Origin: a virus
Taxonomy: Duplodnaviria; Caudoviricetes
IMG/VR virus record: IMGVR_UViG_3300020577_007160
Location: 115,513 to 179,512 of that record
Length of the DNA: 64,000 nucleotides
Reading direction: 5' to 3' (one strand)
A program made the translations under genes and the position numbers. Of the stretch, positions 1 to 64,000 are shown one piece after another. The stretch's first letter is position 1. Every line of letters starts with the position of its first letter. Below the pieces are notes generated by a model. That model was not told the DNA's origin and made no database searches. It saw nothing but the letters and a program-made list of their open reading frames with translations.

Positions 1-91
1 GCATTCCAGAATCAACAATTTCTAATGTGAAATTATTCGCTGTAAGCGGATGTCTTGGCTGTTCTTTTGGTCCAACTATCGGCTCTGCCAT
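1..91 (-). CDS. probable tail tube protein (gp19-like), N-terminal part, runs off window
   Basis: Not in ORF track. ATG at 91 reads MAEPIVGPKEQPRHPLTANNFTLEIVDSGM, resembling the P-x-x-x-x-N-F-x-[LV]-E-I start of T4 gp19-like tube proteins; lies downstream of the sheath gene. Confidence 0.5.
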   Translation of the reverse strand, partial: MAEPIVGPKEQPRHPLTANNFTLEIVDSGM

Positions 92-390
92 TTTTGTATT
101 CCTTTATTTTTGTATAAAACATCTATATATTTTTCTGGATAACGTAAATACATAGGATCTGTATTTATCAAAGTATTTTCGAGTTGACTAAATTGATTAC
201 GAGTTAGAATAAACATATCATATTTTTCATTAAATGCTGTATAACCAAATTGTTTGTCTATGTATTTTAATATAAAAGTTCGATCAGTTCTAAAATAGAC
301 ATAATTAGAATTATAGATCGGAGTAGGAATACTGGATTCTTTTATCCCAAGTTTTCTTTCAAGAATTCTGATTCTTTGTTCAACGTTCAT
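76..390 (-). CDS. leader-tagged small protein (candidate internal head protein)
   Basis: Begins MNVEQRIRILERKLGIKE; unique cargo. Confidence 0.7.
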   Translation of the reverse strand: MNVEQRIRILERKLGIKESSIPTPIYNSNYVYFRTDRTFILKYIDKQFGYTAFNEKYDMFILTRNQFSQLENTLINTDPMYLRYPEKYIDVLYKNKGIQKWQSR

Positions 391-721
391 AACTATATGA
401 AATATATTTCTTATAATTCTGAAAAATTACATTTTCTAGTCTGTACATCAATGCATTTATTTCATCCCTATCAAGGGAATATTCATCCTGAAGATACTCT
501 TTTATTTTAGATTCAGACCGTCTCAAGATAACATTATTCCATTTTCCATTTCTATCAATTATGTCAGAAATATAATATCCAGTAATTTCTTTATAATTAT
601 TTATAATTTCAAAAACAACTTGTTGAGTTTTTTGAAAACTAAGAATATTTTGTTCAGTTAATTTTCGTTGCTTTATTCCAAGTTTGTTCTCAAGAATTCT
701 AATTCTTTGTTCGATATTCAT
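380..721 (-). CDS. leader-tagged small protein (candidate internal head protein)
   Basis: Begins MNIEQRIRILENKLGIKQRKLTE. Confidence 0.7.
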   Translation of the reverse strand: MNIEQRIRILENKLGIKQRKLTEQNILSFQKTQQVVFEIINNYKEITGYYISDIIDRNGKWNNVILRRSESKIKEYLQDEYSLDRDEINALMYRLENVIFQNYKKYISYSYER

Positions 722-800
722 GATTTTATATCAATCCTTTAATATTTGTAATCTTTCAAGATTTTCAACAATTTTCTCTATAATCTAGAGATATAATTAT

Positions 801-1091
801 TTATTCAAAATCTTCTTTAAATTGAATCATATCAAACTTAGTATCTTGTAATACTTTTATTATTTTATCTAGTTTACTGGTATCGGAAATCCATTCAGTT
901 CTTCTTCTCTTTGTTCTTTTTAAATCTTCATATAAGTGATTTAATTGTATTGAAGATGTAGCCAATGAATGCATTATTAATTCTTGAGCCGTATCTCTTT
1001 CATATGCTCCTTCTTTTGGGGAAGAAAATTCTCTGGATTCAGATGATACTCTTTCCTCAAGTTTCAAAATTCTACGTTCTAAGTTTGTCAT
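801..1091 (-). CDS. leader-tagged small protein (candidate internal head protein)
   Basis: Start moved to ATG 1091 (MTNLERRILKLEERVSSE), whose upstream context copies that of the 1461 start. Confidence 0.7.
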   Translation of the reverse strand: MTNLERRILKLEERVSSESREFSSPKEGAYERDTAQELIMHSLATSSIQLNHLYEDLKRTKRRRTEWISDTSKLDKIIKVLQDTKFDMIQFKEDFE

Positions 1092-1472
1092 TGTTTTATC
1101 CTTATTATTTTCCAAATATCTTAGATTTAAATGAAAGAACTTTTTCTTTTACAAAATATTTTGCGATATTCTTTAGTTCTCTAGAAGATAAATTTGTATT
1201 TTTATAGTCTTTCATTAACTCTATTACCGAGTATTCAATTGAAATTGAAAGATCAGACCTAAATTCTTTTAGATCCCAATAAAAATCAATTGCATAAATT
1301 TGCCTTCTTTTGTCAATGCAACCTGAATTATTTACTTCCCAACCATAAATTAAAAACTGATTTTCTATTAGACGATTGAGTTGAGAACCTAAATCTTCTA
1401 AATTAGTTTCAGAATGAAACTTTTCCTCAAGTTTCGAAATTCTACGTTCTAAATTTGTCATTATTTTATCCT
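1052..1472 (-). repeat. 51-bp direct repeat (1052-1102 and 1422-1472) covering translation start and leader
   Basis: AGGATAAAAYAATGACAAAYTTAGAACGTAGAATTTYGAAACTTGAGGAAA, 3 mismatches, 370 bp apart. Confidence 0.9.
1105..1461 (-). CDS. leader-tagged small protein (candidate internal head protein)
   Basis: Begins MTNLERRISKLEEKFHSE. Confidence 0.7.
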   Translation of the reverse strand: MTNLERRISKLEEKFHSETNLEDLGSQLNRLIENQFLIYGWEVNNSGCIDKRRQIYAIDFYWDLKEFRSDLSISIEYSVIELMKDYKNTNLSSRELKNIAKYFVKEKVLSFKSKIFGK

Positions 1473-2857
1473 ATTATCTGAACATCAAACTCATTTGTGG
1501 ACGGTGCTACTGAAAACTTAAATGTCATCGTATTGGTAGTTGTTGATTCATTTGCTACAATAACCTGATCATAAGGGGAAACAACCCTACGCACAGAAGA
1601 TGTTACTCTACGAGTTCCTAGGTTGTGAGTTACGACAATATTTGTAGTTGAACCATCACCAATTTGAGCATTAAATATTCTTGTTCTATATGGGGATTTA
1701 GTTTGAAGAGCATCCCCTGATATTTCTATTGTTACATCATCAACAACAACATCTAACGTATTTCCAGTTTTGGAAAGAGCAGCACCTGCTGTAATCTGAC
1801 CTGCACCAGAAAATTGAATAAATGTTAATGATGTTGTATTTAATGTTATTGGAGCATTCGTAGAAAGTACCCACGATGAGTCAGCCCAAGTAGACCCTTC
1901 ATTTATGAAAACATAAGATCCTGGAGCAGCATCAGCAGAAGAATCAAAATCAACTGCACGAGTTAAAACAAATGGATTAGAACCATCACCAACAGTTGTA
2001 ACAATATAAATACCATTATCTGCACCAGTGGATTGATTCTTAACTAAAATTCTATCATTTACTGCTAGATTAGTTACTCCATCAATTCCGGTATCATTGA
2101 TGCTTCCATTGGCAGAAGCAGTCAATACATTGCTACTGCGAGTAGCAGATAAATTAGCAGTTGTTGCTACTCTTGATGCATCCTTAAATACTAATCCTTG
2201 CTTGGTTGCATCAACATAATCCTTTGTTGCTGCATCAGAACCTACGCTAGGAGCAGCCAATGATGTTATACGCTGCGAATTGAAGGAAACTGCACTCGTG
2301 GGTGCAGCCATCTGATCCAGACGACTAGTACGAACCTGAGTATCAAAATCCGATATCGTAGACGCAGTCTGAGATCCAGTATGGTTTGCTCTTGACAGGT
2401 AATATGATGCTGCCTGTGAATTCAGATTCGTAGCATTAGTGGCAGTAGATGCTGTTCCAGTTAAATTAGCAGTTATTGTTCCTGCTGAAAAATTACCAGA
2501 ACCATCACGTTTGACAATTGCACCATTCGTATTGGCATCAGTTGCTCCATCTAATTTTGTTTTATCTGCTGCGGACATTGATCCTGGATCCGACGTTGAA
2601 GCAGCAGATATTGTTATATTTGGAGTTGATCCCCCACTAGAAGCAATTGGAGCAGATGCAGTTACGGCTGTTACTGTTGATGGAGATCCAGAACTAACCC
2701 ACGTACTACCATTATAGTAGTACATTTGATTTGTTCCCGTATCATAGTATACCTGACCAGTGACAGGACTAGATGGAGGTGATGCTAAATTTTGAATTCT
2801 CGCATTTTGAAGTTCGTTTTTAACGAGATCAATAGAAGAAAGAAATGGTATTGACAT
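1466..2857 (-). CDS. virion fibre/decoration protein
   Basis: S/T/A/G-rich; GQVYYDT..YYNGSTW, DAATKDYVD, DRILVKNQ..NGIY and THNLG motifs typical of phage fibre proteins. Confidence 0.7.
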   Translation of the reverse strand: MSIPFLSSIDLVKNELQNARIQNLASPPSSPVTGQVYYDTGTNQMYYYNGSTWVSSGSPSTVTAVTASAPIASSGGSTPNITISAASTSDPGSMSAADKTKLDGATDANTNGAIVKRDGSGNFSAGTITANLTGTASTATNATNLNSQAASYYLSRANHTGSQTASTISDFDTQVRTSRLDQMAAPTSAVSFNSQRITSLAAPSVGSDAATKDYVDATKQGLVFKDASRVATTANLSATRSSNVLTASANGSINDTGIDGVTNLAVNDRILVKNQSTGADNGIYIVTTVGDGSNPFVLTRAVDFDSSADAAPGSYVFINEGSTWADSSWVLSTNAPITLNTTSLTFIQFSGAGQITAGAALSKTGNTLDVVVDDVTIEISGDALQTKSPYRTRIFNAQIGDGSTTNIVVTHNLGTRRVTSSVRRVVSPYDQVIVANESTTTNTMTFKFSVAPSTNEFDVQIIG

Positions 2858-2866
2858 AATTTTATA

Positions 2867-3358
2867 TTAACTTAAATATGCATTTCCTGCGAAGGAACTA
2901 GAAAACGTAACTACAGCCTGATTCGCATTCGTATGAGTTACCTGTCCATAAACTTTTGTACCAGAAGAATCAAATACTGCAACTGCAGGTCTATAACCAA
3001 GATTATGAGTTATTGTCCAAGTAGAATTAGGAACAGATTGACTATGAGAATACGTGAAATCAATTCCAGATTTATTGGTTATTTTTGACCAGTCTACCTG
3101 TTTTTTCCCGCCAGATTCTCCAGCAAAAAATCCGTCAATTACTGCTTTGTTATAATAATTAGAAAGATCTATTCCCCCTGCAATTATGGCTTCTAATTTT
3201 TGAGAGGAATAAGAACGATCATTTCTTATATTAACGTCGTCAATCATTTGACGTGGATCGATCACATCATACCTGTCCTGAGGATCAAACGGAGAATTAG
3301 GACTTTTATTGAAAATATCCAAATTCTGATCTGTAGACCGTTCGTTGAATACTACCAT
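2867..3358 (-). CDS. virion structural protein (THNLG beta domain)
   Basis: C-terminal STWTITHNLGYRPAVAVFD...VTFSSSFAGNAYL. Confidence 0.6.
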   Translation of the reverse strand: MVVFNERSTDQNLDIFNKSPNSPFDPQDRYDVIDPRQMIDDVNIRNDRSYSSQKLEAIIAGGIDLSNYYNKAVIDGFFAGESGGKKQVDWSKITNKSGIDFTYSHSQSVPNSTWTITHNLGYRPAVAVFDSSGTKVYGQVTHTNANQAVVTFSSSFAGNAYLS

Positions 3359-3391
3359 TTTATTGCTTAGTAAATATCTTGTGCTAAATTC

Positions 3392-3616
3392 TCAAATGAG
3401 AATTAATTCGATATCTGAAATAAGTTCTGAAACACGAGAATCTAATTTAAAAATTCTTAATTCCCCTTTATACTCTTTTTTAAGAAGAACTAATTTTTTG
3501 TAAAATTCATCTAATCTTTCATACTCATCATCTAACGCTCCGTTGCCCTCGTTGATTTTATTATTTTTACTAACTTTCGATTCTAAAAATCGAATTCTAC
3601 TTTCAATTGAATTCAT
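3392..3616 (-). CDS. leader-tagged small protein (candidate internal head protein)
   Basis: Begins MNSIESRIRFLESKVSKNNKINE. Confidence 0.7.
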   Translation of the reverse strand: MNSIESRIRFLESKVSKNNKINEGNGALDDEYERLDEFYKKLVLLKKEYKGELRIFKLDSRVSELISDIELILI

Positions 3617-3617
3617 C

Positions 3618-4181
3618 TTAATCCTGTTTTATCGTTAATTTAAAATACAATTTTGTACCAGTAAGAATTGACTTTGAAGACATATCATCTTTCGTGACAA
3701 AAATTCCAACCAATACTCTTGTATCTTTATAACTCTGAATATTCAGATTTATTTCCTTCAATTGAGCCATTGCAATAACTTCTGTTCCACGTTTTACTGT
3801 TTTATAATCTGTTGCTGCAACATCAATATACCCTGCGAAGTCTTCCCAGTCTAAACTCGCACCCATGTCAAACTTAGTGTTGATTGCTCCTGAAACATAA
3901 GTTGTGTCTGATGGAGTAAAGAATAACAGAGATCCTGGAATTTTATGGGGCGTAGTGACAGTATTGGCACTTTGTTCAAAAATATGGAGTTGTTTTATTT
4001 GAAACGTTCCCCCATAACGAATTGATGCACCATTGAATAACATTGCTTCTGCAGCAATTCGATCGGGTTCTAGGGTTATGTTTCCAACATATTCATATGA
4101 ACTATCAATATGAACAATCATCCTCCCAAATTTTCCACGGTAATTCCTGGCATACCCTTCGTTGTTTTCTGTTGCTGACAT
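3618..4181 (-). CDS. hypothetical protein, probably structural
   Basis: 187-aa beta-rich ORF tightly packed in the fibre cluster. Confidence 0.5.
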   Translation of the reverse strand: MSATENNEGYARNYRGKFGRMIVHIDSSYEYVGNITLEPDRIAAEAMLFNGASIRYGGTFQIKQLHIFEQSANTVTTPHKIPGSLLFFTPSDTTYVSGAINTKFDMGASLDWEDFAGYIDVAATDYKTVKRGTEVIAMAQLKEINLNIQSYKDTRVLVGIFVTKDDMSSKSILTGTKLYFKLTIKQD

Positions 4182-4184
4182 AAT

Positions 4185-5633
4185 TTAACTTAGTGCAATA
4201 GGAATTATTCCGGCTTGAACTTCTTTACCATAGGTATCACACCTATCAATATTTATATAACCATAAGATAATGATAATGGTGGTTGGATTGCCATAGGTA
4301 GATTATGCTTAACTTTTATTTCAATATAGTCTCCGAGTTCCAAAACAATCCGATCTGTACCCTGACATGAAGACCGAAAGTGATAATTGTTATCGGGTTG
4401 TAATCCTGTAATTACGCCAATATCATAATCAAGAACAGAATATTGGAGACCATTACGAAATAACCCATACCTAATATTGTATTCTGTTCCTGTTCCTAAT
4501 CCATCATTACCATAATCAAAAACATAGAAAAAACTAATAGTATATATTCCAGGAACCTGTGGATAAAATTTCCATTTTGTAGAAGTCTTATAAACAAGGT
4601 CTCCACGAATTACTTCAACATAATTGAATAATAGAGTACTCCAAGCACCAAAATTAAATGTTTGAGCAGGATTAGCAATCCAACGGACATTAACTCCCAT
4701 ATCAAAGAAATATTCTTCTGGAGGAAAGTTCAAAATATCCCAATGAATTGTTCCAATTTCTGTTAATAATTCTCCTATATCTTGTTCACTATTAAGAACA
4801 AGATAATCATCATAATTCATGAACCTTCTTCCTTTAAAATAAAGGATTTGCCCCTCAACATAAAATCCACTAATAACATCAAAATTATCATGAGAATGAG
4901 AAAATTTTCTCAATACTTCCAAGTAATTTACTATAGCAGATTTAAACTTGTTGAATTCTATTTCAGATAATAATTCAGTATGAGTATGTTCCCTAGGGGG
5001 AAACTGAGAAGGTACGTTCTTTATATCTTGATATGCTACTGGGATTTGATTTCCTACTGAACCATCAGGATTTATATAAGAAGACTTTCTCATATAATTT
5101 TCCAGAATGGATGCTAATTGTTCCTGAGTTACTAAGTTCGATGGTAATTGTAATTTCTTGTCAGCAATTTGATATATCTTTATATCTAAAGAAGAAATAG
5201 TTAAAGCAATTGATTTAAATATTTCATGACTGAATGCTAAATTAAAATGATCTGCTTTATTGAGGTAAATCTCAAAATCATATTCTTTTGTTAAATCAGT
5301 AGTATTACTAATTACTCCGCTTCCATTTAAATTATATTCTATTCTATCCAAAAGACCTTGATAAATTCCATTAATATATTTTAATACTAATAAAGCAATA
5401 GTAGTATTCGCAAGGTCTAATAACGCATTTATACTAAATACAAACTTTAATTTAACATGGTAATACCCACCTTCAAGACTCGAATAAATAAAAGGTATAT
5501 TCTGAAGTAAATTATTAGCATTATACGTTTGCTTCAATGGCAGAAATATGTCATGACCTTCTCCCAATCTCTTAGGAATAAGCATTGACAAATTTGAATC
5601 AGAATAATTATGAACTAATAATTCGTCTCTCAT
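4185..5633 (-). CDS. fibre/receptor-binding protein with C-terminal C1q/TNF-like domain
   Basis: PSQFPPREHTH and HSHD HxH fibre motifs; C-terminal F-x-P-x-V-P-G-I-Y...LFRNG...LELGDYIEIKV C1q-like pattern. Confidence 0.6.
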   Translation of the reverse strand: MRDELLVHNYSDSNLSMLIPKRLGEGHDIFLPLKQTYNANNLLQNIPFIYSSLEGGYYHVKLKFVFSINALLDLANTTIALLVLKYINGIYQGLLDRIEYNLNGSGVISNTTDLTKEYDFEIYLNKADHFNLAFSHEIFKSIALTISSLDIKIYQIADKKLQLPSNLVTQEQLASILENYMRKSSYINPDGSVGNQIPVAYQDIKNVPSQFPPREHTHTELLSEIEFNKFKSAIVNYLEVLRKFSHSHDNFDVISGFYVEGQILYFKGRRFMNYDDYLVLNSEQDIGELLTEIGTIHWDILNFPPEEYFFDMGVNVRWIANPAQTFNFGAWSTLLFNYVEVIRGDLVYKTSTKWKFYPQVPGIYTISFFYVFDYGNDGLGTGTEYNIRYGLFRNGLQYSVLDYDIGVITGLQPDNNYHFRSSCQGTDRIVLELGDYIEIKVKHNLPMAIQPPLSLSYGYINIDRCDTYGKEVQAGIIPIALS

Positions 5634-5641
5634 GCTACCTT

Positions 5642-5678
5642 AAAATAAAAGGGATCTCCATTTTCAAGAAGATCCCTT
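5642..5678 (-). terminator. intrinsic terminator
   Basis: AAGGGATCT/AGATCCCTT stem followed by a T-rich tail. Confidence 0.75.
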
Positions 5679-5721
5679 GTCAATTAACAATTGAAAATTA
5701 AAACTTCTAATAAAATAAGAA

Positions 5722-6156
5722 TTAATGTTGGTTTGCGTAATTAACAATGTAATCTGAAATCCAAGAACAATCTCCGAATCTTAGTCTCCACATCGCCATT
5801 TTTCCTAAATCCGCGGGAAATGGTTTATTAAAAACAAGAGCAATATCGGAACGACCACCAGAAGTCTTAAGAAGATAAGCTCCTCTGAATAATTCACTTG
5901 GGGATTTTGAGGTTGCAATATCTTCGTCGAATAACATTTCAGAAACTCCGTCGATCCATTCATTTGGATTTCCCCCTGCTCCCAAAAGAACAATCCCCTT
6001 AGAATTAGATCTTTCCATAAGATTTTCAAATCTATAAAAGTTGATAGGTTTGATATTCCAATTGGAATAATTTCCTCGCAAAGTTTCTACAACTTTTCTA
6101 GTATTAATTCCTATTTTTTCTTCTAATCTACTTATTCTGCGTTCTAAGTTTGTCAT
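5722..6156 (-). CDS. leader-tagged protein with globular cargo domain
   Basis: Begins MTNLERRISRLEEKIGINTRKVVE; cargo GIVLLGAGG..EWIDG...GKMAMWRL...WISDY. Confidence 0.75.
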   Translation of the reverse strand: MTNLERRISRLEEKIGINTRKVVETLRGNYSNWNIKPINFYRFENLMERSNSKGIVLLGAGGNPNEWIDGVSEMLFDEDIATSKSPSELFRGAYLLKTSGGRSDIALVFNKPFPADLGKMAMWRLRFGDCSWISDYIVNYANQH

Positions 6157-6176
6157 CGGGTTTTAAAATTAAAAGA

Positions 6177-7655
6177 TTAAACAACATTAACGTCAAACCC
6201 ACCAACCATTTGAACAAGATTAACGTAGACTGTTTCAGCAACTTCTGCGAAGTTCATATAAATGTCAACGACTAACTGACGATTCTGACGAACATTCACA
6301 TCATTGTTTGTTGCATCACAAGTCACCCGAACATTATTATCATATCCATTTTCGCGTTCAAACATCCCCTTTGTGAATTGAGACGATAAGAATATATTTA
6401 TAGCATTTTGAATCTGAGCTCGTGTGCGATCATTATTCTGACGTTGTTCGTATTCTCCAAGAGTTTGACGAAACGTAGAAATCAAGAAATTGATTGAACG
6501 TCGAATATGGATAGAATAATGTTTCGATGTTGTGGAAAGAGTTCTTGAGGTTCGGGTAACAAATCCCTTACCTTTATAATACTGAATAACATTCCAACCA
6601 TTGGTATGAACCATTACTTCAATAGCGGAATTCGACAATTCATATTTTTGTCCTAGAACACCAAAAATTGAGGCTCTCAATCCTGCAGGTGGTACGAAAG
6701 CATTACCACCCTCCGAAATGCATTGACGAATATAATATGCTCCGATAACGCCTCCCAAATTCGGAATCCATTGCTGTGCCCCTCCAGAGAAATAATTAGC
6801 AACTTTAGTCCAGTTGAAATATCCTGCTAAGAAAGATTTACTTATATTCAAAGCAGAATATGTTGTTGACAAGTCTGAAGTAGTAGAAGCATATGTTGCA
6901 GCAATCAATCCCATGCAGTCGTTTCTACCAGAACAATATGTTTCCAATGCCTGATGATCTGTCAATGCCGTCCATTCTGGTGCGAACAGCATTTGAACAG
7001 AATAGTTATCTAAATAACCATATTCTGTTGCTGATAAATTAGTAGGAGCAGTAGGATTTGTACCAGTTGCCAATGCTGTTTTTGTGCATGCTGCAAGAGT
7101 GTAGGATCCAGTAATGACAGCTTTTACGTAACGACTCTGGGATTGAAGAGTCCCTTCAATTGTGCCAGTAGTCAATCCTCCAATGGACTCTACTAAAACA
7201 TCAGAACCTGAAGTAGAATCATAAACATTGCATTTCCACGCTGAGCCATCAGCAACAACCTCTACCTTATAATTATTAGTATAAGTCCCTTGGGACTCAT
7301 CCCCATAATATGCTGCTGTGAATGTTATCTGATTCGGGGATGTTCCAAAGGCAATTACACCACCTGTGCCCAATGCACCTGAATTCGCAGGACGCAGGCA
7401 ATATACATTAATATCATTAGGAGCAGCGTTCGCAAATAATGCTCTTATTTCATAATAAGAAACTAATTGGGATGCCGTAGTAACCGGACCAAAAATTATT
7501 TCATAATCTTTTAAAGATGAAATAAAAATGACCTTATTTACTGGTCCGCGTAATGATTTAACAATTACCCCTACGTTAGTTATATCTGCAGGAGTTAGCA
7601 CCGGACTGCTTGGTCCGGCTAATTCTCTAACTTGTAATCCAATAGGTTGTGCCAT
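6177..7655 (-). CDS. contractile tail sheath protein (gp18-like)
   Basis: RGPVNK..ISS..YE.IFG N-terminus, PPAG, IHIRR, VTCDATNN, AETVYV C-terminal sheath motifs. Confidence 0.9.
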   Translation of the reverse strand: MAQPIGLQVRELAGPSSPVLTPADITNVGVIVKSLRGPVNKVIFISSLKDYEIIFGPVTTASQLVSYYEIRALFANAAPNDINVYCLRPANSGALGTGGVIAFGTSPNQITFTAAYYGDESQGTYTNNYKVEVVADGSAWKCNVYDSTSGSDVLVESIGGLTTGTIEGTLQSQSRYVKAVITGSYTLAACTKTALATGTNPTAPTNLSATEYGYLDNYSVQMLFAPEWTALTDHQALETYCSGRNDCMGLIAATYASTTSDLSTTYSALNISKSFLAGYFNWTKVANYFSGGAQQWIPNLGGVIGAYYIRQCISEGGNAFVPPAGLRASIFGVLGQKYELSNSAIEVMVHTNGWNVIQYYKGKGFVTRTSRTLSTTSKHYSIHIRRSINFLISTFRQTLGEYEQRQNNDRTRAQIQNAINIFLSSQFTKGMFERENGYDNNVRVTCDATNNDVNVRQNRQLVVDIYMNFAEVAETVYVNLVQMVGGFDVNVV

Positions 7656-7684
7656 GGTTCTTTATTTCAAATTATAAAAAATGT

Positions 7685-8074
7685 TTATCTATTCAATATT
7701 CTTTTCGCATAAGATAATCTAATACTCCAACCCGAAGCATCGGGGTCACCAGCACAGTCTTCATCATCCGTAACCCATGCCTGATCATCATCAATGGAAC
7801 AAATCCAAAGTTTTCCATAGGATCCAAAATCAACATAATCTCCAGGTTCTATTTCATCAATATCTATATTTTCTGAAAATCTAGATTCTTTTACCTTAGA
7901 TTTCTGTTTTTTCCATTTATTGAAGGCAATTATATATTCTCTTTCAGAATTAAATTTTCCTCCAGTTTCTTTTTCAAATTGTTTTAATTCTTTATCAGAA
8001 GCATCTTGATAAAGAGATTTTCCTTCTTTCAATACTTTTGATTCAAGTCTTCTGATTCTTTGTTCAATGTTCAT
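7685..8074 (-). CDS. leader-tagged small protein, possibly two cargo domains
   Basis: Start moved to ATG 8074: MNIEQRIRRLESKVLKE; internal KVKES/RFSE linker before an SH3/KOW-like segment (IEPGDYVDF). Confidence 0.7.
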   Translation of the reverse strand: MNIEQRIRRLESKVLKEGKSLYQDASDKELKQFEKETGGKFNSEREYIIAFNKWKKQKSKVKESRFSENIDIDEIEPGDYVDFGSYGKLWICSIDDDQAWVTDDEDCAGDPDASGWSIRLSYAKRILNR

Positions 8075-8075
8075 T

Positions 8076-8741
8076 TTAATTTCCTTCAACAAAAGTATTT
8101 GTATTAACTATAAAACTCAATATTCGTAGATAATCTACTGGTTTCGTAGAATATAACGAAGTCTCAATTTTAATTGTTTGAATTGCTCTGAATTTATTTG
8201 AATCCTCTTCCACATTTTGAGTAATTGGATCCATCTTAACAGTATGATTTATTCCAAAAAGATTTATATATTGTTGATTATAATCATCTTCCACCATCTT
8301 ATAATACAATAAATCTTTTAATATTCGGTGATCAATCCAACTATCAGAAATTCCTTCAATTTGATATTGAAATGCTACTCTACGAATGGCTCGATGTTGA
8401 CTTGCGATATCAGTATCTTTATCAAAAGTGGATTCAGTATCAGTATAGGGCATTGTCTCTCTGAGATCTTCTTCATCCAAAGGAGAAACCAAAATAAACG
8501 GATATGTTAATTTTGGGTTCTGCCTAAGAATTGTTTCTACTGTTAATTGTTTTTCATATATGTTTGAATATCTAAATATTACCGGAACATATTGAGCCGG
8601 AACATTAGCATTAGAACCATCCAGTATCTCAAGATTTACTTTTGAAGTATCAGTTGAATCCAGAGAGACAATCCATTTGAAATATCTTGTTTGAAGGTAT
8701 TTCATGAACTCAATGTCTATTTCATAGATTTGAGTATACAT
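8076..8741 (-). CDS. probable tail completion/terminator protein (gp15-like)
   Basis: Position upstream of sheath; YVPVIF, YPFI and FQYQI pattern. Confidence 0.4.
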   Translation of the reverse strand: MYTQIYEIDIEFMKYLQTRYFKWIVSLDSTDTSKVNLEILDGSNANVPAQYVPVIFRYSNIYEKQLTVETILRQNPKLTYPFILVSPLDEEDLRETMPYTDTESTFDKDTDIASQHRAIRRVAFQYQIEGISDSWIDHRILKDLLYYKMVEDDYNQQYINLFGINHTVKMDPITQNVEEDSNKFRAIQTIKIETSLYSTKPVDYLRILSFIVNTNTFVEGN

Positions 8742-8764
8742 ATATTTGTTAATTATAAATCCAA

Positions 8765-8869
8765 TTAAATTTTATTAACAAATTCTTTTCCATCTTCTTC
8801 TAAATTTTTAAAATTTAAGTATTTCACTCTTAAATCAAATTTAATTGCTTCCCTTAATAAATGCCTCAA
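8765..8869 (-). CDS. possible 34-aa protein
   Basis: TTG start overlapping the upstream TGA (TTGA); MRHLLREAIKFDLRVKYLNFKNLEEDGKEFVNKI fills the gap. Confidence 0.3.
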   Translation of the reverse strand: MRHLLREAIKFDLRVKYLNFKNLEEDGKEFVNKI

Positions 8870-9297
8870 ATAAAATCTCGATTTAAAACTTCAACCTCAT
8901 AATTTTCTTTTTTTGAAGAATTAAAAAGATTTTTAACAGACCAAGCAATAGAAGCCATATCTAAATTATCTTTAATAGCATTTCCATCTTTATCTATCCA
9001 AATTTCCCCAAACGTTCTGTTGCTCCCATTTCCCCAATTAAAAATATTTCCGGAACATACTCTAAATTTAATTCCAGATGGGCTACTATAAAAGCGCATT
9101 TCTCCTAAATATTCTGCATATTTAATATTTTTTCTTTGTATCTTTTTTACAAAATACTGATATACATTTTCTGCAATTTCAGGAGTAGTTTTAGTCGCAT
9201 AATATTTGCCTGGAACAACTATATTATTCTGATGATTTAATCTTCCTTCTTTTAATATTTTTCTTTCAAGCCTCAAAATACGTTGTTCAATGTTCAT
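8866..9297 (-). CDS. leader-tagged small protein (candidate internal head protein)
   Basis: Begins MNIEQRILRLERKILKE. Confidence 0.7.
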   Translation of the reverse strand: MNIEQRILRLERKILKEGRLNHQNNIVVPGKYYATKTTPEIAENVYQYFVKKIQRKNIKYAEYLGEMRFYSSPSGIKFRVCSGNIFNWGNGSNRTFGEIWIDKDGNAIKDNLDMASIAWSVKNLFNSSKKENYEVEVLNRDFI

Positions 9298-9307
9298 TTT
9301 GGTTTCC

Positions 9308-10909
9308 TTAGATTTTTTGAGATAAAAATTTACTTACTCTACGTTTGTAAGATTCTTCTGTTTTAGGTTCTTCTGTTGGAGTTTCTTCAGCAGATGCTTC
9401 TGGTGTCTCTTCCTCTGTTGAGGATGTTTCTTCCGCAGAGTCCTCTACTGGGGGTTCAGTCATCATAGAATCATCGTCTTCAACTGGGGGAACTTCCATA
9501 TTGGCAGTTTCATCGAATTCTATTTCAATGATTGATTTACCAGTATCATCAGTAGAACTATGAATATTTTTTATTGGTTTATCAAAACTCAAAGAAAGAG
9601 ACTCATTTATTCTAGATGAAATCAATTTTTTGAATTCTTTCAAAACAACGCTTCTTTTATATTCGGGGTAATCACTGGCAACTTCTTCATATAATTGTGG
9701 AAGTTTTTTACGTTTTAAATAACGTTTGATCTCGTTTTCATTTACTTTGAAATATTTACGTAAACTACTACGTAATTTACTTTCTGTTTTACAAGATTCA
9801 TCTTCATAATCATTTTCATCATATTCTTCTATATCATCTGCTGATATTTCTTCTTCATCTCCGTCTTCATCTTCCATATCCCCAAAGTCATCAGAAGTAT
9901 CAATTTCATCCTCCATGTCTGCGTCGGTTTCTGAGTCATCATCCTCGTCATCTTCTGAGACTCGACGCTTATTTCTGCCAAGGCGTTTTTCTACTTCCAT
10001 AGATAAATCATCTATATCCATAGTATCTTCATCATTATCTTCTTCATCGTCATTATAGGATTCAATACCATCCTCTAACCCTTCATTACGACGAGATTCA
10101 TATACTTCCTCTGACCCCATTTGTCCCTTGCTACGCAAGCGAGTTAAAAGGGCATTCAAGGATGCGTCCTTCAATGATAAGTCTTCAGTTTTTAATGTGA
10201 AGAACAATTTAGAGTCACCTTCAGATGTTTCTGCAGACCGGAATCGAAAATGCATACCAGAAATAACATTAGTACGAACTTTCAATAAATTGTCTTCAAC
10301 AAGATTCAAAGTAAGGAATGACTTCAATTTATGTTTCAGAACTCGAGAATTTGCAGGACTGAGAATTTTAAATACGCAAATATCTCCATCAGCGACAACA
10401 AAGAATCGAACAAGTTTCCTTGCATTATCTGTGATAGCAAATAAATATGCTTTATCTGGATAATATCGTGCTATCTTTTTGAGAGATTTAAAATTTGAAG
10501 TATTCTTTAATGCAGACTCAGGATCACCAGGAAGAATACCATAGAATAATAATTGCACATTAGAAACTGTGAGACCTTCTTTAATATTCAAAGTCTTTTT
10601 TAATTTTGAATATGAATTTCCACTTTCTAAGATTCTATCTAATTTTTTCAAAAATGATTCAGTCTTCATAGTGTTATCTGTGACGTTTATTAAATGTTTT
10701 GTTTCCTGTTCAAATTCCTGCATATGATCTGCAGGGGTCAAATTAATTTTATCGAAACCATTATTTGTTAGATAATTTTTTAATGAATCCCCTGATATGA
10801 AATTCTTAATTTCTCCTTCGAGATTCACTGAATAAGAATTTCCCATTATAGCATCAATGGTTAAAATTCTACCGAGATTATCTACATATTTATCTTGTAT
10901 TTCGAACAT
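9308..10909 (-). CDS. acidic multi-segment head core/internal protein (putative)
   Basis: D/E tracts; many x-x-E-[SG] sites (RILES, NIKEG, RINES, KTES). Confidence 0.5.
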   Translation of the reverse strand: MFEIQDKYVDNLGRILTIDAIMGNSYSVNLEGEIKNFISGDSLKNYLTNNGFDKINLTPADHMQEFEQETKHLINVTDNTMKTESFLKKLDRILESGNSYSKLKKTLNIKEGLTVSNVQLLFYGILPGDPESALKNTSNFKSLKKIARYYPDKAYLFAITDNARKLVRFFVVADGDICVFKILSPANSRVLKHKLKSFLTLNLVEDNLLKVRTNVISGMHFRFRSAETSEGDSKLFFTLKTEDLSLKDASLNALLTRLRSKGQMGSEEVYESRRNEGLEDGIESYNDDEEDNDEDTMDIDDLSMEVEKRLGRNKRRVSEDDEDDDSETDADMEDEIDTSDDFGDMEDEDGDEEEISADDIEEYDENDYEDESCKTESKLRSSLRKYFKVNENEIKRYLKRKKLPQLYEEVASDYPEYKRSVVLKEFKKLISSRINESLSLSFDKPIKNIHSSTDDTGKSIIEIEFDETANMEVPPVEDDDSMMTEPPVEDSAEETSSTEEETPEASAEETPTEEPKTEESYKRRVSKFLSQKI

Positions 10910-10935
10910 CGTATTTTAGAGTTTAATATATAACG

Positions 10936-11379
10936 CTAGTCTGAAAATTTATGACTGATATCTATTTGACATATCAAATGAAGTGGAACATGAACTGATG
11001 GAATGAAATCAGCATACTCCGCTGACAAGATTTCATAACGTTCTGTTTCTTTGTTAAAGGGAAAGATTATCAAGTCTCCTCTTTGTATTTCTATGCCTTT
11101 TTCTTTTAACTGTCGGCAATTTAATCTAATTTGAATCTTGTTGGTTTTAACCCAAACACCTTCTTGCAATTCATTGATTTTCTTTTCTCGATCATAATCA
11201 GCATTTATTGGTATTAAATTACTACTATAAGTGCTTTTAACTCGCGTACCGAGAATTGAATGGATCTGAGAATGCTCTCGTTGAAATTGAGAAATATAAA
11301 TATAAGGAAAACGTTCAAACAACTGTAGTTCATTTTGTTCTACAAGATCTACCTCAGCTTCTGAAAACCATGTTTCCAT
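10936..11379 (-). CDS. neck/head-closure protein (gp14-like)
   Basis: RGDLIIFPFN...YEI matches the gp14 GDLIYFP...FEI motif; synteny. Confidence 0.6.
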   Translation of the reverse strand: METWFSEAEVDLVEQNELQLFERFPYIYISQFQREHSQIHSILGTRVKSTYSSNLIPINADYDREKKINELQEGVWVKTNKIQIRLNCRQLKEKGIEIQRGDLIIFPFNKETERYEILSAEYADFIPSVHVPLHLICQIDISHKFSD

Positions 11380-11625
11380 TTAGTATTTTAAAGATATATT
11401 ATATTCTTCTAATTTATCTTCTATCGTATTTGTAAGTTTATCTAAGTCTGATCTTATTCCAAATACACTAAAAGTTTTCACCCATTTAATTCTGAAACTT
11501 CCTAATTCTTTGTAACACTGAGCCAAAGATTCTTTATCTCTTTCTGATATATCACTTTCCCTTAAATTTCTTTTATTAGAAACTCTATTTTCTAATATTT
11601 TGATTCTTTGTTCTAGTGTTTTCAT
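11380..11625 (-). CDS. leader-tagged small protein (candidate internal head protein)
   Basis: Begins MKTLEQRIKILENRVSNKRNLRE. Confidence 0.7.
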   Translation of the reverse strand: MKTLEQRIKILENRVSNKRNLRESDISERDKESLAQCYKELGSFRIKWVKTFSVFGIRSDLDKLTNTIEDKLEEYNISLKY

Positions 11626-12122
11626 AGTAAATTATATTGTTGTTTCAAAATTTCAAATAAATGTTTAATATCCAAGAAAGCATCAGAATCAAAATGATCT
11701 TTCAATTTAAATTCTCGGGACATCACTCTCTTCGGATTTATTTCATCAATTCTTTTAGAATTTAATAAGTAATACTTAAAATCAAAAGTTGAGTACACTA
11801 GAACAAAATAGAAAAAATCATATTTAAGTGAGTTTTCAAATCCTAATAATTGAGAATCTGATAACATTCCAAGATGAAAATTTTCAGTTTCTGTATATTT
11901 AAATTCAATCAAGCAACACTTTGATCCATTGAATACAAACATGAAATCTGAAACCTGACCTGGAATCCTCACGCTTACTCTTTTACCACCTGTAAATCCA
12001 GAGAAAGAATCATAGAATCTTATTAACTGGATATTTCTTTTCTCGGTTTCTACTTTTAATTTCTGAATCAACTTACTTTCAAATTCTTTTCCTTTTTTCG
12101 CTTTAGCGGAACTTGGAGGCAT
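11622..12122 (-). CDS. Holliday junction resolvase, RecU/Hjc-like PD-(D/E)XK nuclease
   Basis: GKEFE...SDF...LIEFKYT...SQL. Confidence 0.75.
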   Translation of the reverse strand: MPPSSAKAKKGKEFESKLIQKLKVETEKRNIQLIRFYDSFSGFTGGKRVSVRIPGQVSDFMFVFNGSKCCLIEFKYTETENFHLGMLSDSQLLGFENSLKYDFFYFVLVYSTFDFKYYLLNSKRIDEINPKRVMSREFKLKDHFDSDAFLDIKHLFEILKQQYNLL

Positions 12123-12156
12123 AGGGTATTATCAGGATTACTATCAAATTAAATGT

Positions 12157-12888
12157 TTATGTTAAATACGTTTGTTTTACTATAGTAGTGTTAAATGCTT
12201 CCAGTAATGCTGTTCCTTCACTCACTAGGGCTTCCCCGTCATTCGTTGCTGCCTGACTACCACCACTGACTCTCCTCAGTATTCTACCCTCTGTTATTTT
12301 TGTTTGAGCCTGAACATATTGCATTATCAATGGTAATTGACTTGAAGGGAAATGTTCATTGGTAGTACTTATATTTGCATAGTCTTCGGCTAACGCAGGA
12401 ATCTTAGCTGAAAAATTTATATAGAAACAAGAAGTAGATGGAGGAATATCATCAACATAGATTTTATTTCTATTTTGTTCTGAATACATCCAACCAAAAG
12501 TCTTGCCAGTCATTTCTAGTAAAGTTGATATATTTGCTCTATCCTGAATGAAGTTTTGAATATTAGCAAATGAATTTTTTATATCAACACCCATACTGAA
12601 AATTGATGGATAAAAATCAAAGATTATTTCATTCGTGTTCGATCCCTCAGTTCTCACTGGCATGACGTCATAAACGCTTTTAACCACGTATTGGGAAGGA
12701 ATTTCAATGTGATATATTCCAGAAGTATATGGGATAGAACAATCATATACTGGTGGAATTCTTTCAGAAACTATCTCAGTAACATATTTCAAAAAGGAGT
12801 AAATTGTTTCGGGTTTAATAAAAACCCGAATACCAGAATCTACTCCGAGTTCTGATTGAACGTATTTTATAACGTCCGTAGGTCTCAC
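12157..12888 (-). CDS. neck/head-tail adaptor protein (gp13-like)
   Basis: N-terminal YVQSELG, C-terminal GG....NDGEALVSEG; synteny after capsid. Confidence 0.6.
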   Translation of the reverse strand: MRPTDVIKYVQSELGVDSGIRVFIKPETIYSFLKYVTEIVSERIPPVYDCSIPYTSGIYHIEIPSQYVVKSVYDVMPVRTEGSNTNEIIFDFYPSIFSMGVDIKNSFANIQNFIQDRANISTLLEMTGKTFGWMYSEQNRNKIYVDDIPPSTSCFYINFSAKIPALAEDYANISTTNEHFPSSQLPLIMQYVQAQTKITEGRILRRVSGGSQAATNDGEALVSEGTALLEAFNTTIVKQTYLT

Positions 12889-13364
12889 GCTTGGAGTTCC
12901 TTGATACGGGATTCTACTGCTTCCTTGACTGTTACGCGAGTTTCATCGGAAGAAAGGAATGCTTTGAGTTCTTCAACAGAATTCAAAGTTTTTATCATTG
13001 CCTTACATTCTGACAATGATAAAGTATTAGATTTTTTAACTATGATTTCTGCTGTTGATTTTTGTGCTTCCTCAACAGGTGCAACAGGAGGTTCTGTAAT
13101 AGTTTCTACTGTTGTGGGTTCTACTGTGGGTTCAACTACTGGTTCTTTTTCAACTAATAGTTCCTTCTTCTTTTCTGTTCTTTGAACAGGTTCAACAGTA
13201 ATAACAGGAACAACTTTTATATTGGGTACGGAACGTACTAAAATTTGAACTTCCTGTTCACTCAAAAATATAGTAACAGGTATATTAGGATTAGCAATAT
13301 TTAATGCCGGAATATCAAAAGATATCGGCATAGGAGATTGAACGATATAAGATTTCTTTTCCAT
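12885..13364 (-). CDS. hypothetical protein downstream of major capsid
   Basis: E/P/T-rich linker and small C-terminal helical domain (ETRVTVKEAVESRIKEL). Confidence 0.55.
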   Translation of the reverse strand: MEKKSYIVQSPMPISFDIPALNIANPNIPVTIFLSEQEVQILVRSVPNIKVVPVITVEPVQRTEKKKELLVEKEPVVEPTVEPTTVETITEPPVAPVEEAQKSTAEIIVKKSNTLSLSECKAMIKTLNSVEELKAFLSSDETRVTVKEAVESRIKELQA

Positions 13365-13382
13365 AAAATAATATTAAATTTT

Positions 13383-13418
13383 AAAATAAAAGGGGAAAGG
13401 AAATCTCCAATCCCCTTT
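13383..13418 (-). terminator. intrinsic terminator after major capsid gene
   Basis: AAAGGGGA/TCCCCTTT stem plus T tail. Confidence 0.7.
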
Positions 13419-13443
13419 GCAACGTGAGATAATTCTTTATCAA

Positions 13444-14844
13444 TTACGAATAATTGATAACTGTTCCTTTAGCATACATCCGACTGTTGACCATTTTCTT
13501 GCCACCACTGGTGTAAAGACCACGACGAACAATCATGTCATCCAGGACAACTGGTTGAGTCGTGTACAATGGACGGTATGGAGCCCAAACGTATCCAGCA
13601 TACAAATAACCTTCACCTTTGTGACCAACTAAATAATCGTTAGCACCATAGCTAGGGTTCTTAATTACCAGGAATCTATTATCCAAAGTTCCGCACACAT
13701 ATGGACCAGAAAATGAGCCATTCATATTCATTCCTGACGATTCAAATTTACTCATACCTTCAATAATAGAAGCAGCATTAATACCAGCAATAATGAAATT
13801 GCCGGAAACCATTCTTGTCGAAGTATAAATTTGATTCGCAGATTGATTTATTTTATGAATAAATCCATCATAGTGTTCTTGTTTTGAAACACCCGTTGGT
13901 ACTGTTGCATCGAATTGTGTTGTTCCTGCAGCAGCCTGAACATATAAATCTTTCATTATCTGTTCATCAATTTCTGCACGGATAATTGCAGCCAGTGCTG
14001 CAACGAGTTCCGCATCTGCATCCTTACCATGGGCTTGTTGCAAGTCCCAAGCAGCATCCAACGTGTACAAGGCACGCAACTTGTAGGGTCGTGCAGTAAC
14101 AGTTGTTTGTGACAAATCAATGTCGATCTGCCCAATACCGGATGGTGTTTGTTCAGAGTCAAAATCATAGGTAGCAGTAATTGCGATGCTCGATGCTGGA
14201 GCAGAAGAGAAAACAACTGCCCATGCACCACTGGAATAATTGATAGTTCCACTGGAAATACCTGAACCAGAAAGCGTTCCCGAACCATTATCGGTAGCGG
14301 TAACGCTACCAGTCGTAATGGAAACAGTACCAGCACGAACAGGATAGTACGTCAGGTTACCAGAGAATGATGTTGTTACTGCATCCCCTGTGCCAAGGGC
14401 TTCTTCCTCAATCGTTTCCGTTGAGAAATTAAAACCTCCAGGTTGAAATCCTGTGTTCGCACCAATAGCAGTTGCGCCTGAGGCAATTTTACCCTTGGTT
14501 TGTCCGTACTTGAAATTCATGTAAAAGATTTCACCGGACTTCATTTTCAATGGTTGGATAGAAACAATTCTATCAGCAACCAGATTCGGAAGAATAGCAG
14601 TAACTAATTTGAACCCGTAATCAACAAATGTACCAGCATTTGTTGCACGAGTTGTTTCATCCATTCTTGACAACCAATTACGTGTTTCATTCAATGCATT
14701 GGCAACCGTAGCAACCATATGACGTGATGCTTCACGTCCAGTTTTTTCACGGATAACCCGTTGCATGCTTTTGATATACGGAGAAAATTCACGCTGTTCT
14801 GAGAGTTGTACGCCACCCTCAATAGCTTCATTAAGAAAATTCAT
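13444..14844 (-). CDS. major capsid protein (T4 gp23-like)
   Basis: PNLVADRIVSIQPL...GEIFYM, TARPYKLRALYTLDAAWDLQQAHG.DA..EL...EID, YVWAPYRPL. Confidence 0.95.
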   Translation of the reverse strand: MNFLNEAIEGGVQLSEQREFSPYIKSMQRVIREKTGREASRHMVATVANALNETRNWLSRMDETTRATNAGTFVDYGFKLVTAILPNLVADRIVSIQPLKMKSGEIFYMNFKYGQTKGKIASGATAIGANTGFQPGGFNFSTETIEEEALGTGDAVTTSFSGNLTYYPVRAGTVSITTGSVTATDNGSGTLSGSGISSGTINYSSGAWAVVFSSAPASSIAITATYDFDSEQTPSGIGQIDIDLSQTTVTARPYKLRALYTLDAAWDLQQAHGKDADAELVAALAAIIRAEIDEQIMKDLYVQAAAGTTQFDATVPTGVSKQEHYDGFIHKINQSANQIYTSTRMVSGNFIIAGINAASIIEGMSKFESSGMNMNGSFSGPYVCGTLDNRFLVIKNPSYGANDYLVGHKGEGYLYAGYVWAPYRPLYTTQPVVLDDMIVRRGLYTSGGKKMVNSRMYAKGTVINYS

Positions 14845-14861
14845 TGTTGTTTTCTAAATTT

Positions 14862-16403
14862 TTAAGACATTAGTTTATTCATAACCGCAAAAGTCAAATC
14901 GTCTTCACCTGGATTATTCCCAATAGTTTCGTCGGTGCGATTAGTGATCTCCTTGCGACGAGGCTGGATTTTACTTCCGTGAATACCGTCACGAATTTCT
15001 CGCTTTTCTGCGCGTTGTTCTACCCTGTCCTCTGGTAGTGCGGATTCTCGGGTTTCCTGTTGTTGGCTTTGGGCAAGTTTTCGTTTTGACTGAATAATCA
15101 TTTTTCTGGCTTCCTGTAACAAAGAAGTTAGTTCAGAAACCTGATCTTTTAAATCTGCGTTTTCTTTTAGTAAGGTTCTAGTTTTATTTTTAGTAGATTT
15201 TATTTCCTCAGTTAAATCTTGGAGTTGTTTTTCAAATTTTGAATTAACTGTTCCAATTTTATGCTCTTTTACTTCCAGGGTTTCTTTGACAGATTCAATC
15301 TCTTCATTTAAATTTCTGATTTCTTCATCCTTATCTTCTAATTCGGATAAAGATTCCCGCATTCTTTCTAAGGTTGATTCTGAAGTTTCTAATTTATTTT
15401 CATAATTTTCAATATTCTTGACCAGACCTTCTACGAGAGACAGTGATCGCTGATACTTACTTGTAACACTGTTATACTTAGATTCTAAAAATTTATAATC
15501 TTTTTTAAAGAGATTAAATTGTTCAGTTTTATTTTCGAGTAACTGATTGCCCTGAATTAAAAGATCCTTTGCTTCCTGATATCGTTTTAACAGGATTTCA
15601 GATTTTGATAATAATTTTGTATTAATATTCTTAACTTCAGAAACACCAGTATTGACTCTATTAATTTTAGATTTTAATTCCGCGTTCTCACGAATCAATG
15701 CAACATTAGCTGCTAGTTTTTCTTTATATTTTTCTAATATCTTACCTAATTTTATTCCAGTAGATAAATTAGATTGTTTTATATTTTCCATTGGTTCATC
15801 AGAAGAATGAATTGATTTCTCTGTGATAGATATAACTCTATTTAAAAGAGAAATATCAGAATTCGTTTTTAGATTATTTAATCCTCGTTTTATGGATTCT
15901 TTCATGACCTGTGGCACAGCTTCCGTGACAGCAGGATTGAGAGTTGTATCAAATGTTATGAGCTCAAAGTCTTTATCATCAACATAGCTCTCACCAGATT
16001 TTTCCACGATAGAACCTTCACCTCTGCTCGAAATACCAATCTGACAGCCATTCCTCAGAAACACTTCAAGTATTCCTCCTAGCGTTGGGTAGGGCATCAC
16101 TTCAGCTTCGCCCATAACATATCCGCCCTCAATGAAAAGATCCGTAATAATGAAAGCACTTTTTTCAATATCAATATCCCGATATTCGGGATGTTTCAAT
16201 TCACCAAGAATCTGACGTTTTTCTAAGCGTTCCCGCACTGACTTAGAATTAACAACACTTTCCCACAACTTACTGGAATATATTCTTCCATTCTCAGTTT
16301 TATGATCTAACTTAGCAAAAACACCTCTGAACTTCAGAGGTTTTCCTGCTTGACTTTCTAAAATTTTTATTCGGGTATTGAGATTGGTTTCGACTAATAA
16401 CAT
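14862..16403 (-). CDS. prohead protease (gp21-like) fused to coiled-coil scaffold
   Basis: NGRIYS, GELKHP (His), GISSRGEGS (Ser), ITFD..NPA; about 300-aa coiled-coil C-terminus. Confidence 0.9.
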   Translation of the reverse strand: MLLVETNLNTRIKILESQAGKPLKFRGVFAKLDHKTENGRIYSSKLWESVVNSKSVRERLEKRQILGELKHPEYRDIDIEKSAFIITDLFIEGGYVMGEAEVMPYPTLGGILEVFLRNGCQIGISSRGEGSIVEKSGESYVDDKDFELITFDTTLNPAVTEAVPQVMKESIKRGLNNLKTNSDISLLNRVISITEKSIHSSDEPMENIKQSNLSTGIKLGKILEKYKEKLAANVALIRENAELKSKINRVNTGVSEVKNINTKLLSKSEILLKRYQEAKDLLIQGNQLLENKTEQFNLFKKDYKFLESKYNSVTSKYQRSLSLVEGLVKNIENYENKLETSESTLERMRESLSELEDKDEEIRNLNEEIESVKETLEVKEHKIGTVNSKFEKQLQDLTEEIKSTKNKTRTLLKENADLKDQVSELTSLLQEARKMIIQSKRKLAQSQQQETRESALPEDRVEQRAEKREIRDGIHGSKIQPRRKEITNRTDETIGNNPGEDDLTFAVMNKLMS

Positions 16404-16415
16404 TGTAATTCCAGT

Positions 16416-16934
16416 TTATAGGTAATAATGTTTATAATATTTTTTGAGGTAATTAGAAATTACAATAGTTGATTTCTCAATATTACCCCGATTAAATTTT
16501 GGATTAGAATATAGCTTTAATTTTGCTTTCAGTTCTCGAACATTTACATTATATAAATCCGCATCATGAGTTAATGACAAATATTTATAAATATAAAATT
16601 CTGAAGTACTAGGAATTCTTTTTATATAAATATGATAAACATCTTTCATATGCTCATAGGCGAGTTCAACTGCCTGTTGTGGGGAAGAAGGATCTTTATC
16701 AATGAATAACATTCCAAGATATGGAGGAGAAAAAACATAGTCTTTTATTTCCCTTTGGAGTTGATCCCAGTTCTTCTCTTTTTTATTTCCAACAGTAACA
16801 ATAGAATGAATATCATTGAAACTTTTCAGAATTTCTTGTTGAAACCACTTATATTCTTTTTCATATTTGAGTATACCTTTCAATACCTGGAAAGCCATAT
16901 AACTCAATAAAACATCGGTATTCGTAAATTTCAT
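16416..16934 (-). CDS. hypothetical protein, paralog of 16931-17791
   Basis: Shared P[YF]L..[LI]F...P and PKF..G.IE..T..ISNYL blocks. Confidence 0.6.
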   Translation of the reverse strand: MKFTNTDVLLSYMAFQVLKGILKYEKEYKWFQQEILKSFNDIHSIVTVGNKKEKNWDQLQREIKDYVFSPPYLGMLFIDKDPSSPQQAVELAYEHMKDVYHIYIKRIPSTSEFYIYKYLSLTHDADLYNVNVRELKAKLKLYSNPKFNRGNIEKSTIVISNYLKKYYKHYYL

Positions 16935-17791
16935 TTTTTAGTAAGATCAATTTTCATCGGCTTACCCATTAATGGATCTTCCGGTGGTGGTTCTTTTCTA
17001 TCAGGATTTGTTACTACGGGTTTTAACTTAGCGTCTTTTTGCTTTTGAAGTTTATCAATATTCTTTTTGGTATCATTGGTGAAATCATCTTTCAATTCAC
17101 CTTCTTTATTTTTATCTACTTTCTTTTCAGGTTCTTTCTTTGGAGTTTCCGTTGGTGTTGTTTTCTTGTCTGAACCCAATTTATCAATACTAGTAAATGC
17201 CTTAATTTCATCAACTGCTAACTTAAATTCTTTTTTAATATTGCCTGCAAGATAATTTGAAATGAATACTGTCGCTAACTCTATTTTACCACCTTTGAAT
17301 TTTGGGCTTTGTGTTGGTTTTATTGTTTTGATAACATCTGACAAGGAAACCTGACCAATAGATTCTGGTGAATATAAGTAATAATAATTATAAAAATTAA
17401 ATTGCTTTAATGGTTTCTGGGGCTTAACATATTTAGTATAAATATTTCTAAAATATTCTAATGTTATTTCCTCTGCATCAACAATTGTGTCAGGATTGCT
17501 TTTGTAAAATATCAGAGAAAGAAATGGATATTTAAAATCATTTAATTGAAAAGCATTAACATTCGAATTAGATTGCTTCTTTTTGGCGTATTCAGCATAA
17601 TTTGTATTAATAGATTTACCATAAAATATGCCAATATTACCTTTCTTTTCTACTAATTGTCCAAGTAATTTAGCATATAGATAAGAAAGAAATCCTAAAG
17701 TTATTTCTGATTTCTTTAAATCAGTCTGAGGATTTTTCTTTATTTTTAAGAATTTTAAATCCTTGATATTAAATTCATCTAATCGAATCAT
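16931..17791 (-). CDS. hypothetical protein, paralog of 16416-16934
   Basis: Likely start ATG 17791 (MIRLDEF) just after the endonuclease stop; K/E/P-rich tail. Confidence 0.6.
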   Translation of the reverse strand: MIRLDEFNIKDLKFLKIKKNPQTDLKKSEITLGFLSYLYAKLLGQLVEKKGNIGIFYGKSINTNYAEYAKKKQSNSNVNAFQLNDFKYPFLSLIFYKSNPDTIVDAEEITLEYFRNIYTKYVKPQKPLKQFNFYNYYYLYSPESIGQVSLSDVIKTIKPTQSPKFKGGKIELATVFISNYLAGNIKKEFKLAVDEIKAFTSIDKLGSDKKTTPTETPKKEPEKKVDKNKEGELKDDFTNDTKKNIDKLQKQKDAKLKPVVTNPDRKEPPPEDPLMGKPMKIDLTKK

Positions 17792-18774
17792 ATTATATAA
17801 TATAAATTTTATTACCAATAGTAAAACTTGTAATAGGAAGAGAGATACTCACTAAGTTTTGTTCCCTTATTAATTTATATTTCTTTTTAGTTTCAACAGA
17901 TTTTTGAATAGATTCTGGTGACTGCTTTTTTCCCTGATGACTTTTAGACATATTTTTCTTCCATTCTTCTGTAATAATTACGTTTTTTCTGCGGGCTTTC
18001 ATTTTCAATTTCGATTCTTCCGACATCTTTTTTCCTATATTTGCTTTTCGTAACTTTTCTTTATGTTCTTCCGAAATGTTTTTTCCCTTTCTGTTACCAC
18101 TGAGTTCTCTCAATCTATCAGCATTAAGTTTCTTTTGTTCCGGGGAATAATTAACTTTCTTTCCAATTTTAATGTCAGACATTTTCTTTAAAGTTTTTTC
18201 AGAATGCCGAAATCCTGTTTTTATTTTGGAAAGATGTTCTCTATGTTCCTTAGATAGTTTCTTCCCCATATTCCCAGAACTTATTTTTCTTTTATGGTCT
18301 TCAGTTAATTTTGTTCCTATTCTCTTTTTATTTTGTTCTAATAATCTTTTTGTATTCTCTGCAACATGTTCTGGAGATAATGGCTTCGGTTTTCCTTTTG
18401 AAGCTAAAGATAATAATTTTCTAGTTTCATCTGAAATCTTTGGATTACTTCCTCCAGATGTTAAATTCATCCCATGTGGTGTATTGAAAGTATCATATAA
18501 TTTTATATAATGAATTTCTCTTTCATTCAACATTTCAATAGAACATTCTTCTAAGATTTCGAATTTGTGATTTTCATATCCATGTTTTTCTAATGATAAT
18601 CGTAGTTTTCTTTGATTTAAGCAATCACCCTTTTCATAGATTTTAAATCTAGCATAAATATCTCTACTTTGTCCAATATATAATTTATTAGTAGGACTTG
18701 TTATTTTATAAATTCCACAAATTTTTGTTTTCATAATCTTGTTTTTATTATCAATTATATAATATAAATTTTAT
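17792..18774. repeat. 21-bp exact direct repeat (17792-17812 and 18754-18774)
   Basis: ATTATATAATATAAATTTTAT on + strand; encodes the KIYII-stop ending of both genes. Confidence 0.85.
17793..18734 (-). mobile_element. free-standing GIY-YIG homing endonuclease with NUMOD3 repeats
   Basis: GIYKIT...LYIGQS, E-I-H-Y-I...GMNLTSGG, repeated SEEHK.K[LI]S...GK units; flanked by a 21-bp direct repeat. Confidence 0.9.
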
Positions 18775-19291
18775 CTCCAGTTTTTATTCTAACTTGGGAT
18801 TTGAAATTTTTCTTCTCCAAATCCAAAGCATAGCTACGTATAAAAAGCGTACACCTATTAAGTGCCGCCGAACAGTGTTTACAAATAGATCCTTTTAATT
18901 CTGGATTTTTTATATGGGGATATCTTGGTTCTTTAACAATTCCATATTTTCTAACATCTGCGAGGTACGCAAACCCTTCATATAGAAAGGATTCGCATGT
19001 GCAGTGTACACGACAATTCCCAAGAATCAATGCTTTTTTAATAATATCTTCAGGTTTCAAGCCCTTATAAGTTTCAAGAAATTTAGGATAATCATCAAGA
19101 ACAATTCGTACTAAATGTTTTCTTTTAGTTCCCTTACGATCCAAGCACTTGAAATATAATGTCAAAAAATTTTTAATAGGAGTAAGACGTATCCCCCAAT
19201 ACCATACCCTGCATGATGTAGATTTTATTATTTTCTTTCTCTCTTGCTTACGCTGAATATCCTTTAATGTTTGTTCATCCAGTCGAATCAT
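18755..19291 (-). CDS. SWIM-type zinc-finger protein
   Basis: VHCTCESF...ICKH. Confidence 0.7.
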   Translation of the reverse strand: MIRLDEQTLKDIQRKQERKKIIKSTSCRVWYWGIRLTPIKNFLTLYFKCLDRKGTKRKHLVRIVLDDYPKFLETYKGLKPEDIIKKALILGNCRVHCTCESFLYEGFAYLADVRKYGIVKEPRYPHIKNPELKGSICKHCSAALNRCTLFIRSYALDLEKKNFKSQVRIKTGDKIYII

Positions 19292-19635
19292 TTGAAATCC
19301 AATTTCAATTTTGCTAATTTAGTCATTAATTTAGTAGGAGCTATTCCTAGAAATGGATTTCCAAATTCCATTAAATTATAAAGATCTTTTTTTATAACGC
19401 CTGTTCTTAAATATTCTTTTATATTAAATTCTGGTAATTTTACTTTTTCCTGTTCTTCTTTTTTCAGATTTTTTAATTTTGAAAGTATCCTCTTATATTC
19501 CTGATCTAATATTTTACCAGAAAGTTTTAAGTATTCTATATTTTTATTTTTTACGTCTTCTGGATCAACTGCTGTATTTTTTAATATTTTAGATAATAAT
19601 GGATTCTGGAAACCATCATTTAACAGGACTTTCAT
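19288..19635 (-). CDS. hypothetical protein
   Basis: Coupled ORF in late operon. Confidence 0.55.
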   Translation of the reverse strand: MKVLLNDGFQNPLLSKILKNTAVDPEDVKNKNIEYLKLSGKILDQEYKRILSKLKNLKKEEQEKVKLPEFNIKEYLRTGVIKKDLYNLMEFGNPFLGIAPTKLMTKLAKLKLDFK

Positions 19636-20188
19636 CTTCTATCTCTGGATTTAATTGGAATTCTAAGTCAGGAAAAACTAAAGATATCATGTCAAAGTCT
19701 GATGCTTTTATAATCATGCATATTTCTGCTGGTGCATTGGCAGGATCAGGAACAGGGTTTCCATAAACAGCAGAAAATATAATGAAATCAATACCACTAT
19801 AATTGATAATTAAATACCACCATTCTGGACCAGTACTAACATATTTTACCTGATTTCCATTAGCCATTACTTCTTCCGCTATCCGGAATACGCTCAAGGA
19901 ACTTGTATAGAAAGTACCGAGCAGATTTGACAGCGGAACTTTCAATGCATCTGCAGACTGAAGTATACCTCGGACAGAAGTTGAATCCGCAGTCCGGAAA
20001 AACTTCTTAGCAAATTTTGATAAATGATAAAATTTAACTGGTTCAAATACTTCATCCTGAATATCCTTCAATTCGGCTTCATTGAGGTCATAAGGAAAAT
20101 CATGATGTTGTAATTCATCCCAACCATCTATATTATTGTTATATGTTCCCATTCCTCCAGAGGTTGTTGTTTCAGTCGGGTTGCGCAT
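19616..20188 (-). CDS. hypothetical protein, possibly head-processed
   Basis: N-terminal PTE-TTTSGGMG and DLNE-A sites. Confidence 0.55.
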   Translation of the reverse strand: MRNPTETTTSGGMGTYNNNIDGWDELQHHDFPYDLNEAELKDIQDEVFEPVKFYHLSKFAKKFFRTADSTSVRGILQSADALKVPLSNLLGTFYTSSLSVFRIAEEVMANGNQVKYVSTGPEWWYLIINYSGIDFIIFSAVYGNPVPDPANAPAEICMIIKASDFDMISLVFPDLEFQLNPEIEDESPVK

Positions 20189-20597
20189 TGAGTTCTCTTC
20201 TAAAATTTAATAAAGCAACGGAGTTTTGTAAGGTCAAAATATCAGTTCGATAATTAGCAAGAATAACATCCTGAGCAAATAGCTTATTTTCCATTGTATC
20301 AGAACGTTCCTGTAATTTCGTATATAACTGATTTTTCATTGATATTCTATCTGCTAATTTAATATTGGCTTCTAAGATAACTTCTACGAGAACTTTTATT
20401 CTTTGTTCAGAAAGTTCATCAGATTCTTTTTTAAATTTTAATAGTTCATCATAATATGACTTATCAATATCAATCTTTTGCTTCATGTATTCCTTGATTA
20501 TCCGCATGCCCTTCCATATTGCCCCGATGAGAGTTGCGACAATACCAACAACAAGAACGTAACTCCGAATTACTTCAAGTATTGATGTGGTCTCCAT
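20172..20597 (-). CDS. single-pass membrane protein with coiled coil (holin-like candidate)
   Basis: Likely start METTS at 20597; TM YVLVVGIVATLIGAIW then coiled coil. Confidence 0.45.
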   Translation of the reverse strand: METTSILEVIRSYVLVVGIVATLIGAIWKGMRIIKEYMKQKIDIDKSYYDELLKFKKESDELSEQRIKVLVEVILEANIKLADRISMKNQLYTKLQERSDTMENKLFAQDVILANYRTDILTLQNSVALLNFRRELNAQPD

Positions 20598-20760
20598 TGG
20601 CAATTGCGTATAATATAGGAATAATTTTATTATCTTTGTCAAGAACAATTTTAATTTTTAAGCTCACTCCAAGATCTTTTTCTAATTGAAGCAATACAAT
20701 TTTGAATAATTGTTCTCTTTCATCTGAGGAAAGATTTTTAATATCAGAAATCAATATCAA
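20575..20760 (-). CDS. hypothetical protein
   Basis: 61-aa ORF filling the gap. Confidence 0.4.
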   Translation of the reverse strand: MILISDIKNLSSDEREQLFKIVLLQLEKDLGVSLKIKIVLDKDNKIIPILYAIANGDHINT

Positions 20761-20766
20761 TTAAAA

Positions 20767-21444
20767 TTAAATTCCAAAAAACCCAGATTGACCAAATTCA
20801 TCAAGAGGAACTTTCCCGCTGCCTGCGACATACAATTCCGCTATAAATGCTATAAATGAACCCCCAACACTTCCTGCCCAAGTAAAGGATGAACCTGTTT
20901 CCCCTGAATTTCTATAAGCATTCAGCATTACTCTATATGGGTTTGAATACGCAACTGTTCCAAGACCTGTCCAGGAAGTTGGTGCACTAACCCCAGAATT
21001 ATCAACTTTAAATATTGAACCAATCATTCCATTGGAATTAATCGCAGAAGAATTTAAAGTCGCAACACAATTTGTTGAATTCCCAGATGTAAATTTATAT
21101 TGACGAATATAAGGTTGGGTTTGTCCATCAAGTCCTGTTAATCTCAATACTTGAATTGAACACCCTGTGGCTGCGTCATCTGAACAATCAAAATGTGGTG
21201 TTATTGAAGTAGCAGAAGACGCATAAGCATAATAAACATAGAGAGTATCACCGCCATTACTAAAACTATCCAACAGAGTCCAATCAAAAGTCCCTGTGAG
21301 ACCTCCAACACTCACAGTGTTGCTTGCACCAACAAAAGCAATCAATAAATCACCACTTGCTGGAGTTCCTGAATTACCATTATAAGCAGTGGTATCAGAA
21401 GTACTAGCTGAATTAGTAGCTAATCGAGTAGTACTCATTGCCAT
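20767..21444 (-). CDS. virion beta-sandwich/adhesin-like protein
   Basis: S/T/G-rich; GDLLIAFV, APTSWT motifs. Confidence 0.55.
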   Translation of the reverse strand: MAMSTTRLATNSASTSDTTAYNGNSGTPASGDLLIAFVGASNTVSVGGLTGTFDWTLLDSFSNGGDTLYVYYAYASSATSITPHFDCSDDAATGCSIQVLRLTGLDGQTQPYIRQYKFTSGNSTNCVATLNSSAINSNGMIGSIFKVDNSGVSAPTSWTGLGTVAYSNPYRVMLNAYRNSGETGSSFTWAGSVGGSFIAFIAELYVAGSGKVPLDEFGQSGFFGI

Positions 21445-21686
21445 TACAATTCACCTAATTCTGGTTCAAAATATATCTTATATTGATTTAATTCTAATGA
21501 AGCAATTATATCTTCATCAGAAGTTCCTAATGGAAAAGAAAATGGACTTCTACTGCATTGGCGTAATAAAGATCCATTTTCATCCCTGATATTACATTCT
21601 GCTATTATCTTTCTAATAGGAACTTCTTCTTCATTTATTAATTCTGTTGTTTCTATGCTCCGGACTATTTCTATTGAAATACTCAT
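21444..21686 (-). CDS. hypothetical protein (possible fibre chaperone)
   Basis: Coupled between fibre-like genes. Confidence 0.5.
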   Translation of the reverse strand: MSISIEIVRSIETTELINEEEVPIRKIIAECNIRDENGSLLRQCSRSPFSFPLGTSDEDIIASLELNQYKIYFEPELGEL

Positions 21687-23029
21687 ATCTCATACCCATA
21701 AACAATAATTTCTAAACTCAAATTAGCATCTGTAGTGCATCTTAAAATATAATCAGCATTCAAACAAAATACTGGAGTACTTAAATCCAAAACAAGTCCA
21801 GGTTTTGATGTTGTACTTGGAGCAAAAGATGGCAATGTCAAAGGCTGGTCTGTTCCCGCAGTATAAGTTGTGTCGCCACTTGCACCAAACCATAATATAC
21901 ATTTGCCAGAAGTAGCTCCATAACTATAAATAGAACAATGAGTAACAACAATTTTTTTACCAGATCCTGGTGTCCAGATTGCAGTGCCTGTTTGAGTGGT
22001 GGTATAATTTGCAGATTTCCACACCTGCATGGAAGGATCAATCTTTGCTATTAAAAGTCTTCCATAAACATCTGTTATAAAATTAGTTCTGTCGCCATTT
22101 GAGACTGCAGAAAATCCTGTAGTGGCTTTACCCCCGACTTTTACTGGATTGCCGGAATCAGAAGAGTCATGAGCAATATCACCATTAACAGTAACTGTCC
22201 CCGTAATATCATTATTACTTCCAAGATTAACTAATAAACCATCTGTGGTGTTTCCTTGGAGTGGAACTAAAGTATTGGAAGATGCTTCCATTAAAACTGC
22301 TTTTCCAGTTATGGTGGAATCAGTGTCCCCTTCTGTATACTCTACACCACCTCCAAAACTGGTTATTTGATTTCCTGTACCATCAACAACAGCTACCGTT
22401 AAAGGATTGCTATTTGTCAAATCTAAAACATCGGCAACATCTGTTCCATCACTTATTTTGACTTGTCCTATAACATTATTTCCGGACGGTAATGCCACAT
22501 CTGTGGCTAATGTTACTCGTTGCGTAGTGGCACTGACATTGCCACTACCACCTGCAACTCCAGCTTGCCCTACTATTGGGTTTGTCTTTGCTCTGTCAGA
22601 CTCATCCCAATCATCTATAATAGATAAAGAAGCTGCAATCGCAGCTAAGTTGCCTCCAGATTCTAAAGCAAGTGCTGAAGTATTTAAATTAGTACCAGCA
22701 TTAGCAGTAACATTTCCTGAAATACTAACAACATTAGTTCCTATTGTTTGAATAGGAGATCCGTCAGGATAATCAAGATAAATTATTAATTTATCTGTAT
22801 CTGAGTGGGAAGTTGTGTCAAATGTTAGAGACAACGTATCTCCTGACCATGTCCCCCCCTTTAAAGGATTCCCTACTTCATAAATTATGGATTCCTGAGT
22901 TGTATTTATTATTGCTAATATATTATTAAGATCAAAAGTAGAAGTCGGAGTAAAATCTATAGTTTTTGCAGAAGCGTCAAAGGTTGCTGTTGCTGCAAAA
23001 GAAAGATCATTTATATTTATTTTAGGCAT
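21683..23029 (-). CDS. fibre-like virion protein
   Basis: TFDASAKTI..ILAIINTT N-terminal anchor, T/G/D-rich shaft, AHDS.DSGNPVKVGG motif. Confidence 0.65.
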   Translation of the reverse strand: MPKININDLSFAATATFDASAKTIDFTPTSTFDLNNILAIINTTQESIIYEVGNPLKGGTWSGDTLSLTFDTTSHSDTDKLIIYLDYPDGSPIQTIGTNVVSISGNVTANAGTNLNTSALALESGGNLAAIAASLSIIDDWDESDRAKTNPIVGQAGVAGGSGNVSATTQRVTLATDVALPSGNNVIGQVKISDGTDVADVLDLTNSNPLTVAVVDGTGNQITSFGGGVEYTEGDTDSTITGKAVLMEASSNTLVPLQGNTTDGLLVNLGSNNDITGTVTVNGDIAHDSSDSGNPVKVGGKATTGFSAVSNGDRTNFITDVYGRLLIAKIDPSMQVWKSANYTTTQTGTAIWTPGSGKKIVVTHCSIYSYGATSGKCILWFGASGDTTYTAGTDQPLTLPSFAPSTTSKPGLVLDLSTPVFCLNADYILRCTTDANLSLEIIVYGYEI

Positions 23030-23035
23030 AATAAT

Positions 23036-23242
23036 TTAACCAAATATTATTGCTTTTATAAAAGAATCAGAAACACCACCCATACTAACCCAAGTACTTC
23101 CATTATAGAAATACATTTGATTTGTTCCAGTGTCATAATAAATCCTAGCTTCTTCTCCTGTTGGAGAAGTTGGCAATTTCTCTATAACAATATTTTCAAC
23201 AGGAAGCAGTTTTAAGTCCAAAGGACTTTGAATTTCAAACAT
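23036..23242 (-). CDS. small virion protein sharing a module with 1466-2857
   Basis: YYDTGTNQMY[FY]YNGSTWVS shared. Confidence 0.65.
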   Translation of the reverse strand: MFEIQSPLDLKLLPVENIVIEKLPTSPTGEEARIYYDTGTNQMYFYNGSTWVSMGGVSDSFIKAIIFG

Positions 23243-23249
23243 AAGTCTT

Positions 23250-23290
23250 AAAACATAAACGGTATCAAGTATAAAACCGAATACCGTTTA
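23250..23290 (-). terminator. intrinsic terminator
   Basis: TAAACGGTAT/ATACCGTTTA stem plus TGTTTT. Confidence 0.65.
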
Positions 23291-23326
23291 ATATAAAATC
23301 AATATTTACTTAAATTAGTTACTTAA

Positions 23327-24499
23327 TTAATCCCAATCCATAACAACGCGTCGGGTTGTTCTGCGCTTGGATTCGTTGAATCTTTTTCTTCTTGTTCTAA
23401 AACGATTCGAGGACTCATCAGGATAATCTTCGTCTTCGGAATCATCTTCAATGTCGTCGTCACAATCCTCATCATCGGGATCACAGTTTTCATCGTCGTC
23501 ATAGTCTTCAGAATCATCATCCTCAAAATCTTCGTCATCGTCATCTGAATCATCATAATTTTCAAGTTCCTCGATATCATCTTCCAAGTCTTCGATGTCA
23601 TCCTCGATATCGTCAATAAGATCATCGTCGTCAGTTTCTTCTTGAAACCTGTTTCCTCGTCGAGATCTCCATGAAGATTCTTCGATAGCAGTAGCAGCTT
23701 CTTTATCTGCTTTTTTATAATGATGAATTATTTTTTCAAATATAACCCATGCTGCAGAAGCAGCAGTAGAAAGAATAATAAATATTCCCCCACCCATGCA
23801 TATTTCAACAATACCTACAGCAATGCAGATTGCATTGACAACATCTTTAACAGGGAGATTTAATTTAGGTATTTTACCATGTTCCCACCAGTCTATTAAT
23901 TTAGACAATTTAGGATTGTTCTTTAAAAATTCTGTTACTTTTAATAATTTTGAAGTCAATCCGGCAAGAAAAGGAATGCTTGGTGCAACCTTTAATATAG
24001 CCTCAAGGACATCAACAGCAAAATGTGACCAGTGAATCACAGACAGAACAGCACCAATAGCACCGGATTCCACAACAACATTTTTACGTTCATGGATAAA
24101 ACTGTTACCAACAGTTCTAACGTAACGACGAATACCTTCCGTAACCCGTTGGGACTTTTCAGCAGAAAACCGAGAACGACTCTCAACTGCCTGCCCACTG
24201 GACTTGGCAAATATCTTGATAACACTTTCAATTATTCCATCAGCATTATCTTTATTAGATCCCCAACTATATCCTGGAATGAATTTGGAGATATGGGCTT
24301 TTAATGGTTCAAAAATATTCTTATCAACCCAAGCACTGATAACATCCGCTTTTTTCATTATGAATTCTTTTGCTTTCGCTCCGAGTTGCTTGATTGAAGA
24401 CACTGCTTTTTTCAACATGTCCCCAAGACCTTCATTGAGACTGTGTTCATAGAAATCTGCTATTATAGCAGATTCTGATAATTGAGAATAATGTTTCAT
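23327..24499 (-). CDS. candidate head-core/ejection protein with hydrophobic helices and acidic tail
   Basis: MKHYSQLSE start, many x-x-E sites, hydrophobic hairpin, long D/E tract, R-rich end. Confidence 0.55.
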   Translation of the reverse strand: MKHYSQLSESAIIADFYEHSLNEGLGDMLKKAVSSIKQLGAKAKEFIMKKADVISAWVDKNIFEPLKAHISKFIPGYSWGSNKDNADGIIESVIKIFAKSSGQAVESRSRFSAEKSQRVTEGIRRYVRTVGNSFIHERKNVVVESGAIGAVLSVIHWSHFAVDVLEAILKVAPSIPFLAGLTSKLLKVTEFLKNNPKLSKLIDWWEHGKIPKLNLPVKDVVNAICIAVGIVEICMGGGIFIILSTAASAAWVIFEKIIHHYKKADKEAATAIEESSWRSRRGNRFQEETDDDDLIDDIEDDIEDLEDDIEELENYDDSDDDDEDFEDDDSEDYDDDENCDPDDEDCDDDIEDDSEDEDYPDESSNRFRTRRKRFNESKRRTTRRVVMDWD

Positions 24500-24533
24500 G
24501 AATCTCTTTTATAAAATGTGTATTGTGAATTTT

Positions 24534-25253
24534 TTATTCATCTAAAAAATTAGTCTGTTGATTGACGTCAACAAATATTTCATTCGCTAATGCTACAAGA
24601 TCTCGGGTTTTTGTTTTGAATTCTTTTTCATTTTTGGATTCTAGGATCACGTATCCTTCCTGAAATAAATCCGAATTCAATTCGTTCAACTCTAGTAAAA
24701 GTTCTTGTGGTAAAGTTTCTCCAGAAACTTTTTCGGATAACTCATTAAAAATGACATAATGAGTCAAAGAAGAATTCATTGCTTTCAACAATGTGAAAAT
24801 ATCTTCTCTGCTATATGACTCTTTTTTTAATAAATCTCTTATGTTTTTCTGACAGGGTTTAGTATTGAAAGATTCCTGAGCATCTTTTAAAGCCCTTAGA
24901 TACTTCTGACGATAACGAACCCAACGTCTCTTGGCTATTCTACTCAGATTTCTATTGATTCGTTTTTCAACGATTTCAGACTTAACGTCTGAAACAGGAA
25001 AACAGTATTCGCACAATATATTATAAAATTCTAAATCTTCTTTCTGATAAGAATCTTCTTCAGTAGAAACTATTTCCAATACGGAATTTATAATTTGTTC
25101 CGAAAGGCTCTGCGATATTGATTTTTCTTTCAGAACAAAAGAATCAAGCACACTCAGAAAATTAGTACAATCAATAGATTCCTGAGGATTTCTACTACCT
25201 GAAATTTTTAATTCAGTTTTGACTTCCTGTAAAATCTTAGGGTTAACAATCAT
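24534..25253 (-). CDS. probable prohead core protein
   Basis: Directly after portal; basic helix RIAKRRWVRYRQKY; positional analogy to T4 gp67/gp68. Confidence 0.4.
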   Translation of the reverse strand: MIVNPKILQEVKTELKISGSRNPQESIDCTNFLSVLDSFVLKEKSISQSLSEQIINSVLEIVSTEEDSYQKEDLEFYNILCEYCFPVSDVKSEIVEKRINRNLSRIAKRRWVRYRQKYLRALKDAQESFNTKPCQKNIRDLLKKESYSREDIFTLLKAMNSSLTHYVIFNELSEKVSGETLPQELLLELNELNSDLFQEGYVILESKNEKEFKTKTRDLVALANEIFVDVNQQTNFLDE

Positions 25254-26911
25254 TATTCTATTCCAATAGTGTTGGATTTTTCTTTTAAATTTTTTAATCT
25301 CTTGAGTTTATTATAACTGAACTTCTGGTCTTCCTGTAAGCCACGCAGGTCATCGTGATAAAGTATGTCCAATTCACTAGCTTTGAGATCTTTAGAAATT
25401 CGATTATTTTTCACTCTTTCAATATCTTCCCGCAGGGAAGGCTGCTGGGAAAGAATATCCTGAATCTTTCTATCAATGGATTCATCCGACGGAGTCTCTA
25501 CGGTTTCCTTTTTGAATAAAGAATCTATTTCAAAATTAGGGAATTTTAAATAATTAGTCACAAGATATTTTGCAAGATATTCCTTATCAACATTATCCTG
25601 ATCAAAAAATGTTTTAATATTATTACAAATATCTATGATTGCATTCAATGCATCATTTCTATCAAGTTCCCCGTTAGTTGAGACCGGAACAAGATGAATC
25701 GAAAATTTTGAAGTATCAGGTTCTAAATTGTGGAGAACTAATTCTACCTGACAGAGAACTGTTAATCCTGAAATTAGGGCTTTCTGCAAAGAAACAATTT
25801 TTCGTGCATAACGAGTATCTAATGCTATCAAGCTATTGAAGGATTGTGCTTCGTCAAAACTAACATAGGACTTTGGTATTCCCAGTACTCCGAATCGTTG
25901 AGACGTTAAATAATCAATATCCGCAATTCCCGTAACATCAACATTCCCCCCAATATCATTGATTTCAGACTGACCTTTACCATCATTGTCCTTAGGGACA
26001 AATAATTCACGAAAGAAATTAAGATCTTTATGAGTTATGTTTGCCCTATCTTTGTCAAAATTTATTCCTGGAGCATTGCTGATATTATTCTGATAATCTT
26101 TCATTATCTTCTTGCGTTGGTCTACGACGGTCATGTCCCCAACGTTCACACTATGAATACGATAAACCATTGATCGAGCTAATCGAGTCAATGCTAACGC
26201 ATCATTGATGAGAGATATTCTTTTTTCTACTTTTCGTGCTTTGAGAAACGTGCTTGAACCATACAAAGGATTCTTGTCTATTTCATACGAAGCATAAACT
26301 TCCTCAGGCAAAAGATCCTCCACGACTCTGTAGCGAGGAGTTCGGAAGTGAACAATGGAATACGGGGGTAACGTAGAATCCCCATCTAACCCCCCTGCGC
26401 GGCTTCTATAGCGATGAAGATCTAAAAACCCCAACAGAGTCCCCTGTGACTCCAAACGGCACACCTGTGACGGAAACAACGTATCATCCACGGATTTGAT
26501 GAGACCTTCTCCTGGATTTATCTTGAGGAAAAAATCCCCATACTTATAAATCTCTCGTGCCCAACGCCACAGTTTTTCTTCTACTTTTATTCTACTGAAT
26601 AATTTATTTATCACGGTTTCATATGCTGGATCTTCTGATTTACACCATAAACTCTTTCCCGTATTAAGATCCATTTGAGTTGCATCGTCTGCACCCATGT
26701 CCAGAACAGTAGAAATAATATCATTATCCAGATCATCCATATCCTTATAGATTTTTGATCTCTCATTTAATGCTGCAGTATTTTCCTGATAGTACTGGGA
26801 TACGGGGTCTCGATAATTATAAAAATTACTGGTATCTGTTGTTCTTTTCCGTAATTCTCCTATGTCGGAATTACCACGTAATCTTTTTACTATATTATCA
26901 ATAAACTTCAT
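25253..26911 (-). CDS. portal protein (T4 gp20-like)
   Basis: YKDMDDLD..I...LD..ADD, YKYGDFF, IVHFR, DAL.L.RL.RS, DIDYL...LGIPKSY. Confidence 0.9.
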   Translation of the reverse strand: MKFIDNIVKRLRGNSDIGELRKRTTDTSNFYNYRDPVSQYYQENTAALNERSKIYKDMDDLDNDIISTVLDMGADDATQMDLNTGKSLWCKSEDPAYETVINKLFSRIKVEEKLWRWAREIYKYGDFFLKINPGEGLIKSVDDTLFPSQVCRLESQGTLLGFLDLHRYRSRAGGLDGDSTLPPYSIVHFRTPRYRVVEDLLPEEVYASYEIDKNPLYGSSTFLKARKVEKRISLINDALALTRLARSMVYRIHSVNVGDMTVVDQRKKIMKDYQNNISNAPGINFDKDRANITHKDLNFFRELFVPKDNDGKGQSEINDIGGNVDVTGIADIDYLTSQRFGVLGIPKSYVSFDEAQSFNSLIALDTRYARKIVSLQKALISGLTVLCQVELVLHNLEPDTSKFSIHLVPVSTNGELDRNDALNAIIDICNNIKTFFDQDNVDKEYLAKYLVTNYLKFPNFEIDSLFKKETVETPSDESIDRKIQDILSQQPSLREDIERVKNNRISKDLKASELDILYHDDLRGLQEDQKFSYNKLKRLKNLKEKSNTIGIE

Positions 26912-26912
26912 A

Positions 26913-28973
26913 CTAGGATTGCTTTCGAAAACGATTTAAAATATTCTGTTTTTCCTGAGAACTCAGGTAATCCTCAAATTGAAAATCCAGATCTTCACTG
27001 TTAGGACTTTCCTGATCTCCATAAATATCAACTGCTGATGGAAGAAAACGCTTCAATGACGTTTTCTCTTTGAGAGTCATTTTAACGAAAGAAAATATTG
27101 AACCGCAGACTGCATCTGCAAGGTCTTTCCGTCCCTTTTCTTTATTTGAAAATAATAAGGGGTGATCAACTTTCTTTTTATCTTTATAATGGATTAATTC
27201 TGATGCCTCCAAAATCAAATCTTCACTAGTATAAAACTCAAACCGATGAGAATCAATGAGATCTTTCCAGGAAATATAAGGAATATCAGTTTTGTCCACT
27301 GATAATAATTCAGTATTGAATCCGAGTTGCTGAAGTTGTTGCATCAGAACAGTGGATTGATATCCGTCAAAAGTAACTTTGAATATTGTTAAATTAAAAA
27401 CTCTTTTTAATTCATGAATAAAATTAACAATTCGCATCAATGGGATTTGCTGACCTTCTTTGGGTAAAATCCGAAACATCAATTCTGTTCTATACTTTTC
27501 TTCTATATCAACCTGGAGTTCCCCTTGCTGATTGATGTTTTCTACTACCCCAATATCATAAATTGTTGACATTGCGAATCCTAAAGCATCTCCCGAAACT
27601 CCAACATCAACATGAATGCATCGGGGAAAGGAAGTCCCCACAACATCAAGATAATCTTTAAATACGCCAACATTAACATAATTCATTATACGATCACTGG
27701 AGTCAGAAAAATCTAAATGAAATGCTGATTTTTTAACAGGGGATAACCACTCATTATTATCTTTGATGATATGCTTCATGCATTGACGCAGATTAGCCCT
27801 ATTGGAAATGAGGCTCAATTGTCCATATGTACTGATTCCTGCAATATCCCGAATTGAATTATTTAATTGACGGGAAAATGATGTTCCGAATTCAATAGGT
27901 ACTTCTATTATTCTATACCCATCAGGATATTCAGCATCCTTTTGAGAAGGATCAACAATATACTTACCTGTTTTAGTATCCTGAACTATTGGAGATATAA
28001 TTCGTGAATCTGAATATTGATCCCCAATCATAACTTTGAAGGTTTCTCCAGAATAAATGTTCAAATGTTCTTTGAACTTCCAGATTGGTTCATCAATAGT
28101 ATAACACTGCGGATTAGATTTATTGTTCTCGATGTGAACTTCTAAAAATGATGAAGTTTCTTTTTTGGAAGAAACAATGTACAATTGTCCTGGAATGTCC
28201 CCTCCAGTTCCCATGAATCGAGACTCCATTCTTCGAAGAATACCCGTATAAGTTTCCATGATGTTAGACGTTGCTACGTCCTCTCCGATTCGAAAGAAGT
28301 TTGCTTCATCGATAAGTCCGCCAAAGAGATTGTACCCCAAGCCGTGAGTGAACTTTGAGCCAATCATCACTGCGATATTCTTCTTGAAAAACAGACCTTC
28401 TGTTATTTTCTTTTCTCTTCCTTTGAGAATATGATCTAAGAAAAATGGAGATAAATCTACCAATGCTGACATCTTATTAAACGTCACATCAGCAGCAAGG
28501 GTAAGAACAATGCTAAAAAATGCAAATGCTATAATATCATCTGTTATTATATTATAGTACGATTGTGGATTTTTTAAGCACAATAACTTATGAATCTGAT
28601 ACAATATTGATGCTACGCCAATGGAAGTTTTCCCTGCTCCGATTGGTCCAGTAAAAAATACTTCTAATATCTTATTTTCTGGATTACAATAAAATTTCAT
28701 ATGGTCAAACCATCGGGGAAATATGTTGTTCCCTAAGGTTGCACCAAGATAATCCTTTGAATAAACAAACGTCTCAATATCAACGGGTTCTTGTTCATAA
28801 TCATATAATTTCAATATCTTCCAAGAAGGGGAATATCCGTAAGAAGAAAGTTCTCGTAGAATTGTTAAAACATATTGTTTTTCGACAGTGTTTAAATTCT
28901 TAAAATAATCCGAACTGTTATTATTTAATCCTGTTAGAACCTGAGTGATGAGTTGTTGATTATCTTCGGTCAT
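26913..28973 (-). CDS. terL: terminase large subunit
   Basis: Walker A GPIGAGKT, Walker B GLIDEANF, nuclease HVDVG, TFDGYQS, KDLADAVCG. Confidence 0.92.
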   Translation of the reverse strand: MTEDNQQLITQVLTGLNNNSSDYFKNLNTVEKQYVLTILRELSSYGYSPSWKILKLYDYEQEPVDIETFVYSKDYLGATLGNNIFPRWFDHMKFYCNPENKILEVFFTGPIGAGKTSIGVASILYQIHKLLCLKNPQSYYNIITDDIIAFAFFSIVLTLAADVTFNKMSALVDLSPFFLDHILKGREKKITEGLFFKKNIAVMIGSKFTHGLGYNLFGGLIDEANFFRIGEDVATSNIMETYTGILRRMESRFMGTGGDIPGQLYIVSSKKETSSFLEVHIENNKSNPQCYTIDEPIWKFKEHLNIYSGETFKVMIGDQYSDSRIISPIVQDTKTGKYIVDPSQKDAEYPDGYRIIEVPIEFGTSFSRQLNNSIRDIAGISTYGQLSLISNRANLRQCMKHIIKDNNEWLSPVKKSAFHLDFSDSSDRIMNYVNVGVFKDYLDVVGTSFPRCIHVDVGVSGDALGFAMSTIYDIGVVENINQQGELQVDIEEKYRTELMFRILPKEGQQIPLMRIVNFIHELKRVFNLTIFKVTFDGYQSTVLMQQLQQLGFNTELLSVDKTDIPYISWKDLIDSHRFEFYTSEDLILEASELIHYKDKKKVDHPLLFSNKEKGRKDLADAVCGSIFSFVKMTLKEKTSLKRFLPSAVDIYGDQESPNSEDLDFQFEDYLSSQEKQNILNRFRKQS

Positions 28974-29845
28974 AGTTTAATTTCAAGTAATGTGCTATTT
29001 TCTGATTCCTTTATATTAAATTCACCATCATGAAGCAAAACGATCTTTTTAATCAAGAGGAGATTTACTGGAGTATTATTGCGATCTTTATATTCTCGTG
29101 TTAAAAAATAAAGAGAACGTTCAAATAAGGAACGATAAATTTCCTTATATTCGAGACGAGAATTAAATTGAAATGTTATTAAAATTCGGTGTTCAGAACC
29201 AACAGATATTCTGATTATTAATTCTAATGGCTTTTCACCTGACGAAAGAATAGCGTAGGAAAATATTGCTCGTGTCAATATTCCTAATAAATTAGAATCT
29301 ACTTTACCATAAATTTCTAATTCCGTAGAAACAACATTTGCTTTCACGGTTGGAGATTGAAGTCCCGTAACTCGCTTTCGAAAAAACGATATTAATTCTA
29401 TTTCTGAGAGTTCAACTGAATAAATTGAATTAAGTATTTCCCGAGAAAATATAAAATAATTTACCTGATTTATGCAGTTCTCAATAGCATTTAGAATCTC
29501 ATATTTTTTATGAAGTATCTCATTCTCATCAATTTCTGAAAACTTAACCTTTAATAAAATTACTTCTAAGTTATTGAGAATAAGATCAAAGAATAGTTTT
29601 ATTTCATTTCCAAAATCTTCAATAATGGATTGAACCTGAGAATTTAATAAGGCATCCTTGGAATCTTTTTCTATTTCTGCTCGGAGTTCTGATTCGTGTT
29701 TTATTATTTCTGCTTGGTTGGTAAGATTCGTATATCGGTTTCTGGTAATTATCAATGGTATGACCCCAACGCACACTACCAGTAATAGTACTACCAGTGT
29801 TATCCAGAGACCTGTAGATATTAATGGTATATAGGGAAACTCCAT
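28970..29845 (-). CDS. degenerate (pseudo) sensor histidine kinase, membrane anchored
   Basis: N-terminal TM; HisKA-like FGNEIK (His replaced by Asn), FSRE..ELSEIEL linker; HATPase-like VDSNLL..IFSYAI, LFER, LLLIKKIVLLHDGEF with N/G1/G2 residues lost. Confidence 0.6.
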   Translation of the reverse strand: MEFPYIPLISTGLWITLVVLLLVVCVGVIPLIITRNRYTNLTNQAEIIKHESELRAEIEKDSKDALLNSQVQSIIEDFGNEIKLFFDLILNNLEVILLKVKFSEIDENEILHKKYEILNAIENCINQVNYFIFSREILNSIYSVELSEIELISFFRKRVTGLQSPTVKANVVSTELEIYGKVDSNLLGILTRAIFSYAILSSGEKPLELIIRISVGSEHRILITFQFNSRLEYKEIYRSLFERSLYFLTREYKDRNNTPVNLLLIKKIVLLHDGEFNIKESENSTLLEIKL

Positions 29846-29850
29846 ATAAT

Positions 29851-29888
29851 AAAAATCGGTTATAATAAAATTACTTATTATAACCGAT
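29851..29888 (-). terminator. intrinsic terminator after ssb
   Basis: 14-bp perfect stem ATCGGTTATAATAA/TTATTATAACCGAT plus T tail. Confidence 0.8.
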
Positions 29889-29921
29889 CTCTCAGTATTA
29901 AGAATTGTTTGAGCCTAATAC

Positions 29922-30260
29922 CTAAGGATTCAACACCTTTATCTCCAATACTGTTATTGCTAGATGATTCTTTCGAACATTATTGGCATCAGTATATGTT
30001 CCCATGGTTAATTCACCTTCAACATAAATCTTTGTTCCTTTTTTCACATTAGCCGCTACGTATTCTGCAACGCCCTGCCATGCTGTCAGGTTGTGCCATG
30101 TTGTCTCTTCCCGAGAATGCCCATCATTGGTCTTGAAATGCTTATGGGTTGCTATCCGGAAATTACAAACTGCCTGACCTGATGGTTTCACGTAGAGCAA
30201 TTCTGTATCCTTACCACAGATACCAATGAGCATGACCTTATTCAATGTTGCTGATGTCAT
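29922..30260 (-). CDS. ssb: single-stranded DNA-binding protein (OB fold only)
   Basis: LNKVMLIG..GKD, NFRIAT, TTWH..AW, KKGTKIYVEGEL; no acidic C-terminal tail. Confidence 0.9.
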   Translation of the reverse strand: MTSATLNKVMLIGICGKDTELLYVKPSGQAVCNFRIATHKHFKTNDGHSREETTWHNLTAWQGVAEYVAANVKKGTKIYVEGELTMGTYTDANNVRKNHLAITVLEIKVLNP

Positions 30261-30282
30261 ATATAATCCTTGTTATTATCAC

Positions 30283-30792
30283 TTAAATTTCTTGAAAATA
30301 ATTTAGAGTTTGAACATTAGGAAATATTCCCATTAATTTTTCTACTTCAACAGAAAAATTCTGAATAATAGCGAGAGGATCAATATTGTCCCAGTTGATT
30401 TTATAAACATCCTGTGGTCTCCAATTTCCAGTTTCTACTTTAGTATAAATATAATCTGGATCGTTTTGAAGATTTAATAAATATGGAGTAGGTTTTGGAT
30501 TTTCTTTGTCAGAAAAATTCCAACATTTATCAAAATTATTTAAATAAACATCTGAAGCGGAAGAAAGTAACATTGCTTTTATTAAGCAATCTTTTAAGTC
30601 TCGAAGGGTAACACCGGAGACCTCTTGTTTTCCGCGTTCTCCATCATCTGTCCAAGGTTGTCCGTTGTAGGGTCTATCACGAGAATTATCGTAATCTGAA
30701 CTACTTTGAGTAGACCAAATATTGAATTTTAATTCTTCTTCAAAATTTTCAGAAGTTGAATCTAAAACAGGAATATGTTCTGAAGGATTCAT
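30283..30792 (-). CDS. hypothetical protein
   Basis: 169-aa coupled ORF. Confidence 0.6.
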   Translation of the reverse strand: MNPSEHIPVLDSTSENFEEELKFNIWSTQSSSDYDNSRDRPYNGQPWTDDGERGKQEVSGVTLRDLKDCLIKAMLLSSASDVYLNNFDKCWNFSDKENPKPTPYLLNLQNDPDYIYTKVETGNWRPQDVYKINWDNIDPLAIIQNFSVEVEKLMGIFPNVQTLNYFQEI

Positions 30793-31364
30793 ATGTTCAT
30801 TTCCGTAATAATGTTAAATATCTTCACGCATAAATCTACGTCATAAGAAGCATTATGAAGATTTTCTTCCTCAACAATAATTCCGAGGATTGCTGCGATG
30901 GTTTGCAACTTAAAATCTACTAATTGATATCGCTTCTTTCTTAATCGGAAAGAAAGTATTGGATAAAGGTCAATGCAATCTGCCCAAAACCATGAACCAA
31001 AATAATTGTCATTATTTCTTTTGAAAAATCCCCTGAATATCTCATTATCAAAAGAACTAATATTATATCCAGCAAGATGGAACTTATCCTGCTTATCATA
31101 CTTATCAACATATTTTGATAATATCGCAACTATTTGTTGATAAATTTCAGGTTCTTTGGGATGAGACTGCAGGGATTCTAAAGTAACTTTTCCGATAGCT
31201 AGTGCTTCCTCCGTATAAGAAAACCCTTCATGAGGGCATACCTTAAAATTGAAGGTTTCTTTCACTTCACCTTCAATCATAATTGCACCAGAAATCTGGT
31301 GAATTCCTAGTGTTGACTTTTTGACATCTGTTGTCTCCAGGTCATAGAAGAATATCTTTTCCAC
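30789..31364 (-). CDS. DEDDh 3'-5' exonuclease (DnaQ-like)
   Basis: YDLETT, AGYNISSFD, HNASYD; GTG start at 31364 chosen because the promoter motif lies inside the longer ORF. Confidence 0.85.
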   Translation of the reverse strand: MEKIFFYDLETTDVKKSTLGIHQISGAIMIEGEVKETFNFKVCPHEGFSYTEEALAIGKVTLESLQSHPKEPEIYQQIVAILSKYVDKYDKQDKFHLAGYNISSFDNEIFRGFFKRNNDNYFGSWFWADCIDLYPILSFRLRKKRYQLVDFKLQTIAAILGIIVEEENLHNASYDVDLCVKIFNIITEMNI

Positions 31365-31406
31365 AGTAAAATCTTTCGTACAATAAAAGTATAATTTCAG
31401 ATTAGA

Positions 31407-31432
31407 AAGAACGAAATTCAATCAATAAGATC
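31407..31432 (-). promoter_or_regulatory. bipartite phage promoter
   Basis: GATCTTA-N12-CGTTCTT. Confidence 0.65.
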
Positions 31433-31677
31433 TACTTTACCATGATTGTCCCCATTTTATCATAATTAGTCCTATAAGTTTTAATAACTTGTTCTGGAGT
31501 TAAAGGTATGGTTCTTTTATTCCATTTTAATAAAACTTTATCAGAGTCCTTGATAAGAACTTCGGCTATATACCAATTTTCTAATATTGTATTGTTAAAT
31601 CCTGATTCTAAAATTCTACGAATAACCGATGAGTAATGTTCTTCCCAAAATGCAGAATCACCAGAAAAATTATTCAT
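31432..31677 (-). CDS. hypothetical protein
   Basis: 81-aa ORF. Confidence 0.5.
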   Translation of the reverse strand: MNNFSGDSAFWEEHYSSVIRRILESGFNNTILENWYIAEVLIKDSDKVLLKWNKRTIPLTPEQVIKTYRTNYDKMGTIMVK

Positions 31678-31699
31678 ATTATCAATGAGTATAATTATA

Positions 31700-31733
31700 A
31701 AATAAAATCACTTTTCTTTTTTGAGAAAAGTGA
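31700..31733 (-). terminator. intrinsic terminator
   Basis: TCACTTTTCT/AGAAAAGTGA stem plus TTTTATTT. Confidence 0.7.
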
Positions 31734-31753
31734 CTTACCTATTAAAATCAATA

Positions 31754-32023
31754 TCAATCTTCTAATTCAGATTTAACTAAAATCTGAACTTGTCTTGGTA
31801 ATTGAGAAAATCGTATTCTTTTGCCTAAGTGGCTTCCTACCTGACCTGACGTATGTTGCCAGAATCCATGGGGCTGTGTTGGTTCTTCGGAACTCCCAAC
31901 CATCTGGTACATGCCATTACGCTCTCTTTCAAAATCGAGAAATACAATTGTGTATCTATCGAAAGATTCTGACCCTGCGTCATAAACAGTTATTTCATGA
32001 CCCATTACAATTTCTGAAGACAT
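31754..32023 (-). CDS. conserved-looking small phage protein
   Basis: YDAG...DRYTIVF...P.GF.QH...HLGKRI.F..LP pattern. Confidence 0.6.
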   Translation of the reverse strand: MSSEIVMGHEITVYDAGSESFDRYTIVFLDFERERNGMYQMVGSSEEPTQPHGFWQHTSGQVGSHLGKRIRFSQLPRQVQILVKSELED

Positions 32024-32050
32024 TTGATTTTCCTAAACTAGTAAACAAAA

Positions 32051-32416
32051 TTAAAGTTCTTTTATAACGGAATAATACGTGCTGTAATAAAACATTTTAT
32101 CTTTTAATGTTAAATACCGAAATTTGACATTAATAGTTTTTATTTTAGACTTTTGAACTTGTTCTAAAGATTTTAGAATTTTTAAATGTAAAGGAAACTC
32201 AAATATTTTATCATAAAATGAATACCGGATCAAAAGAATAAGTTTCGTAGAAGAACAATACCATATACATGCTATATATGAACTATTGTAAATTTCATTA
32301 TTAATTTTCAAACCTGATTGAGCAATACTCTTTGGTAGAGAGTATCCAGAACTTGCTACTTGTTTTAGCTGTCCAGACTTAACCATTCTGTTAATATCAA
32401 ACCAATTGTCAATCAT
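32051..32416 (-). CDS. hypothetical protein
   Basis: Coupled ORF. Confidence 0.5.
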   Translation of the reverse strand: MIDNWFDINRMVKSGQLKQVASSGYSLPKSIAQSGLKINNEIYNSSYIACIWYCSSTKLILLIRYSFYDKIFEFPLHLKILKSLEQVQKSKIKTINVKFRYLTLKDKMFYYSTYYSVIKEL

Positions 32417-32964
32417 TGACTCTTAGAAAAAGAATGTTTATAAGTTGTATGCTTTCTTGTTATTGAATACACTAGAGTATTGGCGATTAATTCCAAGGGG
32501 AAATCTATTGTATTCATCAATTTTTCCCGATAGTATTCCCCTGAACCTGCCTCAAGATATGCTATGGTCATGTGGGGAATATAATCCTGATATGTTGGTT
32601 TGACACCAAAAAATCTTAAAAAAGAATCTTTGATAGATTCGAGTTCTTTTGTTTTGAAAACTTTAAAATAAAGAACATCATAACCATTATTTTCAAATAT
32701 ACCAATATCTTGGATTTCTAATTTAAGAGGTAAATTTCTTTTAAAGAATTTAAATATATCAGATATTGAAAGATCTTTAGGAATGTCTGAAGAATAGAAC
32801 AAAGTTACGTGTGGTTCAGATTCTTTGCCATATTCATGAACGTCAGAGTTAGGGATAGAACGTAAGATCCTTCCCCAAAATTCAGGAGAAATCTTATTGT
32901 TCAATAACAGGTAAACACAACTACTATCAGTTTGAATTTCTCGTTCTAGTATTTTAGTTTTCAT
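32413..32964 (-). CDS. 2H phosphoesterase, Acb1/T4 gp57B-like (candidate anti-CBASS)
   Basis: Two HxT motifs: EPHVTLFY and YIPHMTIAY. Confidence 0.75.
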   Translation of the reverse strand: MKTKILEREIQTDSSCVYLLLNNKISPEFWGRILRSIPNSDVHEYGKESEPHVTLFYSSDIPKDLSISDIFKFFKRNLPLKLEIQDIGIFENNGYDVLYFKVFKTKELESIKDSFLRFFGVKPTYQDYIPHMTIAYLEAGSGEYYREKLMNTIDFPLELIANTLVYSITRKHTTYKHSFSKSQ

Positions 32965-33009
32965 AAAAGAAAATTTAATATTATAGATCTTTTAATTATT
33001 AATTAACTA

Positions 33010-33429
33010 TTAATTTTCTTTTGTTGGCTCTTCTTGTGTTGATTTAATATATGTTATTTGTTTTGATAACTCTTCCATCAGCAGGTCGTAACTGCATTCC
33101 ATTCCTTCAACAAAATCTTCAGTAACTGAATCTTCGACTGAACTTACTGATTTTTCAAAAACAATTCCTAAATAAACTAACAACTCATTTCCATCTGCTA
33201 GTTTTTTATTAGAAAGAGCATAATTGAGTCTCATGAACTTAAAGAAAATAAGAACTTCTAAAAGAACATATGATGCCCTAAAATAGAACTCCCAGGATAA
33301 TGGATTGGTAGTGCCAATGAGGATACAAAATCCTAGATAAATAAAAATAGAAAATATAAAGAAAGCAAAATAAGAAGCATAAACAATTGCGAACTTATTC
33401 GAATCAAAAATTTCTTTAGGAGAATTCAT
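33010..33429 (-). CDS. membrane protein
   Basis: Two hydrophobic helices in the N-terminal half. Confidence 0.6.
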   Translation of the reverse strand: MNSPKEIFDSNKFAIVYASYFAFFIFSIFIYLGFCILIGTTNPLSWEFYFRASYVLLEVLIFFKFMRLNYALSNKKLADGNELLVYLGIVFEKSVSSVEDSVTEDFVEGMECSYDLLMEELSKQITYIKSTQEEPTKEN

Positions 33430-33451
33430 AGTAGTTTATTATCAATAAATG

Positions 33452-33709
33452 TTATGATACACCAAACTCTTCAAATGAAACCAAGACTCCAATAGAATCT
33501 AGGTAGTTTTGAATCTTTTCGGATTCATCCTGCGTCAAAGGTCTCGACTTATATAACTTCGTTTTCAAAGAGTTATAATTTAACTTACAAGCAGAACAAA
33601 CCTGAGTTATTTTAATAAAATGTGACAGTTCCTTTAACCTTGTAATAGTTAAAGGAACTGTACGAATGATTCGAGTTGAATTACTTTTTTCGGATCTTGG
33701 AATTTTCAC
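33452..33709 (-). CDS. small protein, possible HTH
   Basis: ITQVCSACKLNYNSLKTKL helix pattern. Confidence 0.4.
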   Translation of the reverse strand: MKIPRSEKSNSTRIIRTVPLTITRLKELSHFIKITQVCSACKLNYNSLKTKLYKSRPLTQDESEKIQNYLDSIGVLVSFEEFGVS

Positions 33710-34982
33710 TCTTTTTCTCGTGAATTACTGAATAGTTTTGATCAACAAACTTTTTGAATGTTGCGATTGGAAAATTTGAGAATGTTTTATTGAACGCTTT
33801 TCGTAAACCACCCCATGTTATTGAACCTAATTTTTCGAGTTTTTTATCAATCCAGGATTCAAAATCAATATTGGAAGTTTCGATTGCAATGTTTTCTGAA
33901 ATAGAAAACTGTTCTATAAAACTTGCTGTTGATAAAAATTTGTTTTTTCTGAGAGCATTCTGAAAATCCATTTTGCACAGTACTCGATACTTGCAAACTC
34001 GGATTTTTCCCTCATTTGTCCCTGGAACAGAGACCAGATCTCGAGGATCAATTTCTACTGCCAGGAGAACATCGCTTGCCCTATCCCAGTAGTTATGGAT
34101 ATAATCCAAATTTCCAACGTGTAAACCTGCACTACAAGTCTGATTCCTGTCCTGAGTGACTTTGTCACGGGGCATACGTATCGTTGCTCCTACGTTGTTT
34201 TTGATGGAACTGGAATACTTGTCATAAAGGTCTTTTCGAACTGCTTTGTACCCAATGATATTACCTTCTTCATTGATAATGAATTTTTGCATTGAAAGAT
34301 ATAGCAAAAAATATGGGAGTTCCGAAATAGATTCATTACTCAATAATTTCACTATAAACTTTTTGAAAAAATCAAGATTCTTATAGGAATCAATATCAAA
34401 ACATAAATCTTTGATTATATCTTTGAACGCGGGTATCTCATATTCCTTATCCCCCTGATAAAGATAAAAGATATTATTGCGATGAGTTATGAATTCTTTC
34501 AGATTTTCTGTTATGAAAATAACAGGATCCGAAAGTTCAAACATTGTTTGATAATCTTTGGCTTTGAATAATTCTTGTAAAAAATAAAAATGGGGATGAC
34601 CTTGTGCCACGTTGATGACCTTGTTTGTAGCAGTATCAATGATGTTCAAAAAATCCTTTGAAAATATACCTTTATATCTTTCTGGGGATTCTAACAACTC
34701 CTCATTGATTTTTAATTCCTTATAGGAAGGATATGTTCCTATGGTTTCAATCGGTTTTTCTGATTGAATTTCAGTAGTGCTTTTCTTTGTTATTCGGGAT
34801 TGTTCAGTTTTCTTTTCTGGAATTATATTGTATTCTTTCCAGACAAAAGTTTTCAACTCTTTCGAGTCAGGTTCTTGGGGGAAATCTTTTTTGAAAGATT
34901 TTTGGATAGATCCCCAAGCTAGAGAGTCCTGCTTCTCTAGCTTTTTATCAATCCAGATTTTCCAATCAGTTTGTTTTGACAT
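33681..34982 (-). CDS. rIIB: RIIB-like protein
   Basis: GYKAVR.D..D, MPRDKV..DRNQTCSAGLHVG, IDPRDLVSVP, KIRVCKY; follows rIIA. Confidence 0.88.
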   Translation of the reverse strand: MSKQTDWKIWIDKKLEKQDSLAWGSIQKSFKKDFPQEPDSKELKTFVWKEYNIIPEKKTEQSRITKKSTTEIQSEKPIETIGTYPSYKELKINEELLESPERYKGIFSKDFLNIIDTATNKVINVAQGHPHFYFLQELFKAKDYQTMFELSDPVIFITENLKEFITHRNNIFYLYQGDKEYEIPAFKDIIKDLCFDIDSYKNLDFFKKFIVKLLSNESISELPYFLLYLSMQKFIINEEGNIIGYKAVRKDLYDKYSSSIKNNVGATIRMPRDKVTQDRNQTCSAGLHVGNLDYIHNYWDRASDVLLAVEIDPRDLVSVPGTNEGKIRVCKYRVLCKMDFQNALRKNKFLSTASFIEQFSISENIAIETSNIDFESWIDKKLEKLGSITWGGLRKAFNKTFSNFPIATFKKFVDQNYSVIHEKKSENSKIRKK

Positions 34983-34983
34983 T

Positions 34984-37494
34984 TTAAAATCCTTGTGCTA
35001 TAAATTTAGAATTAATTGAGTTAAAATTTTTCTCTTTGTGACCTTCGTAGTAAGAATACGTATTGAGAATTTCATGTCGTAGATAATTCATTCTCAGGAA
35101 GAAGAACGTATCTGCTTTTATAATCTTAGAACAAACTGATTTTAAATACTCTGTTGAAGACTCTGGCAAAGGAACTTGACAGTCCGCAGCATTTAAAAAT
35201 ATTATGGGCTTCAATACTCGATATAAAAGTTCTATGAAATCCCTTCGATCTTTCGGGATTTGACTTGAAAATGAAACTGGAGAACTCGTATTCTTCATGA
35301 ATAATTTCAATTTCTTTAAATTTCTATTTAATTTCGTATTCTTCTTTTGGATTGAGTTCTCAGGATTGTGCCTATAATTGTGTTCAAATATTGTTAGCCA
35401 ACTAACAAACTCTCGAAATGACTCCATATCTCTGAATCCTAAACCATGCAAAAATTCGGACAAAGAATCAAAATTATATTGATTAATTCGATATCCGAGT
35501 CTAAGAGTTTTTAAATACAAGGAATCTTTTGCGGAAAACGAATTCCGAATTTCAAAACACTTATTGAGAAACTCAGTGTTAAAATCCTCAAATGCCAGAA
35601 CTTCATAGGGAGCATTGGCCAAATCCTTAGCATTCATTTTAACAAAAACAGGAATGAAGTTTAAAATCTGAGAACATAATTTTACGAAATTATAAAAATA
35701 AATAGAATGATACGTATCATAAAATTGTACTTTATTCCCAGCATAGGATAAAAATAAATTCTTATCCTGATTAATTTTTTGCGTTGGGCAATTTATCAAT
35801 TTTATTATTTTTGGGGAAGACGTAGTTGTTTCAATGTAATCATAAATTTCACGGATAGTCGTCACCTCCGTAAAGTTACGGTGTGGGTTACCTAAATCTA
35901 ATCGTGGGGAAATAACCGTAATTGACTTGGAAATCTTCACAGGCTCAGATGAACCATAGTTTTCTAAATCAGAAACTTTCAATATGAAAAATCCAAGATC
36001 TCTTACTTTTGAGATATACTCATCAACGGAAATATCACTCTTTGGATACACCAGGAAAAGGGATGGCAAATCAATAGGGTTATGTACGTCGGAATGATTG
36101 TAAAAGGAATATCCTGGAACTTCTGCATTTAATTTTTCTCGAACTTCCGCGATACCTCTAGTATTCACTAAGGTATTACGCCAAGTATGGAGACAGATTT
36201 CATCTTTGGCACGGTTGCTCGTGCCTACAATGAGTAAGGGGTAATTTCGATGATTAAATACATTACTATTGGTATTGACCATACTTTGAATTCTCGCGAT
36301 ATCATAAGACTTCTTAAACCGATAATCCTTACCAAATTTGCTGACTGTTTTAACAAAAATATCGGAAGTCAAATCTAATAATTTTTGTGAATCTAAGGTA
36401 TATTCTAATTTGGATAAATCAAAAATACGATTCTGTTCTGGATCTTTGAGTACTCCAGAAAGTCTGATATTTATTGACAATTTTGAATATGAGTTTATAT
36501 TTCCGTTTTTATTGAAAAAATCAGACTTTATGGATTCGAAATAAAAGTCTTTGAATCTTTCCATATAAGATTTCAATACTTTTGCATTAGAATTTGTCAT
36601 TTCTATTTGTTCTCTATTGGAAGAGAATTCAATTTCTCCCATAGGAACTTTAAAAATAACATGAGTATTTCTATTAAATGTTGGATTATCAACATTCTTC
36701 CAAAACCAATCTTTATCTATATTATATGCAACATTCCCCATCACTACTTGAAAGTTCAAAAACACTGATTCTTGAATAAACATTTCGGGTGAATTCAATA
36801 CAGGTTTCCCATGGGAAAGAATTATTCCATAATTGGTTGAAAATATATCAGGAGTTTTTAAGTCATAATCTGATGGTTCTCCTAAGAGTTTATAAGGGAA
36901 AGATAATGCTATACTATAATTTTCAAATTCTGACCTGAACTTAGAAAAATCTTCATTCTTAATTGGCACACTTATTTCCAATCCGGAGTCTTCCTCTGTA
37001 GGAATGGAATTGAACAAAGATATTGAACCCAATCCCGTATCATCAAGATATGCAGCATAAGTATAAAGTTTTCCTTCATAATACGAATTAATAAGAAATG
37101 ATTCTGAATACGAGAATGCTGCCTTAGAACCAATTCCAATACAACCAGTGAAATCATCTGAATTTCTTTTGGTGCTTGCACCATAAGAAATGAATATATT
37201 CTCAATATCTTCCTGAGACAACCCTCTACCAAAATCACGAACTTTGAAATAGTGATTTAATTCTGATGGTAAAGTTATTTCAATAGGACGTGAAGAGTTA
37301 TTTTCTATAGTAGCGTCAATAGCATTAGTAACATATTCTCGAATGACTGCCAACACTTTATTATTGTACAGTTTATTTCGGAGAATGTTCACAATATGAA
37401 CTACGTTCTCCGTTTGGATATAGAAATTTTTGGTTGAAAAATCCCCAAGGATACCAACTTCTCTTTCAATCAAATTTGTTCTCATATTTTTCAA
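34984..37494 (-). CDS. rIIA: RIIA-like protein (GHKL ATPase N-terminus)
   Basis: LY.NK..AVIREYVTNAIDA, VRDFGRGLS, YGASTKRNS, GIGSKAAFSY. Confidence 0.88.
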   Translation of the reverse strand: MKNMRTNLIEREVGILGDFSTKNFYIQTENVVHIVNILRNKLYNNKVLAVIREYVTNAIDATIENNSSRPIEITLPSELNHYFKVRDFGRGLSQEDIENIFISYGASTKRNSDDFTGCIGIGSKAAFSYSESFLINSYYEGKLYTYAAYLDDTGLGSISLFNSIPTEEDSGLEISVPIKNEDFSKFRSEFENYSIALSFPYKLLGEPSDYDLKTPDIFSTNYGIILSHGKPVLNSPEMFIQESVFLNFQVVMGNVAYNIDKDWFWKNVDNPTFNRNTHVIFKVPMGEIEFSSNREQIEMTNSNAKVLKSYMERFKDFYFESIKSDFFNKNGNINSYSKLSINIRLSGVLKDPEQNRIFDLSKLEYTLDSQKLLDLTSDIFVKTVSKFGKDYRFKKSYDIARIQSMVNTNSNVFNHRNYPLLIVGTSNRAKDEICLHTWRNTLVNTRGIAEVREKLNAEVPGYSFYNHSDVHNPIDLPSLFLVYPKSDISVDEYISKVRDLGFFILKVSDLENYGSSEPVKISKSITVISPRLDLGNPHRNFTEVTTIREIYDYIETTTSSPKIIKLINCPTQKINQDKNLFLSYAGNKVQFYDTYHSIYFYNFVKLCSQILNFIPVFVKMNAKDLANAPYEVLAFEDFNTEFLNKCFEIRNSFSAKDSLYLKTLRLGYRINQYNFDSLSEFLHGLGFRDMESFREFVSWLTIFEHNYRHNPENSIQKKNTKLNRNLKKLKLFMKNTSSPVSFSSQIPKDRRDFIELLYRVLKPIIFLNAADCQVPLPESSTEYLKSVCSKIIKADTFFFLRMNYLRHEILNTYSYYEGHKEKNFNSINSKFIAQGF

Positions 37495-37528
37495 AATTTA
37501 AAATGAATCAAATACTCACTGTAGGGGA

Positions 37529-37552
37529 AAGAACGTCTAATGGTCTATAAAA
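37529..37552 (-). promoter_or_regulatory. bipartite phage promoter for rIIA
   Basis: TTTTA-N12-CGTTCTT. Confidence 0.6.
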
Positions 37553-37592
37553 AGAAAGTTCTTGTCATTACAAAAGTAACAACAAGAACTTT
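37548..37592 (-). terminator. intrinsic terminator
   Basis: AAAGTTCTTGT/ACAAGAACTTT stem plus CTTTTT. Confidence 0.75.
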
Positions 37593-37616
37593 GAATCTTG
37601 GATTGAGAACTATAAA

Positions 37617-37925
37617 TTAATAACCAGCTATATCCAATTTCTTTTTGATATAAGCAATTACCTTTTCAGCTACGTCTTCTTCCTCGTAATTCATTTGTCG
37701 TTTCCGCCAATAATCTAATTTTTTTACATCATCACTGGTAGCAATTTTTGAAAAATTACGTATATCAGTATAATCTAATTCATCATCGTTATGCTGGGAC
37801 ACATCTTGTAGAAATGCATCAATTCTACCTGGTAACTTTGAAGTTACATTAGCTTCCGCAATCCCTACTTTTTTCTCAAGTCTCTCTAATCTTTCAACTA
37901 GAGAAGAAGTTCTATTTCGCACCAT
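37617..37925 (-). CDS. leader-tagged small protein outside the virion module
   Basis: MVRNRTSSLVERLERLEKKVGIAE. Confidence 0.65.
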   Translation of the reverse strand: MVRNRTSSLVERLERLEKKVGIAEANVTSKLPGRIDAFLQDVSQHNDDELDYTDIRNFSKIATSDDVKKLDYWRKRQMNYEEEDVAEKVIAYIKKKLDIAGY

Positions 37926-37971
37926 TTCGATTTTCTTTCAATAAAGATTAAAATTATATATTATATAACGT

Positions 37972-38622
37972 TTAACATTCTAAATGATCTAAATATTTAT
38001 CTATTCCAAATTCTTCAAACTCTCTCCGTAATGGAAGAAATACGTCTTTTAAAATATCTTCAAAATTAGATGCTACGTGTCCCCCTGTTTCATAACAGAC
38101 CAATTCCCCATCTGGAATGAAACTTCTTAAATCTTCTAAGTCTTCTTTGGAAGAAAATTTAGTAGTTTCATCATCTTTGTTTACAACAATTTTTTCGAAT
38201 CTTGGGAAATCATGTGAAATATTTTTAAGATCATTTTGAAATTTTATAAATTTCTTCAATTGATCTTCAGTGAAGATTGAATATCCCAATTTTTCTGTTC
38301 CAACTCTTTCACCAATGTACTTTGAGAGTTGAACACTAGGATTATAGCAAGGATTAATTAAGAGTGCTGGAGAGGAATATAATTTAGAAAAGTAATAAGC
38401 AAAGAATGAGCCTAATGATATTCCAATGAATATAAGTTTATTATTTTCTTTTGAAATGCATTCTTTGATCTTTTGAATAGATTCTTCCAAATTATTATAA
38501 TAATCTATTTCAATGGGTAAAAGATTATCTTCTTTATATATGAATTTTTCCAGTATTTTTATTTTATTAAATATACTTGGTCTTGACTCAATTTGAAACC
38601 CCTTGAAATACACTATATTCAT
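37972..38622 (-). CDS. YqiA/YcfP-like alpha/beta hydrolase
   Basis: GISLG nucleophile, LLINP, DDE, GGH. Confidence 0.8.
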   Translation of the reverse strand: MNIVYFKGFQIESRPSIFNKIKILEKFIYKEDNLLPIEIDYYNNLEESIQKIKECISKENNKLIFIGISLGSFFAYYFSKLYSSPALLINPCYNPSVQLSKYIGERVGTEKLGYSIFTEDQLKKFIKFQNDLKNISHDFPRFEKIVVNKDDETTKFSSKEDLEDLRSFIPDGELVCYETGGHVASNFEDILKDVFLPLRREFEEFGIDKYLDHLEC

Positions 38623-38661
38623 AATTCATCTATAATGAATAAACACCTTTGAACAACATAG

Positions 38662-38687
38662 AAGAACGAGAATATTAGTTTAAAATC
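38662..38687 (-). promoter_or_regulatory. bipartite phage promoter
   Basis: GATTTTA-N12-CGTTCTT. Confidence 0.65.
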
Positions 38688-39220
38688 TTAGGTAGAAACT
38701 CGTAACCTTTGACCCATCCTACTAAGACCTTAGTTTTCACTTCCCCACCAATTATTCTATCGTAGTGATAACCATCAGAATCTAGTCTTAAAATAGGCTT
38801 ATTGAGAATTTCTTGAACATATTGATTACTAATAGGAATAGATCCTAGTTTTAAGTTTATTCTCTCTGCTTTATGAGAAACTTCTGACCAAGATCTTTGC
38901 ATTTTGATGTCTTCACAAAATAACATATAGATATCTTTCTTTCCACGAGAAGATCCATCACAAGCAGCACATATGCTTTTCAATCCCCACTGATCCCTGT
39001 AAGCAACAAGAGCAGATACGTTTAAGTCTCTTTTGACGATTTTCCATATTTTAGTTTTCGTCAATAGATCTTCTATGTTTTCTGCTCCTTTGAAACCGCC
39101 TACATAAGAATAACTTCTCTCAATTATCTCCCAGATTTCTTCTAAATTTCTGTAGAAAAAATCTGATTTCAAATTGTCTTTTGATAAATCTATAGTAAGT
39201 ATTCTCTCTGTCAAAATCAT
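38675..39220 (-). CDS. conserved-looking phage protein
   Basis: SY..VGGF, WKIVKR, DGS..GK, WSEVS, DGYHYDRIIGG; N-terminal MILTE. Confidence 0.65.
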   Translation of the reverse strand: MILTERILTIDLSKDNLKSDFFYRNLEEIWEIIERSYSYVGGFKGAENIEDLLTKTKIWKIVKRDLNVSALVAYRDQWGLKSICAACDGSSRGKKDIYMLFCEDIKMQRSWSEVSHKAERINLKLGSIPISNQYVQEILNKPILRLDSDGYHYDRIIGGEVKTKVLVGWVKGYEFLPKILN

Positions 39221-39229
39221 AGGATTACA

Positions 39230-39430
39230 TTACCATCTATGCTTAAACATTTCAATTGTTTTGAGAACGTGCTTCTGTAATTTCATCATGTCTAACCACC
39301 ATGCTGGTTCAACAGATGAGGAGGACTCAAAATGAGAATCAATATCATCAATTTCTTTCTCAATCTGAATACAAAGATCCAAATATGCAGAACGTGATAA
39401 ATCATTATTTCTCATGTTTGATTCTTTCAT
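39230..39430 (-). CDS. hypothetical protein
   Basis: Coupled ORF. Confidence 0.5.
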   Translation of the reverse strand: MKESNMRNNDLSRSAYLDLCIQIEKEIDDIDSHFESSSSVEPAWWLDMMKLQKHVLKTIEMFKHRW

Positions 39431-39834
39431 GTTTCCAAAAAATGTTTTTTATGAGTAAAATAACTTGATTCTTTCTCTGATCTCTGTTCTAACTCTGCCC
39501 CAATATTTTTCGCTAGATTAACAATGAAGTATCTTTCCTTTTCAGGAATATCTAAGGAAACAAAAGAACAGTAATCCCGCCACAATCCATCGTATTTTTC
39601 TACTAAAGGATTTAATTGCTTTATTCCTTTGTCAGCGAGTTCAACATAGAAACTCACAACAAACTTGGAATAATGATTTTTCAACACACCTAACGCATCC
39701 TCTGCTGAATTATTGATATCATCAGCTAGATTCTGAATAATGTTCTGATTAAAATTTATAAATTTTGTTTTACAACAAAATTTATATTTCAATTTTGAAC
39801 CGCAAACGCAGGGCTTATTTAAAATGTTACTCAT
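39427..39834 (-). CDS. SEC-C motif protein
   Basis: NKPCVCGSKLKYKFCC. Confidence 0.75.
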   Translation of the reverse strand: MSNILNKPCVCGSKLKYKFCCKTKFINFNQNIIQNLADDINNSAEDALGVLKNHYSKFVVSFYVELADKGIKQLNPLVEKYDGLWRDYCSFVSLDIPEKERYFIVNLAKNIGAELEQRSEKESSYFTHKKHFLET

Positions 39835-40262
39835 AATGCTGATGATACTTTTTCCAGTGATTTTTCTGCTATTGCAGAAAGCCCTGAAACATACAATTGA
39901 TATAAAAAAGGATTATGAGTTTTCAACATATTTGGAAAGTGATCTTCTGACAAAGAAAAATAACTTCCATTAGTTAATTTAGAGTACTGATTATAATTAA
40001 AAATAATTGAACTCCAAATATCCACGTATTTCAGTACCAAGCAAACTGGCTTGTCAGTTTCAGAATTAGTAATATCTTCCATTAGAGTCAGAAACCGACA
40101 TCGAAGTTCTTCCAATAAGAACAAGGGAAGAAATGTTACAATAGAATTGAAGACAGGATATTCCTTACAACCGAACAAATTAACAATCAGATTATTGATT
40201 GTTTCTCGTAGTTGCTCCGGCGTCATTTCGTTGATCTTTGCTAAGTCGGGTAGGTCGGTCAT
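39831..40262 (-). CDS. hypothetical protein
   Basis: Coupled ORF. Confidence 0.55.
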   Translation of the reverse strand: MTDLPDLAKINEMTPEQLRETINNLIVNLFGCKEYPVFNSIVTFLPLFLLEELRCRFLTLMEDITNSETDKPVCLVLKYVDIWSSIIFNYNQYSKLTNGSYFSLSEDHFPNMLKTHNPFLYQLYVSGLSAIAEKSLEKVSSAL

Positions 40263-40360
40263 TAGTTTCTTCTACGTTATTATCAATATTATTTTCATTG
40301 TTAACATCACGGGAAGTAGGAGTATGAATAACTTCTGTGATTAATTTCCGAGTTTTCATT

Positions 40361-40546
40361 TCAATCCTCAATTAAAAAATTTAATTCGTAAATGTCCTTA
40401 TAAAACTCTTGTCCTGATATAACATGTCGCAAATGTGCGGATTCATAACCTCGAGTAATTTCAACTCCAAGGATTTCGAGGTCATCATTGGGACTTATTT
40501 TCAATTTTTCATCAAGTTCAAGAATCTGAGATCCTTTGATCGTCAT
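40361..40546 (-). CDS. hypothetical protein
   Basis: 61-aa ORF behind a promoter motif. Confidence 0.5.
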   Translation of the reverse strand: MTIKGSQILELDEKLKISPNDDLEILGVEITRGYESAHLRHVISGQEFYKDIYELNFLIED

Positions 40547-40574
40547 ATGGTTACCCTAAATAATAATGAATGAG

Positions 40575-40597
40575 GAGAACGTCCAGTCATTCTTAAT
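40575..40597 (-). promoter_or_regulatory. bipartite phage promoter
   Basis: ATTA-N12-CGTTCTC. Confidence 0.55.
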
Positions 40598-40630
40598 TCG
40601 GGATCCTGAACATAATCTTTGATACTCTTC

Positions 40631-41326
40631 TCATATCGCTATATTTGAATAAGAATCTGAACTGAAATTTTTATAATCTTTATACAAAGGTTCAAAAATA
40701 TCAATTAAAATCCTATTAAAATTACTCACGTAATATCCACCTTTATCATATTGATAAAGTTTTCCTTCAGGCATAGCAATCTTTAGTCTTCTTATTTCGA
40801 GTTCAGAATTGTAGGGACTAATTTTGTCATCCCTATTGATGACAATTTTAATAAATTCTGGATTAGCATGGCGCAAGGAACTGAGTGAGTCTTCGAACGA
40901 TTTGAATATCTTCAATGAGTTTTCCTGAAATTTAGAAAACCCAAAATTTGGAGTTCCAACTCTTTCACCAATGTACTTTGAGAGTTGAACACTAGGATTA
41001 TAGCAAGGATTAATTAAGAGTGCTGGAGAGGAATATAATTTAGAAAAGTAATAAGCAAAGAATGAGCCAAGAGAAGTACCGATGAAAATAAATTTTGAAT
41101 TCCGATGACGATAAAATTTATCAAATCTCTCGTAAGAAAGGGAATGCTTTATTAATTGAATAGACTCTTCCAAATTATTATAATAATCTATTTCAATAGG
41201 ATAAATATTATCTCGGATATCAATGAACGGCGCATTTTTTAAAAGATCGATCTTATTGAAAGAACTTGAAAAAACACCTTCAAACTGAAGACCATTAAAA
41301 TAAATTATATCCATAAGTATCATCAA
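40631..41326 (-). CDS. YqiA/YcfP-like hydrolase paralog, catalytic His replaced
   Basis: GTSLG, DDK, GGY instead of GGH. Confidence 0.75.
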   Translation of the reverse strand: MMILMDIIYFNGLQFEGVFSSSFNKIDLLKNAPFIDIRDNIYPIEIDYYNNLEESIQLIKHSLSYERFDKFYRHRNSKFIFIGTSLGSFFAYYFSKLYSSPALLINPCYNPSVQLSKYIGERVGTPNFGFSKFQENSLKIFKSFEDSLSSLRHANPEFIKIVINRDDKISPYNSELEIRRLKIAMPEGKLYQYDKGGYYVSNFNRILIDIFEPLYKDYKNFSSDSYSNIAI

Positions 41327-41332
41327 AGAAAA

Positions 41333-41563
41333 CTAAGATCGTAAACTTCCCTTCAATTTTTCATATTCAGAACTAGAGTAAGAAAGATTATTGATAATAT
41401 AACTAATAAGTGTCTGAAGAATCAAAACAACAATTATAAATAAAGAACCAAATAAAACTGTATTAAGAAAAGTCATTGTGCTGCTGAAATACAATAACAA
41501 AAGTCCAGAGAAACAAAACAAATATCTATGGAAACTTCTTTTCAGATTTAAAAGGGAAGTCAT
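41333..41563 (-). CDS. small membrane protein
   Basis: Two hydrophobic helices. Confidence 0.55.
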   Translation of the reverse strand: MTSLLNLKRSFHRYLFCFSGLLLLYFSSTMTFLNTVLFGSLFIIVVLILQTLISYIINNLSYSSSEYEKLKGSLRS

Positions 41564-42294
41564 TGTTCTATTGTAATTGTTCTAAAAGGTTCTGTTGTAA
41601 AACTTTCTTCCTGAGAAATTAGTATTTCTAATACTTCTTTCTTTTTTTGCAGGCAATCGAGGAAAACAATATTGTCTTCGATTAATATTTCTGGAACTCC
41701 TGAATGACCAACAATCTGAATACAATCTGGAATACTATCAGATCTCAGGGATTCAGGGCGAACCCACAAAGGTGATTGGTAAATACTATTACCATACATA
41801 TCACCTGTGTTTTGAAACTCAAATTTTTTGAAGGAATCTAAAAATGAAGAATTTATATCTTTAATTTTTAATCGGGAATTTGCCAACCACGTCTTTGTTA
41901 TACCAGCATGACTTACTATAAGATTTTTATACTGGAAAATAACTTGAAGTAAGTTCTGATCTACGCAAAGTTTTAATGTTCCTCCAGCCAAAATGGCAGT
42001 GTGGGGTGAGTATCCCGAATACCGTTGATTAACATAGGGCAAATAATGGTAATCATGATTACCCAATAATAAAATTATGTTCTCAGGATTGTAAGATTTT
42101 TCTGATAATAAGTCATCAAAATTTCTTATTTGTTCCGGTGGTATATAAACAAAGGAATCAAAGTAATCCCCTACGAATACGTAGAGAGTACTTGAGAACT
42201 TATTTTCAAGTTTATCTTTCGATAATAATTTTTTCCAAACTGAATCCCCATGGATGTCCCCGATGACAACAATTCTTTTAATATCAGGATTCAT
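41560..42294 (-). CDS. calcineurin-like metallophosphoesterase
   Basis: GDIHG, GDYFD, GNHD, SHAG, VGHS. Confidence 0.9.
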   Translation of the reverse strand: MNPDIKRIVVIGDIHGDSVWKKLLSKDKLENKFSSTLYVFVGDYFDSFVYIPPEQIRNFDDLLSEKSYNPENIILLLGNHDYHYLPYVNQRYSGYSPHTAILAGGTLKLCVDQNLLQVIFQYKNLIVSHAGITKTWLANSRLKIKDINSSFLDSFKKFEFQNTGDMYGNSIYQSPLWVRPESLRSDSIPDCIQIVGHSGVPEILIEDNIVFLDCLQKKKEVLEILISQEESFTTEPFRTITIEQ

Positions 42295-42328
42295 ATAGTA
42301 TAATGTATTGAGATATAACGTGAAATTT

Positions 42329-42748
42329 TTATAAATTATTAAATGCCTTTATTCCTATATCACCTTCCAGATAATTAAGGATCTTAATTCCTAATTCTCT
42401 GACCTTTTTTCCATATTCGAAAGAAGATTCATAGTTCAGAATCTCTGTATGACTCTCCGCATTAAAATCAAATGTTGAAAATAAAATAGTTTTATTTCTT
42501 GAAAATACTACCTGGCACATCCGTGAATGTTCCGACAAGTTCTCCGGCGAAGACCACTGAATAGTTAAATCCCCTGATTCTAGGAAATATATACCAGATG
42601 GCAATAAAAAATAGTCATGCATATTAAAAAACTGAATAGCACAGACAATAGAATCTAAGTTTGGATTAACTAATGGATTATTATCCTGGTATTCCTTATA
42701 GGAAGTAAGAAGAATCTGCGTAAATTCAGAAGAAAGGGTAGAAGTCAT
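42329..42748 (-). CDS. hypothetical protein
   Basis: 139-aa ORF. Confidence 0.55.
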   Translation of the reverse strand: MTSTLSSEFTQILLTSYKEYQDNNPLVNPNLDSIVCAIQFFNMHDYFLLPSGIYFLESGDLTIQWSSPENLSEHSRMCQVVFSRNKTILFSTFDFNAESHTEILNYESSFEYGKKVRELGIKILNYLEGDIGIKAFNNL

Positions 42749-42751
42749 TGG

Positions 42752-42982
42752 TTACTTATCAGTAATGTAACATCCAGTATCAAAGATAATCTCATTAGCG
42801 TCATGAATGGTATTTTCTGTGAGCTTGTAAACAACACAGGAATACTTTCTACCCCGATCAGAACAATGCTTACTCGCAATAGCCCTTGCTCTGCTCTCCT
42901 TGCGGGAAAAGGTAACAACATAACTATGGTCATTCTTATCACCATTTCGATGTGCGAGAATGACATAAATCTCAGATTTCAT
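42752..42982 (-). CDS. hypothetical protein
   Basis: ATGA-coupled to upstream gene. Confidence 0.55.
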   Translation of the reverse strand: MKSEIYVILAHRNGDKNDHSYVVTFSRKESRARAIASKHCSDRGRKYSCVVYKLTENTIHDANEIIFDTGCYITDK

Positions 42983-43383
42983 TTTAGTATTTCCACTTTT
43001 TGAAAAATTCTTTTAGAAATTTTTAAAAGCATTTCCTCTGTTAAAAACAAAGTATATTGATTCATGTTCCCATGAGTAGAACAGTTCATTCTACCAAATG
43101 AATATTTTGATATCTTACCCTTGGAAAATCGAAGCATGCAAGATGCATGAACTCTCATATGTTGATAACTACTTGCAACTTTGGGCATAATGCAAAAACA
43201 TTCGATTTGTAATCCTTTATCATAATCTGTCTTTTTTAATTGAAAATCATTTTCACATTTTTTAATGGAATTTAAAACTATTGATTCAGTAAGTTTTCCA
43301 GATTCGAGTTTTCCATTAGATTCTTCTAAGGATTCCATAAATGCCAAATAATGTTCTTTGGTCTTAAAGAAATTTTCTAACAT
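42979..43383 (-). CDS. hypothetical protein
   Basis: ORF behind a promoter motif. Confidence 0.55.
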   Translation of the reverse strand: MLENFFKTKEHYLAFMESLEESNGKLESGKLTESIVLNSIKKCENDFQLKKTDYDKGLQIECFCIMPKVASSYQHMRVHASCMLRFSKGKISKYSFGRMNCSTHGNMNQYTLFLTEEMLLKISKRIFQKVEILK

Positions 43384-43421
43384 AATAGTATTTTAAAATT
43401 AGTTTATTCAATTACACTACA

Positions 43422-43447
43422 AAGAACGGTTTTCTCAATTTAGGGAT
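43422..43447 (-). promoter_or_regulatory. bipartite phage promoter
   Basis: ATCCCTA-N12-CGTTCTT. Confidence 0.55.
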
Positions 43448-43463
43448 AGAGAACAAAACTATT

Positions 43464-43766
43464 TTATGTTAAATTCAATAAAGTATTAACTAAAGAACAT
43501 GCAATTTTACAGGCATGATTTTGAAATTCTGAGTACTCAACAGAAGACTCTGTTACAAGAATAGAATGCATGTCAGTATATGAAACACTAAATACCCCTG
43601 AGTTTTCTTTACAATTTTTCTCAAGATCCCTAGCAAGATTTAAGATTGATTCTTCTGTTGTTCTTATGGGGTGAAATAAAATCTTATTTTTTGTCCCATA
43701 ATTTTTACGAAATAATAAAAGAGTTGGATAAAGAATTTGAGCAATTTCTTGAAAATTATATTTCAT
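43464..43766 (-). CDS. hypothetical protein
   Basis: 100-aa ORF. Confidence 0.5.
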   Translation of the reverse strand: MKYNFQEIAQILYPTLLLFRKNYGTKNKILFHPIRTTEESILNLARDLEKNCKENSGVFSVSYTDMHSILVTESSVEYSEFQNHACKIACSLVNTLLNLT

Positions 43767-43974
43767 GTTCAGAAGTAGTTATATTGGAAACAAAGGAATT
43801 GAATCGGGATTCAAGCGTATTTACAATCTCAACAAGTTCATTAATTTTCTTTATCAAGATCATTATATTTGCTGGAGTAGCATCGGGGATTTGGGTTTGG
43901 TCGTAACCTTCCCATTTCATAGAGGTGTCGGGGAAACTTCCCCAATAAAGTGTTTGTATTGAATTTTCTTCCAT
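43756..43974 (-). CDS. hypothetical protein
   Basis: 72-aa ORF with coiled-coil end. Confidence 0.5.
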   Translation of the reverse strand: MEENSIQTLYWGSFPDTSMKWEGYDQTQIPDATPANIMILIKKINELVEIVNTLESRFNSFVSNITTSEHEI

Positions 43975-44005
43975 AATTTAAATTAATAAATATATTTGAA
44001 AATAG

Positions 44006-44187
44006 TGGTGGAAAACAGAATCGAACTGTTTATATTTTGTCCCAAATTTCAACAGCTTTTCATCGTTAAGTGCCTCATCGAGGCCAATAGTACTCTTGTC
44101 CTCAGTTCAACTGCTTAATGCATTTAGCGTAAATCGTGTTGCAACATTACGCACAACCTATTTGGGATACGTCGTCCAGACTCCACC
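44006..44187 (-). ncRNA. compact tmRNA-like / tRNA-like structured RNA (182 nt)
   Basis: Acceptor GGTGGAG/TTCCACC+A, T-arm AACAG-TTCGATT-CTGTT, unpaired TCTGGACGAC D-loop mimic, helix TCCCAAAT/ATTTGGGA, PK1-like pseudoknot. Confidence 0.7.
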
Positions 44188-44200
44188 AATTATAAATCAT

Positions 44201-44584
44201 CTATGCAAGTTGTTTACTTCTATATTTTCTTTTTGTAATTTCAGAATCTAAGGATTCTTTAGGAAATACAAAATCAGAATCTATAGGAAGAGAATATGAT
44301 TTTGAAATATTAATCTTTCCTTTCCCAACTTTCCCCCCTTGAAAACAGAGAAGAAATACTTCCCCATAATCATCGGATTCGACTTCAATACTAATATAGA
44401 TAGTAGGATGTTCTTTCGTATAGTCACAAAATTGATCTATTACTCGATTCAATTCCTTTGTAACTTGTTTACCTTCATTGGAAAGACTCCAGGAAACAAT
44501 TCTTAACTCCTCTCTTGGAATTGGGGCATCAGCAGGTTCAATATCCTTCAATCCAGCCAATGCTATTATATATTGAGTTGCCAT
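44201..44584 (-). CDS. hypothetical protein
   Basis: 127-aa ORF. Confidence 0.55.
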   Translation of the reverse strand: MATQYIIALAGLKDIEPADAPIPREELRIVSWSLSNEGKQVTKELNRVIDQFCDYTKEHPTIYISIEVESDDYGEVFLLCFQGGKVGKGKINISKSYSLPIDSDFVFPKESLDSEITKRKYRSKQLA

Positions 44585-44587
44585 ATA

Positions 44588-44986
44588 TTAGTTTTGAAAA
44601 TCCCGACTCAAGTATTTACGAAATTGTTCAAACTCAAATTTAACAGTTTTAGTTCCATCAGGATTTTCAACTGTATTCCTTTCTGTTGTTGCGGCATAAC
44701 ACTCAATATTCCGAGTATAACATGCTTCAACAAAAGAATGGGTAAATGTGAATTCACCACCAACCATGCAACAAACATCATTGCCGTATTCATTTACGAT
44801 ACGCAGCATTAAACCAATTGCTAACTTCTGAACTTCTTTGGAAGTTGCTGATGGGGAAATATTAGGAAACGGTATTTCTCCAATTGATTCCCCTAATTCT
44901 AGGGCAGCGTTCTTTTGCTTTTCCGTCCAAGCAGCAACCGCATGGTTGCTTATGTTCAAAAATACTTTTGTTTTTGCTGATGTCAT
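44588..44986 (-). CDS. Csx20-like CRISPR-associated ring-nuclease family protein (candidate)
   Basis: NISNH...W...Q..AA, IPFPNI.P, GEF, ATTER..E..DG.K...F.F..FRKY. Confidence 0.55.
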   Translation of the reverse strand: MTSAKTKVFLNISNHAVAAWTEKQKNAALELGESIGEIPFPNISPSATSKEVQKLAIGLMLRIVNEYGNDVCCMVGGEFTFTHSFVEACYTRNIECYAATTERNTVENPDGTKTVKFEFEQFRKYLSRDFQN

Positions 44987-45031
44987 GATTTACTCCTGAA
45001 ACATTTTATTAAAAATTTTAGTAACACATTA

Positions 45032-45057
45032 GAGAACGGGGAAGAAAGTATAAAATC
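45032..45057 (-). promoter_or_regulatory. bipartite phage promoter
   Basis: GATTTTA-N12-CGTTCTC. Confidence 0.65.
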
Positions 45058-45072
45058 TACTTCTTACAAATT

Positions 45073-45402
45073 TTAGATCCAATCAATTACAAGATCACTA
45101 TCGTTTTCCATGAGAGAACCTTCCAGATATCCCTGGTAATACTCAAGGTTATTCTGAACAGTTTCTTCCAAATCATCTTCGTCTTGGTTATATTGTTGTT
45201 TCTCAACCCAACACCAAGCAACTGAGTCCAATTCAGGATAAGATTGGTTACCCGCATTCAAATTAGAAACCCAAATTTTTCCGGATTTCTCAATAAAAAC
45301 ATCAACGCCCCAATTCTCAAATCCGTCATTGTTTTGATATAGGGAATTTTTAATTACTTCTTTTAAATCCTGAGTACTTACTTTCAAAATTGTTCTTTTC
45401 AT
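45073..45402 (-). CDS. hypothetical acidic protein
   Basis: 109-aa ORF. Confidence 0.55.
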   Translation of the reverse strand: MKRTILKVSTQDLKEVIKNSLYQNNDGFENWGVDVFIEKSGKIWVSNLNAGNQSYPELDSVAWCWVEKQQYNQDEDDLEETVQNNLEYYQGYLEGSLMENDSDLVIDWI

Positions 45403-45481
45403 TTAATCTTGTAATTGAGAAATTTAGAAAATAGATTTCGTAACTCATTAAAAATAACTCCTAGTAGTTTAAATAGTATAC

Positions 45482-45646
45482 TTAAATTTTATCTTCAATA
45501 TTCCATGAACGGGTAAACTTTGGTTCAGTTTTGCTGTAAACCTTTTTTCCACGCTTTCCATGCCACCACCAATACGATTCCCCTTTTTTGATTCCTTGCA
45601 GGGAATAATTTCTTTTAGCTCTACTGACAAAATAGTATTTTATCAT
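45482..45646 (-). CDS. 54-aa protein paralogous to the N-terminus of 46776-47330
   Basis: Not in ORF track: MIKYYFVSRAKRNYSLQGIKKGESYWWWHGKRGKKVYSKTEPKFTRSWNIEDKI. Confidence 0.65.
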   Translation of the reverse strand: MIKYYFVSRAKRNYSLQGIKKGESYWWWHGKRGKKVYSKTEPKFTRSWNIEDKI

Positions 45647-45656
45647 TGTTTTCCCT

Positions 45657-45860
45657 TTAGTTGTTATTGTTATTTTTTCTTGGTTCTTTTATTACTTTCC
45701 AATAACTTCCTCCGTTCAGTTCAACCCAATCATTGTATTGGGTATCAATGACGTCTTCAATGAACGTTCCAGAATCATTTTCATCGAATTCAAAATCAAC
45801 ATTCTTTATTATATTACCCAAAACAAACATAACTTGCATTTTATACATTTCAGTTCTCAA
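45657..45860 (-). CDS. hypothetical protein
   Basis: ORF behind a promoter motif; true start may be a downstream ATG. Confidence 0.5.
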   Translation of the reverse strand: MRTEMYKMQVMFVLGNIIKNVDFEFDENDSGTFIEDVIDTQYNDWVELNGGSYWKVIKEPRKNNNNN

Positions 45861-45885
45861 GTTGTGATCGCAAACTTATAGAAAC

Positions 45886-45911
45886 AAGAACGTACGACAT
45901 CAGATAAAATC
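45886..45911 (-). promoter_or_regulatory. bipartite phage promoter
   Basis: GATTTTA-N12-CGTTCTT. Confidence 0.65.
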
Positions 45912-45916
45912 CGATA

Positions 45917-45957
45917 AAATTGAAAAGACTCAGGAACAAAAGTTCAAGAGTCTTTTC
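45917..45957 (-). terminator. hairpin, probable terminator
   Basis: GAAAAGACTC/GAGTCTTTTC inverted repeat. Confidence 0.6.
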
Positions 45958-46002
45958 TAAATTCTAGGAATGACTGAGAGTTATCAAACACTAGAATTAT
46001 TT

Positions 46003-46653
46003 TTAGGGTTGTTCCTCGTACCCAAATAACACTTTGAGGTTTTCTTGATTGAGTTCTAACGTAGCTAAAAGTGACTTGATATTCAGTTCCTGCTCTTCTG
46101 GAAAAGGAAGAAACTCAGTTTTACAATTTTGTGGTCGTATTCCTACAAAATCTTTATCCTCATATATTTTTTGAATTCGCCTTTCCACTTCTGGTTGATT
46201 TTCTAAAACTCCTAAAACATAATCTGCAAAATCAATGACTAAGTTTTTAGAACTCAAAATATGTTCTGGAATAGTGCCTTTATTCAAAAGAATAAGTTCA
46301 TGCAGATTGAACGCAGACCACATGTACCCAATGTAATTTTTTGGTTCTAGTGCTAATTCTAGAAAATTATAATAACCTGGAATCCAATCATTTGGAGTTC
46401 CAGAATGAACCAAGTAATACAAAGGAATGCCAAGTTCCTTTAGTTCAGCTTCTGAGTACACTCTATTCTTTTTCCAATAAAATTGGGATTCTTGCCGAAT
46501 CCCTAATTCTAGAAATCTCTTTGATTGTTCCAAAGAACAAACAAAATTCTCCATATTTATTTTCAATGGTTCAGTTCTTACGCCCTGAATCCAATTTGCC
46601 AAAGAAGAATCAGATGTTATCTGTTGTTTCTTCTTTTGTCGTTTTGTATTCAT
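46003..46653 (-). CDS. hypothetical phage protein
   Basis: CSLEQSK..LELG..QES.FYW...SAF..EL pattern; true start probably MENFVC. Confidence 0.55.
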   Translation of the reverse strand: MNTKRQKKKQQITSDSSLANWIQGVRTEPLKINMENFVCSLEQSKRFLELGIRQESQFYWKKNRVYSEAELKELGIPLYYLVHSGTPNDWIPGYYNFLELALEPKNYIGYMWSAFNLHELILLNKGTIPEHILSSKNLVIDFADYVLGVLENQPEVERRIQKIYEDKDFVGIRPQNCKTEFLPFPEEQELNIKSLLATLELNQENLKVLFGYEEQP

Positions 46654-46770
46654 ATGTTATTTTCCCTATTCCGTTGCAATCAATGCAGATCTCCTGAGAA
46701 AACTTATAGAGTTTTGTCCCTGACAATAAGGACAAACGCATTCTATTACTCTGATTTCTTTATTTTCCAT
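46610..46770 (-). pseudogene. frameshifted DnaJ-type zinc-finger mini-protein
   Basis: CPYCQG in the start frame and CIDCNGIG in the -1 frame; one extra base restores CPYCQGTKLYKFSQEICIDCNGIG. Confidence 0.6.
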
Positions 46771-46775
46771 TTTAT

Positions 46776-47330
46776 TTATAACCCTGATGATGTTCCTCGG
46801 AGTTCCTCAATGGAATCCATAACTATATCTGTAATTTTTTCTGATACTTTCTGAGTGATATCTTCCTCATCAGTAGAATCCAAATCTACTTTATCTGGAT
46901 AAAATTCAGAAATTACTTGTTCCCGAATAGAATCCTCGTCAATATCGCAACTGATGCTTTCAACCTCAGAAATCCAATTTTCCAGGGCTTCTATTCTTTC
47001 ATTATGAATAGAGGACTCCTGGAGTTGCTCCGGCATATTCGAAAGGCTGTCTTCGCATTCTTGCTTGAGGTCTTCGATGGAGGACAATAAATCCTCTTTG
47101 GCAGATTCAAACTCATCAACATCAGTAGCATTGATAGTAGGAAGACTATCCTCCAAGTCATACACCGAAGACAGGAACGAAGAGGAAGTCAGTTGACTAC
47201 GAGTAGGGTATGTTTTACTGACCTGTTTTGTTCCGAAGTTAAACGCCCACCAATAGTAGGGCTGTCCGACTTCAACTCCAATGGATGGTATCGGCTTACG
47301 AGCCGATTTAACGTGATGAACTTTTGTCAT
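46776..47330 (-). CDS. conserved-looking phage protein with acidic helical C-terminus
   Basis: VKSARK...G..YYWW...SKT.P.RSQLT; SLSNMPEQLQES. Confidence 0.65.
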   Translation of the reverse strand: MTKVHHVKSARKPIPSIGVEVGQPYYWWAFNFGTKQVSKTYPTRSQLTSSSFLSSVYDLEDSLPTINATDVDEFESAKEDLLSSIEDLKQECEDSLSNMPEQLQESSIHNERIEALENWISEVESISCDIDEDSIREQVISEFYPDKVDLDSTDEEDITQKVSEKITDIVMDSIEELRGTSSGL

Positions 47331-47371
47331 GGCTGTTTTCTTTTATTGTACTAAGAATTATGTTCACAACC

Positions 47372-47396
47372 AAGAACGAACATGTTCAGATTAGAT
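47372..47396 (-). promoter_or_regulatory. bipartite phage promoter
   Basis: ATCTAA-N12-CGTTCTT. Confidence 0.65.
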
Positions 47397-47606
47397 ATAG
47401 CCTTTACGAATAAAATCTGCTAACGTAGAATCAACACCTTTCAGTAAAGAATCAAGAACGCATTGGATTCCATCATTCCACATTACTTCTTCACCACAGT
47501 TTTCAAAACCATAGTTTGAAGTTAATTTTGACTTCCAATATTTATATTCTTTTATGAGTTCAATCATGAGACTGATCTTTCGTAGTTGAATTATTATATT
47601 CTTCAA
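47391..47606 (-). CDS. hypothetical protein
   Basis: True start probably MIELIKE. Confidence 0.45.
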   Translation of the reverse strand: MKNIIIQLRKISLMIELIKEYKYWKSKLTSNYGFENCGEEVMWNDGIQCVLDSLLKGVDSTLADFIRKGYI

Positions 47607-47835
47607 ATATTGCCTTTGCTTCTTCTAAAAGGTCATAGTATTTTGTAGAATTTAAAATATCAGAAATAGATTTTATCATATACAATGATTCTTCGTCTAA
47701 TTCTTTCCAACGATTCTGATGATGTATCCAATGCACTTCTAAATTTGATTTTACTTCAAATTCGAGAGCATCTAAAATAGTTCTTAATTCTCGTAATGTT
47801 AATTCTAATTTATAAGTAGCAATGTCTATTTTCAT
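47560..47835 (-). CDS. hypothetical protein
   Basis: Coupled ORF. Confidence 0.55.
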   Translation of the reverse strand: MKIDIATYKLELTLRELRTILDALEFEVKSNLEVHWIHHQNRWKELDEESLYMIKSISDILNSTKYYDLLEEAKAIFEEYNNSTTKDQSHD

Positions 47836-48044
47836 TTAGTATCCAAAGTAGTGATAATATCAATCCATTCATTATGAGTGCAAACACAGTCATCATAGAA
47901 TTGCCCACAGTCCTGACAACTACAACAACTTCCATGATTAGGTTTAATTGGTGCTATTTTAGAAAATCCATGATCACGTTTCAATTCACCACGTTGATAA
48001 AGGATCTCTAGTAAATCTTCTTTACGTATCATATTTAGATACAA
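47832..48044 (-). CDS. small Cys-rich (zinc-binding) protein
   Basis: HGSCCSCQDCGQFYDDCVC. Confidence 0.55.
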   Translation of the reverse strand: MYLNMIRKEDLLEILYQRGELKRDHGFSKIAPIKPNHGSCCSCQDCGQFYDDCVCTHNEWIDIITTLDTK

Positions 48045-48252
48045 AGTATATTTGCATTGCTTCTAAAAACTCGTTAAAATCTTTTTCTGAAATCATTTTG
48101 GGTTTATGAACGTAAGCAATGGGAAATCTTGCACCATGATCTTTCGTATGACCTATAACAATCCCACACTTTCTTCTATAAAATTTCTTGTTTTGTTCTA
48201 AGTCTTTTTCAAAAGAAATCTCTTTTGTATTTTTCAAATCATATGTTGGCAT
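48022..48252 (-). CDS. hypothetical protein
   Basis: 76-aa ORF. Confidence 0.5.
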   Translation of the reverse strand: MPTYDLKNTKEISFEKDLEQNKKFYRRKCGIVIGHTKDHGARFPIAYVHKPKMISEKDFNEFLEAMQIYFVSKYDT

Positions 48253-48254
48253 GG

Positions 48255-48410
48255 CTATTTAATATTCTTGAGAAAATCAAAATTAAAATTTAAGATAGTA
48301 CTTTCGCTAATCCTCTTAATAAATTGAATAACTCTTTTAATATCTTTAATTGTTACGGGCTTAGTTGTTTTACTAAACCCGTAATTGGTATGCTTGTGCT
48401 TCCTTTTCAT
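48255..48410 (-). CDS. possible 51-aa basic protein
   Basis: Not in ORF track; ATGA-coupled, fills the gap (MKRKHKHTNYGF...). Confidence 0.45.
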   Translation of the reverse strand: MKRKHKHTNYGFSKTTKPVTIKDIKRVIQFIKRISESTILNFNFDFLKNIK

Positions 48411-48916
48411 ATGATAACCTTGTCATCTACGTTGAACACTGGTGCTAAGTTCTTGACGTTTGTCCATTTTACTGCCTTGTTTGTTTTAATATCAAACAAA
48501 GGTATCTGTGGAAAATAATTACCATTGTCCAAGGCATGATAAACATTTCCCTGATGCCAGACGATTTTATACCAAAATCCATAGGAAGTCTCTGGTACTG
48601 TTATCTGATGCTGAGGAACAGATTCCCAGGATATATCCCCTGATCCAAAATTATCCAATTTCCGATAATTAACTCCAAGATATTCCCAGGAATCTTTGCA
48701 AGAATTAAAATAGGCATTTAACAATTCCTTGAATTGATGCTTTTTTATTCTTTCACAATTCAAATAATCAAATTCTTCTTTTGAAAGAGTTTTTGATTTT
48801 TCTAATGTGTTCCGTACTCGATAAATTTTAAGGGTATCATTATAAGAAATTAATTTAAAATCTGCGTCTTTCTGTTCCTTGTAATATGATACCCTTGCAT
48901 TTTTAGGAGATGCCAT
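48407..48916 (-). CDS. hypothetical protein
   Basis: 169-aa ORF. Confidence 0.55.
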   Translation of the reverse strand: MASPKNARVSYYKEQKDADFKLISYNDTLKIYRVRNTLEKSKTLSKEEFDYLNCERIKKHQFKELLNAYFNSCKDSWEYLGVNYRKLDNFGSGDISWESVPQHQITVPETSYGFWYKIVWHQGNVYHALDNGNYFPQIPLFDIKTNKAVKWTNVKNLAPVFNVDDKVII

Positions 48917-48928
48917 TGTGATTCTTTC

Positions 48929-49216
48929 TCAAGCAAAGAATAAATCTAATTTATACTCCAATGCAGATGCTATTTCTACTAAATCTTTGAATTCAATAAT
49001 GCCATCAACACTGAATATTCTTTCCAATTTTGGTAGTGGCCAATTTAACTTGGCAGCCAAGTCATCCATTGTCCAATTATTATCATGCAATTTAACCTGA
49101 AATTGCGCTACTATTCGTAGTATAATCCCATATGCATAGGCTTCGGGATCATTGTTTGCTTGTTCTAAATGGGTATTAAACCATTCAGTTATTTCGTTAG
49201 AATTAAGATAACTCAT
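48929..49216 (-). CDS. XRE/Cro-type HTH protein
   Basis: NWTMDDLAAKLNW....LERI......LVEIASAL. Confidence 0.7.
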   Translation of the reverse strand: MSYLNSNEITEWFNTHLEQANNDPEAYAYGIILRIVAQFQVKLHDNNWTMDDLAAKLNWPLPKLERIFSVDGIIEFKDLVEIASALEYKLDLFFA

Positions 49217-49466
49217 TGTATTCCTTTTGAAAATGTGAAAAATATTTTAATAAAGTTAGCATTTCTGCTCCGTATTCATTTTTTATTTCTGTTTCATTCC
49301 ATTCTCCACTATTGTAAAGCAAGTGCGCAACTTGGATTTCCAATTTTGGATGGATTTCGAATGCAACTTGCACTTCCCTTCTTATCTTTGCATTTAATTG
49401 AGCATTCAATGGCATCGGAGGTGATGGACGTGGCTGCGAATTTTGTTGCAATTGTTTTTTATTCAT
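49203..49466 (-). CDS. hypothetical protein
   Basis: 87-aa ORF. Confidence 0.5.
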   Translation of the reverse strand: MNKKQLQQNSQPRPSPPMPLNAQLNAKIRREVQVAFEIHPKLEIQVAHLLYNSGEWNETEIKNEYGAEMLTLLKYFSHFQKEYNELS

Positions 49467-49481
49467 TTAGAATTTTACCAG

Positions 49482-50021
49482 TTATCTATTTTGACTTCCA
49501 ACAGTAGAACGTTCTATGTTTCGTATACTCTTGAAAAATCTTTCAATTCGGTAAATTGTGTTTGGCGTCAAGCCACCGTAGGAATCAACAAGAAACAGAT
49601 TATTACGTTGTTCATAGAGAAAATCTGAATCGTCATCAATTATTGCATAAGTCTTAAAATCTGAACTCCAACACCCTACTAATTTTTCATTATTTTTGAT
49701 CCAAGCAAGAACTTCATTTCCTCGAACAATGTAATCCCGAACTCTGCACTTTGGAGTAACATCAATAATATCGAATTTTGCACCTCTACCCTGAAGAGCA
49801 TTTTTACAATACTCTAAGCCCGAGAGACGCCAAGTACTCGATATCACTACCTTTGCATCAACCCTTTCACAGAGAACATTTAAGAGTTCTATTCGTTCAG
49901 GACAAAGATCCTCTAATGGGTGTTCGGGTGCTATGCCACCATTATCCGTAAGTCTTCTCAAACCTTCATAATACACGTCACAATTCAATACACCATCAAT
50001 ATCCAAAAATATTATATTCAT
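49482..50021 (-). CDS. HAD-superfamily phosphatase (Swiss-Army-Knife RNA-repair type)
   Basis: FLDIDGVLN, VISSTWR, RG.E, IIDDDSD. Confidence 0.85.
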   Translation of the reverse strand: MNIIFLDIDGVLNCDVYYEGLRRLTDNGGIAPEHPLEDLCPERIELLNVLCERVDAKVVISSTWRLSGLEYCKNALQGRGAKFDIIDVTPKCRVRDYIVRGNEVLAWIKNNEKLVGCWSSDFKTYAIIDDDSDFLYEQRNNLFLVDSYGGLTPNTIYRIERFFKSIRNIERSTVGSQNR

Positions 50022-50881
50022 ATAATAGAAAATTCTGATTTGAATTTATTTAAATGTTCCAAACTTCTTTGGTGATCTTCTCTGGATTTCTTTTCAGTCT
50101 TTTCTAACATGGCTACCTTAGAACTTTTATATTGTTCTAATTTTATTGGATTAATTTCTACGTCCCAATCATTGTATAATTTTATGTCATCGTATCTGAG
50201 TTCTCGTTCTTCCATCAGTTTTTGAAGAAGAACTCGTACATCTTCCTTAGAATTACAAAAATACATAGTATGATAATCTGAACCAGAACCATCAGAATAT
50301 CGGTTTAATCTGAAACTCATATCTCCAGAATCATCCCCATAAAGACTCAATAATTTCAACTTTTGTTTTCTTTGATCTTCATACGTTTTTTCTTTGAAAA
50401 AATCCTCCCAGGACATAACCTTCAAACTATAGTCTCCTATAACAATCCATTCTATTTTCCCTGTTAAATAATTAATGAGAGTAGTAAAAATGTTAGGATT
50501 TAATTTTTTCAAAAGTTTGAAATTATATTCAAATACCTTCTGTAAAGTATCATTCTGGATTCTATGAGATTCCTCTAACTCATCCTGTAATTTTCGGTAT
50601 TTATCCCGCTTGAATTCATATTCTTTCTCTAAAGTAGAAATCCTATTTTCTAATTCCTGAACCTTCTTTTCTTTCCAAGAAATTGGAGGAACAATTCGAG
50701 TAGGTGTCGGTATGGTAAAATTCTCACCATGAGGTATTTCTTTTCCATCAATTATGAATATCTCCTGAGCAATCAATTCTTTGGAATTAAGGTATCCAAG
50801 AATAATCACTTTTCTTCCATCTTCCAAAACAATAGTATCTCCATTTGAAATAGTATCAATGGTCATTGGACATGCTCTCAA
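50018..50881 (-). CDS. hypothetical coiled-coil protein
   Basis: 287-aa ORF. Confidence 0.6.
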   Translation of the reverse strand: MRACPMTIDTISNGDTIVLEDGRKVIILGYLNSKELIAQEIFIIDGKEIPHGENFTIPTPTRIVPPISWKEKKVQELENRISTLEKEYEFKRDKYRKLQDELEESHRIQNDTLQKVFEYNFKLLKKLNPNIFTTLINYLTGKIEWIVIGDYSLKVMSWEDFFKEKTYEDQRKQKLKLLSLYGDDSGDMSFRLNRYSDGSGSDYHTMYFCNSKEDVRVLLQKLMEERELRYDDIKLYNDWDVEINPIKLEQYKSSKVAMLEKTEKKSREDHQRSLEHLNKFKSEFSII

Positions 50882-51110
50882 TTATTATTGTAGAATGTAC
50901 GCCTAAGCGTATTTGTTTTATAAATTTTTCCCTAACCAAATAATAATTATTATCTTCTTGTAAGTATCCGGAACAAATCGTGGTATCAGGGTATCGGTCT
51001 GGGTGATAAATAATAACTCTAAAATTACCCTTACCATCCCCCTTCATGTCTTTTATATCCCTAGCACAAGAAACTAAGAATATCATAGAAACAATTAATA
51101 ATGATTTCAT
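50856..51110 (-). CDS. small lipoprotein
   Basis: MKSLLIVSMIFLVS-C lipobox. Confidence 0.6.
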   Translation of the reverse strand: MKSLLIVSMIFLVSCARDIKDMKGDGKGNFRVIIYHPDRYPDTTICSGYLQEDNNYYLVREKFIKQIRLGVHSTIIIESMSNDH

Positions 51111-51122
51111 AACATTGATATT

Positions 51123-51326
51123 TTAAGTATACTTAACAAAACAATATTCCGGTATTGTTAACTTTGAATCATCTAACCAACATAAAATATCTGACATTTT
51201 ATATGTTGTGCCTGACAAGTCACACCAGAACTTATTATGAGAATTCCACATCATTGGAATTTTAATAGTATCTATCAAAACAATATACCAATCTGTCTTC
51301 GCAGGTTCATAAGAGTTCACCCACAT
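51123..51326 (-). CDS. hypothetical protein (DUF551-like W-rich)
   Basis: MW....P...WYIV...W...ILCW. Confidence 0.5.
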   Translation of the reverse strand: MWVNSYEPAKTDWYIVLIDTIKIPMMWNSHNKFWCDLSGTTYKMSDILCWLDDSKLTIPEYCFVKYT

Positions 51327-51330
51327 TGCG

Positions 51331-51633
51331 TCACTCCTCCTTGGTTACTAAGAATTTAGCATTGAAATAGTTTTCATCAATATATTTTTCTATCTGATCA
51401 ACATTAAATCCAACTTTGTCATAAATAGAAAGTAATAATTTGTATGCTTCCTGATACCATTCTGGTTTCTTTTTTGTAACGAATTCCATGGCGAATAATC
51501 TATGGGAATCACATGTTATGACTTCTCCCATTGATGCCCCAAGAAGGTCATCAATATCCTGAATATTGGTCATCAGTCTTCCATCCACAATATTGAATAC
51601 TTGCTTCAACGTAAACCAATTTGCAGCTTTCAT
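51331..51633 (-). CDS. hypothetical protein
   Basis: 100-aa ORF. Confidence 0.55.
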   Translation of the reverse strand: MKAANWFTLKQVFNIVDGRLMTNIQDIDDLLGASMGEVITCDSHRLFAMEFVTKKKPEWYQEAYKLLLSIYDKVGFNVDQIEKYIDENYFNAKFLVTKEE

Positions 51634-51639
51634 ACGAAA

Positions 51640-51891
51640 TTAAGATTTTTTAATAAATTCTGAATATTTTCGAAATGTAATTTTATAATGTTTCAAAGAC
51701 TCTTCAGTTTTGAGAATTAGATTTTTGAAGTCTGTTTTACTGATCTCTGTTACCTCATAGTAGTCGGTCTCGAACGGTTGCCATGGGATTAGGTTCATAT
51801 TCACCGCTTCCTCTAGGGCAGATTGTTTTGACGTGCCTACGACGATTCCAATGAAATCTCCTAACAGATTTGAAATTGAATAGAATTTCAT
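51640..51891 (-). CDS. hypothetical protein
   Basis: Coupled ORF. Confidence 0.5.
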   Translation of the reverse strand: MKFYSISNLLGDFIGIVVGTSKQSALEEAVNMNLIPWQPFETDYYEVTEISKTDFKNLILKTEESLKHYKITFRKYSEFIKKS

Positions 51892-52271
51892 GAAGCAGAT
51901 TTAACTGCATTTAATTGAAGAATATTCCGAATGGCATCAAAAATAATATTCATATTTGAGTCACAACTGTCCCCACCCAAAAGTCCAATATCCACGTGTT
52001 GATCCTTCTTTTCTGGAGTTCGAATAACAGCATATTGATTTTTGGAATCAACCTTAATATAAACTAAATTAACACAATATTCTTTGGGTTGGCGGAAACT
52101 CCATTGAATAACTATATCTTGATCCGATATAGCCACACTTCCCATTGGAATATTTTCTGGGAATAAACCAATAATGTAGTTCATTTTCATTGAAAGTAGA
52201 AGAACGTCTCCAATTATAGACTGGAAAGCATTCTTGATACTGGTTTGATTATCAACATTCATGGTTCTCAA
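51888..52271 (-). CDS. hypothetical protein
   Basis: ORF behind a promoter motif. Confidence 0.55.
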   Translation of the reverse strand: MRTMNVDNQTSIKNAFQSIIGDVLLLSMKMNYIIGLFPENIPMGSVAISDQDIVIQWSFRQPKEYCVNLVYIKVDSKNQYAVIRTPEKKDQHVDIGLLGGDSCDSNMNIIFDAIRNILQLNAVKSAS

Positions 52272-52304
52272 TATCCTTAGATTTAAAAAATTTCAGACAT
52301 CGAG

Positions 52305-52330
52305 AAGAACGTATCAGAGCAGATTAGATC
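52305..52330 (-). promoter_or_regulatory. bipartite phage promoter
   Basis: GATCTAA-N12-CGTTCTT. Confidence 0.65.
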
Positions 52331-52662
52331 GACGGTGAGTGATTCTTTCTGAGTTCAGAAGGGAATGGAGGCAGGAAATTTTTGAGAGTCAAGGGCTTAA
52401 AAGAAAAGAACATTTTCAGGAATGATGGACATTCAGGAACGCACCATTTTTCAAATTCATCAAAATTATTCGAGTCTCGAGACTTTTCATATATCTGCTT
52501 ATATTCTTCTATAAAAGAAGAAAAGCTATGATTAAATTCACGAATTTCTAATATTCTGAATATTATAAAAACAAAGAAAATAACAGATACTACAATAATG
52601 AATTTAACAAGTAATGAACTCTCCATTGAACACAATCTTTGTATGAATAAAATCAACAGCAA
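52324..52662 (-). CDS. single-pass membrane protein
   Basis: TM FIIVVSVIFFVFIIF; true start probably MESSLL. Confidence 0.5.
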   Translation of the reverse strand: MLLILFIQRLCSMESSLLVKFIIVVSVIFFVFIIFRILEIREFNHSFSSFIEEYKQIYEKSRDSNNFDEFEKWCVPECPSFLKMFFSFKPLTLKNFLPPFPSELRKNHSPSI

Positions 52663-52680
52663 TATAACTAAGTTATAGAT

Positions 52681-52935
52681 TTATAACGTATTAAAATCAT
52701 CTAAAGGTCTCCAATATAATGGAACTGAAATCTCGTCATTAACATAAGTATCCTGATTATCCCACCAAAATGCTGAAATAAAACCTTCGCCACCCATGAA
52801 TCCGGTTCTCAATCCTCTTGGATTAAAATCCAAATGAACCCAACCAGGAGAATAACAAAGAACCTCACCGTCATCCGGAGACGGCTGGAACTCCGAATAT
52901 AATTTCCAATTTGAGCTAAATTCTGGAGTAATCAT
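52681..52935 (-). CDS. hypothetical protein (DUF551-like)
   Basis: W.....P.....VLC...PLYWRPL. Confidence 0.5.
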   Translation of the reverse strand: MITPEFSSNWKLYSEFQPSPDDGEVLCYSPGWVHLDFNPRGLRTGFMGGEGFISAFWWDNQDTYVNDEISVPLYWRPLDDFNTL

Positions 52936-53372
52936 GCTTCTACCTGTTCTGATAACTGAGGTTCAAAAGTACTATAAGACCCTCCAGAAATTTTACAATT
53001 TCTAATCTGGGAACACATAGTTTTTCCTAATTCTGTCAATTCAACAAAGAGATTTATCAATGATACAATTTTCAATAAACCTGCAGATTCCAAGTCCTCC
53101 AGGCAATCAATATCATCATGGTCTAGAACTATATTTTCATGGGAGTTGTCTTTGTAATTTTTAAGACGAGAACCATACATTGGATCCCATTTTATCCAAT
53201 ATGGAAAATTGGTAGAACAATGCAAAGGATGAGAACTCGGATTTACTCTCATAAACTTGGCATCCAAGCCACCAATTCCAGGAGAACGCTGGTTATCCAG
53301 AATACAAGTTTCAACATACAATAAAAGAGACCAGTGATCCCTTCCAAAGTCTTTCATCAAAATAGTAGTCAT
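52932..53372 (-). CDS. conserved-looking phage protein
   Basis: FGRDHWSLL.YVE...HDD.DCL.DL..AG. Confidence 0.6.
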   Translation of the reverse strand: MTTILMKDFGRDHWSLLLYVETCILDNQRSPGIGGLDAKFMRVNPSSHPLHCSTNFPYWIKWDPMYGSRLKNYKDNSHENIVLDHDDIDCLEDLESAGLLKIVSLINLFVELTELGKTMCSQIRNCKISGGSYSTFEPQLSEQVEA

Positions 53373-53374
53373 AA

Positions 53375-53695
53375 TTAAATCTGTTTAAAACAATTTTTAA
53401 TTGAATCCGTAAAATCCTCATAGAAAGTTTGGATTCTTCCTGCCAAGAATCCATAGTATTTCCTACCCCAAGCCGATAAAGTTTTGGGATTAGTTAAAGC
53501 AGCTTGACTCAGAGAAACAAGAACGTTTAATTCTTGAATTAAAGTCTTGGTAGACTCTCTTTCCGACTGGATCATCGCCAATAAATATGGTATTACTTTC
53601 GGATCCTGAGATAGGATTGAGAGTATTGCTAATTCTTTTTGTTCTGTAGAAAACAGAGAATGGTCAATTATTGTTTTTATAGATTTAAGATCCAT
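53375..53695 (-). CDS. hypothetical protein
   Basis: 106-aa ORF. Confidence 0.55.
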   Translation of the reverse strand: MDLKSIKTIIDHSLFSTEQKELAILSILSQDPKVIPYLLAMIQSERESTKTLIQELNVLVSLSQAALTNPKTLSAWGRKYYGFLAGRIQTFYEDFTDSIKNCFKQI

Positions 53696-53696
53696 T

Positions 53697-53957
53697 TTAT
53701 TTTTTCTTATGAAGTATTTTACACTCTTCTACGTCAATGAGAATTGGTTCATCCTGATCCTCAAAATATTCGGAATAATTAATTTGACATTTATAATAAA
53801 TGTGCTTTGGGGAAAGAATAGAGATACTTTTAATTTCTGCTTCAATTTCTACTTCTTTCCATTCCGCATGAGAACAACCACAAGTATGGCAACGAACCTG
53901 CAACTCAACACTTCTCAGTAAAACAATCTCATCTTTGATATTAAATTTAGTTACCAT
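53697..53957 (-). CDS. hypothetical protein with CxxC
   Basis: TKFNI.D, CHTCG. Confidence 0.5.
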   Translation of the reverse strand: MVTKFNIKDEIVLLRSVELQVRCHTCGCSHAEWKEVEIEAEIKSISILSPKHIYYKCQINYSEYFEDQDEPILIDVEECKILHKKK

Positions 53958-54501
53958 TATTTACTTTCTTAGCAAGAACATAATCAATTAACCCTTCAAA
54001 TTTAAATATTGACTCAATCCACGTATTATTGATATTGATTTGTTCGGTTGTAAAATGTTGTTTCAATGTAACGTGTTGCTTCAATTCTCGACTCCGCAAT
54101 ACTCTCAAGTTATACTGGCATTCACAAGCTAAAATTGCCAATTCATATGCTTGCATCGGAGTAAAGGAATTCTGATTCTCTTGAAAGTATTGAAAGATAT
54201 AAACTGGAATATCTGCAACATTATTATCTGAAAACCGTGACCATTGTAATATTTTCTTATACTTAGGATTTACACCATTCTTAGTAGGTTGATCTGGCTC
54301 TTCATCCTTGTAAAATAACTCAATATAATCTCGACGAATATCCTGAAGGAATGTTATATTTAAATCAGAATTTTTTGCAGAACCTAATTTAATAAACAAA
54401 CCATTACCAGAATCAAATACTTTGAATATCTGTGTTCCAATTTTAATGAGATCATTCTTACAAATGATCTCATTGTTCTTATCTAGTGCTTTAGAATTCA
54501 T
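53947..54501 (-). CDS. hypothetical protein
   Basis: 184-aa ORF. Confidence 0.55.
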   Translation of the reverse strand: MNSKALDKNNEIICKNDLIKIGTQIFKVFDSGNGLFIKLGSAKNSDLNITFLQDIRRDYIELFYKDEEPDQPTKNGVNPKYKKILQWSRFSDNNVADIPVYIFQYFQENQNSFTPMQAYELAILACECQYNLRVLRSRELKQHVTLKQHFTTEQININNTWIESIFKFEGLIDYVLAKKVNNGN

Positions 54502-54935
54502 TTACGTTTATCTTTTAGTATTTGCCAAAATCGTTCTGGTAACCAAACATTTTCCAGTGAACAGCATTCCTGAAACATTGGAGCAATATCTTTCGGATCC
54601 AATCCAGCCAATCCGCATCCAATTTCTGTTACCAAAAACTCCAGTGTTGGATTAGAACGTGCAAACTCGATAAAATCGAGAACATGACTCTGAATTTCTG
54701 ATAGTGGAAGTGTTGATCCTACGTCCGCAGACTTCGTAGGTAAGGCGTAAGTGTTACCAGCTAGGCCAACTGCCTGACCCCATTTTGCGCCCCACTCTAG
54801 CGCAGTTCTCGCTGCACCACCTCCATGACGTCCAGCAAGATTAGAACCGAAAACAAATACCTGATTTTCTGAAATTGAAGTTATGTATTCTGGAGTTATT
54901 CTACTCATTGATTTCTTGTGAAAATCTAAACTCAT
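54498..54935 (-). CDS. macro-domain-like phage protein
   Basis: VFVFGSNLAGRHGGGAA, TYALPT, FLVTEIGCGLAG. Confidence 0.75.
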   Translation of the reverse strand: MSLDFHKKSMSRITPEYITSISENQVFVFGSNLAGRHGGGAARTALEWGAKWGQAVGLAGNTYALPTKSADVGSTLPLSEIQSHVLDFIEFARSNPTLEFLVTEIGCGLAGLDPKDIAPMFQECCSLENVWLPERFWQILKDKRK

Positions 54936-55477
54936 AGATTATTCAATATTTCTAGTTCCCAACCAATAGGTACAATATCATTAGATCGATTATTTTTGGA
55001 AGGTGTTTCACCTTTCATGTTCCAAAATTCTAAACTTCGTGCATCTCTATCATCATTTAAAATAGTACCTTTAACGGGGTAATCGTGAATATGCTCATAA
55101 TACATTTCTAATTCGTCTTCTGGGATTGTTCCTTCCAATTCAACTCTTCTACCCAATTTCGTTATGTATTCTTTTCCTAAATCAATAACAACATTTTCCG
55201 GATATGGAATTTTATAAATAATATCAAATTCATTTTCTTCGAAGCTATGCTCCCCATTGCGCATCCAGTCAAAATACTTTCTGTCTTGTTCCTTCCCACT
55301 ATCCTGGATGCTAGGCATGTTTTCCCCTAAATATCCTCTGAATGGAAAACTGATACTGGGAGAATTTACAAAAGAAGAAAGGTAAACTTGTTTCTTACTT
55401 CTTGTGAAGTAAGCAAAATTGGAATTAAATTCCAATTCAAGAACTTCGTTTGGTGTAGTTGTTGAGTCTGAGTTCAT
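54932..55477 (-). CDS. hypothetical protein with tandem duplicated domain
   Basis: Y.T....V.L...[FY]P..G.....W...GE....DI twice. Confidence 0.6.
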   Translation of the reverse strand: MNSDSTTTPNEVLELEFNSNFAYFTRSKKQVYLSSFVNSPSISFPFRGYLGENMPSIQDSGKEQDRKYFDWMRNGEHSFEENEFDIIYKIPYPENVVIDLGKEYITKLGRRVELEGTIPEDELEMYYEHIHDYPVKGTILNDDRDARSLEFWNMKGETPSKNNRSNDIVPIGWELEILNNL

Positions 55478-55528
55478 AACATTTCCTTGGTAAATATACT
55501 TTTAATAAATTAATTTCTTACACAATCT

Positions 55529-55553
55529 AAGAACGTTTAGAAATTCTTAAAAC
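55529..55553 (-). promoter_or_regulatory. bipartite phage promoter
   Basis: GTTTTA-N12-CGTTCTT. Confidence 0.65.
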
Positions 55554-55558
55554 TCATC

Positions 55559-55864
55559 TTAATCTTTTGGAATAGATGGTGGTGGGTAGGCGAGTTCCTG
55601 CGTAATGCTTTCCAAGAAGAAAAATATGATCTCTTGTTTTACAGCATTCAAAAATTTAATTTTTTCAGAAAAGAAAAAATCAACATTTCCTTTGAGAATA
55701 GCAGAAAGTGAATCACAAGATTCCTCAATATTTCTTATTGATTCTGAAACTGAAATAAGAGCGCACTTTTTTGCTCTTTGAAATCTATCAGAAGTATCTA
55801 AAGAATCCCCAAGTAAATCAAAAAATTTAATAATGAGGTTTCCAGCATATTTTTCTGGAGTCAT
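55559..55864 (-). CDS. hypothetical phage protein
   Basis: MTPE..A..L..KF...AKKCALI.V...VKQEI pattern. Confidence 0.6.
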   Translation of the reverse strand: MTPEKYAGNLIIKFFDLLGDSLDTSDRFQRAKKCALISVSESIRNIEESCDSLSAILKGNVDFFFSEKIKFLNAVKQEIIFFFLESITQELAYPPPSIPKD

Positions 55865-55873
55865 TTTATTCTG

Positions 55874-56224
55874 TTACAAAAGTTTAAAATTAATATCAAT
55901 TCGTTCCACTATTTTGAGGTTTTCTAATTCTCGTAAAGAATCCATATTCAAATCAAATATATCAACACAAAAGGAATCCTCTGTGCGTTTATGATAACAT
56001 TTTTCTTCACCATGGAAAAGGCAGGTCACTCCGGTTTGACTCGTCGTAGTTTCAAAATCAAAATGGCTGCCAATATCAGGTTTTTTAATAGGGACTATTG
56101 ACGTATTCCGACGGACACAAACAATATGACCTGAATTCAAAATTACCTTTTCTTTGTCTCCTGAAAAAGCATTTTCCATTGTTACTGGAAACGGAGTAAG
56201 AATCTTGTAAACTACTAAGAACAT
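55874..56224 (-). CDS. hypothetical protein
   Basis: 116-aa ORF. Confidence 0.5.
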   Translation of the reverse strand: MFLVVYKILTPFPVTMENAFSGDKEKVILNSGHIVCVRRNTSIVPIKKPDIGSHFDFETTTSQTGVTCLFHGEEKCYHKRTEDSFCVDIFDLNMDSLRELENLKIVERIDINFKLL

Positions 56225-56229
56225 AAATG

Positions 56230-56502
56230 TTAGGAATAAATTGAAGTTTTTGATTCCACGTATTCTTTTAGAATATTGTAGTCAATTTGATCTAAGATAT
56301 CTGAATACCCAAAATTATCTTTTAATTTATCTACAAAATTAGAAAGATCAAGGATAGAACTAGCATCTAGTACAATATCCAATAAATCTTCTGGATTTAC
56401 ATCTTCTAAGACTACACCTAATTTTGGAGTAAATCCAGTATAATGTTCTGGTGTAATTTTTGATATTTGAGAACATCCTATTTCGAGTTGAATAGTATTC
56501 AT
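56230..56502 (-). CDS. hypothetical protein
   Basis: 90-aa ORF. Confidence 0.5.
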   Translation of the reverse strand: MNTIQLEIGCSQISKITPEHYTGFTPKLGVVLEDVNPEDLLDIVLDASSILDLSNFVDKLKDNFGYSDILDQIDYNILKEYVESKTSIYS

Positions 56503-56511
56503 AATTTTAAA

Positions 56512-56718
56512 TTAAAATGTTACTATAAATTCGTTTATTTTAATATCAGGAGACTCAATAATTTTTATTCCTTTGTAAGATTTATGATATTCAACATCTG
56601 GTATAGCACCACGCAATTCATAATATGTTTGTGGATGAACAATAATATAAGTTGGATCTCGATGATTTAAATTCACACTATCCCATATTTTTGAATCTAA
56701 TTGTTGTTGAATTGTCAT
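56512..56718 (-). CDS. hypothetical protein
   Basis: 68-aa ORF. Confidence 0.5.
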   Translation of the reverse strand: MTIQQQLDSKIWDSVNLNHRDPTYIIVHPQTYYELRGAIPDVEYHKSYKGIKIIESPDIKINEFIVTF

Positions 56719-56720
56719 GA

Positions 56721-57233
56721 TTATTCCTCTAATAAAATGGGAAGATTTACTTCTTCTATAGATCGAATAAACGAATCAAACTTTTGAGTAAAATCCAATC
56801 GGAGTCTATAAGTCTTTCTTTCTGAAAGACTAAACCTCAATAAGTAATTTGTTTCTATAGCACGTAGAACGTGTAACAACGCATAGGAGTCTAAGCGCGG
56901 AACTTCTTTATTCAGGAAATCTAGTAAAAAATTAGAACCATCAATATAAATTAAATTCTTGATTTCATTTCTACCAACGAGACTTAGGAATTTCAAGAAT
57001 TGATCTCGAGATCTACCAATATAGGAAGACCTAGTGCAAATGCAATTCTGAGGATCAAATAGTATTCGTTGGACTTCTTCCGGTGGAATGCTCGCAAAAT
57101 CTGGAACAATAACCATATCATCTAAGCATGACTTCGGAACACAACCTGAGTCCTCTGCTATTTCTCGAAATAATTTAGCATCTGATTCGGCAGCACCTCT
57201 CCAAGAGTTCTCGATGAAAACAAGTTTCTTCAT
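56721..57233 (-). CDS. hypothetical protein
   Basis: Start moved to ATG 57233 (MKKLVFIEN), ATGA-coupled to the upstream gene. Confidence 0.55.
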   Translation of the reverse strand: MKKLVFIENSWRGAAESDAKLFREIAEDSGCVPKSCLDDMVIVPDFASIPPEEVQRILFDPQNCICTRSSYIGRSRDQFLKFLSLVGRNEIKNLIYIDGSNFLLDFLNKEVPRLDSYALLHVLRAIETNYLLRFSLSERKTYRLRLDFTQKFDSFIRSIEEVNLPILLEE

Positions 57234-57451
57234 TTTGAAGTATTTCCCTTCATTTTTAAAATATTCCCGAATTGTTCTAGTAACAATGCTGCACCTTGCA
57301 GAATGAAAATCTCGATAAAAACTAGAATTATTCGTTGCCACACTTCCGTATGTAGGATCCAAATCGGATCAAATGTTATAGCTATCCCTAAAGCATAAAA
57401 GACCATATTTATGGCACTAAATGCAATCAATAATTTTAGTAGATATTTCAT
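57230..57451 (-). CDS. small two-TM membrane protein
   Basis: Two hydrophobic helices. Confidence 0.55.
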   Translation of the reverse strand: MKYLLKLLIAFSAINMVFYALGIAITFDPIWILHTEVWQRIILVFIEIFILQGAALLLEQFGNILKMKGNTSK

Positions 57452-57454
57452 AGA

Positions 57455-57739
57455 TTATCTTGTGTATATAGGTAAAATAGTAAGATAGTAATTTTGATCC
57501 CCATATATTCGTTCCTTTTCCCAACGATAGACTTCTGATACCCGATATTTTGCCTGTTCCTCGCTGTCGAATTTATCGGCTTTTGTTATGCATTTTTCAA
57601 AGGAATAATGAACATAAACACGATTGGTATTGAAGTCGTCTCGTTCCGAAGTACATACGTAGTCTGTTGGCGCAACAGTCTCTTTGCTGTTGATAGTCAC
57701 GGACATCGGGATTCTTTGAATCACATATCGTAGTTTCAT
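57455..57739 (-). CDS. hypothetical protein
   Basis: Coupled ORF. Confidence 0.5.
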   Translation of the reverse strand: MKLRYVIQRIPMSVTINSKETVAPTDYVCTSERDDFNTNRVYVHYSFEKCITKADKFDSEEQAKYRVSEVYRWEKERIYGDQNYYLTILPIYTR

Positions 57740-58161
57740 ATATTACAATCTTTCATAATTTTTGGTTTAAAAAGTTCTACCATTATTTTAAAATCGTCGT
57801 TATTGTATTCACACCCATAAAGATATAAAAGCACAAAATACGTTGAATGTTTCTGATGCTCTGCAAATATCTTTGGAATTATCTCCATAGTTTTATGGTA
57901 ATCTAGTTTCACATAATAAATTACTTCTCCATAATCTTTTAAATTAGGGTAATCATTTTCATATAAAATTAACATTCTTTCTACGTCTTCATTGCCGTAT
58001 TGGCAATCATAAAGAAATGCAAGAACAAAATATGTTCCATATTCTTCATAGATATCTCGGATCATTTGATAGGATCTTCGATACTCTGCTTCCTTGCTGC
58101 CTCCTGGACAACCAAGACTTTGCCAATAAAGTGCATTATTTTGTATTTCTTCTTTTGTCAT
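57736..58161 (-). CDS. hypothetical protein with tandem duplicated domain
   Basis: Start MTKEEI at 58161; TYFVL..LY.C.Y.N.D...M twice. Confidence 0.55.
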   Translation of the reverse strand: MTKEEIQNNALYWQSLGCPGGSKEAEYRRSYQMIRDIYEEYGTYFVLAFLYDCQYGNEDVERMLILYENDYPNLKDYGEVIYYVKLDYHKTMEIIPKIFAEHQKHSTYFVLLYLYGCEYNNDDFKIMVELFKPKIMKDCNI

Positions 58162-58162
58162 A

Positions 58163-58516
58163 TTAATCAAACAAATCAGAATAATTAGGAACAAAAATTC
58201 TTTTCGAAGAGAACTCGTACTCAAAAATATAATTATGCCCTGGATCACCCCAAATCTGAAAATCTTTGCGGATTATGATGAACAAAAAAGCTGAACCATA
58301 TAATGGAGTTATAGTGATATTATCAGTCGCTGTCCAAAACTTAGAAATCGGAAATTTCTTATTAAAATTATGAGTAACTTCACCACCTCTATTGAGGTAC
58401 TCTCTGAGCCACATAGCATAGTCTTCTTTCAATGCAGGTCGTAGGGCTTTTTTCCAGGATTCGGAAAGAATCCTAGATTCAAGTATCTTCTGCTTCCAAT
58501 AAATAGGGGATTCCAT
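58163..58516 (-). CDS. hypothetical protein
   Basis: 117-aa ORF. Confidence 0.55.
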   Translation of the reverse strand: MESPIYWKQKILESRILSESWKKALRPALKEDYAMWLREYLNRGGEVTHNFNKKFPISKFWTATDNITITPLYGSAFLFIIIRKDFQIWGDPGHNYIFEYEFSSKRIFVPNYSDLFD

Positions 58517-58547
58517 GAGTTCTGGTTTAATCCAAGTATTAAATAGT

Positions 58548-58584
58548 AAAAACGCCCTTTCCTAAGTAGAGGAAAGAACGTTTT
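58548..58584 (-). terminator. intrinsic terminator overlapping a promoter motif
   Basis: CGTTCTTTCCT/AGGAAAGGGCG stem (two G-U pairs) plus TTTTT. Confidence 0.65.
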
Positions 58585-58598
58585 CAGATTGTTAAGAT
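58574..58598 (-). promoter_or_regulatory. bipartite phage promoter
   Basis: ATCTTA-N12-CGTTCTT. Confidence 0.6.
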
Positions 58599-58601
58599 TC
58601 T

Positions 58602-58889
58602 TTAAATATTTTTCTCTAAAGAATCAATATGTGAACTGATTGTGTCCCGAAGGCACTTCAAACAAACATGGGTATCATGGGTATCCACTTCATAGGTTTC
58701 TTCTGTCAGAGATCCCTCAATGATGTGGCTGTGTATTTCAAAATAAAAACCAAACGTCAAATCTATCAGGGGATTTGATAATACCATTGGAATAAATTCC
58801 GAATGATTCAGTTTTCTAGAAACATCCAAGGTCAATTTTTGTGGGAATGTTCCACCACATTTATCACAAACTATATGAATTAATTTCAT
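58602..58889 (-). CDS. zinc-finger-like small protein
   Basis: CDKC...HVCLKC. Confidence 0.55.
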   Translation of the reverse strand: MKLIHIVCDKCGGTFPQKLTLDVSRKLNHSEFIPMVLSNPLIDLTFGFYFEIHSHIIEGSLTEETYEVDTHDTHVCLKCLRDTISSHIDSLEKNI

Positions 58890-59242
58890 TTGATTCTTGC
58901 ATAAAATTTTGTGCCTTCCGGAGAACAGAATCGTTCTTCCAATTTGACTACCTGAAGTATCTCAGGCGTAACTTCATTGGGTTTCAAAGTACGAGTAGTA
59001 TAAGAAATTCTATCTGTTTTAGTTCCCTCCTCTATAACAAAATAGAACAATCCCCAACCCTCACTATCGTATTCAGTATAGTAAAACAATCCTTCTTCTT
59101 TCGGGGGAAATGCTTTATCCCAAGGATGTATCTGATAGAATTTTTCTCCTATCGCACAATCTTTTAATCTTGTTTTTATTTTAACTTGTTCAGTCTTTCC
59201 AATTTTCATGATACATTTCCCAAGAAAGTTTTGAAAAATCAT
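58886..59242 (-). CDS. hypothetical protein
   Basis: True start probably MKIGKT. Confidence 0.5.
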   Translation of the reverse strand: MIFQNFLGKCIMKIGKTEQVKIKTRLKDCAIGEKFYQIHPWDKAFPPKEEGLFYYTEYDSEGWGLFYFVIEEGTKTDRISYTTRTLKPNEVTPEILQVVKLEERFCSPEGTKFYARIK

Positions 59243-59474
59243 ACAAATCTAAATAAGAAAACTCAGTATTTGGGGGAAGACACATTCTCCGAATTAAAGA
59301 CTCGGGGCTACATTTTGTGATTATCCATTCTTGTTTCTTATTCCCCCAATCTATTTTTTCGAGTTCTTCCTGCAAAGATGAAGAATCCTTTAATATAAAG
59401 GATTTTTGTTTTATTTCTAAATCTATTTTGGACGGTCTTCCTTCATCTACTTCATAAATAAAAAATGTTTCCAT
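59190..59474 (-). CDS. hypothetical protein
   Basis: 94-aa ORF. Confidence 0.5.
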   Translation of the reverse strand: METFFIYEVDEGRPSKIDLEIKQKSFILKDSSSLQEELEKIDWGNKKQEWIITKCSPESLIRRMCLPPNTEFSYLDLYDFSKLSWEMYHENWKD

Positions 59475-59484
59475 ACTTTTATAA

Positions 59485-59697
59485 TTATTTCACAATCTCA
59501 AATTTATAGAACTCTCTCCAACCCATAAATTTTATGGTATTTTTATTTTGCCAGCATCCTACTCCTACTTTTGGATCATTAGGTTCTAATGATTGCACTT
59601 GGACTATTTCCCCATCCCCTACCTTTGTGACCCTGTAATGCTTATGTGCTATGTTAGAGTTTCCAGTGACCCTGAGTATTTTCCCAAGAAAATTCAT
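59485..59697 (-). CDS. hypothetical protein
   Basis: 70-aa ORF. Confidence 0.5.
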   Translation of the reverse strand: MNFLGKILRVTGNSNIAHKHYRVTKVGDGEIVQVQSLEPNDPKVGVGCWQNKNTIKFMGWREFYKFEIVK

Positions 59698-59721
59698 AAA
59701 ATACCGGATCCTAATTAATGA

Positions 59722-60054
59722 TTAATATTGATTCTTAAGGTTTTCCATTTCATGTTTTAAAAATTCACGATACTCATCCAGTAAAATATGTTGAATTGTT
59801 CTAGCCCAAGATTCCGTCAATGCAAACCATCTATTTATATAAATATAATTATTAATAACAATTTCAAGAAATTTACGATTATCCCTGCCTTTAACTACTA
59901 CTGCACCTTCTACTTTGACTACCTCGAGGTTTTCATCAATAGTCCAAACATAGTTGTACTCATCAACAGGCAGAACCCTTGAATACTCTTCTAGTAATTC
60001 ATCTGTTATTTCTGGTAAATCAAAAGCAAAATTTAATGTCTTTATATTTGTCAT
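59722..60054 (-). CDS. hypothetical protein
   Basis: 110-aa ORF. Confidence 0.55.
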   Translation of the reverse strand: MTNIKTLNFAFDLPEITDELLEEYSRVLPVDEYNYVWTIDENLEVVKVEGAVVVKGRDNRKFLEIVINNYIYINRWFALTESWARTIQHILLDEYREFLKHEMENLKNQY

Positions 60055-60070
60055 GATATTTTAATTGTAT

Positions 60071-60406
60071 CTATGAATAAATAACAACTTCATCACGAAA
60101 ATAAATATGGATCTTCTTATATTTATATTGATACGAATTGTCTTCAATATAAAGAATATCTTTTATATTGTTAGTTTCTAAGTATTTTCTTATTTCCTCA
60201 TAGATACCCGCTTCCAGATTCTTCACTTCACCAAAGGTGAGAGCATCAAGTTCATGCATGCAGGAAATTTTAAGTCTTCCTCCACTGCTATAAACACTAA
60301 CTTCACCTTTGATAGAAAAATAATAACGATTGAAATCATACTTCTTAATAAAGTTTTCAATGATTTCTTTTATGAAAACTAAGTGCTTGGTTCTAGGATT
60401 ATTCAT
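60071..60406 (-). CDS. hypothetical protein
   Basis: 111-aa ORF. Confidence 0.55.
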   Translation of the reverse strand: MNNPRTKHLVFIKEIIENFIKKYDFNRYYFSIKGEVSVYSSGGRLKISCMHELDALTFGEVKNLEAGIYEEIRKYLETNNIKDILYIEDNSYQYKYKKIHIYFRDEVVIYS

Positions 60407-60431
60407 TTAAATTACTACTTGATTATAAAAG

Positions 60432-60515
60432 TACTACCAGTGGGATTCGAACCCACACTCCCATACAGGAACAAGATTTTAAGTCTTGTGAGTCTGCCAG
60501 TTTCTCCATGGTAGT
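60432..60515 (-). tRNA. tRNA-Leu(TAA), CCA not encoded
   Basis: Acceptor ACTACCA/TGGTAGT+A, anticodon arm CAAGA-CTTAAAA-TCTTG, long variable arm, T-arm GTGGG-TTCGAAT-CCCAC. Confidence 0.93.
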
Positions 60516-60526
60516 ATCCACTGAAC

Positions 60527-61102
60527 TTATTTCAAGAACGATAAGTACGTTTTAATTAACCTCAGAGTTTCTGCTTTTGCTTCTAAAATAGAAACTCTTA
60601 CGCAATTCGCGTAGGGAAGATTTGTAGGTGTCAATTTTAAATTAAGTAATTCATTTGTCCAAGTATTGGTAAGAGAATCTAAGCATTCTCGGACTCTTCC
60701 AATTTCCCCGTTCTTCTCATCCTTGCATGCTTCTTTCAAAATAGATATTTGTTCTAATGTAAATTCATTTTTTATAAATTCATCTAATTGCCACTCAACA
60801 AAATGAGTGAAATTATTTTCTCTATTTTCAATGAGCTTACATTGACGTACAGAAAGATCTGATTCTAATTTAGAAAGAAGATTTTCGATTTTTTCTATTT
60901 GTGCTGGTTGAGATATTAATTTTGCAGCGCACGATTCATCGAACAAGAAATACCCTTGTGACTCATGACCCTTTGGGATCTCGTCATAATAACGACCATC
61001 CGTAATGGACAACTCGAGCCAAATGGCTCTTTTTTCAAAGAGGTCTTGGCCACAACGGTTGCAAGTTCCTTGGAGGACAGTGGTTTTGGGTTGGGTTTCC
61101 AT
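60527..61102 (-). CDS. hypothetical protein with N-terminal Cys motif
   Basis: Start METQPK at 61102; CNRCG...WLEL...SQG.F.F...CA. Confidence 0.55.
   Translation of the reverse strand: METQPKTTVLQGTCNRCGQDLFEKRAIWLELSITDGRYYDEIPKGHESQGYFLFDESCAAKLISQPAQIEKIENLLSKLESDLSVRQCKLIENRENNFTHFVEWQLDEFIKNEFTLEQISILKEACKDEKNGEIGRVRECLDSLTNTWTNELLNLKLTPTNLPYANCVRVSILEAKAETLRLIKTYLSFLK
60534..60556 (-). promoter_or_regulatory. bipartite phage promoter upstream of tRNA-Leu
   Basis: ATTA-N12-CGTTCTT ending 18 nt before the tRNA. Confidence 0.55.
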
Positions 61103-61148
61103 TGTGTTTCTTCTCAGAATGTTGGTTGAAAATTTTACTAACACTCTG

Positions 61149-61174
61149 AAGAACGTTTTCTACTTGGTAAGATC
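61149..61174 (-). promoter_or_regulatory. bipartite phage promoter
   Basis: GATCTTA-N12-CGTTCTT. Confidence 0.65.
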
Positions 61175-61181
61175 TTTGAAC

Positions 61182-61625
61182 CTACCATCGAGTCCCATAC
61201 TCACGAACATTGTTGTTCTCAGAATTCACAAATTCGAGCCGTTTGTAATCATCAAATTTCAACTTGCTAAATTCACTCTTATATCCAAAAGTTTCGTGAG
61301 GTGATTTTCCAAGAATACCACTGCAACTTGAAGTAAAATAAACTGGAACACCGTTCCTGAAATAAACCCATCGAGCATAACCTCGAAATCTCAAACAAAT
61401 AGTAGTCTGCGAATATGAATACGAAATATCGAAACCATGTTTATCCTCTAACTTTTTCTGAAGTTTTTGGATTTCAGGATTTACTTTTAAATTTATAAAA
61501 AACTGTGTTGGATTCTTTTTGAGAACATCTTGAATTATTTGAAAAACACCTTCAATAGTAGTGGTTTCAAAAACATCCTCTATCAGTTTTAATCTTGGCG
61601 ATGCTATGAGATCTAATACAGTCAT
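61182..61625 (-). CDS. hypothetical protein
   Basis: 147-aa ORF. Confidence 0.55.
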   Translation of the reverse strand: MTVLDLIASPRLKLIEDVFETTTIEGVFQIIQDVLKKNPTQFFINLKVNPEIQKLQKKLEDKHGFDISYSYSQTTICLRFRGYARWVYFRNGVPVYFTSSCSGILGKSPHETFGYKSEFSKLKFDDYKRLEFVNSENNNVREYGTRW

Positions 61626-62021
61626 TTAATTATCTCCTGGTACTTTGAACTTTTTTCTATAACATAAAATCAGATCATTAAATTTTTCTAAAGAATTTAA
61701 TCCAAAATACTCGTTGTAACCCTTGATATGATCAACAACCTTTCCCCATCTATGAAAAATATTAGGATCATAGGGTTCGTTGGGGAATATGTTATTCCAA
61801 ATGGAATCTAGCCATTCTGGATCAAAATGATAACATAACCCATCTGCACTCCAAAATCTAGAACTTGATTTTGTAGGGTGATTGTCCTTGAAATCAAAAG
61901 TAGGATAAGAATCAGTATAAATATCTGAAGTCCAATCAGGGATATAAACTGCTCCCATGAATTCTGCTATTAAAGCATTACCAAGTACAGTTTCTATTGT
62001 TTGATAATAATGAGTATTCAT
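61626..62021 (-). CDS. hypothetical phage protein
   Basis: N.LIAEFMG...L.YH....WL pattern. Confidence 0.6.
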   Translation of the reverse strand: MNTHYYQTIETVLGNALIAEFMGAVYIPDWTSDIYTDSYPTFDFKDNHPTKSSSRFWSADGLCYHFDPEWLDSIWNNIFPNEPYDPNIFHRWGKVVDHIKGYNEYFGLNSLEKFNDLILCYRKKFKVPGDN

Positions 62022-62027
62022 AGTGTT

Positions 62028-62273
62028 TTAATAATCTGAGTCTTCTTCAAAATCAATAACACTTGCATAATTTGGTTCAGAGGAAAGTAGAGTTATCTTC
62101 CATTTTTCTTCTGGATAAATAAACTCACCATTCTTTGGATTTGAAACATAGTCTCTTGCGCATAAAAGTGCTTCATAAGAACTTTCTGCTCTTATAGTAA
62201 GACTCTTGAGATAGGGTTGAAAATAACTTCCGCATTCAGAATAACAGGATATTTTGTAAATGTTCATAATCAA
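62028..62273 (-). CDS. hypothetical protein
   Basis: Coupled ORF. Confidence 0.5.
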   Translation of the reverse strand: MIMNIYKISCYSECGSYFQPYLKSLTIRAESSYEALLCARDYVSNPKNGEFIYPEEKWKITLLSSEPNYASVIDFEEDSDY

Positions 62274-62542
62274 TACTGTTTGCGAAATTCAGCAATCCTG
62301 ATTTTAGTCCGTTCTTCCTTTAGAAGCAATAAAGCATCTAATGCTTCCTGCGGAGTATTTCCCTTCCCTACTAAAATGGAGTACTCATCCTTTTCTTCTT
62401 TCTCGTATTCACGCCACCATGTATTGCATATGGAATCACTACCTGCGATGTCATCCGGTATTAATTCTGGATCTAAATCCCATGCAGTCCAACGAGCATT
62501 TGAATAAGACCCATTGTAACGATCTTCAACTATAGTAATCAT
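62270..62542 (-). CDS. hypothetical phage protein
   Basis: DRYNG.YS...W.AW...G.G.TP.EA. Confidence 0.55.
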   Translation of the reverse strand: MITIVEDRYNGSYSNARWTAWDLDPELIPDDIAGSDSICNTWWREYEKEEKDEYSILVGKGNTPQEALDALLLLKEERTKIRIAEFRKQY

Positions 62543-62544
62543 AT

Positions 62545-62802
62545 CTAAACTCTTTCCTTAGATGAATTTAATTCTACTACGTATTCTATTATTCTTTTCG
62601 CAGTATCATGCATGGCATCAATAGCTTCCTTCTCAGAAGAGAACGGAGTTTCAGGATCAAAAGAAATTAAATCTTTATGATATGATCCTTCTTTTGTTCT
62701 TCCCATGAACGATACCCATTTTCCAGAACTGATCTGACGGGCTGAAATAACTATATTATCGGGATAATTATTAGCAATTTCAATAGCAGTTAATAAGGTC
62801 AT
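62545..62802 (-). CDS. hypothetical protein
   Basis: 85-aa ORF. Confidence 0.5.
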   Translation of the reverse strand: MTLLTAIEIANNYPDNIVISARQISSGKWVSFMGRTKEGSYHKDLISFDPETPFSSEKEAIDAMHDTAKRIIEYVVELNSSKERV

Positions 62803-63042
62803 TTATTGTTCTGCATTACAATTTGAACAACACTGAATTTTAAATAAATCGAAATTATCTTTTCCAAAAAACTCTTCCATATCGAATTCTGTTAAATCCA
62901 TAACAGCTAAGCAAGATTGATCTGGAATTTTTCTTGAAGTTGCTAACCAAAAGAAAAAATTAGGATCTAATTCAGAATTACAATTATAACATTTCACATT
63001 AAGACATTTTATAAATACGAAGAGGATAAACACGAATAACAT
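62803..63042 (-). CDS. small zinc-finger-like protein
   Basis: CYNC...CCSNC; true start probably GTG at VKCYNC. Confidence 0.45.
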   Translation of the reverse strand: MLFVFILFVFIKCLNVKCYNCNSELDPNFFFWLATSRKIPDQSCLAVMDLTEFDMEEFFGKDNFDLFKIQCCSNCNAEQ

Positions 63043-63208
63043 AATAAGGGATACGATGCTTCTCTAATTTTCCAAGAGAATCAGCTAAGTTTAAACATTC
63101 TTCCTCTGTTGGTTTACTATTGTTTTCAACAACTATTGATCTCATTTCTTCAGAGATCCCAGTAATAAAAACTGCTTCCCAGAGATTACTTGGATTTACT
63201 GTATCCAT
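62999..63208 (-). CDS. hypothetical protein
   Basis: Start moved to MDTVNP (63208), 39 nt below the promoter motif. Confidence 0.45.
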   Translation of the reverse strand: MDTVNPSNLWEAVFITGISEEMRSIVVENNSKPTEEECLNLADSLGKLEKHRIPYYVIRVYPLRIYKMS

Positions 63209-63246
63209 TTTAAATCTATTATAATTGAACAACTCACCACCATCAG

Positions 63247-63270
63247 AAGAACGTGTATTATCTTGTAAAA
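63247..63270 (-). promoter_or_regulatory. bipartite phage promoter
   Basis: TTTTA-N12-CGTTCTT. Confidence 0.5.
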
Positions 63271-63324
63271 AGAAAATGCCATCGTTTGATGGCATTTTGC
63301 AATTATGAATTATAGTAATTATAA

Positions 63325-63690
63325 TTAAGATTTCTGATCTAAAATTAAGTTCAATTTAAACAATAAATTAGGATAATTTATATTAAAATTTTCCATTATA
63401 AATTGTTGATTATAAAATTCTTCCTTTTCAAAAGAAGAAATAAACTGAACACGAAAACAATCTGAATCTTGTATTTTTTCTACTACTTTATAAGAATGAA
63501 CTAATCCAATTGGAAGAACATCAAAAACAAAAATCTGTTTTGACCCCAACTTTAAATATTCAGGAAAAAATACCTCTCCTGCGTCTTCATCGTAAAGAAA
63601 ACAATCTACGTCAAAGAAGTAACAACTATTTACATTCAATGAATTTAAATTTTCTGAAGGATAAAAAAATGAGTCTTTAATCTTTTTCAT
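63325..63690 (-). CDS. hypothetical protein
   Basis: 121-aa ORF. Confidence 0.5.
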   Translation of the reverse strand: MKKIKDSFFYPSENLNSLNVNSCYFFDVDCFLYDEDAGEVFFPEYLKLGSKQIFVFDVLPIGLVHSYKVVEKIQDSDCFRVQFISSFEKEEFYNQQFIMENFNINYPNLLFKLNLILDQKS

Positions 63691-63697
63691 TCTACTT

Positions 63698-64000
63698 TTA
63701 TTCTACTAGTAACATATTATCTAACTTTTTCCATAACCATCCTTTATCTTTTATTTCAGATTTTTTCTCAACAGGTTCTAGAGGAATCACTATTCTTTGC
63801 AAATGTTCCTGTTGGACTTCCTCCATTTTACTCATGAGAATATCTCGTGCATCTTGAAGTCCTAGTGCTCTTCCCATATTTAATAGGGAAAACACGTAAT
63901 CTTCTTGAGTTACAAGTTCCTTCTCTGATTCATTTTTATAATCTGTTCCCTTACTTTTTATCTGATCAGAACAAGATTTATAATATTCAAATATAGTCAT
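63698..64000 (-). CDS. hypothetical protein
   Basis: 100-aa ORF starting at the window edge. Confidence 0.5.
   Translation of the reverse strand: MTIFEYYKSCSDQIKSKGTDYKNESEKELVTQEDYVFSLLNMGRALGLQDARDILMSKMEEVQQEHLQRIVIPLEPVEKKSEIKDKGWLWKKLDNMLLVE

Follow-up and report, generated by a model that had tools for sequence, protein, structure and literature searches.

About 30 genes in the 179,512-bp genome of an uncultured T4-like phage, some 27 of them clearly tagged, start with the same leader of 17-27 residues and continue into largely unrelated cargo. We propose that this leader may be a lineage-specific, coiled-coil-type capsid-targeting sequence, a reading to which we assign an even chance. 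Because the tag ends in a cutting motif of the head protease, the tagged proteins probably enter the capsid and undergo trimming there, as do the internal proteins of T4. In the proposed course of events, the leader would fold into an amphipathic helix, about two heptads long and with an R-h-x-x-h-E trimer motif (h, hydrophobic). This helix would dock the newly made protein on the coiled-coil scaffold at the core of the T4-type prohead. The gp21-type protease would then remove the leader at the following aliphatic-x-Glu, and the mature cargo, retained in the head, would exit with the DNA at the next infection. New cargos would be tagged through recombination, whether within the leader itself or by way of a cassette of promoter plus leader. 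The strongest competing reading takes the leader for a plain oligomerisation helix. Coordinates refer to the window, i.e. the whole stretch of 64,000 nucleotides that was analysed, unless they are given as genome positions.

Members of the leader family

Ten leader ORFs had been claimed for the window in the earlier note, and all ten are present on the minus strand, with both their coordinates and their leader starts confirmed. The leader of gene 1 (76..390, 104 aa), whose product belongs to no Pfam or PHROG family, ends in I-K-E followed by S-S, while gene 2 (380..721, 113 aa) carries a long form of the leader ending in L-T-E. Gene 3 (801..1091, 96 aa from the ATG at 1091) and gene 4 (1105..1461, 118 aa) have the junctions S-S-E, which is not of the aliphatic-x-E type, and H-S-E, respectively. 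In gene 5 (3392..3616, 74 aa) the leader ends in I-N-E before a G. Genes 6 (5722..6156, 144 aa) and 7 (7685..8074, 129 aa from the ATG at 8074) lie directly after and directly before a sheath gene, respectively. They are followed by gene 8 (8866..9297, 143 aa) and gene 9 (11380..11625, 81 aa), the leader of the latter ending in L-R-E before an S. Gene 10 (37617..37925, 102 aa) represents a subtype with an N-terminal S-S-L extension.

When the whole genome was searched, the relaxed motif R-[ILV]-x-x-L-E-x-x-h was matched 32 times in minus-strand ORFs, compared with 1.5 matches on average and at most 6 in shuffled proteins, and in 27 of these 32 ORFs the motif started at residues 5-15. A profile built from 25 leaders matched 30 places in the genome. 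The ten genes, though real, are therefore an undercount. The searches bore out the expectation that a leader profile would reveal more members, and the leader is nearly always N-terminal.

Outside this genome, the profile was run against 1.84 billion representative proteins, where all five new, non-self, family-like matches were N-terminal and had the same junction. The profile also matches repeats in the interior of coiled-coil proteins, fibre-like ones among them. Comparisons with GenBank phages, by tblastn with a 24-aa leader and by megablast with positions 1-12000, returned no match, and a scan for related loci with a single protein found none.

The leader peptide is conserved and resembles a short coiled coil

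Across 25 aligned leaders, R6, L10 and E11 are invariant and hydrophobic residues are spaced 4-3-4. Arginine, hydrophobic residue and glutamate thus stand in the i, i+1, i+4, i+5 spacing of R-h-x-x-h-E within a heptad pattern, just as in the short trimeric coiled coils for which this motif has been described (PMC3653964). The leader motif differs from these in being followed by a conserved protease-type junction. At the invariant positions, four codons are used for arginine, six, from both leucine codon families, for leucine and two for glutamate; this synonymous variation shows that it is the peptide, rather than the DNA, that is under selection. For one tagged protein of the metagenomic contig L087, modelling suggests that residues 3-14 are helical and that the chain then runs as coil through the junction; this AlphaFold model had a pLDDT of 54, too low for a fold search. 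Complex prediction with an alignment of the protease scaffold and residues 1-60 of the protein encoded at 7685-8074 gave a score of 0.00, which speaks neither for nor against binding.

The leader ends at a protease-type junction

The earlier note had the leaders end mostly at [ILV]-x-E. This holds for the majority, while three end in S-S-E, H-S-E or Y-S-E instead. Among 36 tagged proteins (27 from this phage and nine from L087), 33 have [ILVF]-x-E located 5-14 residues past the invariant L-E, as opposed to 25% in control N-termini. Note that these counts are not independent, because the leaders are homologous, and that h-x-E is a motif of low information within a Glu-rich helix, which we count against capsid targeting. 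The junction occurs in eight registers (offsets 5, 6, 7, 8, 10, 11, 12 and 14) and is followed by serine in 17 proteins and by glycine in five.

A tagged/untagged pair places the module boundary exactly at the predicted cut, and this is counted in favour of capsid targeting. The untagged member (31754..32023, minus strand, 89 aa) matches the cargo of the tagged gene L087:3330-3641 with 56% identity (E 4e-34), and the first position of the alignment pairs its residue 2 with the residue that follows I-K-E in the tagged protein. A second untagged homolog of the same cargo is P0051.

A T4-type head with a gp21-type protease

The genome encodes a T4-type head set of gp23 capsid protein, gp20 portal (Pfam PF07230, E 3e-24) and gp21/S77 protease. 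The gene at 14862..16403 (minus strand), described before as gp21-like, is indeed a gp21/Peptidase_S77 homolog by Pfam (PF03420, E 1.8e-18), PHROG (phrog_207, E 7e-34) and PDB (5jbl, E 3.8e-10) matches. Its product retains the catalytic His in E-L-K-H-P and the catalytic Ser in S-S-R-G and is fused to a scaffold-like coiled-coil tail of about 300 aa; the counterpart in Maribacter phage Molly is annotated as 'prohead core scaffolding protein and protease'. The protease itself starts with M-L-L-V-E, with L-V-E at residues 3-5, and this start is kept in all relatives. We liken this to the L-I-E in the N-terminal region of T4 gp21 (PMC9026906) and count it for capsid targeting. As a leader in its own right the N-terminus of the protease was dropped, as neither the arginine nor the L-E is conserved in its relatives; the weak resemblance to the leader, lacking such conservation, is counted against capsid targeting.

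The major capsid protein is of the gp23 type (13444..14844, minus strand; Pfam PF07068, E 1.2e-52) and contains a candidate maturation cut, A-L-N-E followed by T, at residues 50-54. In the alignment its residue 80 pairs with residue 33 of mature T4 gp23, and L-N-E followed by T lies within about five residues of the equivalent of the T4 gp23 cut. The L087 capsid protein has A-L-R-E followed by T at the equivalent place.

Cargo and gene slots

By BLASTP, the cargo bodies are mutually unrelated except for two paralog groups, which the window contains only in part or not at all: six large leucine-rich-repeat proteins of 350-470 aa, and the product of 8866-9297 together with that of a stand-alone cassette gene at genome 80744-81163 (43% identity). 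Most cargos are small ORFans. Pfam, PHROG and further function searches with the cargos matched no known function, anti-defence or otherwise, and an ESM Atlas search with the protein encoded at 5722-6156 yielded no usable match. T4 internal proteins are uniformly basic. The predicted mature cargos range from pI 4.3 to 9.8 and from 41 to 456 residues and so, unlike the T4 internal proteins, are not all small and basic; the lack of a uniform pI is counted against capsid targeting. The same applies to the sheer number of about 30 species that would be packaged, leucine-rich-repeat proteins included, which would far exceed the three one-tag internal proteins of T4.

The contig L087, whose protease (P0006) is 47% identical to that of our phage, encodes nine tagged genes. 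Four of these occupy slots shared with our phage, among them the slots after (5722..6156) and before (7685..8074) the sheath gene; the flanking structural genes are conserved and the cargo is non-homologous. Such turnover of cargo at conserved slots is counted for capsid targeting. Neither a 190-kb relative whose protease is of the same family nor the closest cultured phage has the leader family; T4-type head assembly therefore does not need the tag, a point counted against capsid targeting. In a related strain, the joint of one contig begins at 11615, inside the leader of gene 9; stretches of positions 1-12000 without cover in run X1 were left out of the evidence.

Upstream elements and cassettes

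Six members share a cassette: their similarity sets in about 60 nt upstream of the ATG, spans a 24-nt promoter-like element that is nearly the same in all, and breaks off precisely where the leader ends. Five leader genes are preceded by the 24-mer in exact or near-exact form. The promoter-like octamer GTTATATA is found ahead of about eight leader genes, seven times at a distance of 37-44 nt and once ahead of an interrupted leader ORF at genome 107074. Within the window it occurs at 37962..37969 (minus strand), starting 44 nt upstream of gene 10, and at 10927..10934 (minus strand), starting 25 nt before a structural-module gene for an acidic protein of 533 aa, where it is conserved ahead of the L087 ortholog. 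That stand-alone leader genes among the replication genes have GTTATATA about 40 nt upstream is counted in favour of capsid targeting, together with its place ahead of the structural-module gene in both phages. So is the distribution of the element ACGTTCT, which precedes 21 other genes and no leader gene. For the nine leader genes at 76-11625, neither a conserved upstream element nor upstream DNA in common was found, and scans of viral and metagenome contigs for the exact 22-nt cassette motif found none. The T4 late-promoter octamer TATAAATA occurs without strand bias (25 versus 27) and was therefore dismissed as a late promoter in this phage.

Alternative functions of the leader

Besides capsid targeting, the leader could be a portable oligomerisation module and nothing else: a short coiled-coil trimer through which small accessory proteins become multivalent in the infected cell, and which is neither used for packaging nor removed. 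We consider this explanation unlikely but serious. The invariant residues of the leader are exactly those of the trimerisation motif, R-I-x-x-L-E units recur as internal repeats in fibre-like coiled coils, and N-termini of the same type occur singly in four unrelated viral contigs; the latter two findings are also counted against capsid targeting. Relatives that possess the same protease and lack the leader family fit as well. However, an oligomerisation helix predicts neither the conserved h-x-E with its Ser/Gly junction in eight registers nor the strict N-terminal position, nor does it predict an untagged homolog that starts exactly at the junction. In addition, a stable free-standing coiled coil would usually be longer than two heptads.

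Alternatively, the leader might remain uncleaved and dock accessory proteins to a trimeric, fibrous structure on the outside of the virion, e.g. the neck, whiskers, fibre or head decoration. The nine members interspersed among genes for sheath, fibre-like or head-decoration-like and other structural proteins, along with the likeness of the motif to the repeat units of phage fibre coiled coils, would be in line with such a function. We nevertheless judge it improbable: about two thirds of the leader genes sit among replication and modification genes, the cargo of a given slot is not conserved between relatives, which would be unusual for structural parts, and the junction motif is left without explanation.

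It is very improbable that the leader serves as the recognition sequence of a modifying enzyme in the manner of RiPPs. The candidate enzyme would be the sole unclassified radical-SAM protein, encoded by the one such gene in the genome (20785-21672), which is missing in both relatives without the leader family. This co-absence is based on two genomes only, no SPASM domain or maturase family was detected at cut-off for the protein, and gene linkage is lacking, with the nearest leader gene 6 kb and most others 25-130 kb away from the radical-SAM gene.

Finally, the idea that the conserved unit is DNA or RNA, i.e. a recombination arm or translation-initiation region, with the peptide being incidental, draws on the six-member cassette and on the contig joint inside a leader and is largely refuted, hence hardly credible, given the varied codons of the invariant residues, the members in the window without shared upstream DNA and the peptide kept with other codons in L087; recombination is thus a plausible route for the spread of the tag and not the reason for its conservation.

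The predictions of capsid targeting that were tested at the level of sequence all turned out favourable. The proposal in the earlier note of a packaging tag for capsid loading is thus supported in part, by the T4-type head, the N-terminal leader, the enrichment of h-x-E, the L-x-E in the capsid protein, the exact tagged/untagged boundary and the cargo turnover.

Comparison with known systems

T4 gp21 cuts after L/I-x-E, and the only feature common to the T4 internal proteins is an N-terminal targeting sequence that is clipped off (PMC9026906, PMC3012670). In IPI, IPII and IPIII, this capsid-targeting sequence (CTS) is removed by the prohead protease gp21; Alt and other core proteins carry propeptides. 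The leader had been put forward as a different kind of packaging tag, but the concept is known, as reviews on T4 describe diverse internal proteins sharing only the CTS (PMC3012670, PMC9026906). New here are the sequence of the tag, its length, its coiled-coil character and the size of the family. Both systems have a head of the gp23/gp20/gp21 type, in both a short N-terminal peptide with an aliphatic-x-Glu end, the gp21 motif, is the sole shared part of unrelated, fast-evolving small proteins, and in both the cargo genes vary from one related phage to another (PMC9026906, PMC3012670). In contrast to the ten residues of the T4 CTS, the tag described here has 17-27, two to three times as many, and consists of coiled-coil heptads with the R-h-x-x-h-E motif; length and coiled-coil character set it apart. 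It is carried by about 30 genes, compared with three internal proteins with a shared CTS in T4, its cargos are not uniformly basic and include leucine-rich-repeat proteins, and many tagged genes lie between structural genes.

In the giant phages phiKZ, 201phi2-1 and SPN3US, many head proteins are cut after Glu by a diverged gp21 homolog, and families of paralogous ejection proteins occur (PMC9026906, PMC5694885). However, their propeptides are long and do not constitute one shared short tag, and their processing is backed by proteomics, whereas that of the tagged family is predicted from sequence.

The cassettes resemble the PeSL/moron units of T4-type phages (Arbiol et al. 2010, PMC2839356), in which an ORFan moves together with a promoter-like element, as may be the case for six to eight members here. 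In both cases the unit is placed among conserved core genes and recombination in conserved flanks is the likely mechanism of shuffling. In contrast to PeSL units, the conserved unit in our phage reaches into the coding region as a peptide tag under selection, and no upstream element is conserved among the nine members of the structural module.

Implications

It is possible, although we lean slightly against it, that the coiled-coil address tag loads about 30 proteins, leucine-rich-repeat proteins among them, and that the promoter-plus-tag cassette makes an injected effector of a captured ORF. If true, this would be among the largest sets of virion cargo known to carry a single tag in a T4-type phage and would provide a second, independent targeting peptide for putting foreign proteins into phage heads. 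Even if the leader is only an oligomerisation helix, it represents a clean case of one peptide module that recombination has spread to some 30 unrelated genes. Should the tag be a capsid address, it would offer a longer targeting peptide for comparison with the T4 CTS in protein delivery, and the tag plus h-x-E would become a rule for predicting virion cargo in uncultured T4-like phages. About one tenth of the phage genes would then encode proteins delivered together with the DNA, far more than in T4, and the hyper-variable ORFans between structural genes would be weapons for the first minutes of infection and not junk.

Size and conservation of the leader family

The virus record is a complete genome of 179,512 bp with direct terminal repeats, the window being its final 64 kb. 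It comes from an uncultured phage, and the source sample is wastewater. GC content is about 32%, and the minus strand carries almost all genes. An earlier note had located ten leader ORFs in the window and expected a profile scan of the genome to yield many more. All ten are present at those positions and start with the leaders assigned to them. A relaxed motif, R-[ILV]-x-x-L-E-x-x-h, has 32 matches among minus-strand ORFs genome-wide, compared with a mean of 1.5 and a maximum of 6 in shuffled proteins, and in 27 of these 32 matches it starts at residue 5-15. The A2 profile, built from 25 leaders, recognizes 30 places in the genome, and an unbiased all-against-all comparison of N-termini yielded components of 22 and 4 genes in this phage, while the largest component in the 190-kb relative G001 comprised at most 4. 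Set against shuffles and G001, the motif counts, profile matches and N-terminus components thus establish that the family is real and about three times as large as first reported; it takes in roughly a tenth of the phage's genes.

In the leader alignment, Arg, Leu and Glu are the sole invariant residues, and they correspond to the Arg-h-x-x-h-Glu trimer motif (PMC3653964). Hydrophobic residues are spaced 4-3-4. As the invariant Arg, Leu and Glu are encoded by 4, 6 and 2 different codons, respectively, selection acts on the leader peptide.

Promoter-like elements and leader cassettes

In six members residing outside the window, the leader is part of a larger shared block, together with a promoter-like element and a short untranslated stretch. 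The element is near-identical over 24 nt, with the core GTTATATA, and DNA likeness among the six ends abruptly at either end of the block. The core shows a strand bias of 18 versus 1, begins 37-44 nt 5' of the start codon in seven leader genes and also occurs upstream of an interrupted leader ORF (genome 107074). In this latter region (genome ~106.9-107.1 kb; L006:6928-7076), the ORF begins 3' of the core and hits a stop within a CT-repeat run, and the peptide resumes in a different frame. The core also starts 25 nt 5' of the start codon of a gene within the tail/neck block (9308-10909), which encodes an extremely acidic, Asp/Glu-rich protein of 533 aa. Gene and element are both kept (14536-16084) in L087, a syntenic 21-kb metagenomic contig with a 47% identical protease and nine leader genes. 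The acidic protein, for which no family match was found, might be another scaffold-like or internal protein.

A different promoter-like element, ACGTTCT, occurs genome-wide with a strand bias of 53 versus 11. It lies upstream of 21 genes, with no leader gene among them. Examples in the window are found at 37536, 40582, 45893, 52312, 55536 and 61156, often 3' of a hairpin and T-T-T-T-T-A-T-A-G-A, and no gene in the structural part, i.e., the window's first 37 kb, was found to have the element upstream. This distribution of elements would fit co-regulation of the leader genes with the structural genes.

Head machinery and the leader-cargo junction

The window encodes a gp23-type capsid protein (13444-14844), a gp20-type portal (25253-26911) and a protease (14862-16403; protease domain at residues 1-200) that carries the catalytic His and Ser and has a coiled-coil tail of about 300 residues. 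The latter had been called gp21-like in the earlier note, and its assignment to the gp21/Peptidase_S77 family was upheld. Maribacter phage Molly, the cultured phage closest to this one (sheath identity 31%), has a syntenic gene annotated as 'prohead core scaffolding protein and protease'. Among the head genes lies one for a homing endonuclease of GIY-YIG/NUMOD3 type (17793-18734); in L087, two GIY-YIG-like genes are located upstream of the protease.

T4 gp21 cleaves after L/I-x-E, and the ten N-terminal residues of IPIII are enough for prohead loading. The diverse T-even internal proteins have only this targeting sequence common to all (PMC9026906, PMC3012670). In the capsid protein, residues 50-54 read A-L-N-E followed by T, a candidate maturation cut. 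When the protein is aligned with mature T4 gp23, its residue 80 pairs with residue 33 of the T4 protein. This places the T4 cut within about 5 residues of the site, and the L087 capsid protein has A-L-R-E followed by T in the same place. The protease itself starts with M-L-L-V-E in all relatives, resembling L-I-E close to the N-terminus of T4 gp21 (PMC9026906). Its likeness to the leaders is not conserved and was dropped as an argument.

Of 36 tagged proteins (27 from this phage and 9 from L087), 33 have [ILVF]-x-E 5-14 residues past the invariant L-E (offsets 5, 6, 7, 8, 10, 11, 12 and 14), compared with 25% of control N-termini, although these counts are not independent because the leaders are homologs. 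Directly after the Glu of this motif, 17 proteins have Ser and five have Gly. Note that h-x-E is a weak motif within a Glu-rich helix. The tagged protein L087:3330-3641 has an untagged homolog in the window (31754-32023, 56% identity), and the alignment of the two starts at residue 2 of the untagged protein, which faces the position just past I-K-E in the tagged one. A second untagged homolog of this cargo was found in public data.

Cargo proteins and their turnover

Neither Pfam nor PHROG gave a function for any of the 20 members tested. By BLASTP the cargo bodies are unrelated, except for one pair (window 8866-9297 and genome 80744-81163) and six large paralogs of 347-471 aa (L004:6557-7867, L004:11195-12529, L005:16465-17772, L006:1672-2826 and L006:12558-13973, all on stretches of the same genome, and genome 99299-100342). 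The C-terminal halves of these six consist of Cys-containing leucine-rich repeats of 22-23 residues, modeled by AlphaFold with a pLDDT of about 90. Their best Foldseek matches are the LRR domains of SspH1, IpaH and YopM, the lowest E value being 4e-3, so that no match reached the cut-off of 0.001. For the N-terminal domain, the only matches are to PHROGs without an assigned function.

Four of the nine L087 leader genes occupy slots also used in this phage, namely those following the RecU-like gene and the acidic 533-aa gene and those on either side of the sheath gene, and in none of the four are the cargos homologous. The Holliday-junction-resolvase/RecU-like gene (phrog_843; 11622-12122) lies within the structural module, and phage Molly has 'recombination protein U' in the syntenic place. 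A single low-depth contig (2.6x) from X1, a sequencing run with a related strain, joins window 9308 to 11615. Here the stop of the 533-aa gene is followed by 14 other letters with a new ATG and then by leader codon 4 of the 81-aa gene. The related strain seems to carry the 81-aa cargo in the slot held here by 8866-9297, weak evidence for slot exchange as it comes from one contig only.

Occurrence in other phages

The earlier note had expected further members to carry the leader always at the N-terminus. Among 1.84 billion representatives the leader profile gave 28 matches at E ≤0.001, and 24 of these are N-terminal, 19 in this genome or L087 and five in new metagenomic proteins, each of the five having a junction of this kind as well. 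The remaining four are internal, in multi-repeat coiled coils of unrelated proteins. The family is absent from the complete 190-kb relative (protease 38% identical), four other IMG/VR records, about 160 distant protease loci and phage Molly. Such a head type therefore works without it. Each of four unrelated viral contigs in IMG/VR (L177-L180, GC 35-48%) encodes a single small protein that starts with M-N-I-E-Q-R-I-x-x-L-E and continues into a longer coiled coil. These single occurrences fit a generic N-terminal coiled-coil cap, which is thus not unique to this lineage.

Function of the leader

The leader is most likely a lineage-specific, coiled-coil-type capsid-targeting sequence that would be removed by the gp21-type protease, a reading to which we give an even chance on the present comparisons. 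Ranked second, and rather doubtful, is a portable oligomerisation helix. Very improbably, the leader is the recognition sequence for a radical-SAM maturase: the genome does have one unclassified radical-SAM gene (L002:785-1672, genome 20785-21672; 295 aa), with no NCBIfam model near cut-off and no counterpart in two tag-less relatives, the 190-kb phage and Molly, but it is not linked to the tagged genes.

As a capsid-targeting sequence, the leader would follow an idea already established for the T-even internal proteins. Those of the T4 type are basic, whereas the predicted mature cargos here are not basic as a class. What is new is the tag itself, its scale, its spread via promoter-leader cassettes and slots between structural genes, and LRR proteins as cargo.

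Follow-up and report, generated by a model that had tools for sequence, protein, structure and literature searches.

The question raised by this locus is whether the 182 nt on the minus strand at positions 44006-44187, whose layout superficially resembles that of a tmRNA, are the gene of a structured RNA at all and, if so, of what kind. Positions are those of the window, the 64,000-nt stretch of DNA that was analysed, which corresponds to bases 115513-179512 of a 179,512 bp IMG/VR virus record with direct terminal repeats. The phage is of the myovirus type, with genes for tail sheath, portal and terminase as well as rIIA and rIIB; the direct terminal repeats together with rIIA and rIIB suggest a lytic myovirus. 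The minus strand carries approximately 97% of its ORFs, the genome is approximately 93% coding and the median intergenic gap in the genome is 32 nt. The RNA site was confirmed to be intergenic and lies within a gap of 226 nt, of which it fills 182 nt on the coding strand. This gap contains no same-strand ORF of at least 40 aa. The features around it that are referred to below are as follows.

43756..43974, minus strand: downstream ORF of 72 aa, assigned to no family, with its ATG 31 nt after the RNA
44201..44584, minus strand: upstream ORF of 127 aa, assigned to no family and with no homolog, with its stop 13 nt before the RNA
45886..45908, minus strand: nearest upstream copy of a promoter-like motif, the presumed start of the transcription unit of the RNA
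60431-60515: the single tRNA gene, Leu-UAA, 16 kb from the RNA, G+C 45.9%

Neither flanking gene could be given a function from Pfam, PHROGs or the ESM Atlas, and neither the 127-aa nor the 72-aa protein has relatives in IMG/VR. The upstream gene had been named Csx20-like in the original prediction. This name could not be upheld, as the 127-aa protein has no Pfam or PHROG match and no homolog, its Atlas model is of low confidence, and a comparison with 5.8 billion proteins returned the protein itself as the sole match.

Many genes of this phage have a recurrent promoter-like motif, TTTA-N11-ACGTTCTT (ACGTTCT(T)), 30-60 nt upstream. The motif is absent immediately upstream of the RNA; one must go back 1.7 kb to reach the nearest upstream copy, and the next is located at approximately 40582. 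No terminator-like site was detected between the copy at 45886..45908 and the RNA. Judging from this arrangement, the RNA is probably transcribed within a polycistronic unit made up of small orphan ORFs, from whose transcript it would need to be cut out. A sigma-70-like -35/-10 match is present at 44216-44189, and was rejected as a promoter belonging to the RNA because it is too close to the 5' end and such a match is at background frequency; if it were used, the start would fall inside the acceptor stem.

All of the sequence elements listed in the original prediction were located at 44006-44187 on the minus strand. The RNA is numbered as the minus strand is read, so that p1 is window position 44187 and p182 is 44006, and its parts, from the 5' end, are the following.

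44181..44187, minus strand: 5' strand of the acceptor stem, GGUGGAG (p1-7), with U at -1; recovered by a custom scan
44168..44180, minus strand: D-replacement loop of 13 nt, UCUGGACGACGUA (p8-20), with U8, a GG doublet and CGAC
44160..44167, minus strand: 5' strand of the closing helix, UCCCAAAU (p21-28)
44048..44159, minus strand: insert of 112 nt (p29-140) that replaces the D and anticodon arms, without thermodynamic signal
44040..44047, minus strand: 3' strand of the closing helix, AUUUGGGA (p141-148)
44031..44039, minus strand: unpaired linker of 9 nt, CAAAAUAUA (p149-157), leading from the closing helix to the T arm
44014..44030, minus strand: T arm, AACAG/UUCGAUU/CUGUU (p158-174); found by the custom scan
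44006..44013, minus strand: 3' strand of the acceptor stem, UUCCACC, and the discriminator A73; CCA is not encoded and the genome reads CUA

The outer parts make up a top half of tRNA type, with a 7-bp acceptor on a 5-bp T stem, a T loop of the form UUCRANN, and U8. The acceptor, GGUGGAG (p1-7) with UUCCACC (p175-181), consists of six Watson-Crick pairs and G7-U66 and is followed by A73, while the T arm is perfect, with a 5-bp stem and the loop UUCGAUU. The stemless loop that had been described is found as UCUGGACGAC at p8-17, and the long-range helix between UCCCAAAU and AUUUGGGA comprises eight Watson-Crick pairs. Enclosed by this helix, the 112-nt insert contains a possible pseudoknot, a frame that reads ALSS and weak hairpins. 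The arms of the pseudoknot, GUUGU (31-35) with GCAAC (46-50) and GCGUAA (36-41) with UUACGC (56-61), are present as predicted, and so are the complementary segments UUAAG/CUUAA, CAGU/ACUG and GCCUC/GAGGC. UAAAU is followed by GCA UUA AGC AGU UGA, that is ALSS-stop, and the alternative frame reads AVELRTRVLLASMRHLTMKSC-stop, has 21 codons and ends in KSC. The predicted anatomy is correct in these respects. A tRNA with a large insertion, which was one of the descriptions offered with it, fits the RNA fairly, as does the term tRNA-like RNA.

The likelihood that such a frame would arise by chance was estimated from simulated sequence. A strict scan, for a T arm with a TTCRANN loop and an adjoining 7-bp acceptor with at least 4 G-C pairs, the two within 60-400 nt, and with thresholds that were partly set after the element had been seen, found one site in the real genome, which is the RNA itself, compared with 0.025 sites per Markov-simulated genome. 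A looser scan recovers all of the tRNAs and the tmRNA of a related phage, and in addition approximately ten AT-rich chance sites per genome. In 1.9% of simulated inserts, a closing helix of eight Watson-Crick pairs could be formed between sequences near the two ends. The G+C content of the RNA, 41.8% compared with the genome mean of 31.9%, places it in the top 4.5% of windows. A chance origin of the outer frame, consisting of the acceptor, T stem and closing helix, is unlikely.

The inner features, by which are meant the pseudoknot, the multi-branch domain and the ALSS frame, are level with shuffled sequence. A pseudoknot of the same form (5-bp and 6-bp, with PK1 topology) occurs in 10% of shuffles, and a simple hairpin competes with it in the minimum-free-energy fold. 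Folding of the insert, p29-140, is not more stable than that of its shuffles (z = +0.5). For the whole RNA the folding z is -1.2 to -1.7, compared with -4.3 for the rnaC RNA of phage T4 and -2.7 for a genuine phage tmRNA. The 8-bp closing helix is omitted from the minimum-free-energy fold, and the tRNA- or tmRNA-like fold is 3 kcal/mol worse.

Relatives of the RNA were sought in several collections. The element had no blastn match in INPHARED, in which the T4 record is included, and the 8 kb around it had none above chance level. The exact 17-mer at the 5' end had three matches in IMG/VR, all in GC-rich coding DNA. A pattern of the D-loop, T-loop and CNCCA matched once in IMG/VR, in an ordinary tRNA, and 18 times in the JGI metagenomes, where none of the matches had the acceptor partner; a pattern of acceptor, GGA and T-loop had no match in the JGI metagenomes or in GTDB genomes. 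The 22-mer at the 3' end, which covers the 3' half of the T arm and acceptor, matched once among the 185,579 species genomes of GTDB, in a GC-rich Planctomycete MAG with no tRNA at that place. A single-sequence covariance model (R1) run against the phage and 16 related records detected only the element itself. The nearest relative found is a 190-kb record (G001) whose terminase is 42% and whose capsid is 66% identical. Core genes are common to the two phages at 27-66% identity, and G001 has almost no homologs of window positions 37.5-64 kb. A possible antisense action was examined by comparing the RNA with both phage genomes by blastn-short, and the matches were chance ones of 10-13 nt. The RNA thus appears, from these comparisons of sequence, to be a single orphan example in all of the collections searched.

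The headline of the original prediction, a mini-tmRNA that rescues ribosomes, failed all of the tests that could be run. ARAGORN -m gave no tmRNA in the window or in the whole genome at default settings, nor at the site when the threshold was lowered to 60%. Rfam yielded no tmRNA or tRNA match either at the gathering score or at E <= 10, and a direct search with RF00023 was likewise empty at E <= 10. With the same tmRNA model, the positive controls scored 100 bits (the tmRNA of G001, 421 nt with a 25-residue tag), 115.6 bits (the 367-nt tmRNA of a more distant relative, G006) and 43 bits (the 83-nt TLD-only form of Mycobacterium phage DS6A), and ordinary tRNAs scored 10-25 bits.

The miniature tmRNA, in the form in which it was weighed here, would carry an amino acid that is not alanine, would add X-ALSS and would rescue ribosomes without a degradation tag. 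Its parts do follow the order seen in tmRNA (SsrA, RF00023, one-piece, including the copies of G001 and G006): a 7-bp acceptor, an open D-replacement loop with GG and (C)GAC, a long helix closing the inner domain, a possible pseudoknot of PK1 topology, UA-n-n-n-GCA in the form of UAAAU-GCA, a short frame, a stop codon in a hairpin loop, a T arm and A73. The 13-nt D-replacement loop is similar to the D-loop analogue in the tmRNA consensus line, although shorter, and two relatives in the lineage, G001 and G006, own genuine tmRNA genes. However, pair 3-70 is U-A, as had been predicted, and not G3-U70; the sole wobble pair is G7-U66, and no alternative register yields G3-U70. Neither ARAGORN nor Rfam matches the RNA, although the DS6A form is recognised at only 83 nt. 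The compact TLD of tmRNA is also missing, as the junctions are of 13 nt and 9 nt: three extra, unpaired bases separate GAC from the closing helix, the 9-nt linker precedes the T arm, and GGAC is buried inside the closing helix, 8-9 nt short of the T stem, whereas the tmRNA consensus has GGAC and one base. PK2-PK4 are absent, the RNA has 182 nt compared with 367-421 nt, the possible pseudoknot is at the 10% chance level, and the spacer from the pseudoknot to GCA is 5 nt. The tag frame, ALSS, has four codons and no degron, and both it and the 21-codon frame lack the hydrophobic, alanine-rich ending of tmRNA type. This explanation is therefore considered highly improbable. The same very low probability attaches to its fuller version, in which a minimal trans-translation RNA, charged by a synthetase other than AlaRS or used uncharged, would free stalled ribosomes by means of a tag of four residues that does not act as a degron, and would have descended from the full tmRNA of the relatives by losing PK2-PK4 and changing its identity. 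We know of no anticodon-independent synthetase whose identity rules would accept G1-C72, G2-C71, U3-A70 and A73 in an RNA that lacks both a D arm and a long variable arm. The ORFs around the G001 tmRNA have no matches in this phage; no genes are therefore shared there, and position lends no support to common descent.

Removal of the interior by splicing does not give a normal tRNA. With introns allowed, ARAGORN makes no call at the site at its default threshold, and only at an 80% threshold does it return a poor model, a tRNA-Ser(UGA) with a 107-nt intron after p28, in which there is a 5-bp anticodon stem with the loop U-U-UGA-A-A, the D arm is near-absent and the 12-nt variable region is stemless. 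A cloverleaf tRNA (RF00005) was rejected, since the model has no match at E <= 10 and the D and anticodon arms are wanting. None of the intron families in Rfam matches the RNA at E <= 10, and a group I intron was rejected for this reason and because an insert of 107-112 nt is far below group I size. The related explanation that this is a former or split tRNA of a type II, Ser(UGA)-like kind, in which either an insertion of approximately 107 nt in the anticodon loop killed the gene or the insert is an intron, draws on the Ser(UGA) call at the 80% threshold, on the tRNA-Ser(UGA) genes of the relatives and on the 12-nt variable region, which is of type II length. It is nevertheless very unlikely, because the call is lost at the default threshold and the D arm and the stem of the variable region are essentially lacking from the model. 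Furthermore, position 73 is A in the RNA but G in the serine tRNAs of the related phages, whose variable arms are structured and whose acceptor and T arm show no sequence similarity to those of the RNA. If the gene were a pseudogene, 20 perfect outer pairs would not be expected under decay.

The closest known RNA in kind is species 1 RNA of phage T4, rnaC, which has 139 nt (NC_000866 70908-71046); species 2 RNA, rnaD, has 119 nt. The tRNA-shaped phage RNAs of the rnaC/rnaD type are a descriptive kind and not a curated family, and the candidate RNA described here has the plan of that kind: a T arm and an acceptor-like terminal helix around a long insert, with no anticodon. In rnaC, as in the RNA, a canonical T arm (CCGGG/UUCGAAU/CCCGG in rnaC) abuts an acceptor-like helix of the two ends, an insert of approximately 100 nt takes the place of the anticodon arm, CCA is not encoded, and the Rfam tRNA and tmRNA models detect nothing. 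The two have no sequence similarity by the INPHARED blastn search, and by eye only the T loop is alike. They differ in that rnaC stands at the end of a tRNA cluster, whereas the RNA is by itself among the small ORFs of its operon and the only tRNA gene is 16 kb distant. The acceptor of rnaC is imperfect, with two U-U mismatches, whereas that of the RNA is paired at 7/7 positions, and rnaC folds very stably (z = -4.3, compared with -1.7). To our knowledge, the function of rnaC has gone unexplained for decades.

We therefore favour, at a little better than an even chance, the explanation that the locus is a real, orphan phage gene for a stable RNA that is tRNA-shaped and non-decoding, and that is cut from a polycistronic transcript by the tRNA-processing enzymes of the host, like T4 rnaC. 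The anatomy and its improbability by chance are observed; we infer the processing, the stability and a downstream role, if there is one. Points counted in favour are the unique site in the strict scan, the closing helix (at a frequency of approximately 0.019), the coding strand, the fit to the gap, the raised G+C content, the same 3' context as tRNA-Leu, the absence of both an upstream promoter-like motif and an intervening terminator, and the plan shared with T4 rnaC. Points counted against it are that the RNA is a singleton, that its folding z is weak, that the closing helix is missing from the minimum-free-energy fold, that the sigma-70-like match is badly placed and that, unlike T4 rnaC, it lies outside any tRNA cluster.

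In this explanation small accessory genes and the RNA would probably be transcribed together, in one polycistronic unit. The top half of a tRNA (acceptor/T stack, T loop, U8, GG doublet and A73) would be retained, and the 8-bp helix would close off the 112-nt insert. Bacterial RNase P uses the acceptor/T stack, a canonical T loop, U at -1 and G at +1. Host RNase P would be expected to cleave the 5' end, given the 12-bp acceptor/T stack with U at -1 and G at +1, after which the 3' end may be trimmed following A73 and CCA added by the host. The predicted product is a stable RNA of approximately 185 nt, and as a by-product the operon mRNA would be cut in two. Lacking an anticodon arm, the alanine identity pair and a credible tag, the RNA would neither decode nor tag. 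It may present the weakly structured insert on a nuclease-resistant tRNA frame or, alternatively, serve as a decoy that is bound by a protein recognising tRNA-like shapes.

The last of these roles can also be set up as an explanation in its own right, in which an uncharged TLD decoy titrates SmpB of the host or another protein that binds the top of tRNA (a defence nuclease, the CCA-adding enzyme or EF-Tu) and so blocks trans-translation or a tRNA-directed defence. The parallel is the TLD-only ('CDS-less') tmRNA of Mycobacterium phage DS6A (JN698994, approximately 28478-28560), likewise a phage RNA of which the tRNA-like top half is left and which has no usable tag; it has been proposed to be an inhibitor of host trans-translation (PMC4131195, PMC11915505). 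According to the passage of PMC4131195 that cites Mao et al. 2009, a TLD-only molecule is a strong inhibitor of tmRNA irrespective of its ability to accept alanine, perhaps through titration of SmpB. This literature leaves room for a decoy role, and the D-like loop and GGAC motif of the RNA recall the TLD of tmRNA, but its TLD geometry differs: GAC and GGAC are misplaced with respect to the tmRNA consensus, GGAC being inside the closing helix. DS6A keeps GGGG...CUCC with G3-U70, 83 nt and a score of 43 bits, whereas the RNA has none of these, carries its 112-nt insert, which a decoy would not need, and goes unseen by a tmRNA model that does see ordinary tRNAs. No SmpB gene is encoded by the phage or by its relative G001. 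As a separate explanation the decoy is considered improbable, and as a downstream function it would be compatible with the stable, tRNA-shaped RNA favoured above. Less improbable, while still unlikely, is that there is no RNA gene and that the gap holds ordinary untranslated spacer, or the leftover 3' fragment of a tRNA at an attachment site, with chance complementarity. The lack of a homolog in the collections searched and of any thermodynamic signal in the insert would agree with this, as would the approximately ten AT-rich chance 'modules' per genome from the looser scan. However, the strict scan expects only 0.025 sites per genome, to which the closing helix adds a further factor of 0.019, and the element is on the coding strand, fits its gap closely and is enriched in G+C. 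The 22-nt 3' half matches no tRNA gene in the 185,579 species genomes, which argues against a leftover attachment-site fragment; the direct terminal repeats and rIIA/rIIB, for their part, suggest a lytic myovirus.

If the tRNA-shaped RNA is indeed made, it would be one more case of the poorly understood phage RNAs that retain the tRNA portion addressed by the processing enzymes and drop the decoding part. Because the lineage also contains phages with a full tmRNA, it could show whether RNAs of this sort are degenerate rescue RNAs, decoys or carriers of an unrelated inner domain. At present it is a single uncorroborated example, useful mainly because it speaks clearly against a mini-tmRNA and offers a candidate for experimental tests of processing.

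In D-armless tRNAs, mascRNA-type elements and the 'tRNA punctuation' of mitochondria, an acceptor/T-arm stack suffices for RNase P cleavage, 3' processing and CCA addition, and the excision of such tRNA-like processing signals also cuts the flanking transcript. The mascRNA-type and 'tRNA punctuation' examples are eukaryotic or organellar, whereas the RNA described here belongs to a phage and its processing is only predicted. The phage has no gene for a CCA-adding enzyme. The 3' context of the RNA, A, then C, then U, is the same as that of the phage tRNA-Leu, which also has no encoded CCA.

A full tmRNA gene was detected in G001 (IMGVR_UViG_3300033075_000428), the nearest relative found, and a canonical one in the more distant relative G006 (IMGVR_UViG_3300025115_000006), whose capsid shares 27% identity with that of this phage:

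G001 102347-102765, minus strand: full tmRNA, 100 bits (positions 1501-1921 of extracted stretch L008)
G006 42200-42566, minus strand: canonical tmRNA, 115.6 bits (extracted stretch L038)

The G001 gene has G3-U70 and the tag GNKQAKVINLYPEANVPQYQYAQAV. The accessory region that holds it also contains six tRNA genes, one of them with a CUA (amber-reading) anticodon and labelled Pyl by ARAGORN; no SmpB gene is encoded in G001. The G006 tmRNA adjoins a tRNA cluster. As both relatives carry one, tmRNA genes recur across this broad phage group.

The phage studied here has a single canonical tRNA, and the T-loop/acceptor 3' half of the tRNA-shaped RNA has an exact match in a Planctomycetaceae MAG:

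Window 60431-60515, minus strand: tRNA-Leu(UAA)
L046 (stretch of CAZDQL010000024.1) 5388-5409: 22-nt match

The tRNA-Leu(UAA) shares an A-C-U 3' context with the tRNA-shaped RNA and does not encode CCA, whereas of ten Ser/Leu/Tyr tRNAs read in related phages, nine do. The MAG match is surrounded by GC-rich DNA, and no tRNA gene was predicted at the site. Chance alone would give about 0.07 matches of this kind, and coincidence is the probable explanation.

Two genes of possible RNA-repair type were identified, the second outside the window:

Window 41560-42294, minus strand: calcineurin-type metallophosphoesterase, 244 aa
G000 (whole record of this phage) 53152-54549, minus strand: RNA_ligase-domain protein of 465 aa (PF09414, 35.7 bits; extracted stretch L037)

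The metallophosphoesterase, one of the few genes of its region with a G001 homolog, has its best PHROG match in a family that carries the annotation 'RNA ligase' and comprises Pnkp-like RNA-repair enzymes; the match covers positions 171-311 of 737, the phosphoesterase segment. Together with the RNA_ligase-domain protein, this is a hint that the phage can repair RNA.

Many start codons are preceded, at a distance of 30-60 nt, by the recurrent promoter-like motif TTTA(t/a)-N10-11-ACGTTCT(t), with copies including:

Window 45886-45908, minus strand: copy nearest upstream of the tRNA-shaped RNA
Window 40582, 52312 and 55536, minus strand: examples from the ~55 further minus-strand sites across the genome

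Its 8-mer ACGTTCTT is enriched 6-fold in intergenic DNA. The motif does not resemble sigma-70 promoters; a phage-specific factor may recognise it. Another intergenic repeat, TTATATAGTTTTCAATTCAACAA, occurs outside the window in four near-identical copies:

G000 47388, 57580, 61971 and 63550, minus strand: TTATATAGTTTTCAATTCAACAA

Shine-Dalgarno-like motifs precede 23% of the 292 G000 ORFs against a 15% background, and this weak usage, with the resemblance of G000 to Maribacter phages, hints at a Bacteroidota-like host; however, the best capsid matches, to Listeria and Bacillus phages, run counter to this. All three stop codons occur among the ORFs (TAA 173, TGA 86, TAG 33).
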